A DNA stretch of 39,396 nt, taken from the NCBI RefSeq assembly GCF_001194135.2, contig NC_068991.1, forward strand, positions 2,940,156 to 2,979,551, written 5' to 3'. This stretch comes from Octopus bimaculoides. Its lineage: Eukaryota. Under the pieces are notes generated by a model that saw only the letters and a list, made by a program, of their open reading frames with translations, was not told the origin of the DNA and ran no database searches. A program made the translations under genes and the position numbers. Positions within the stretch are counted from its first letter, which is position 1. The number at the start of each line of letters is the position of its first letter. Positions 1 through 39,396 of the stretch are shown here, in pieces.

Positions 1-13244: not shown

Positions 13245-13358
13245 GGGGAGGTGCAATGGCCCAGTGGTTAGGGCAGCAGACTCGCGATCGTAGGATCTCA
13301 GTTTCGATTCTCAGACCAGCTGTTGTGAGTGTTTATTGAGCGAAAACACCTAAAGCTC
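13245..13358 (+). mobile_element. tRNA-derived SINE head (a third family)
   Basis: A-box TGGCCCAGTGGTT and B-box-like GTTTCGATTCTC; body is not a complete cloverleaf. Confidence 0.6.
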
Positions 13359-13374
13359 CACGAGGCTCCAGCAT

Positions 13375-13680
13375 GGGCTGGACGTTTTGACTGGGCTGGC
13401 GTGCTGGAAGGCTGCACCAGACTCCAATCAAATTTGGCAAAGTTTCTACAGCTGGATGCCCTTCCTAATGCCAACCACTCCGAGAGTGTAGTGGGAGTGT
13501 TTACGTGCTATTTGCCATTTGCCTGACACCAGGTTCCATTTTCCACGGGTGCCATTTGCCTGACACCAGGGTGCATTTATATGCCACCGGCATGGGTGCC
13601 AATTTGTGTCACACCAGTATCTGCCACAACTGTTGTGATTTTGCTCAGCTTGATGGGTCTTCTTCTCAAGAACGGCATAA
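13375..13680 (-). mobile_element. RTE-type 3' tail copy in reverse orientation
   Basis: TTTCTACAGCTGGATGCCCTTCCTAATGCCAACCACTC is the reverse complement of 78-112. Confidence 0.8.
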
Positions 13681-13892
13681 TCTTTACTACTCTAGGCACA
13701 AAGCTCAAAATTTGTGGGGAGGGGTCAGTCAATTAGATCGACCCTAGTATGCAACGGGTACTTAATTTATCAACCCCGAAAGGATGAAAGGCAAATTTGA
13801 CCTTGGCAGAATTTGAACTCAGAACATAAAGAAAGACAAAATACTGCTAAGCATTTCGCCCAGTGTGCTAACATTTCTGCCAGCTCCCCCCA
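13681..13892 (-). mobile_element. SINE family B (GAGCTGGCAGAA head), reverse copy
   Basis: Reverse complement reads GAGCTGGCAGAAATGTTAGC...GAGTTCAAATTC...CCTTTCATCCTTTCGGGGTTGATAAATTAAGTACC; homologous to 19277, 30810 and 37295. Confidence 0.8.
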
Positions 13893-14964
13893 CCTTCCCA
13901 GCACAACATAATACCAAAGGTTTTGGTTATTGCCGAGACCAGAAAGACAAGACCAATGATAAATCATTTCCATAACACACTGGAATTCAAGTATTTGTGT
14001 TATCTTTGAAAGTTTAAATGTATTCATCCACAAAGATGTATTATTCCACAAATGACTTTCCAAAGTTATCTCTACAGACCTTCGTTAAGAATTTGAGCCA
14101 GTGCTGAATGTTATGACATTTCATATACAAATATGTCTGTGTAAACAATGCGATTGAAGATAGAAAAATAGGTAATGGGTGTATATGCAGATTTCGGGTG
14201 TTATTGCTATTTTATCAGCACCACATCCAACTCATTAACCATCCATAAACATATTGCTTAAATACCAGTAATTAATATTCCACAAATACGAGAAATATCC
14301 AATAATATCAGATCATTCAAATAATTAGTTTATCTATTTCATTTTTGCATTTGGTTTGGAAGATTCTTGATGTGAACTTGTGTGTTGAAATATATTTTGT
14401 TTTATCTTGGGGGTGGGGGTCATTATGCCAATAATAAACACATGCACACACACTGGTTATATTTCATTTCTTTATTTCTTATTTGTCAATTGGTTAACCA
14501 ATTAACTGATTGTTTAATTAATGATTCAGTTAATCAATCAATGAGCTATGTTTGTCAAAGTCCTTTCATCACTTTTACCTGTCACTTCATCAGTGATGTG
14601 TGCTGTCTACTCCAGTCCTTCTTCAGGTCTGTCTGTTTGTCTTCTAGCTTGCAGGTTCAATATTTATATTGGTGTGTGGATGTGAATGGGGATGTTTATG
14701 AGAGAGGGTGGGGACAAGAGAAAGAAAGAAAAAGTGTGTATGTATGTATGAGTGTATTTTTCTGCATGCTGTTGCTGCATGTGTGTGTGTTGATACATGT
14801 ATGTGTGTGTGTGTGGGTGTGTTGTGTGTGTGTGTGTACAGATGTGCATTTATGTGGCTCAGTGTGTATTCTGTATGAGAATCCACACTATCCCTTATTC
14901 TGAGAGAGAATATGTGTGTGTATGTAAGTATGTATGTGTGTGTCTGTATATATATATATATATA

Positions 14965-16377
14965 TTAATTGCGGAGTCACTATCAGAACTAGAGAAGTTT
15001 CAGGTGTGGAAGCAAGGTCTAGAATTGAAGGGCCTTAGAGTCAACCTAGCTAAAACCAAAATCCTAATAAGTAGGAAGGTAGATAAAACACAAACCCCTT
15101 CAGGTAGATGGCCCTGCTCAGTATGTAGAAAAGGAGTAGGTAGTAACTCTATAAGATGTACCCGGTGCAAGCTATGGACACATAAGAGGTGCAGCAACAT
15201 CAAAGGCAGGTTAACTAGCAAGTTAGTTTTTGTTTGTGGCAGATGTTCAGGTGCAATAAAGACTGTAAACAAACAGGAAACAACTTCTATCTCATTCCAG
15301 GGTGANNNNNNNNNNNNNNNNNNNNNNNNNNNNNNNNNNNNNNNNNNNNNNNNNNNNNNNNNNNNNNNNNNNNNNNNNNNNNNNNNNNNNNNNNNNNNNN
15401 NNNNNNNNNNNNNNNNNNNNNNNNNNNNNNNNNNNNNNNNNNNNNNNNNNNNNNNNNNNNNNNNNNNNNNNNNNNNNNNNNNNNNNNNNNNNNNNNNNNN
15501 NNNNNNNNNNNNNNNNNNNNNNNNNNNNNNNNNNNNNNNNNNNNNNNNNNNNNNNNNNNNNNNNNNNNNNNNNNNNNNNNNNNNNNNNNNNNNNNNNNNN
15601 NNNNNNNNNNNNNNNNNNNNNNNNNNNNNNNNNNNNNNNNNNNNNNNNNNNNNNNNNNNNNNNNNNNNNNNNNNNNNNNNNNNNNNNNNNNNNNNNNNNN
15701 NNNNNNNNNNNNNNNNNNNNNNNNNNNNNNNNNNNNNNNNNNNNNNNNNNNNNNNNNNNNNNNNNNNNNNNNNNNNNNNNNNNNNNNNNNNNNNNNNNNN
15801 NNNGCCACACCCTAACAGTTGAGGGAACCCGTGGAAGAGGTAGGCCCAGGAAGACCTGGGCTGAGGTGGTGAGGCAAGACCTTCGTACATTGGGCCTCAC
15901 CGAGGCAATGACTACTGACCGAGACCTTTGGAAATGTGCTGTGTGTGAGAAGATCCAGCAAGCCAAGTAAGATCATTGCCAGTACCCCTGGACTGGCTCT
16001 TGTGCGGGTGGCACATAAGATGCACCATTTTGAGCGTGGCCGTTGCCAGTACCGCCCGACTGGCTTCCGTAGGATTTTCGAGCGAGATTGTTGCCAGTGC
16101 CCCTGGATTGGCTTGTGCGGGTGGCACATAAAAGACACCATTTCGAGCGTGGCCGTTGCCAGTATCGCCTGACTGGCCTTCGTGCAGGTGACACGTAAAA
16201 GCACCTACTACACTCTCTGAGTGGTTGGCGTTAGGAAGGGCATCCAGCTGTAGAAACTCTGCCAAATTTAGATTGGAGCCTGGTGTTGCCATCTGGTTTC
16301 ACCAGTCCTCAGTCAAGTCGTCCAACCCATGCTAGCATGGAAAGCGGACGTTAAACGATGATGATGATGATGATGAT
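14965..16377 (+). mobile_element. 5'-truncated RTE-clade LINE: RT C-terminal part with a Cys/His finger, N-gap, C-terminal RGRP motif, structured 3' UTR and (GAT)n tail
   Basis: 14965-15304 encodes LIAESLSELEKFQVWKQGLELKGLRVNLAKTK (segment after the YADD motif) followed by CSVC...CTRC..WTHKRC...CGRC; 15804-15970 encodes GTRGRGRPRKTWAEVVRQDL...*. Gap at 15306-15803. Confidence 0.85.
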
Positions 16378-17023
16378 ATATACATACACACATACAAAAC
16401 ATCATAAGGAAGAATGGAGAATTAGAATAAGATTATTCATCACAGTATTATTCTTAATAAATTCCAATCCAACATGTGTTTCTACTGGATAAGTATCCTA
16501 ATGTCCTTTGATGTAGCATTTATGTGCATTTAGTTGTTCCCTTATTGAGTTAAGCACTGCTTAATTGGTTATCTTTTACAATTCGGTATGTTCCCCGTCA
16601 TTTGATGTGGTTAGCCAGATCTGGATTATATACAAAGATATCTGCCCGGATCTGAATCCCTATTCCCTCATGTTTTATATACATATGCACATATATATAT
16701 ATACAGTTGTATCTTGGGAGGGTCATTAAGCCATTAACAAACACATGTACTGATTCCATTTCACTTCTTTTTTTTAATAATTGTTTAATAAATTAACTAA
16801 TTGGTTGTTTGATTAATCATCCAGTTTATCAATCAGTCAACTAACTTTGCTAAAGTCTTATTGTTACCAACCATGACCTTCATCAATGACATGCCCCTCT
16901 CTGCTCCAGGTCAGCTTTATTGTCTTTTGACAGCTTTGTGTTGCCTATTGGTCATTCTTTCCGTTTATTGTTCTGTTCTGTTCTAGTCTGAATGTTTTTT
17001 TATGTATATGTTGCTGGCGCTTC

Positions 17024-17073
<50 letters not shown>

Positions 17074-17740
17074 CAGTGATAATAATAATAATAATAATGT
17101 TGTTGTTGTTGATGTACTGTAGTTGATATCACATTGTATGTGTTTTATTTTCTTGTTGGGTGTTTGAATGGTGGGCAAAAGTAGGCAAACGCTTAATGTG
17201 AGTGGAATGTTCTTTGCATTTCTCTATTTTATTTTTTAACCTAAGCAGTTCATAAGTCGATTAAGGGATTTGTGGAAGATGCTTGACTCATTGGAAGCCC
17301 TTTTTTTTAAAATTTCTGGGGATTTTGAGTAAATGCTTAATCAACTAGCATTTCATTTTTTGCAATGGAAACACTGATCACTCAAACACTTCTCTGTGCA
17401 TTGCAGACGGATCCAGTCTGCTTAAATTTGTCACATATTCTGTAAATTATGAATGTTGGTGGAGCTGGTCTTTGAAATTCTTCAGTCCATTCCTGTCAAA
17501 CCATTTCTCCATGTTCCAGCACTGCTTGACAAACCACTTTCATTCTTTGATGGACAAACTTCCACCCATATAATGAATGTCTGAAATTAGGAATAATTGT
17601 TTTATTATAGAAAGAATTAGTTAAAAAGAACATAGGATCGTAGAATTCTTATCATAAAAAAGAAACAGAGAATAGAAAAAATGTTTCATTCATATTAAGC
17701 AACTGTATACCTTCTTTTGTCCACCCCTGTATTTATTTAC

Positions 17741-18164
17741 AACGGTTCTAGGAAAGTTTTCCACAAACATTTTTGCTGCAGGAAAATTCCCTCAGGATTT
17801 TGGGCCATGGAAAAGTTCACCGCATAGGAAATTTTGCCACAAGACAAAAGATGAATTGTTCACCGTGGTATATAATTGTTTCAGCCAATTAGAATTGGTA
17901 AAGCAGTTTCTTAACTCATTTAAAATTTCTTTATTCATTCAACAAAATTTTTTTGGTGTAGCAAAAATGTTTGTGGAAATTTTAAATGAGTTCAGAAATC
18001 GCTTTACCCCTCCTAATTAGCTGAAACAATTATCCACCAAGGAGAGCAATTCGTCTTTTGTGTTATGGCAAAATTTCCTATGTGGTGAACTTTCCTACGG
18101 CTAAAAATCTTGAGGCGAATTTTCCCGCAGCAAAAATGCTTGCAGTAAACTTTCTGGATACGTT
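17741..18164. mobile_element. Fold-back MITE with ~190-bp inverted arms and a 46-nt spacer
   Basis: 17741-17929 aligns with the reverse complement of 17976-18164 (e.g. CATAGGAAATTTTGCCA versus TGGCAAAATTTCCTATG). Confidence 0.85.
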
Positions 18165-19016
18165 TTACAGTATACGTAATATGTCTTGTGAAATGTATTG
18201 GTGTTGACTCATCTGAGTCTGTCTAATGTCTATTTCCATATCATATCTATACGATATGGTATGTTATGCCATAGTATGATGTCATGAGGCATATACACAG
18301 ATGTAGAATTAATCTCAATGAAATAACAAACAATATCAAATAATAAAATAATCCTATACTAAAATTAATGAAATCATACTAACAGATATCTTATACGTTT
18401 TATGTAAATTTCTCTTCATATAAATACAATCTGATCTGTTTTATTATTTTGTTTTATAATTTTTGTAATAAGAATTGTTTTATTATACACAGACACCAGG
18501 GTTATTTTTGTTATTGTGTTTTTTTTTTCAATTGCATGACACCTCACCTGTTTGCATCTTTGGATGCAAAATTTTGTTGCCTCTTGACATTTCTGGTTAA
18601 GACTTGCGATAAAAATTAAAGCAAACGCAAAGCAATAATAACGATAATAATAATAATAATAATAATCCTTTCTACTGATAATGAAGAATATCTTAGAACA
18701 GGAGAAACACATGATATAAAAGGATCACAGATAACAAACATATCAAACATATTTTCCCATCATCAGTTGCCAATTGGATATCATTGTATTTTCAATACCT
18801 AGCCATGCATTGTTTAGTCATAAATATTAGCTGATATTCCTAAATACACATCTGTCCATCTCCGCATGTACACACTTTGGGAATTACCATTTCCCTCCAT
18901 CCAGCTCACACTGACCACACTAACACAATTATAACCTTACTTTCTTTTCACTATTGCCATTAAATCCTATGTCTTTGATGTCTTTCCTAAAATTCAAATT
19001 GTCTGTTGTATTTCAG

Positions 19017-19158
19017 GGTGCCCTAACTGCTGACGAAGTTGCTGCCCTTATGTCAAACTACCAATACACGGGTGCCACAACCAACATCCACCCTTATCTC
19101 TCTGCTATGGTCAACTATGCTCAACCCGTCAAGTTCCAGTCGTTTGAAATAGCGGAAG
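19017..19158 (+). CDS. PLCB4: PLC-beta4/norpA-like exon: end of X-Y linker and start of Y box (GALTADE...[29 protein letters not shown])
   Basis: tttcAG|GGT...GAAG|GTACTT; matches vertebrate PLCB4 [23 protein letters not shown] as recalled; phase 0 to 1. Confidence 0.95.
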
Positions 19159-19276
19159 GTACTTCATCTTCAACTTCCTTTCATGTTTCCTTCTCCTCTT
19201 CCTTCTCCTCCCTCCTCTCATTGTTACTCTCACTCTTGTTTTCCACCTCACTCTTTCTTTTCCTTTTCCCCTTCCT

Positions 19277-19447
19277 GAGCTGGCTGAATTGTTAACATGT
19301 TGAATAAAATGCTTTGTAGCATTTCCTCTGGCTCTTTACATTCTGAGTTCAAACCCTGCTGAGGTCAACTTTGTCTTTCATTCTTTCTGGGCCAATAAAG
19401 TAAAGTATTAATCAAGTACTGGGGATGATGTAATCGACTTGCCCCCA
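19277..19447 (+). mobile_element. SINE family B copy
   Basis: GAGCTGGCTGAATTGTTAAC...GAGTTCAAACC...GGGGATGATGTAATCGAC is homologous to the other family B copies. Confidence 0.75.
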
Positions 19448-19456
19448 CTCCCTTTA

Positions 19457-19502
19457 CTAAGCATTTTGTCCAGCATGCTAACGATTCTGCCAGCTCACCA
19501 CC

Positions 19503-19503
<1 letters not shown>
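19457..19503 (-). mobile_element. SINE family B head fragment, inverted relative to the 19277 copy
   Basis: Reverse complement reads GGTGAGCTGGCAGAATCGTTAGCATGCTGGACAAAATGCTTAG. Confidence 0.8.
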
Positions 19504-19543
<40 letters not shown>

Positions 19544-19592
19544 CCTTCCTTTATTAGCCACGAGGCCAAGTATATATAATAATAATAATAAT

Positions 19593-19627
<35 letters not shown>

Positions 19628-20029
19628 TAACTTAATGACTTCTTATATATTTTTCTTGATTTCTTTTCCCATTATTTCTAATTTTAATTTATTACATCTT
19701 ATAATGCACATTTGTTGCAATGATAGATATAACAGCTTATGTATTTCGATTGACCTATCTATCTCTCTGTCTCTCTGTCTGTCTGTCTCTCTCTCTCTCT
19801 GTATTTTCTAATCCCTCTCTTCTTCTCTCCACCTTCATCATCACCCTAATCCCATGGCCTCTTCTTTCTTCTCTCAGCACAATTTTCCTTGATTTTTTCC
19901 TTTCTAAATAAAACAATATAGAGTTTAAAATCAAGAACACCGCCACCCACCCACAAAACCACCCCTGTCTTCCACCACCACCTCCTTCACAACCAACACC
20001 ACCTCACAAACTCTATCACTTGCAACACA

Positions 20030-20305
20030 ACACCAGCATCATCATCATCATCTTAGTCACCATTGTTAATTATCATTATCATACCAAACCATTACTGCCA
20101 TCAGCCTCTGCCAACACCATCATCACAACCACCATCACCACCCTCCCTAACACTAACACCACTATCACCTCCACCATTACCACCACCACCACAACTACTG
20201 CCATCACCATCCTAACAATCACCACCACCATCATCACTATCACCAGCACCAGCATCACCACCAGCCTAACCACCACCACCACCACCACCACCTCGATTAT
20301 ACTCA
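20030..20305. repeat. Degenerate (ACC/ATC)n trinucleotide tract upstream of alternative exon A
   Basis: Visible directly; explains the poly-Thr and poly-Val ORFs in the ORF track. Confidence 0.9.
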
Positions 20306-20384
20306 CCTGATGCACAACCCCTCTCACCCCTACCTCTATCAATTGCTACTTTCTATGTCAGTTTGCATGTCTTTATACTTCCAG

Positions 20385-20469
20385 AGCGGAACATCCATTA
20401 CCACATGTCGTCGTTCAACGAGAACGCAGGTTTAGGCTATTTAAAAACTCAGGCTATAGAATTTGTCAA
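20385..20469 (+). CDS. PLCB4: PLC-beta Y-box alternative exon A, (E)[27 protein letters not shown](N)
   Basis: cttccAG|AG CGG...GTC AA|GTATCCTT; 85 nt, phase 1 to 2; nearly identical to vertebrate PLCB4 [29 protein letters not shown] as recalled. Confidence 0.95.
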
Positions 20470-20477
20470 GTATCCTT
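20470..20477 (+). promoter_or_regulatory. U12-type 5' splice site GTATCCTT after exon A
   Basis: Matches the minor-spliceosome donor consensus RTATCCTT; codon phase fits the exon at 27442. Confidence 0.9.
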
Positions 20478-20812
20478 GTTCGTTCTAAACTTAAACCAAA
20501 AAAAAAAAAAGAGGAGAAAAGAAAAAAAGAAAAACTCCCAATTCTACCTGCTGTTGAGCCCTGATGGGAATGGGAACTCAAAATGATCGAGCATTTGGAA
20601 CCCTGCAAACAAATGTCAATCTGTTGATTTTGCTACCCTGGCCTGCCCTACCGCCACTCGCTTTTCCCCCATTTTTCTTTATATATTGTATATCTAGGTA
20701 TTATGTGTGTGTGTGTCTGTGTGTGCATGTGTGTATGTGTGTGTGTGCACTTTTAATAGGTGGTCCCCCTTGGTTCAAACACAAAGCTTTACAGCAGTTC
20801 ATAAAGCAGGTT

Positions 20813-21298
20813 NNNNNNNNNNNNNNNNNNNNNNNNNNNNNNNNNNNNNNNNNNNNNNNNNNNNNNNNNNNNNNNNNNNNNNNNNNNNNNNNNNNNNNNN
20901 NNNNNNNNNNNNNNNNNNNNNNNNNNNNNNNNNNNNNNNNNNNNNNNNNNNNNNNNNNNNNNNNNNNNNNNNNNNNNNNNNNNNNNNNNNNNNNNNNNNN
21001 NNNNNNNNNNNNNNNNNNNNNNNNNNNNNNNNNNNNNNNNNNNNNNNNNNNNNNNNNNNNNNNNNNNNNNNNNNNNNNNNNNNNNNNNNNNNNNNNNNNN
21101 NNNNNNNNNNNNNNNNNNNNNNNNNNNNNNNNNNNNNNNNNNNNNNNNNNNNNNNNNNNNNNNNNNNNNNNNNNNNNNNNNNNNNNNNNNNNNNNNNNNN
21201 NNNNNNNNNNNNNNNNNNNNNNNNNNNNNNNNNNNNNNNNNNNNNNNNNNNNNNNNNNNNNNNNNNNNNNNNNNNNNNNNNNNNNNNNNNNNNNNNNN
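20813..21298. other. Assembly gap inside the intron between exons A and B
   Basis: Run of N. Confidence 1.
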
Positions 21299-21552
21299 TA
21301 TATATATATATAAGTTTATAATACAAGAAGATGGAATGAATAGGCTTTGATCCAAATCACTACAATCGTTTCTGTGCATTAGTATCAGTTGGTAATTGCT
21401 GAGTGTTTCATATATTAAACACGTCATTGCATTGATATGATTCAGCAATAGGCGTGGACCTGCATGACTTCATGTAGGTTGGGTCAACCTATACCCTGTG
21501 AGCAAAATAGCACGGGCAGAAACTGTGCAGAGGGCCTTTGATAAACCTGTAG

Positions 21553-21589
<37 letters not shown>

Positions 21590-22542
21590 CACATGTAATG
21601 GAAAAAACCCAGTGCAGCCAAAAATTGCTTGCAGCATTTTATTCAGTATTGGTCACTTCTCTTTGTAGTTGATTCAGTTTGTCTTTCATTGTCCAGCAAG
21701 ATCAGTGAAATCAGTGCCAGACAAAGTACTGGACTGAGAGGTCATCATAATTGTTAACCACCCCACATCAGTATTTGAAGCCAGTTATCCGTAACTGTTT
21801 TCCTTCAACCCCATTGTCATTGCAGCTCCTTGTCGGAACAGGGCACCAATTTTACAGTAAGGATCCCACCTACCTATCTGGGTACTTAGTGGCCTACCAA
21901 CCTATTTATAAATTTATCTACCTACCTACCTAATTACCTACCTACCTGCCTACCTCTCTTTTTCTCTCTCTCTATTGCCACAACTTCCACACCCCAAAAC
22001 AGCCATCTTCCCAGTAGCAAACTGTTCCACAGGTCCAGAAATACTACGGAATTGAAACAGGATTCGATGGACTGACAAAGGACATTTTAGATTTCATTCA
22101 CCTTTCTACCGAGAACAGGTCTTGCTCTAGAAGATTAGAGGCTGTTTCAAGTCAATTAATTAATTAATTAATTGATTGATTAATTAATTAATCCATTAAA
22201 ACAATGGTCTGATTTCTAACTAAATTGTCAACCTTTAACTTCCATCTCCTCCAGAGCCAGTAAATAATTAAAGGTAATGCAGTCAATAGTTACAGGTAAT
22301 TAGCATTATGTCTAGTTAAAAAAAAACAACAACAAAAGATATTCATTATCATTGTTACTGATGTTGTTGTTATTGTTTTTGTTGAATTTCTTTTAACAAC
22401 TGAAAATATTTTGTGAATTTTAATATTTATCTAACTTGTTTTCTCTTGATATTAATTTAAATGTAATGTTTTAAATTTGATTTTACAAACATACCATATA
22501 CTACAATTAATATGCATACACACTCATACACATCTGTGCATG

Positions 22543-22584
<42 letters not shown>

Positions 22585-23626
22585 CAGACGCGCACATACA
22601 CAGAGACAGAGGATAGTGGAAAAATATAAACCTCACTTTAATGGTAGTTGGAGTTGCAGGTTCTGCTTGGCTGAGAAGAGGATCATACTAAAGAACTCTT
22701 TTCACCCAGGCACCTATCTTAATCATAAGAGTGAAATTTTCTAATCCTGTCCACATGAGTGCAGGTTTGTCTTAGCATACTGGTTGGCAACATATCAGTT
22801 TTTTCCCCCCATCTAAAATCTGAGGAGTAAATATAGGACTTGCTACATCCATTTGTGGTATATATACATACATAAACACATATTTGACTCAACACAATTT
22901 TAAAATTAAACCTCTGCAACCATCTCCCATCTCTACTCACTCCACGTGACTACACAACTCTTCTCTTACTTGGTCCAACCCCACCCTACAAGTAAGTATC
23001 CAGCATACTATGATGGGCTTTTTTCCAGATCTCAATCCAAGGGATGTAACTCCGGTGAACTAAAATGTTTTTCTCCCTCAGTTCCGAACTGGACAATTTC
23101 ATTCTGGGTTTTACAACAGATATAAAAACAGCTGAATGAATGTGACACATTCAGACTTCCAGAAGGAAAAGCGCTTGCATCATACCATTCCTTACAGCCT
23201 TTTCTGATGATTGTTGGGATTATCTCAACTCTTGGTATGAAACTGATAGATGAAGCTGTTCATGTGAGAATATAATATTGCATTTTATTATTATACACGT
23301 GTGTGTGTGTGTGTGTGTGTGCCTGGACACTGTCTGTACTTGAAGAGACATTTGACCGTTTATAGAAGCAATCCCTCTACGCACATATACATTCCCCCCC
23401 TCTCTCTCTCTCTCTCTCATCTCTCTGCATCTTTCTCTCACGTTTGTGTTTTTTTTTCTCACTACTCCTACCATTGATGTTGTTGCTAATTATTAATGTC
23501 ATTGTTGTTGTTGTTGCATGAATCGTTGTTGTTTTCATTTGTTTTTGTTGTGTTTTTATTTATTTTCACTTCTTTTTGGTGTCGTTTTTTTCTTTTCTTC
23601 TTTTTTCTTTTGGTTTTATTTGCAAG

Positions 23627-23711
23627 CTAGAAGACTTCATTACAACATGTCTTCGTTCAACGAGAACGCAGGACTGAGTCTCATCAAACACAGCTGCTTG
23701 GATTTTGTTGA
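23627..23711 (+). CDS. PLCB4: PLC-beta Y-box alternative exon B, (A)[27 protein letters not shown](D)
   Basis: Long U-rich tract then ttgcaAG|CT AGA...GTT GA|GTATCCTT; 85 nt, same phases as exon A, no stop codons. Confidence 0.9.
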
Positions 23712-23719
23712 GTATCCTT
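23712..23719 (+). promoter_or_regulatory. U12-type 5' splice site GTATCCTT after exon B
   Basis: The first 11 nt (GTATCCTTGTT) are identical to the exon A donor. Confidence 0.9.
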
Positions 23720-23892
23720 GTTGTATTGTGCTCTGTCCGTCCATCCCTCCATCCATCCTTCTGTCCATTTGTCTGTGTGTCTATATCTGGTGGGGGAGTG
23801 GTGAGGGGACAAGGATGATAATACCAAAGTTAAATAGATGCATAGTGTTAATTGTGTGTGTGGAGTAGTGGGTGCAGCTTTGAATCATATTC

Positions 23893-24118
23893 TTAACCCT
23901 TTAACAATTAAACCAGTCGTAACTGGCCCAAACCCTTTTTTGTTTTATGCTAATACTGACCAGATTCAACCTCTCATACCTAACCTACAATGTCATCCTA
24001 AAAGTGTGCAATCGCATCATCGAAATCTTGAAGCTACAAGATAATCCATGATTAGTTCAAAACAATGTAGATAAATAAGGATTATATTTAACTGGGTAAT
24101 CTGAATGCTGAAAGGTTA
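23893..24118. mobile_element. TTAA/CCCT MITE, copy 2
   Basis: Homologous to 8483-8710 (CCTCTCATACCTA..CTAC, GCTACAAGATAAT); ends GAATGCTGAAAGGTTA. Confidence 0.7.
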
Positions 24119-24189
24119 CGGACCAAAGATAACATTTAAGGAATTCTACCCATGACCATCCCTTTTTACTTTTCTAGACTCCCAGATGT

Positions 24190-24250
24190 GCACATGGCTG
24201 TGTGGTTAAGACGTTTGCTTTGCAACCACATGGTTCCAGGTTCAATCACA
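24190..24250 (+). mobile_element. SINE family A head fragment
   Basis: TGGCTGTGTGGTTAAG...CAACCACATGGTTCCAGGTTCAATC. Confidence 0.7.
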
Positions 24251-24622
24251 GACATAGTTCTTGAGACAAGTGCCTCCAACTGTGATCCTAGGGCAATTAA
24301 TGTGGAGTCACATGTATTTTCTAGCACTACACCTGCCCAGGTTTGGAAAGGAGTTGTTATATGTTAAGAGAAGAAGGAAAATAATGGATCAAAGATAAGC
24401 TAAACTTTTGACCACACTTGTTGCCATCTTCAGAGCATGATCAGATGTCCCTTTGATCAAGGGACCAAAGTTAATGTGTTAGAAAGTGATTGGTTTAATT
24501 CAGAGATCAATACCTCCAAATCTATTCCATATTGTTGCGAACATCTTATTTGTGGATTAATTGATAAGAGTGTTCATATTGTGAGTTTACAGCTAAAAGT
24601 TCTTGCTACATGGTAACCCCAC

Positions 24623-24827
24623 TGGAGCTGGTGCCACATAAAATGCACTGGTGCTGGTGCCATGTAAAATGCACCTTGAACACTCTGTAAAGTGGTTGGC
24701 ATTAGGAAAGGCATCCAGGCATAGAAACCTTGCCAAAACTGACACTGGATTACAATACAGTCCTTAGGGACATTGCATCCTGTTGAACCAACCAGCCAGT
24801 GACAGAATGGAAAACAGATATCGAATT

Positions 24828-24857
<30 letters not shown>
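24623..24857 (+). mobile_element. Diverged RTE-type 3' tail with (GAT)n
   Basis: GTGGTTGGCATTAGGAAAGGCATCCAG...GGAAAACAG...(GAT)n. Confidence 0.7.
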
Positions 24858-24859
<2 letters not shown>

Positions 24860-25477
24860 ATAGTAAGTTGAGGATTACATTAGCTGATGTGTGCTTCTCT
24901 CTATAAAATAGGCAGGATGTGGTTTGAGGAAGACTTGATTGTTATTTCATGCAGGTTGAGCAACTATGTACGGGTGGGGGTGCCCTTGTTAGTTCACGTG
25001 CATATCGATGCATGCATGTACAAGACAGAGAGGGAGAAGAGAGGGGGGAATATTTGAATTCAAATGAAACTATATAACTTTACCACCACCACCACCACCA
25101 CCACCAGTACCACTGTTTCTGTTGTTTCCGTGTAAACATTGTCCTGTAAAAGTAGTGATATTGTAATTATATTAATTAATATTTGTTGTATAATCAGTTA
25201 TTTGCTTATGAATTGTTTTATTTTATTTTATTTTAATATTCTTGTATTTTTGTTAGAGGGTTTTTTTTGTGATTTTTGTTATTTTAATTTTAATTTATTT
25301 TTGTGCTTATTTATTAACTCATTTTGCTGATGTTTATTGTGAATTGTATTTTACAGTGATACCAATGTGTTTTTGTTATTAGTTAACCAATACCTTTTGC
25401 CCATCCTTCAAACAAGCATGATAATCCTTTATTTGATGTGTATACATGTGTGTTGATATATATATATACATATATAG

Positions 25478-25680
25478 GCACAGGTGTGGCTGTGTGGTAA
25501 TTAGCTTGCTTCCCAACCACATGGTTCTGGGTTCAGCTCTACTACATGGCACCTTGGGCAACGACGAAAGCCTTGTGAGTGGATTTGGGAGACAGAAACT
25601 GAAAGAAACCCATCGTATATATATATATATATATATATGTTTGTGTGTCAGTGTTTGTCCCCCCAACAGTTGTCAAGTGA
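25478..25680 (+). mobile_element. SINE family A, 5' half
   Basis: Homologous to the 37508-37905 copy, including its internal (AT)n/(GT)n VNTR. Confidence 0.85.
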
Positions 25681-25708
25681 TGTTGGGGGAACAAACACAC
25701 ATACCCAA

Positions 25709-25770
<62 letters not shown>

Positions 25771-25862
25771 GAAGACACTTACCCAAGGTGCCACACTGTG
25801 GGACTGAACCTGGAACCATGTGGTTGGGAAGCAAGCTATTTACCAAACAGCCACACCTGCAC
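25681..25862 (-). mobile_element. SINE family A, 5' half, inverted and abutting the previous copy
   Basis: Reverse complement reads CAGGTGTGGCTGTTTGGTAAATAGCTTGCTTCCCAACCACATGGTTCCAGGTTCAGTCCC. Confidence 0.85.
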
Positions 25863-27421
25863 CTACACTCTGTCACACACACAGACCAATTTAAATTCAA
25901 ATTACATACCAACTAACCAAATAACTCCACGTGTTTTCCTGTATGTCTGAAGGGAAATGAGGAAATTATGAAAAGCACCAGTTTTATAGTCCATATATTA
26001 TTTGACTAGAATCCACAGTTGGATATGTCATAAAGTACATCATAGAAAGCCATAAAGGAGATAGTTTGCTCATAAAATATTTAGTTTCACCATCATTAAC
26101 AAACAATGATAATTAGTTATTTATAATGTAAATTATATGATCCAATTGCATTGTCAAATCTTCAGAGATTCATAATTCTCATTTTTAATTTGTAAAATTA
26201 AGAATGAGAATTACGAATCTCTGACGATTTGACAACTTCAGTTTAGGAATGGAGGTCTTGGTATTGCATTTCTTCCTTCATAAAGCATTTCAGAAATACA
26301 TGGTTCATATCCATTATGAATACACTGGATTGGTGACAGTGTTGCTATCAGTGGACAATGTAACTGGATGATATAATTTATATAATGTATGACTAATTAT
26401 TATTCCTTGTTAATGAAATGTGTGTAAGATGATGTTAACTGAATATCTGAATGAGGTGATTAACTGTGGCTGTTTGGGATGCTAACAATTTGGCATAGCT
26501 GACTGGAGATTGAACCTATTTGAGCCACAGTACTTTTTGGCACTGGAGGCAAACAGAGAGAGAGGGGGGGGAGGTGCAGCAATACAATCTGATGTCAAGT
26601 AAGTCACCATTGACTCAGCAATGCCAAATAAATGGCACCAAAATGCATAGATCATTGTTGATGTAAAAAATGGATAAACTGATGCTTTCCAAGAAATATA
26701 TCCTGTAGTATCAGGCTTCTTTAAGTCTCCCTTCAGAAATATAATGGACCAGTGATTGGCTCACTGGAGATTTATAACTTACAAGATTACTGTTCTCAAA
26801 AGAGGGAAATAAACTAGAGAAGAATATGAATGGATGTGAATGTGTGACTATATATTTATGTGTGTGTGTGTATATAAATGTGTGCACGTGCACACACACA
26901 CACACATAGTGAGAGAGCGAGAAAGAGCATAAAGGGAGATAATATGTGTGTGTGTAAATTCATATAACTATACATATATATANNNNNNNNNNNNNNNNNN
27001 NNNNNNNNNNNNNNNNNNNNNNNNNNNNNNNNNNNNNNNNNNNNNNNNNNNNNNNNNNNNNNNNNNNNNNNNNNNNNNNNNNNNNNNNNNNNNNNNNNNN
27101 NNNNNNNNNNNNNNNNNNNNNNNNNNNNNNNNNNNNNNNNNNNNNNNNNNNNTATATATATATTTTGTTAGGCATGCTAATGATTCAACACACTCACCAC
27201 TTTAATAATAATAATGATATTAATAATAATAATAAAGAAGAAGAAGAGTTTTTTGTTGCTATATGGCTGATGGATGGGGACCAATTCCAAAATGTTGTTG
27301 CAGTGGGGGTCTTTTTATCATGTGTTTAACCATAATAATAATAATAATAATAATTTTGTTCTTTTAATGCTCTGCCCTTTTCAATAAAAGATTTTCCCCC
27401 ACCCCACAATATGCTGCCATT

Positions 27422-27441
27422 TTCCTTAACACGTTCCCCAG
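27422..27441 (+). promoter_or_regulatory. U12-type branch point TTCCTTAAC and short 3' splice site
   Basis: TTCCTTAACACGTTCCCCAG: consensus minor-spliceosome branch site ending 11 nt before the exon, with no extended polypyrimidine tract. Confidence 0.92.
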
Positions 27442-27514
27442 TTATAATAAGCGCCAAATGAGTCGTATTTACCCAAGAGGTGGAAGAGTCGATTCCAGTA
27501 ATTATATGCCACAG
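27442..27514 (+). CDS. PLCB4: PLC-beta Y-box exon [24 protein letters not shown]
   Basis: Signature Y-box motif [13 protein letters not shown]; CAG|GTAAGT donor; phase 2 to 0. Confidence 0.97.
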
Positions 27515-28079
27515 GTAAGTTTGTGTTATTTTTTCACTCATTTGTTTTGTTGTTTGGTTTGTGTGTGTGTGTGTATGTGTGTGAGACAGAGACAGTGGGG
27601 GAAGGGTAAACAAACAAAAGGAAAGAGTCATGAAATCTAAATATTTCCATGAAGTGTCCAAAGATCAGATGTAATGCTTGCCTCTGTAAACCCTTAAGTA
27701 ATGCAATCTTAATTCCACATTAATAATTCAAAAATATATAACAAAAAGCACAAGTGCTACTCATAAGAAGAAAACATCATCCCAACACACACACACTTTT
27801 AATCATGAGTAACACCTAACTAGAGCCATCACAATTGCATTAAATATTGGGTATCAGTAGCGTTGAGGATCTCTTCCGGTGAAAGCACGTCTTTAACAAA
27901 GCTAGGATTGCCTCCCAAAAACTAATGCTTCTTGTCAGAGCTAGAGGACACTTCAGCTCATAATGATTATTGATAGACTATAAAACTCAGATGTAATCCT
28001 CAATGGATTATTGCTCAACAGCTGCACAAACATCATCGACTGCAGAAAAGTTCCACGTGTCTGGTTGCCATAATGTCAC

Positions 28080-28350
28080 TCCCTGACACATTCCAGCTTC
28101 TGGCTCACACTTAGGCATACTGTATCTTCTCTTTCTGCCACTACTGAGATGGCCTCTGCTCCTTGAAACTGGTTGGGCTCATGCCACTCCCATTCCGGTA
28201 TTCACGCTTTACTCATCTCTCCTCCGCCCATTACCTCTGCTGTGTCCAACATTCCCAAGGGCCTGCACTAATCATTCCTTCCTTAGAATGTCATCCCTTT
28301 GGAATCCCTTCCTTGTTCATATCTTTCCCACAAATGTTAACTTAGAAATA
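28080..28350 (+). mobile_element. Possible decayed non-LTR retrotransposon C-terminal remnant (CR1/Jockey-like)
   Basis: Broken translation resembles LFYRY..G.CS.EL...SF.PR...LWN.LP...FP. 1041-1260 may be a similar remnant. Confidence 0.4.
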
Positions 28351-29225
28351 TTAATGGCATGATTCCCTCCAGTTCAGGGAAGCTGCAATGGCAATGAACA
28401 CTTGTAAACCTACCCATCTTGCTAGGCATATCTGACCACTAACTCACATCTCCCTCGACCAGTTACCCAACTACTTGGTTATTTACCTGACTGGACTCTT
28501 TCACCACTTTTGAAGATGAAAGTTCCTCAAGACACAGCTGCACAGTGTTCCTAGTTCAGCGTTTTGTCGTGTTCTGTGTTTTGGTTGGCTGAACAACCTG
28601 CACAATGAACATTATTCGAGTGGGTCTGATATGTGCAGATCCAGTCCCACTCTCTCGTCCTTCAATCATGTATTAGTTTGGTACAACAAGTCCATTGGTT
28701 ATCAGCATGCAGGATTTGTATGCAGCTATCTTCTCTTAGATGAGCAGTTAAAGAGCCAAATGACCTCTTCTACCCAGGGTCCTTTGGGTTGTCTGTGAGT
28801 GACCTTCTTCAGGAGTTAATTCCATGATATGTTAATTAACCGATAGCTGGGACCCTGACAGGTGCTACTGCTCTGGATCAAGTGTGGCTAAGAGGTGGCT
28901 CCACACTCTTCAAAGCCCCAGAACTCACAAACCATGGCCCCCACTTCAGGGAGTGGTTTAAAGTCATACCTTGGACTCACCAATTTAGCCATCAACAACC
29001 CAGCTATTTATGCACTTATCCTTTAATCTTTCTGGTTATGTAATTATCTGATCAATTCCATAAACAGCCATCTTGTAGCCAGCCATCAACTTCCCCCACC
29101 TATCCTCTTCCTTATTCAGGCCCTCATCCTAGACATCTTCACTTCCTGCCAAACCACCCATCCATTTATCTACCCAGTTTCAATAGCAGTTATTTAGAGT
29201 ACAACTTCCTGTTTATTTTTCACAG

Positions 29226-29329
29226 ATCTTCTGGAATGCAGGTTGCCAAATGGTGGCGTTGAATTTCCAAACTCCAGACCTTGCTATGCAGCTTAATCAG
29301 GGAAAATTTGAATACAATGGAAACTGTGG
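29226..29329 (+). CDS. PLCB4: PLC-beta Y-box exon [34 protein letters not shown](G)
   Basis: cacAG|ATC...TGT GG|GTAAGC; conserved [14 protein letters not shown] motif. Confidence 0.97.
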
Positions 29330-29420
29330 GTAAGCTGATAGTTTTGATAATTCTTATCATTTTAATTATAATTTACCTTAGTCTTAAATTCTTAAAGTCT
29401 ATGGTATTGTATATACATAC

Positions 29421-29492
<72 letters not shown>

Positions 29493-30258
29493 GTAATTAT
29501 ATATATATATATATTATTAATGCTAAATAATACCTAGTTCATAAAATATGCTTCGACACACGAATTCACATAAAGAATCTTGCAAACCACTTACAAAAAC
29601 GAAATATGTGATTAACTCATTTTTGTGTTTCATCTTTCTAATTACCTAACAATTATATTCAGTGGCTTCGTAATACCATTAATATAACAGTCCTATCTCC
29701 AGACACTAAAACTATCAGAATCCCTAGCTAGGCAGCCGATGAAGGCTAAATTGTTTATTGTTCTCTCTGTTACATAGTTTTCTTGCTTGTGCTTATTGTT
29801 TACATTGAAGTGTCTGTTTGTGTGTGTGTTTTCATGTGCTGGTTCATTTTAATGTCCTTTTTTTATCCATGCTAAAATGTGTTTTATTAAAAACACTGCT
29901 ATATTCAAGTTTGATCATTTTTATTGAGGATTTTTTACATTTCCATGAAACCTTTATGAGATTGTGCTAAAAGTTTTAAATGGATTTAGAAGAAACATTG
30001 TCTTATACGGAGCTAATAATGAAATATGAAAGATGCAGAATGAAAATGATCAAACTTGAATGTTGTCGTAATTTGAATGTTTAAAAGAAAAGTTTCTCTT
30101 ATTCACACACACACACACACACACACATACACACACACACACACACACACATGATATTAAGAAAGAAAAAGAAGAGCAAAAATAATGTTGATATTTAACA
30201 TTTTTTTTTTTTTTCTTGTGTCTTCCTCTTCTCCTCTGATGGCTCCTGCTTTCTTTAG

Positions 30259-30361
30259 ATACCTGCTGAAACCTGACTTCATGAGGAGGCCAGACCGGAC
30301 ATTTGACCCATTTTCAGAAAGCCCTGTAGATGGCGTCATTGCCGGACATTGTTCAGTTGAG
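30259..30361 (+). CDS. PLCB4: PLC-beta exon [34 protein letters not shown] (end of Y box, start of C2)
   Basis: ctttAG|A TAC...GAG|GTAAGT; phase 2 to 0. Confidence 0.97.
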
Positions 30362-30664
30362 GTAAGTTCACTTTACAGTTTGTCCAGATAATCCCTTGTC
30401 CAGATAATCCCTTAAATATTTACTTTAAACATTTGGATATTATTTGTTCGTCCATGTTTTCTGGTATCATATTTTAATCAACTGGAGTGGATTAAGATTA
30501 AGCTTGCAGTTTATCACTTTCAGATCTTATTGTACAGAGTACAAATAGAGATTTTTATCTGTTGGCAGATATCAGCACTGATCAGCAAACAGTTTTCTTC
30601 ACTGAAATTATAAACAAATCCAGTGACATCTGTAAGGTTAAACATCCTGGTGTTTCTAGCTGAC

Positions 30665-30760
30665 AAGTCAATAAATTAAGTACTAGTAAAGCACTGGGGT
30701 CAGTGTGATCAACTGGTCCCCTCCTCCCAAATTTCAAGCCTTGTGCCTTCCATAAAAAGG

Positions 30761-30810
<50 letters not shown>

Positions 30811-30985
30811 GACAGTGAGCTGGTAGAATCGTTACAGCACCAGGCAAAATGCTTAGAGGCATTTCATCAGTCTTTAAAGTCCTGAGTTCAAATTCCACCG
30901 AGGTCAACTCTGCCTGTCATCCTTTCGGAGTTAATGAAATAAGTACTAGTTATGTGCTGGGGTCAATGTAATCAACTAGACCTCC
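30665..30985 (+). mobile_element. Two SINE family B fragments separated by (ATT)n
   Basis: 3' part at about 30665-30760 and a head-containing copy at about 30810-30985. Confidence 0.75.
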
Positions 30986-30986
30986 C

Positions 30987-31019
<33 letters not shown>

Positions 31020-31404
31020 AGGTAGAATAGCAGAAAAGGGAGTGGGTAGGTAAGTGCACTAGAGTGTGAACAGTGTTACAAGTGATTAGAGATGGGGTAT
31101 GAAGTGAACATAGCGAGTATCGATTTGGGGGAGGGGAAGAAACAGGAGTGGGACAAAAAATAGTATATATATATATATATATATATTTGATGTCATCTGG
31201 GTAATAACCTCATAATGTGCATTTCAAAGCTCCAATACAGTTATTGGCTACCATGTGCCATCATACAGCAAGAATACTTCTTTTACTGAATATACAAGTG
31301 GAACTCTGTGAGTGTATGCAGAATTTGAATAAAAGTTTATAAAACAAGAAAATGGAATTCCAAGAACATGTTGTTATCATTTGAATTGTCATTTCTAATT
31401 ACAG

Positions 31405-31569
31405 GTAATCTCTGGTCAGTTCTTATCTGATAAAAAAATTGGAACATGCGTTGAGGTGGATATGTATGGTCTACCAACTGACACCATTCGTAAGGAATTT
31501 CGCACCAAAGTAGTACCAAATAATGGTCTCAATCCAATCTATAATGATGAGCCATTTGTCTTCAGAAAG
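31405..31569 (+). CDS. PLCB4: PLC-beta C2-domain exon [32 protein letters not shown]...EPFVFRK
   Basis: acAG|GTA...AAG|GTATGA; 165 nt, open frame. Confidence 0.97.
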
Positions 31570-31944
31570 GTATGATGTCTTTTTTATTTTCTTCATTTTT
31601 TTTCTTCTTATTTTCTTCTGGGTGGATGAGATGGAACAGAGGTAAATTTTTAGATTCGGAACGAACTATTTGATGTTTACCTTGTCAGGTATATCGCTGT
31701 GCCCCAGTATGGCCTCTGCCAATTGATTGGAATAAGTAAAAATGTTTTGTTTTTATCTTGTTTTGTTTCCGTTGTGGCCAGGACAAGTAACATAAAGAAC
31801 GACCCTTCATCAGTTGTCGGCTGTCTATCTACACCTCATTTCGAGCATTGAACAACAATATACTCCTGCACCTATGTATAATGCAACTGAACACACACAC
31901 ACACACACGCCTACATACACACACACATGCAATGTATACATTGC

Positions 31945-31976
<32 letters not shown>

Positions 31977-32081
31977 TTGTGTGTGCACATGTGTGTTCAC
32001 ATACCCCCACCCCACACACACACACACAAAAGTTTACTGTTTGAGAACTTTGTCGATTGTTATTTGGTTTTCGTCTTCCAG

Positions 32082-32181
32082 GTAGTACTACCTGATCTGG
32101 CAGTTCTTCGGATTGCTGTGTATGAAGACACTGGTAAGCTGATCGGTCAGCGGATCCTGCCATTGGACGGATTACAAGCTG
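32082..32181 (+). CDS. PLCB4: PLC-beta C2 exon [33 protein letters not shown](G)
   Basis: ccAG|GTA...GCT G|GTAAGT. Confidence 0.97.
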
Positions 32182-32523
32182 GTAAGTGGACTTCATTGTA
32201 TCTTTGGTGGTAAGGTCAGTGTCGGTCAGTGTCTGATTTTTTTTTTTTTATAAGTGGGTTGAACAAGTGTACCCAGGGCTACAATATCGAGTGTGCCCTT
32301 TCAACCAATAAAGAACCTTCTATTCTGTAGGTTGATCTGCTGAGCACAGCAGCCAAATCCCCCTGAAATCCCTACAGAAAGAGAGGTCTATGGTTGGTAC
32401 ACCTTTGATTGTAGACCTGCTGGATCATATCTAAACAACCCCCACACTTTGTGACCCTCACATAATTAACCTGACGGACAGTTTACTAAAAACTATTTTC
32501 TTTCCTTCTTCTCCTCCACTCAG

Positions 32524-32628
32524 GCTATCGGCATATATCACTACGAACAGAAGGCAATTTTCCCCTATCATTACCGACAGTTTTCTGTCGAATCATCCTG
32601 AAGACCTATGTCCCAGAAGGCTTTGAAG
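32524..32628 (+). CDS. PLCB4: PLC-beta C2 end exon (G)[34 protein letters not shown](D)
   Basis: ctcAG|GC TAT...GAA G|GTAATT; too short for the ORF track. Confidence 0.96.
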
Positions 32629-32724
32629 GTAATTTATCAACATTTTTATCCTATTTCTTCCTTTCTTCTTTTTTTGGCTATTATTATTGGTGCAACAGGG
32701 TAGATACCAGCCTGCCTGGAGCAA

Positions 32725-33380
32725 AAAATGACTGGACAAGTGTACCACCATGCATTTTGGGAGGAAGAGCTCAACATCCACATACTCTCTCCACAGCATT
32801 AATATCAAGAAGTGACCTGGGCTTTACTGTCAGCAGTGATTTATGCTGGACAAGGCACGTCTCTAAAATTGTCAAGAAGGCCGAGGGTGTCTTGGCATCA
32901 CTCAGGAAAGCTTTTGTCATCGCTCTCCAGCTATCTATTTAAGGTTATATATGACTATTTATAATTTGCATTACCATTCTGGAACCCGTATCTTGTTCAG
33001 GACATTGACCTCCTGGAAACTGTTCAGAGACGTGCAACCAAGCGAATACCCTACATCTGGCATCTGCCATACTCTGAGCAACTTGCTTCCCTGGGCTTAG
33101 ATACATTGAAGCTTCAATGTCTGGCAACTGACTTGGTAAACACCCACAAAATTATTAACCACCGTGCCAGTCTTGAGCACCTTTTCGAGCTCCATGTGTC
33201 TAATACACATGTGGGCATGCCCTGCAAAGTCAGAAAACAGCACAGCTCCCATGACTTTCGGAAACATTTTTTCACCCCCTCCGAGTTGCTGAACAAACTA
33301 CCTGCATCAGTTGTTAGCTGCCAAGATATTGCATCCTTTAAAACCTCCAGGCTTCCTGAAATCTACCAACACAACACCTG
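32725..33380 (+). mobile_element. CR1-clade LINE 3' fragment (frameshifted RT C-terminus)
   Basis: Motifs [52 protein letters not shown]...NKLPASVV. Confidence 0.8.
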
Positions 33381-33534
33381 ATATCCCCCGCCTCCATACG
33401 CATGCACACATGTATATCATGACTCATACACTTCCTCCTCCTCCTCTGTAATTTTCTATTTCATGGCTAATAGAGCCATGTTTGTCTGATGAAGAAGCTA
33501 ACTCACCCATGTCTATATGTTTTACTCTCAACAG

Positions 33535-33798
33535 ATTTTGTGTCTGCTGTGTCAGCACCAATCCAATTTCAATCCATGGCAGACAAGAGAGAACAACTTA
33601 TGCTCGGGATGGGGATCGATGAAAATGATATCGGGGATGTACCTGTGGCAAAAGAGAAAAACAAATCTACCCAGAATGAAAATGTCAAACCAACTCCTCA
33701 GACACCAAACGGCCCTTCCAAAGACCAAGTGAAGGAAATTCCTAAACAGTCCAAACAGATGACATCAACATCACAACCTCCACCTGCCAAAAAAGACG
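33535..33798 (+). CDS. PLCB4: PLC-beta proximal CTD (Gq-binding helix-turn-helix and autoinhibitory helix) plus CTD linker
   Basis: caacAG|AT TTT...GAC G|GTTCGT; FVSAVSAPIQF...KREQLMLGMGIDENDIGDVP aligns with PLCB4 IVDALSDPKKF...[20 protein letters not shown]. The donor was chosen for phase match to 34281. Confidence 0.88.
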
Positions 33799-34280
33799 GT
33801 TCGTATTCTCCTCCATTTTCTTGTTTTTTTTTAGTTTGTTTTTATATTTGTTGTTGCACTTTAATCCTTTTGATACCGACCCAGCTAGAATTGCTTCTTG
33901 CTCTGTGGTACAGATGTCGTGTTTTCAAAAGTTCTGGATTAGATTTATATTTAGAATTAATGGAAAAGGTGAAGAAAGAAAATAATCAGTAGAAGACATG
34001 AGAGAAGGGGACTTCAATGTGGTCCCTCTATATGCTAGCAATAACAGCCTAAATTTCCTTCAATCCACACCCTTCCAACTGCTTCTAATGTACATCTGCC
34101 CAAATGTAGAACTGTACCTGGGGGTATTACCTTACTAGCAATTTTGATTTACAAACTTACAATTTAGCAGCCTTGCTCAGCAATCTGATAGTTTTTAAAC
34201 AAATGTGTGGTCATTTAACATGCTAGAAATAAGAAGTCAACTATAAACGATCTTTAAAAATCCGTATTTCTCATATACAG

Positions 34281-34509
34281 AGGAGCTTCAGTTTGACAAG
34301 ATAACACGTGAAAGTCTGATGCAGGAGAAAGTCTACGTCCGTTTGATAAAGAAACAGCAGAGAGAAGTAGAGATAATGAAGAAGAAACACCAGAAAGAAA
34401 AATGTGTGATGTCCAAACAGCAATGTACCTCTGTCGAAAAAATGACGGCACTCCATGAGAAAGAGAAGGCAGCCATGGAGAAATCATGGGAGAAGTTAAA
34501 GAAGAAAAA
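34281..34509 (+). CDS. PLCB4: PLC-beta distal CTD coiled-coil exon (ELQFDKITRESLMQEKVYVRLIKKQQREVE...KLKKK)
   Basis: tacAG|AG GAG...AA|GTGAGT; aligns with PLCB4 KAYLKHLKKQQKEL...KKHAKE. Confidence 0.93.
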
Positions 34510-34623
34510 GTGAGTATTTGCCATTATTTTCTCATTTCATTTACCATTTCTCTTCCAATGATCATCTTCTGCATCGATTTTCTTTTCTTCCTCCTCTGTT
34601 TATATTTTATTTATTTTAATTTT

Positions 34624-34899
<276 letters not shown>

Positions 34900-34900
<1 letters not shown>

Positions 34901-35069
34901 TGTGCTGTGGGCAGCAAATGATGGTACCAGAGTGGTTGGAAGACCACAGAAGACGTATATACAACAGCTTGAAGAAGATGTTGCAGAAGATGTGGGATTC
35001 CAAGATGAAGACCTAAAAACTCTAATGGAAGATCAGGAGGGATGGAGAGAGGTAGTCAGGCTGACCTGA
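34900..35069 (+). mobile_element. C-terminal fragment of a second RTE-like LINE
   Basis: VLWAANDGTRVVGRPQKTYIQQLEED...LMEDQEGWREVV resembles the RTE C-terminal pattern LW.P..G.R..GRP..TY...L..D...M.DR..WR. Confidence 0.65.
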
Positions 35070-35339
35070 GCAATCAGCCTAACTGGGTGATGCTTTGATT
35101 AAGAAAAAAAAAAAAAAGGGGGAGGGCTTTTATTTAGAAAGAAGTTAAGAGTTAATGGCTGTGACTTTTCTGTCAAACTCTTGCCCTTACCTCAGACAGG
35201 TGGCGTTTATGTGGTTGAAGAAAACTAAAACCTTGTTGTGGTAAAGGAAAGCTAAATGAGATTTTAAAGTTGGTTAATAAAGTTCTGAAGGCCCTGTTGT
35301 TTGTTCTCTCTGACTTTGTGATTTTGTCTGCCATTACAG

Positions 35340-35406
35340 TGACGATACCACCTTAAACAGTAAGGAAGATAAACTCCAAGCACTGATAGCTGCTCAAAAA
35401 TCAAAG
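35340..35406 (+). CDS. PLCB4: PLC-beta distal CTD exon (N)DDTTLNSKEDKLQALIAAQKSK
   Basis: ttacAG|T GAC...AAG|GTAAGA; phase 2 to 0 bridges the flanking exons; resembles PLCB4 KIQTLTSDHKSK. Confidence 0.85.
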
Positions 35407-36050
35407 GTAAGACAAGCTTTGAGGAAATTATTCTTCCTCGTAATATTTGTGAATGTAATTGTGTGTGAATGAGAGAGAGGGAGAGAGAGAGAAATGGTCT
35501 CTAGATTACATCTGATGTGATGAACTTCCAAGATTAACAAACACTTCTTCTTCCTGTTTGTCTGTTAAACCAAGGCTTGACTATATATGAAATGATATTC
35601 CTAAATAATTAAATATGTATATTTATTGTTGCTATTATGTTAAACTGTCATATGTCCAAATTCACATAAATACTTTTTTTTTCAATATCAATTTTTGCTT
35701 GCAATAACCAGTTCTTTTGGTCAAACTATCATAACTCCTACTGCTTCAGATGCCAAGATATCAAAAATTGTCAAAGTGTAGTACAACGGTTTTGCTATGG
35801 AATGTTGAAACTATTTTTTCGTTTTCTGAAAAAGGAACGTTTTGGACTTTTACATAATAGCAGCGATATAAACATATATGTAAAAGTAATCATGCTGGTG
35901 CCATGTTAAAAATACTCCAGCTGACCCATAGGAAAGTGGACATTAAAACAATGATGTTAATGATGATGACGTATATTACACAAAATTACAAAACCCACAC
36001 ACACACACAAATACTTGTTAATTAGGCTGTATTTGTTGACGTTTGTGCAG

Positions 36051-36226
36051 GTAAACCTTCTGGTGTCTGAACACACCAAAGAATGGTCAGACATGAATGC
36101 CAGACAATTGAAGGAGGAACACGAGCTGAACAAGGCCCACATTTTACAGCAGAACACCACAAATAATCGGCTTGTGGAGGAAGTACAACAGACCCAGTTG
36201 AAGGAATTGGAACTGAAACAAGACAG
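36051..36226 (+). CDS. PLCB4: PLC-beta distal CTD exon VNLLVSEHTKEWSDM...ELKQD(R)
   Basis: gcAG|GTA...AG|GTAAGA; HTKEWS motif as in PLCB4. Confidence 0.94.
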
Positions 36227-36424
36227 GTAAGAATACACCTGTACAGGTGTACAGAATGATATAAAGAGAGTAATATTGTCATTGTTTAACCATAGGTCAC
36301 TTTTGATCAAGCTGTTCTATGGGTCAAAGACTTTAAAACCGTGACTATCTCATCTTATTTTTCATACATAGTATATCTGGGACTACATTATCCAGTGTGT
36401 TCTTTCATGTTTTAAAAATATTAG

Positions 36425-36560
36425 GTGATTTTAAGCGAGTGGGGGCTGGAGCTGTTTCTAGCTAGTTGAGTGTGATTTAAAGGAGAGACTGGTGCTATTT
36501 CTAGCTGGTCAGGTGTGATTTAAGGGCAAGATGGGTGCTATTTCTAGCAGATAAGGTGAT
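36425..36560. repeat. Diverged 41-47 bp tandem triplication
   Basis: GTGATTT...GCT(A/G)TTTCTAGC unit repeated three times; a related single fragment lies near 24905-24950. Confidence 0.7.
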
Positions 36561-37053
36561 CATACAGAGATTTATTCATTGGCTCACAGTGAGTAGTGTT
36601 GGGTAGAGAGTCGTTGTGTTTAACCCGGGGTCAAACTTGATCCCCCCCCCCTCCAAGCCATGAGCAAAGGTGTTGCATGTGTGAACATTCTTTTAAAAGG
36701 ACTTCAAGATGGTGCAATAAATATTGTTAATGTCACCGGAATATATCAGGTGAGGAGATGGAGAGAGAAAGAGAGGGGGATGTGGGTGTTTTTTTTTTGG
36801 GTGGGGGGGTCCTGTGTGTACCTGTATGTATGTGAGGATGGCCAACAGTAATAAAGACAAGCGAAAGTTCCTCATGGCAGGAATCTGTAAAGTATATGAA
36901 CTTTCAGTTGTGTCACATCAAAAATACAGAATAGGTTCGTTTTGATCTGATTAGAATTCCTCAATAACGATGCATATTTTACTGAATTCAGGTAAAATAA
37001 TAATATTGTCCTAACTTCACCAAAAAAAAAAACCCTCTTCTTTCCAATTCCAG

Positions 37054-37155
37054 AGACAACAAAGAACTGAGGACGATCCAAGCCAAACAATCGATGGAGT
37101 CTAGCAAAGCTGTACTGAATGACAAGTCAATCAAGAACAAAGCTGAAAGAGACAG
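37054..37155 (+). CDS. PLCB4: PLC-beta distal CTD exon [33 protein letters not shown](R)
   Basis: ccAG|A GAC...AG|GTGAGT; [10 protein letters not shown] as in PLCB4. Confidence 0.96.
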
Positions 37156-37294
37156 GTGAGTAACTGTCAAAGGGGGAGGTAATGGCAGCAGGGGGCATCG
37201 GCAGTGGCAGTGGGGGTAGCAGCAGCAGCAGTGGCAGCAGCAGCAGTGGTGGTGGTAAAACTGTTTAGCTCCAGGCATTTTTCTCAGATTCAAT

Positions 37295-37450
37295 GAGGCA
37301 GAATCGTTAGCGTGCTGAGCAAAACACTTAGCAGTAATATTTCGCCCATTGCTCCTTTCTGAGTTCAAATTCTGCCAAGGTTGATTTTGCCTTTTCTCCT
37401 TTGGGGTCAGTAAATTAAGTACCAGTTGCATACTGGGGTCGATCTAATCT
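37295..37450 (+). mobile_element. SINE family B copy
   Basis: GGCAGAATCGTTAGC...GAGTTCAAATTCTGCCAAGG...AAGTACCAGTTGCATACTGGGGTCGATC. Confidence 0.8.
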
Positions 37451-37507
37451 TTTAAGTTTAAAAGTTTAAATGTCGTTAAACTGCCAATAAATAATCTCAG
37501 CTGCTTA

Positions 37508-37905
37508 GGCAGGAGACGCTGTGTGATAAGTAGCTTGCTTACCAACCACATGGTTCTGGGTTCAGTCCCACTGCGTGGCACCTTGGGCAAGTGTCTTCTA
37601 CTATAGACTCAGGCTGACCAAAGCCTTCTGAGTGGATTTGGTAGATCGAAACTGAAAGAAGCCCATTATATATGTGTGTGTGTGTGTGTGTGTGTGAGTA
37701 TATGTGTGTGTGTGTTTGTCCCCTCCACCATCACTTGACAACCGATGTTGGTGTGCTTACGCCCCCCATAATTTAGTGGTTTGGCAAAAGAGCCCGATAA
37801 AATAAGAACTAGGCTTACAAGGAACAAGTCCTGGGGTCGATTTGTTCGACTAAAGGCGGTGCTCCAGTATGGCCGCAGTCAAATGACCAAAACGAATAAA
37901 AGAAT
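37508..37905 (+). mobile_element. Apparently full-length SINE family A (~400 bp, tRNA-like head, internal VNTR)
   Basis: B-box-like GGTTCAGTCCC, central (GT)n, 3' end GGCGGTGCTCCAGTATGGCCGCAGTC...AATAAAAG; ends about 50 nt upstream of an acceptor. Confidence 0.85.
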
Positions 37906-37958
37906 ATAATCTTTTTGTTGAGTTTAATCTGGTCTTGTTATGGTGTTTTATATTACAG

Positions 37959-38103
37959 GAGGATAAGAGAACTGAACGAGAACAATACAAAGAAATTTAT
38001 TGAAGAAAGGAAACGTTTAGCTGTAAAACATTCCAGGCAGGTAGAAGCCATTAAGAAAGTTCATAGCCAACAAGCAGAAGAGTTGCAAAAGGAGAATGAA
38101 AAA
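37959..38103 (+). CDS. PLCB4: PLC-beta distal CTD exon RIRELNENNTKKFIEERKRLA...KENEK
   Basis: tacAG|G AGG...AAA|GTAAGA; matches PLCB4 [21 protein letters not shown]. Confidence 0.96.
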
Positions 38104-38561
38104 GTAAGATCCCCCTTCTGTAATATTACAGATATCTTCTCTATACAAATATTAACCATGTCAATGATAGGGGTAAAATATGAGTTTTAAATTAATCAAA
38201 TAATTATATATATTAATTATGTAATTGACGCTGAAAGAGTTAGAAGGGCCAGACAATGCAAAATGGGCCATTATTGTTGGTACTGTTGGTCTTTTATGGG
38301 TCTAATATTTCGGGATCAACAATAATGGTCTGTTTTGCATTGTTTAGCCTTCTAAACTCTTTCAGCGTCACATATCATATACAATGCTTCAAGCAAACCA
38401 CAACATTTTATTAATTATGTAATTATTATAAATAATGAAATGTTATGCCATTGAAACAGCTGTTGAGCACAGTTACATTATGTTTTATGGGTGAAATTTA
38501 TGCTTTTCTGCTTATTACTCGAAATGTGCTACACTCAATGATCATTTTAGCTGATTCTGTG

Positions 38562-38592
<31 letters not shown>

Positions 38593-39250
38593 GTATATAT
38601 ATATATANNNNNNNNNNNNNNNNNNNNNNNNNNNNNNNNNNNNNNNNNNNNNNNNNNNNNNNNNNNNNNNNNNNNNNNNNNNNNNNNNNNNNNNNNNNNN
38701 NNNNNNNATATATATATTTATATATATAGATACATGCATATATATATATAGATACATGCATATATATATATATAGATACATACATATATGTATATATGCA
38801 TGCACGCAAACACGCACGCACACACACACACACACACATACACAGATGTACATGCGTACATATATGCATATTAAAACAGCAAACAACACCTTCCCCTACA
38901 CACACACATACAGACCAAAAGTCATGATTCGAGATAGGTTTATATTGCTGTGGTAATGCCACCATCTTGTAAAGAGGGTGTGGAGGTGAGGTGCTCTTCA
39001 TACAGGAGGATAATACACAATAATGATAATAATAATGATAATGATAATTATAATAATAATAATAATAATAATAATAGTAATTTTGTAAGGTGGTGCTACA
39101 TAAATAAATACATATATATATCTACTTATATATACACTTAATATATGTATATTATATATACATATATGTTTATATATTGTATGTATATATATTTACATAT
39201 ATACATTATATGCATATATATTTACACACATACACATATATATACATATT

Positions 39251-39305
<55 letters not shown>

Positions 39306-39396
39306 ATATATGTATAGGAAGATAAATGTGTAGTAGATAATAAGGAAACATTCCCCCATTAGGGGTCATTTTAATGATTTAACAAAAGGAAACCAA

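What the first reader, a model, noticed from the sequence alone, without database searches (positions are those of the whole stretch)
20385..23711. Tandem duplicated, mutually exclusive catalytic-domain exons in a PLC-beta4/norpA gene
Two 85-nt exons with identical phases (1 to 2) encode [29 protein letters not shown] and [29 protein letters not shown]. Both are stop-free with intact splice sites. Including both or neither shifts the frame, because 85 is not a multiple of 3. The neighbouring exons are single-copy, so this is not a gene duplication. The known Drosophila norpA alternative exon 4 lies in the N-terminal region, not here. I do not recall a described Y-box exon pair in a PLC-beta, but could not search.
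Basis: partly seen in the sequence, partly recalled or inferred. Interest (0 to 1): 0.92.

Follow-up and report, generated by a model that had tools for sequence, protein, structure and literature searches.

The report
Mutually exclusive exons in octopus PLC-beta4
Two interchangeable 85-base exons in the catalytic domain of the octopus PLC-beta4 gene are real, expressed, older than the mollusc-flatworm split and already listed as isoforms in RefSeq; what seems undescribed is that both end in minor-spliceosome (U12-type) splice sites, which would force the cell to use exactly one of them.

Summary
Exon A (20385-20469) and exon B (23627-23711) are each 85 nt, in the same phase, with AG/GT borders. 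Including either one gives an open 620-aa frame; including both or neither gives an early stop.

The window is Octopus bimaculoides PLCB4. My two gene models are 100% identical to RefSeq isoforms X2 (A) and X1/X3 (B), so the pair is already annotated. I found no paper describing it.

Fully spliced RNA-seq contigs of other cephalopods carry either A or B. Both exons are under strong purifying selection (0 and 3 nonsynonymous changes against 10-16 synonymous).

The same A-then-B tandem occurs in gastropod, brachiopod and cestode genomes. A/B isoform pairs are annotated in bivalves and a nemertean. A sea cucumber and mammalian PLCB1 have one exon.

[quoted passage not shown] The next exon is preceded by TCCTTAAC 11 nt from its acceptor. 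All other splice sites look U2-type. This is the JNK exon 6a/6b layout, in which spliceosome incompatibility enforces one-of-two choice.

The assembly gap lies inside the A-B intron and does not affect the conclusion.

Verdict: a real, ordinary kind of feature and a new member of a known kind. Interest is moderate.

The parts
19017..19158 (+). Upstream constitutive exon (GALTADEV...FQSFEIAE plus 1 nt), with a U2-type donor AAG|gtacttca
   Evidence: The donor has 5 mismatches to GTATCCTT.
20385..20469 (+). Exon A, 85 nt: the canonical version ([29 protein letters not shown])
   Evidence: Present in RefSeq XP_052827398.1 (P0366) and in 7 decapodiform transcript-derived proteins. There are 14 synonymous and 0 nonsynonymous differences from the decapodiform exon A.
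20470..20480 (+). U12-type 5' splice site of exon A (GTATCCTTGTT)
   Evidence: The same octamer follows exon A in Elysia, Biomphalaria, Lingula and Hymenolepis.
20813..21298 (.). Assembly gap (N run) inside the A-B intron
   Evidence: It touches no exon. The layout is confirmed in gap-free relatives.
23567..23626 (+). Long pyrimidine tract and U2-type 3' splice region of exon B (83% pyrimidine; no U12 branch-site match)
23627..23711 (+). Exon B, 85 nt: the divergent version ([29 protein letters not shown])
   Evidence: Present in RefSeq XP_052827397.1 (P0367) and P0361. Spliced into mRNA in other cephalopods (L003, L004, 6 proteins of the cluster). pN 0.046 against pS 0.64-1.0.
23712..23722 (+). 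U12-type 5' splice site of exon B (GTATCCTTGTT)
   Evidence: Its use with the 27442 acceptor is shown in a relative by L003 and L004.
26983..27152 (.). Second assembly gap, inside the B-to-next-exon intron
27423..27430 (+). U12-type branch-point sequence TCCTTAAC, 11 nt upstream of the acceptor
   Evidence: It is the only occurrence in the window. It is conserved in Elysia, Lingula and Hymenolepis, and nearly conserved in Biomphalaria, Apostichopus and rodent PLCB1.
27442..27514 (+). Downstream constitutive exon (1 nt plus [24 protein letters not shown])
29226..38103 (+). Eleven further constitutive exons of the same gene (rest of the Y box, C2, C-terminal coiled coil): 29226-29329, 30259-30361, 31405-31569, 32082-32181, 32524-32628, 33535-33798, 34281-34509, 35340-35406, 36051-36226, 37054-37155, 37959-38103
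   Evidence: The spliced product is 100% identical to RefSeq residues 571-1190.

Best explanation
The window holds the 3' half of the Octopus bimaculoides PLC-beta4 gene. One 85-nt exon of the catalytic Y box exists in two tandem copies, and each mRNA uses exactly one.

The copies arose by a tandem exon duplication in an early lophotrochozoan, just upstream of an intron that was already of the minor (U12) type. Both copies therefore kept a U12-type donor (|GTATCCTT), and they share the single U12-type branch site and acceptor of the next exon. The upstream donor and the acceptors of A and B are major (U2) type.

This layout has three consequences:
- The upstream exon can join A or B, through U2.
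- A or B can join only the downstream exon, through U12.
- The A-B intron is a U12-donor/U2-acceptor hybrid that neither spliceosome can remove, and skipping both exons would pair a U2 donor with a U12 acceptor.

Exactly one exon is therefore included. The 85-nt length (a frameshift leading to early stops) acts as a back-up.

The two versions keep the strand that carries the substrate-binding MSSF(N/S)E motif. They differ in the segment that follows, which aligns with PLC-beta2 residues about 574-590. The isoforms therefore probably share chemistry and differ in a regulatory or protein-contact surface.

**Shown:** the exons, their expression, their exclusivity in transcripts, selection, phylogenetic spread and the splice-site sequences.
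**Inferred:** that spliceosome incompatibility is the operative mechanism, and any functional difference between the isoforms.
For: **Anatomy and frame.**

**Identity to annotated isoforms.** The A and B models are 100% identical to the respective RefSeq isoforms.

**Transcripts.**
- L004/P0244 is fully spliced as upstream exon, B, downstream exon.
- L003 has B joined to the downstream exons.
- L010-L012 are fully spliced with A.
- Among the 15 listed members of the decapodiform cluster, 7 carry A, 6 carry B and none carries both. Two stop right after the upstream exon.

**Selection.** Exon A has 14 synonymous and 0 nonsynonymous differences. Exon B has 10-16 synonymous and 3 nonsynonymous.

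**Age.**
- A-then-B tandems of 85 nt each occur in Elysia, Biomphalaria, Lingula and Hymenolepis.
- A/B isoform pairs are annotated in Haliotis, Aplysia, Pomacea, Mytilus, pectinids, Ruditapes, Lineus and Mesocestoides.
- All B exons group apart from A exons plus the single-copy outgroup exons.
- Apostichopus and rodent PLCB1 have a single exon.

**U12 signals.**
- GTATCCTT occurs on the + strand only at the two donors.
- TCCTTAAC occurs once, 11 nt from the acceptor.
- The other 13 donors have at least 3 mismatches, and the other acceptors at least 2.
- The same signals are present in 9 of 10 A/B donors of five genomes and in both single-exon outgroups.

**Literature.**
- JNK exon 6a/6b choice is attributed to a U12-5'ss/U2-3'ss hybrid intron with a long pyrimidine tract (PMC1874599).
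- Only 5 human MXE clusters show this incompatibility (PMC5740500).
- Vertebrate Plcb1/2/3 are minor-intron genes.
Against: - No experiment here shows that these introns are removed by the minor spliceosome, or that incompatibility rather than nonsense-mediated decay plus competition keeps the exons exclusive.
- In the cestode Hymenolepis, exon B's donor is GTAACCCTT, not the U12 consensus, yet the pair persists. The U12 donor on B is therefore not indispensable everywhere.
- The transcript survey is small and comes from assembled contigs. Assembly would under-represent rare double-inclusion or double-skipping products.
- Two truncated products end at this junction, and L003 retains the intron upstream of B. 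Non-productive products therefore do occur.
- Tissue specificity is unknown.
- The link to the Gbeta-gamma peptide region of PLC-beta2 rests on my memory of the residue numbers in Sankaran et al. 1998, which the library does not hold. Mammalian PLC-beta4 is generally regarded as Gbeta-gamma-insensitive (my own knowledge).
Confidence: 0.72

Rival explanations
1. The exons are mutually exclusive, but the U12-type signals are only an inherited feature of the ancestral intron. Exclusivity would come from regulated competition between the two U2-type acceptors, plus removal of frameshifted A+B or exon-less mRNAs by nonsense-mediated decay.
For: - 85 nt is not a multiple of 3, and both or neither gives early stops.
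- In humans, 60% of MXE clusters have such lengths and only 0.79% show U2/U12 incompatibility.
- Hymenolepis keeps the pair with a non-consensus donor on B.
Against: - Both duplicated donors have kept the exact octamer GTATCCTT in molluscs and a brachiopod for over 500 My. Intron sequence is otherwise unalignable.
- The architecture matches the JNK case.
- The two explanations are not exclusive; decay is probably the back-up.
Confidence: 0.2
2. Exclusivity is set by competing RNA secondary structures (docking and selector sites), as in insect Dscam.
For: The introns contain complementary (TG)n and (CA)n tracts on either side of exon B, for example 21547-21595 with 22539-22587 (92% complementary) and 20702-20746 with 25691-25735.
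Against: - These are simple microsatellites of a kind scattered through the whole window.
- No unique conserved pairing was found.
- Only 13 nt upstream of exon B are conserved between octopus and a decapodiform.
- Conservation across cephalopod genomes could not be tested.
Confidence: 0.04
3. Exon B is a decaying pseudo-exon that is never productively used.
For: None found. B is more divergent between phyla than A (mean identity 50% against 78%).
Against: - Fully spliced mRNAs contain B in other cephalopods.
- RefSeq isoforms contain B in three Octopus species.
- pN 0.046 against pS of at least 0.64.
- The frame is intact, the length is 85 nt and splice sites are present in five phyla.
Confidence: 0.01
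4. The two copies are an assembly artefact: a haplotig or a mis-joined scaffold around the N gaps.
For: Exon A, exon B and the downstream exon lie on three different contig pieces separated by N runs.
Against: - A and B are only 60% identical in DNA, so they are not alleles.
- The same order and similar spacing occur in gap-free assemblies of other phyla.
- Both versions occur in transcripts of one species cluster.
Confidence: 0.01

Closest known systems
JNK/MAPK8-10 exons 6a/6b (vertebrates)
   Same: - Two tandem homologous exons, of which one is used.
[quoted passage not shown]
- The upstream intron is U2-type and the downstream intron U12-type (PMC1874599; compare).
   Different: - It is a different gene family and an independent duplication.
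- The pair here is found across lophotrochozoan phyla rather than in vertebrates.
- No experimental work exists for it.
- Both exons here carry an identical 11-nt donor region.
Drosophila norpA alternative exon 4 (mutually exclusive; retinal versus non-retinal subtypes)
   Same: It is in the same orthology group (PLC-beta4/norpA) and uses the same principle of two interchangeable exons.
   Different: - It lies in the N-terminal region, not the Y box.
- The arthropod proteins returned here show only the A-like version at this position.
- It is not reported to involve U12 introns.
Minor (U12-type) intron of vertebrate PLCB1/2/3
   Same: Vertebrate Plcb genes are listed as minor-intron genes. In rodent PLCB1, the intron at the homologous position has |GTATCCTT and a near-consensus branch site 12 nt from the acceptor.
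   Different: The vertebrate genes (like the sea cucumber PLC-beta4-type gene) have a single exon in front of this intron and no alternative pair.
Gbeta-gamma-interacting helix of the PLC-beta2 Y domain
   Same: The alternative exon aligns with PLC-beta2 residues 562-590. A helix of the Y subdomain was mapped as a Gbeta-gamma contact by inhibitory and cross-linking peptides (PMC12871268). From memory, those peptides span residues 564-583 and 574-593.
   Different: - That mapping is for mammalian PLC-beta2 and is disputed by later structures.
- Nothing is known about partners of the octopus enzyme.
- The residue numbers come from my memory of a paper the library does not hold.

Membership tests
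PLC-beta, beta4/norpA subfamily | PI-PLC Y catalytic domain | tested here: met
   Pfam PF00387, E = 8e-42, residues 28-142 of the spliced product; the alternative exon is residues 48-76.
PLC-beta, beta4/norpA subfamily | Closest relatives are PLC-beta4 proteins, with a C2 domain and the long PLC-beta C-terminal region | tested here: met
   100% identical to O. bimaculoides 'phosphodiesterase beta-4' isoforms. Best hits across animals are named beta-4 and carry PF00168/PF08703. Solved relatives are PLC21 and PLC-beta3, E = 1e-113 to 1e-104.
PLC-beta, beta4/norpA subfamily | PH, EF-hand and X-box domains | not testable with these tools
   These lie upstream of the window. They are present in the full-length RefSeq proteins that the window matches (Pfam columns).
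Mutually exclusive exon cluster | Adjacent homologous exons of the same length and phase | tested here: met
   85 nt each, phase 1 to 2, 16/29 residues identical, 3157 nt apart.
Mutually exclusive exon cluster | Mature transcripts contain exactly one of the exons | tested here: met
   RefSeq/GenBank isoforms of Octopus: 3 with A and 6 with B. Decapodiform Logan-derived proteins: 7 with A, 6 with B, none with both. This is a small sample and is not quantified by reads.
U12-type (minor) intron, GT-AG subtype | 5' splice site matching RTATCCTT | tested here: met
   Exact GTATCCTT after both exons. The other 13 donors have at least 3 mismatches.
U12-type (minor) intron, GT-AG subtype | Branch-point sequence TCCTTRAY about 10-15 nt upstream of the 3' splice site | tested here: met
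   TCCTTAAC at 27423-27430, 11 nt before the acceptor. Conserved in other phyla.
U12-type (minor) intron, GT-AG subtype | Removal depends on U11/U12/U4atac/U6atac snRNPs | not testable with these tools
   This needs snRNA blocking or depletion. It is supported only indirectly, by vertebrate Plcb genes being treated as minor-intron genes.
JNK-type hybrid-intron exon switch | The intron between the two exons has a U12-type donor but a U2-type 3' end; the flanking introns are U2-type upstream and U12-type downstream | tested here: met
   By sequence only. Exon B's acceptor has an 83% pyrimidine tract and no branch-site match better than 3 mismatches. The upstream donor is gtacttca.
JNK-type hybrid-intron exon switch | Changing splice-site type abolishes exclusivity | not tested
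   This needs minigene experiments.

The most novel reading that the evidence does not exclude
This is an independently evolved counterpart of the JNK 6a/6b switch, spanning several phyla and more than 500 million years old. Duplication of the exon in front of an ancestral U12 intron created a hybrid U12/U2 intron that hard-wires a one-of-two choice. The two versions exchange a segment of the Y domain that aligns with the region once mapped as a Gbeta-gamma contact in PLC-beta2. Molluscs, brachiopods, nemerteans and flatworms would then make two differently regulated PLC-beta4 enzymes from one gene, for instance a photoreceptor form and a neuronal form.
Probability: 0.35. Interest if true: 0.65.

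Novelty: new member of a known kind. Interest (0 to 1): 0.48.

Why it matters
Spliceosome incompatibility is the textbook 'clean' way to make two exons mutually exclusive, but it rests almost wholly on the JNK genes. A survey found only five such clusters in humans.

A second, independent example would be a natural test case for that mechanism and for why minor introns persist. This one has kept the same donor octamer on both copies in lineages (molluscs and a brachiopod) separated for more than half a billion years.

For phototransduction and Gq signalling, it points to two natural variants of the catalytic-domain segment that follows the substrate-binding strand. They occur in the enzyme that drives rhabdomeric vision in cephalopods. 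They can be compared biochemically without any protein design.

It also shows that the isoform pair in RefSeq is an ancient feature, not an annotation quirk.

Tried and rejected
1. **First protein search.** The 135-aa query containing B returned nothing from cephalopods. The tool returned no protein longer than 1.75 times the query length (234 of 135; 1085 of 620). My E-value cut-off also hid exon-only matches. I solved this by querying with the 849-aa transcript product P0244 and listing cluster members.
2. **Gap-free octopus loci.** Fetching O. sinensis or O. vulgaris to bridge the assembly gap failed because the gene spans about 123 kb. The look-up of Mytilus P0416 found nothing. The Priapulus gene is intronless and therefore uninformative.
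3. **Structure prediction.** Predicting the Y-box plus C2 part alone gave a poor model (mean pLDDT 45.5). I do not use its helix assignment, and no contact analysis was possible.
4. **Inverted-repeat scan.** The scan for docking/selector pairs found only microsatellite complementarity.
5. **Literature.** Seven searches for a description of this exon pair, or of a U12 intron in PLCB4, found none. Sankaran 1998 and Lyon 2011 are not held. A search for the peptide names was useless.
6. **Intronic reading frames.** The open reading frames at 32490-33378 gave no Pfam hit, and no tRNA-like genes were found.
7. **Pseudo-exon and assembly-artefact readings.** Both were considered and rejected; see the rival explanations.
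Full report
**1. The observation**

Reading the sequence confirms both exons.
- Exon A is 20385-20469 and exon B is 23627-23711. Each is 85 nt, preceded by AG and followed by GT, and 51 of 85 bases are identical.
- The upstream exon (19017-19158) ends with one extra G. The downstream exon (27442-27514) begins with one extra T.
- I built the rest of the gene model in the window: 15 exon positions, all with AG/GT borders. Including A alone or B alone gives an open 620-codon frame.
- Including both gives a stop at codon 76. Including neither gives a stop at codon 53.
- tblastn of the peptides against the window finds only these two copies (cross-match E = 5e-9). The neighbouring exons are single copy.

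**2. The assembly gap**

- The N run 20813-21298 lies inside the intron between A and B and touches no exon. Frame continuity across it is therefore not at issue.
- What the gaps do mean is that (upstream exon + A), (B) and (downstream exons) sit on three separate contig pieces, so their order depends on scaffolding.
- That order is supported by the identical layout (upstream exon, A, B, downstream exon) in Biomphalaria, Lingula and Hymenolepis with no N between the exons. Elysia has the same layout.
- It is also supported by spliced transcripts (below).
- I could not retrieve the chromosome-level Octopus sinensis or O. vulgaris loci, because the gene spans about 123 kb.

**3. What the gene is**

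- The spliced product carries the PI-PLC Y domain, and the alternative exon lies within it.
- With exon A, the product is 620/620 identical to residues 571-1190 of XP_052827398.1 (O. bimaculoides PLC beta-4 isoform X2).
- With exon B, it is 620/620 identical to XP_052827397.1 (X1) and XP_052827400.1 (X3).
- The window is therefore O. bimaculoides PLCB4, and RefSeq already lists both versions.
- The same holds for O. sinensis and O. vulgaris. Of nine cluster members, three carry A and six carry B.

**4. Expression**

- Logan assemblies of public RNA-seq runs from other cephalopods (about 82% protein identity, presumably decapodiforms) give direct evidence.
- Contig L004 (SRR27666059; protein P0244) is fully spliced from the X box to the stop codon. 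It reads ...FHSFELAE|[29 protein letters not shown]|[11 protein letters not shown]..., that is, upstream exon, B, downstream exon.
- Contig L003 (ERR4030420) has exon B joined to the downstream exons, while 296 nt of the intron upstream of B are still present.
- Three runs give full-length transcripts with exon A (L010-L012).
- Among the 15 listed members of that 17-member cluster, 7 carry A, 6 carry B and none carries both. The two truncated ones stop right after the upstream exon.

**5. Selection**

- Between octopus and the decapodiform transcripts, exon A has 14 synonymous and 0 nonsynonymous differences.
- Exon B has 10-16 synonymous and 3 nonsynonymous differences (pN 0.046; pS 0.64 to saturation).
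- Both exons are under strong purifying selection.

**6. Age**

- A-then-B tandems, each exon 85 nt, are present in the genomes of two gastropods, a brachiopod and a cestode.
- Equal-length isoform pairs differing only in this segment are annotated in Haliotis, Biomphalaria, Aplysia, Pomacea, Mytilus and Ruditapes. The same is true of the nemertean Lineus and the cestode Mesocestoides. In pectinids, B is five residues longer, which keeps the same length modulo 3.
- B-like versions also appear in Lottia, Mya, Tubulanus and the annelid Chaetopterus.
- A neighbour-joining tree of the 29-residue segments puts all B exons of 12 taxa together. They are separate from the A exons and from the single-copy exons of echinoderms, human, Limulus, Priapulus and an onychophoran.
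- Cys at position 24 is invariant in B. B has diverged faster than A (mean identity 50% against 78%). The segment is short, so the tree is suggestive only. The constant gene order adds weight.
- The sea cucumber gene and rodent PLCB1 have a single exon here. The arthropod and vertebrate proteins returned show only the A-like form.
- The simplest reading is one duplication in the lophotrochozoan stem.

**7. The new point: splice-site types**

- Both exons are followed by GTATCCTTGTT. GTATCCTT is the consensus 5' splice site of U12-type (minor spliceosome) introns. On the + strand of the window it occurs only at these two donors.
- The downstream exon is preceded by tTTCCTTAACacgttccccag. TCCTTAAC, the U12 branch-point consensus, occurs once in the window, 11 nt from this acceptor.
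- Every other donor of the gene model has at least 3 mismatches to the donor consensus. Every other acceptor region has at least 2 mismatches to the branch-site consensus.
- The upstream exon's donor (gtacttca) and the acceptors of A and B look U2-type. B has an 83% pyrimidine tract.
- The same pattern holds in Elysia, Biomphalaria and Lingula, where all six donors are GTATCCTT. In Hymenolepis, A has GTATCCTT, B has GTAACCCTT and the branch site is TTCCTTAAC.
- The single-exon outgroups also have a U12-type intron at this position. Apostichopus has |GTATCCTTAT with branch site aCCTTAAC. Rodent PLCB1 has |GTATCCTTGA with tACTTAAC. This fits the listing of vertebrate Plcb1/2/3 as minor-intron genes.
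- The minor intron is therefore older than the duplication, and the duplication copied its donor.

**8. Mechanism proposed**

- The A-B intron is a hybrid, with a U12 donor and a U2 3' end.
- By the model proposed for JNK exons 6a/6b, such an intron cannot be removed. The upstream U2 donor can pair with the acceptor of A or B. The chosen exon's U12 donor can pair only with the single U12 3' site (PMC1874599).
- Skipping both exons would need a U2 donor with a U12 acceptor.
- A survey found only five human clusters with this incompatibility (PMC5740500).
- The frameshift caused by an 85-nt exon is a second safeguard.
- The mechanism is inferred from sequence and from conservation. Nothing here tests it.
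- Two findings show that the system is not perfectly clean: the degenerate donor of Hymenolepis B, and the existence of partly processed or truncated products.

**9. What differs between the isoforms**

- The first half of the exon (H-x-x-MSSF-N/S-E) is conserved in both versions. The differences are concentrated in the second half: [14 protein letters not shown] against GLSLIKHSCLDFVD.
- From my memory of the PLC-delta1 structure, the conserved part is the barrel strand carrying the Ser that contacts the substrate's 4-phosphate, and the variable part is the following surface helix.
- The exon aligns with residues 534-562 of squid PLC21 (3QR1), about 611-639 of PLC-beta3 and 562-590 of PLC-beta2 (2FJU).
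- A helix of the Y subdomain was once mapped as a Gbeta-gamma contact of PLC-beta2 by peptides (PMC12871268).
- From memory, those peptides are residues 564-583 and 574-593. That fits the register of the alignment (an N...K and an E...K 20-mer in the PLC-beta3 sequence), but I could not read the paper.
- I therefore propose, as inference only, that A and B share catalysis and differ in a regulatory or contact surface.
- My own structure prediction of the half-barrel was too poor to use.

**10. Novelty and verdict**

- The exon pair is in public annotation for this very species, so it is not new data.
- Seven full-text searches found no description of it, of a Y-box alternative exon in any PLC-beta, or of a U12-based exon switch outside the JNK-type cases.
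- I file it as a new member of a known kind: a mutually exclusive exon pair with JNK-type spliceosome incompatibility.
The claimed interest (0.92) is too high. The U12 architecture and the great age give it moderate interest.

Noticed in passing
window 1243-1308 (+): A 66-nt in-frame cassette exon of the X-Y linker (DASIGSLNQNSPEVCSSISSPE; cattccag|GAT...GAG|gtacgt). It is present in RefSeq isoforms X1/X2 and skipped in X3 (P0361) and in O. sinensis X4 (P0362). Some O. sinensis and O. vulgaris isoforms add four more residues (DFDK). An N gap follows at 1405-1531.
   Followed up: partly
window 38104-38187 and beyond (gap 38608-38707): The O. bimaculoides RefSeq proteins end in NEKVRSPFCNITDIFSIQILTMSMIGVKYEF, which is read-through into the intron after exon 37959-38103. 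O. sinensis and O. vulgaris end in ...NEKAIESVEMMHREAKLATKPETVV. That last exon is not found in the window. It is probably hidden in a gap or lies downstream, so the O. bimaculoides C-terminus looks like an annotation artefact.
   Followed up: partly
L003 1-296 (Logan ERR4030420): In this transcript, the U12-type intron after exon B and all later introns are already removed, while the intron upstream of B is retained. It is either an intermediate (minor intron spliced first) or a dead-end product retaining the hybrid intron.
   Followed up: no
P0376 and P0380 (decapodiform Logan-derived proteins): Two truncated products stop immediately after the upstream exon. One reads into the intron (…ELAEVSESHLFVPFVS). 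The other reads …ELAEARDRKSVV, which begins like exon B and then departs. These may be non-productive splice products at the switch.
   Followed up: no
L008 6595-6603 (Hymenolepis diminuta): Exon B's donor is GTAACCCTT rather than GTATCCTT, while exon A's donor and the branch site (TTCCTTAAC) keep the U12 consensus. The introns here are only 111-163 nt long.
   Followed up: partly
L009 1001-4567 (Priapulus caudatus): The PLC-beta4-like gene is a single uninterrupted 1188-codon reading frame, possibly a retrogene.
   Followed up: no
Pectinid proteins P0426, P0429, P0431, P0433: The B version is five residues longer (…NETAANAILRHAIHSGTCSGIID), that is about 100 nt. This keeps the same length modulo 3 as 85.
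   Followed up: no
window 1-233, 11837-11981, 13370-13507 (-), 16123-16377; 25481-25860, 34626-34800, 37510-37751; 13723-13886, 19277-19439, 30817-30982, 37297-37448: At least three families of short interspersed repeats (70-89% identity) lie in the introns. Some sit next to (TG)n/(TA)n microsatellites. ARAGORN finds no tRNA-like gene.
   Followed up: partly
window 20702-20746, 21541-21595, 22535-22602, 25689-25750: (TG)n tracts lie after exon A, and (CA)n tracts lie before and after exon B. They are mutually complementary (up to 92%) and could in principle loop out exon B. They are most likely ordinary microsatellites.
   Followed up: partly
window 32490-33378 (+), intron: Two long open reading frames (150 and 138 aa) resemble the C-terminal part of a retroelement protein by eye, but give no Pfam hit.
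   Followed up: partly

Follow-up and report, generated by a model that had tools for sequence, protein, structure and literature searches.

Mutually exclusive exons enforced by U2- and U12-type splice sites are known from a handful of vertebrate genes: MAPK8/9/10, MAPK14, CEP170, CRTC1, and TMEM87A/B. The closest to the case described here are exons 6a and 6b of the vertebrate JNK genes MAPK8/9/10 with their U2-U12 hybrid intron (Letunic 2002; Chang et al. 2007, PMC1874599), which in JNK2 has been studied experimentally (PMC1874599). Competing U2 and U12 sites are also found at the mutually exclusive exons 11/11a of TMEM87A/B and in the human MAPK14, CEP170, and CRTC1 clusters (PMC8329584; PMC5740500 Appendix Fig. 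S18). This U2/U12 class is rare, accounting for 5 of 629 human clusters of mutually exclusive exons (PMC5740500), and the human catalogue lists no PLCB gene. About 60 per cent of human PLC genes are reported to have a minor intron (PMC6865273), and minor introns are present in molluscs, including Octopus sinensis (PMC10639083).

Here we describe a pair of exons in a phospholipase C (PLC)-beta4-like gene of Octopus bimaculoides, found in a stretch of 39,396 nucleotides (GCF_001194135.2 NC_068991.1:2940156-2979551; hereafter the window). The wiring is identical to that of the JNK genes. A U2 donor precedes two homologous exons in tandem, both with a U2 acceptor in front and a U12 GT donor behind; a hybrid intron separates them, and beyond the second there is one U12 branch site with one U12 acceptor. 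In addition, the octopus hybrid intron ends in a long pyrimidine tract, like the element that drives the choice of exon 6b in JNK2. An earlier note on this DNA had likened the locus to JNK exons 6a/6b, and every sequence-level feature that we examined agrees with that comparison. The octopus case differs in that the gene encodes a PLC-beta and not a MAP kinase, comes from another phylum, and is described here from sequence; with a different gene family and phylum, its origin is independent of that in JNK. The JNK exons are 72 nt long and frame-neutral, whereas the octopus exons are 85 nt long, so that the reading frame would also enforce exclusivity. In MAPK14, CEP170, and CRTC1 the U12 site lies 5′ of the alternative exons (two of the three with AT-AC introns), whereas in octopus it lies on the 3′ side and the introns are GT-AG. 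TMEM87 is also unlike octopus, with a U2 3′ site competing with a U12 5′ site around one U12 intron. The octopus pair is apparently a new and undescribed member of the JNK-type class. We think it probable (roughly three chances in four) that this gene carries a JNK-type U2/U12 interlock that arose by exon duplication at an ancient U12 intron.

Gene structure and splice sites

Judging from its matches, the gene on the + strand is a PLC-beta4-like (norpA-like) gene, of which the window contains the 3′ two-thirds. The beta4 assignment follows the names of the best matches rather than a phylogeny, and the named relatives (Biomphalaria, Apostichopus, and Gordionus) are without exception PLC beta-4-like; PLC-beta2 and beta3 structures match at E ~1e-22. 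The window is collinear with residues 608-1313 of the Gordionus PLC-beta4-like protein P0193 (tblastn). Both spliced products score as complete PI-PLC-Y domains in Pfam (147 bits for the A form and 145 for the B form), a C2 domain is also found, and a long C-terminal coiled-coil region completes the features of a PLC-beta4-like protein. The X box and the N-terminus lie beyond the window.

The upstream constitutive exon (19017..19158, +) encodes the start of the PI-PLC-Y box and ends in phase 1, as placed by tblastn with P0193 residues 608-655, translation, and Pfam. Directly after it stands the donor GTACTT (19159..19164, +), which is U2-type and not U12-like, as had been claimed. Homology, translation, and tblastn then place two alternative exons of 85 nt each, exon A at 20385..20469 (+) and exon B at 23627..23711 (+). 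Each begins in phase 1 and ends in phase 2, with 28 residues plus (N) encoded by A and 28 residues plus (D) by B, and the two share 51 of 85 nucleotides and 16 of 29 residues. Each is followed by the U12-type GT donor GTATCCTTGTT (20470..20480 and 23712..23722, both +), a match to the U12 5′ splice site /RTATCCTT. The earlier note was correct in recognizing these two donors but had the exons ending in the motif, which instead begins the introns. The acceptor region of exon A (20348..20384, +, ending TTATACTTCCAG) is 70 per cent pyrimidine, and its best match to TCCTTAAC has four mismatches. Exon B is preceded by a long pyrimidine-rich tract and an AAG acceptor (23527..23626, +), with 89 per cent pyrimidine in the last 37 nt. 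No TCCTTAAC-like motif was found at either acceptor (best matches with at least three mismatches), and their reported U2 type is thus upheld. Two of these U2 sites are weak, namely the upstream GTACTT and the AAG before exon B.

Both alternative U12-type introns (20470-27441 and 23712-27441) end at the same AG (27440..27441, +), which is followed by a constitutive exon of 24 residues (27442..27514, +; sequence and tblastn) and its U2 donor GTAAGT. The U12 branch-site consensus TTCCTTAAC (27422..27430, +) ends 11 nt ahead of this exon, exactly as predicted, and the acceptor is CAG. The branch A would be 27429 (or 27428), placing it 12 (or 13) nt from the 3′ splice site; the optimal distance for U12 introns is 11-13 nt (PMC3584512). 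The last 37 nt before 27442 are 70 per cent pyrimidine without a long unbroken run, and the branch motif itself supplies much of that figure; the counterpart in Biomphalaria is 51 per cent pyrimidine. TTAAC also fits the U2 branch consensus, and some U2 splicing may occur at acceptor 27441.

Across the whole window neither U12 motif exceeds chance, with three RTATCCTT matches observed and 3.6 expected, and one TCCTTAAC observed and 1.1 expected. On the + strand, however, RTATCCTT is matched only twice, each time immediately after one of the two homologous exons, and the sole TCCTTAAC has the optimal spacing to the next acceptor. Given the base composition, the probability of ATCCTT after a GT is 4e-4 and that of TCCTTAAC in a 6-position slot is 1.5e-4, giving a joint probability of about 6e-8 for this placement.

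The intron lengths given in the earlier note (6972 nt for the A-form U12 intron, 4468 nt for the B-form U2 intron, and 3730 nt for the B-form U12 intron) are arithmetically right, though these and the 3157 nt of the A-B hybrid intron (20470..23626, +) are approximate, since they include assembly gaps of estimated size. As claimed, the hybrid intron has a U12 5′ end and a U2 3′ end, and no U12 branch-site-like motif was found in its readable part. Gap 1 (20813..21298, estimated 486 nt) opens 343 nt beyond the A donor and is followed by a (TA)n run; gap 2 (26983..27152, estimated 170 nt), with (TA)n on either side, sits 270 nt ahead of the branch motif and 290 nt ahead of the exon at 27442. Apart from these microsatellite borders, the surrounding sequence is unique. 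Neither gap touches an exon or a splice signal, and since both are intronic no exon's reading frame is affected. Within the 486 nt of the hybrid intron that are unread there could be another copy of the exon, a third one, or a cryptic U12 3′ site. A search for an independent assembly of the octopus locus found none; continuity over the gaps is judged from an exon order that is collinear with the full-length relative and the same in the gapless Biomphalaria locus.

Orthologous exons in other animals

At least two other animals share the A/B layout: Biomphalaria and the source of contig L008. The Biomphalaria locus (L001, no Ns) has an upstream donor GTCAGT, an 85-nt exon A followed by GTATCCTTCT, an 85-nt exon B followed by GTATCCTTCA, and CCCTTAAC, with its branch A 9 nt before the next exon. 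Contig L008 (2.2 kb) has the donor GTAGGT, an 85-nt A with GTATCCTTCC, an 85-nt B with GTATCCTTGC, and a hybrid intron of 889 nt; it matches the layout up to the B donor, the contig ending ahead of the next exon. An A-only contig (L010) likewise has the upstream donor GTAGGT and an A donor with GTATCCTT, and B-type exons followed by GTATCCTT donors are found in two further lineages (B-only contigs L004-6 and L007). With the layout recurring in Biomphalaria and L008 and B-type exons in two more lineages, chance or assembly artefact becomes untenable as an explanation. The layout has been conserved in both a cephalopod-like genome and a gastropod.

In total, GTATCCTT is exact in 11 orthologous donors over nine loci, including those of Biomphalaria, L008, L010, L004, L007, Apostichopus, L003, and Neotoma PLCB1. 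The orthologous intron, which the earlier note had proposed to check in other animals, proved to be U12-type in Biomphalaria, L008, Apostichopus, L003, Neotoma PLCB1, and others. Exon A is identical between octopus and Biomphalaria at 25 of 29 residues. The B exons form one class distinct from the A exons, with the signature A1, I20, H22, C24 in five out of five. Octopus B differs from the B exon of L004, a second cephalopod-like locus, by ten synonymous and three non-synonymous changes, and by this comparison exon B is under purifying selection. The sequence TTTGCAAG|CTAGA at the B acceptor is identical in these two loci, and the introns flanking B cannot be aligned between them. The long pyrimidine tract before B is not kept in Biomphalaria (68 per cent pyrimidine). 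The submitters' gene models stop here at the U12 intron in both Biomphalaria and Apostichopus, and the Biomphalaria model omits exon B.

Predicted splicing and alternative explanations

As the upstream donor is U2-type, A and B combine U2 acceptors with U12 donors, and the single downstream acceptor is U12-type, two productive routes through the locus would be open. In one, U2 splicing would join 19158>20385 and U12 splicing 20469>27442; in the other, U2 splicing would join 19158>23627 and U12 splicing 23711>27442. An A-B junction would pair a U12 donor with a U2 acceptor, and skipping of both exons a U2 donor with a U12 acceptor; neither spliceosome should be efficient at such a combination. 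By analogy with JNK2 (PMC1874599), we infer that the hybrid intron is unspliceable and that exactly one exon is forced. Any leaked products would be caught by the reading frame, since 85 is not divisible by 3, a property that the earlier note overlooked. Translation of the A+B product gives a stop codon at the junction (AAC|TAG), and skipping of both exons gives one after six codons.

Exons A and B are presumed to be both expressed and mutually exclusive. The two isoforms would retain the invariant MSSF.E core, with differences in residues one to seven and in the segment that follows MSSF.E (12 residues against SLIKHSCLDFVD). The sequence collections hold A-type spliced fragments only, from other organisms; no B-type spliced sequence was found in the protein collections, which contain few mollusc transcripts, making this absence weak evidence. 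Since both isoforms require the U12 acceptor, minor-spliceosome activity would gate total output. It need not set the A:B ratio; in JNK2 competition between the U2 acceptors is the main determinant of the exon ratio.

The reading frame would enforce exclusivity independently and, with nonsense-mediated decay, would give the same protein-level outcome without spliceosome incompatibility, so the sequence cannot identify incompatibility as the operative barrier. It is conceivable, though we think it unlikely, that exclusivity comes mainly from frame and decay, the U12 donors being merely inherited from an ancestral U12 intron and the hybrid and skip junctions being spliced appreciably and their products degraded. 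The length of 85 nt for A and B in all three species with both exons and the immediate stop codons fit such an account, as does the human catalogue, where exon length is not a multiple of 3 in 60 per cent of clusters, 22 per cent of which show joined reads (PMC5740500). It is harder to reconcile with the exact retention of GTATCCTT in all 11 orthologous donors, with GTATCC being a poor U1/U2-type donor, and with the report that the JNK2 hybrid intron, of the same kind, is not properly spliced (PMC1874599). The two mechanisms do not exclude each other.

We give much less credence to a choice made by competing intronic RNA structures (docking/selector pairing, as in insect Dscam and mammalian ATE1) with splice-site types secondary. 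Many long inverted repeats do lie in 19100-27500, but they consist of (GT)n/(AC)n/(TA)n microsatellites and SINE-like copies and none adjoins the exons; there was no match to an Rfam family, and the unalignable introns around B in the two cephalopod-like loci show no conserved selector. The idea of B (or A) as a pseudo-exon in decay, or of the pair as a haplotype duplication assembled beside gaps, leaving one isoform only, is close to refuted. The gaps in both flanking introns, the lack of B-type transcripts, and the truncated gene models would be expected under it. Against this, two exons sharing so few nucleotides are not haplotypes, exon B has an open frame with conserved length and splice signals and its class signature in five loci, its substitutions relative to L004 are mostly synonymous, and the same tandem pair stands in the gapless Biomphalaria and L008 loci. 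The JNK-type interlock remains our preferred reading.

Origin and implications

Three loci have a U12-type intron at the octopus codon position but a single upstream exon. Mammalian PLCB1, from Neotoma, has the intron GTATCCTTGA ... TACTTAAC, with 12 nt to the next exon; the PLC-beta4-like gene of Apostichopus, a sea cucumber, has GTATCCTTAT ... ACCTTAAC; and the third is the PLCB4-like locus L003. These one-exon loci indicate that the U12 intron came first and the upstream exon was duplicated later. On this comparison, the U12 intron is ancestral to the PLC-beta family and the exon duplication alone is lineage-specific. An ancient U12-type GT-AG intron would have divided the Y box between '...EFV(N/D/E)' and 'YNKRQ...', and in a mollusc ancestor the 85-nt exon before it would have been tandemly duplicated along with its U12 donor, giving the JNK-type interlock.

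More tentatively, the A/B switch may be older than the gastropod-cephalopod split, with two U12 donors competing kinetically for a single U12 3′ site and thereby setting the isoform ratio as well as total output. We regard this combined reading as rather doubtful. If its claim about the ratio is true, minor-spliceosome activity would tune which PLC-beta4 isoform is made by neurons or photoreceptors.

The octopus locus would be an independent invertebrate example of U2/U12-enforced exclusivity in another signalling enzyme, and one that shows how the arrangement originates, through duplication of an exon beside an ancient U12 intron. One-exon and two-exon taxa at the same U12 intron form a natural comparison set. 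The interlock predicts two PLC-beta4 isoforms with different versions of one defined 29-residue segment in the catalytic Y box, and since submitters' models break at the U12 intron in Biomphalaria and Apostichopus, these isoforms are likely mis-annotated in mollusc genomes. A wider form of the reading that we regard as rather doubtful is that a mutually exclusive pair would come ready-made whenever an exon next to a U12 intron is duplicated in tandem; such duplication would then be a recurrent evolutionary route, taken independently in the MAPK and PLC-beta families.

Gene context and exon structure

The spliced A product gives a full-length match to Pfam PI-PLC-Y at 147 bits and the B product at 145 bits, with C2 next, and both products match the sequences of PLC-beta2 and beta3 crystal structures (E ~1e-22). 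The named relatives, in Biomphalaria, Apostichopus and Gordionus, are all annotated as 'PLC beta-4-like', and residues 608–1313 of the Gordionus protein (P0193) align exon by exon over 19017–38109. The window therefore carries the Y box, the C2 domain and the C-terminal part of a PLC of beta4/norpA-like type, the beta4 label coming from the names of the matches. Cephalopod PLC21 crystal sequences (3QR0, 3QR1) were tried as a guide to A or B and set aside; they are no closer than human beta2/beta3, and so represent a different paralogue that is uninformative on the two exons. Similarity to the full-length PLC-beta4-like protein revealed no recognisable exon in positions 1–19016, which would reflect either an intron of more than 19 kb before the Y box or fast-evolving X–Y linker exons invisible to tblastn.

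Direct reading of 18900–20900, 23400–24000 and 26900–27800, together with translation, identified four exons, all on the + strand. The upstream constitutive exon (19017–19158) encodes a 25-residue peptide end and is followed by GTACTT, preceded by GAAG. Alternative exon A (20385–20469) has ...TTATACTTCCAG on its acceptor side and encodes 28 residues plus (N). Its homologue, exon B (23627–23711), lies behind a pyrimidine-rich tract of ~100 nt and TTTGCAAG, and encodes 28 residues plus (D); GTATCCTTGTT stands on the donor side of both. The downstream constitutive exon (27442–27514, 24 residues) is preceded by CATTTTCCTTAACACGTTCCCCAG and followed by GTAAGT. These motifs and coordinates agree with those of an earlier note made from the sequence alone. 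The MSSF.E motif, which going by the PLC-delta1 structure would include the serine contacting the substrate 4-phosphate, is invariant and kept in both isoforms; the differences between them comprise seven residues before it and twelve after.

Splice sites of the U12 and U2 types

RTATCCTT has two + strand matches in the whole 39-kb window, one directly after A and the other directly after B. The branch motif TCCTTAAC occurs once, and its branch adenosine is 12–13 nt from the acceptor, the optimum distance for U12 introns (PMC3584512). Motif counts across the window equal chance expectation; the probability of their positional coincidence, from base composition, is ~6e-8. In the 45 nt upstream of the A or B acceptor, the closest match to TCCTTAAC differs from it at 3–4 positions in both octopus and Biomphalaria, which bears out the earlier assignment of these acceptors to the U2 type. 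Before the downstream exon the motif is matched exactly in octopus and with 1 mismatch in Biomphalaria. No U12 branch-like motif was found in the sequenced portion of the hybrid intron between A and B (20470–23626). Later introns of the gene have ordinary U2 donors (e.g. GTAAGC, GTAAGT, GTATGA, GTAATT).

The acceptor of exon B (23619–23626) ends in AAG, not CAG or TAG. Its tract is 89 per cent pyrimidine, recalling JNK2, in which a long pyrimidine tract drives use of exon 6b (PMC1874599).

Two probable safeguards of exclusive use

Only two routes would be compatible, upstream>A with A>downstream or upstream>B with B>downstream. Splicing A to B would couple a 5' site of U12 type to a 3' site of U2 type, and splicing the upstream exon to the downstream exon would couple a 5' site of U2 type to a 3' site of U12 type. 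The reading frame is a second, independent safeguard that the earlier note had missed: on translation, the A+B form runs into AAC|TAG where the two exons meet, and a product lacking both exons reaches a stop six codons on. Spliceosome incompatibility and frame probably work jointly.

Since the two productive routes share one U12 acceptor, total mRNA should be limited by minor-spliceosome activity. The A:B ratio more likely depends on how the two U2 acceptors compete, on how the two U12 donors compete, or both. If upstream>A were spliced by U2 and B>downstream by U12, the predicted outcome would be a dead-end transcript retaining the hybrid intron.

The exon pair in other loci

The arrangement recurs in a Biomphalaria locus that contains no Ns. 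There the upstream donor is GTCAGT, A (85 nt) is followed by GTATCCTTCT, the hybrid intron is 3057 nt, B (85 nt) is followed by GTATCCTTCA, and CCCTTAAC lies 9 nt (branch A) upstream of the YNKRQ exon. A 2.2-kb contig (L008) likewise contains an upstream exon with donor GTAGGT, A (85 nt, GTATCCTTCC), a hybrid intron of 889 nt and B (85 nt, GTATCCTTGC). Partial examples are L007, with a B-type exon and donor GTATCCTTGT, and L010, with the upstream exon and A (donor GTATCCTTAT). Wherever A and B were observed, in each of the species, both measure 85 nt.

In L004–6 the protein is 90 per cent identical, the donor is GTATCCTTTC and the acceptor is TTTGCAAG|CTAGA as in octopus; apart from this, the introns do not align with the window. 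The octamer (~544–551 of L004) and the first exon bases are identical in L004, a locus that is cephalopod-like by its best relatives, and this identity despite unalignable introns suggests that the weak AAG acceptor of exon B is under selection. Between the octopus and L004 B exons there are 10 synonymous and 3 non-synonymous differences, alongside neighbouring introns diverged past alignment, a substitution pattern that marks a translated exon.

We also compared a 30-residue B peptide with 1.84 billion representative proteins in a profile-free scan. The matches were five ORFs reading through in genomic sequence, plus one Gordionus protein annotated in the single-exon form, with no B-type transcript among these representatives; the B-type genomic ORFs read through the GTATCC donor as 'EYP' or 'AYP'. 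A composite query joining the upstream exon to B and the downstream exon found no B-type spliced transcript, its top matches all being A-type or single-exon. Five B exons have A1, I20, H22 and C24 in common (an 'IKH.C' signature), and the A exons have E/D1, Y19, L20, Q23, A24 and N29 in common. These class-specific residues make B one orthologous class, not the product of repeated independent duplications.

Gene models break at the U12 intron in two species. In Biomphalaria (L001, 10001–13697) the submitters' 78-aa model stops where exon A ends, and another model, of 557 aa, begins at the YNKRQ exon; in Apostichopus (L002, 10001–18448) a 152-aa model continues past the GTATCC donor. Standard annotation appears to be defeated by the U12 intron and the exon pair.

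Assembly gaps and repeats

Two runs of N lie in the region. Gap 1 (20813–21298) begins 343 nt past the A donor, and gap 2 (26983–27152) ends 270 nt upstream of the branch motif and 290 nt upstream of the exon at 27442. Both are intronic and can have no effect on any exon frame; they make the intron lengths (6972, 4468, 3730 and 3157 nt) nominal. The gap flanks are unique sequence terminating in (TA)n, and unread intron sequence totals 656 nt. Exact look-up of the exon B, upstream-exon and downstream-exon ORFs found no second assembly of the locus on record. Continuity across the gaps is supported indirectly, by exon order that is collinear with a full-length relative and is the same in gapless Biomphalaria. 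Gap 1 may hide a third copy of the exon or a cryptic 3' site of U12 type; the Biomphalaria locus has no third copy. Haplotype duplication was rejected as the source of the pair, as A and B share only 60 per cent of nucleotides.

When RNA structures of the docking/selector kind were sought, the only inverted repeats to emerge were microsatellites and SINE-like copies, and an Rfam scan of the entire window gave no match. An identical 75-nt (25-codon) stretch occurs at 49–123 and 16192–16266, two copies 16 kb apart, and the intron following exon B contains an 87-nt inverted pair (25475–25561/25779–25865, 84 per cent complementary); these dispersed short repeats are probably SINE-like elements. 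Similar segments in the same orientation are found at 19468–19530, in the intron before A, and at 27168–27230, in the intron before the downstream exon and directly after gap 2. Their common segment (...GCATGCTAA(C/T)GATTC...CTCACCAC(C/T)TTAATAATAATAAT...) probably belongs to a family of repeats tailed by (TAA)n. Open-frame fragments in introns of the PLC gene, one at 32965–33195 (+) starting FALPFWNPYLVQDIDLLETVQRRATKRIPY and continuing to VNTHKIINHR, the other at 34929–35003 (+) reading RVVGRPQKTYIQQLEEDVAEDVGFQ, give the impression, from their translations, of retroelement remnants.

Age of the U12 intron and standing of the pair

The earlier note raised the point whether the orthologous intron is U12-type elsewhere; it is so in three single-exon loci. 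Neotoma lepida PLCB1 has one exon ending ...GAATTTGTAGA|GTATCCTTGA, and then TACTTAAC and 12 nt to the YNKMQ exon; Apostichopus has one exon with GTATCCTTAT and ACCTTAAC; and a PLCB4-like locus (L003) has one exon with GTATCCTTCT. The U12 intron is therefore old and shared within the family of PLC genes, in which minor introns are reported to be enriched (PMC6865273), a finding that fits. In a group of genomic, probably arthropod ORFs (P0027, P0028, P0035, P0063 and P0084) the exon is fused to YNKRQ, so the U12 intron has been lost there. A tick ORF (P0059, Rhipicephalus) reads through ...EFVK|FEVSE as AA|GTTTGA, a non-U12 donor. What is specific to mollusc-type loci is duplication of the exon upstream of the U12 intron.

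JNK exons 6a/6b have the same wiring, with a hybrid intron that 'cannot be properly spliced' (PMC1874599; reviewed in PMC3584512, PMC8329584). The proposed parallel with the vertebrate pair holds at the sequence level, where the wiring is identical; the gene family and lineage differ, and the octopus pair adds frame as a second lock. U2/U12-incompatible clusters in human are MAPK8/9/10, MAPK14, CEP170 and CRTC1, or 5 of 629 clusters (PMC5740500), with TMEM87A/B a further case (PMC8329584). The human tables of mutually exclusive exons contain no PLCB gene, and our literature search found no paper that ties PLCB4 or phospholipase C to mutually exclusive exons dependent on U12. Molluscs, including Octopus sinensis, keep many minor introns (PMC10639083).

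The observation is confirmed, and its interpretation as a U2/U12-incompatible exclusive pair is supported by sequence and comparison, the comparative evidence being what chiefly goes beyond the first reading of the locus. As a mechanism it is not new, and reading frame would account for exclusivity too. The octopus A/B pair is a clean, conserved and apparently undescribed case in which this rare mechanism is predicted.
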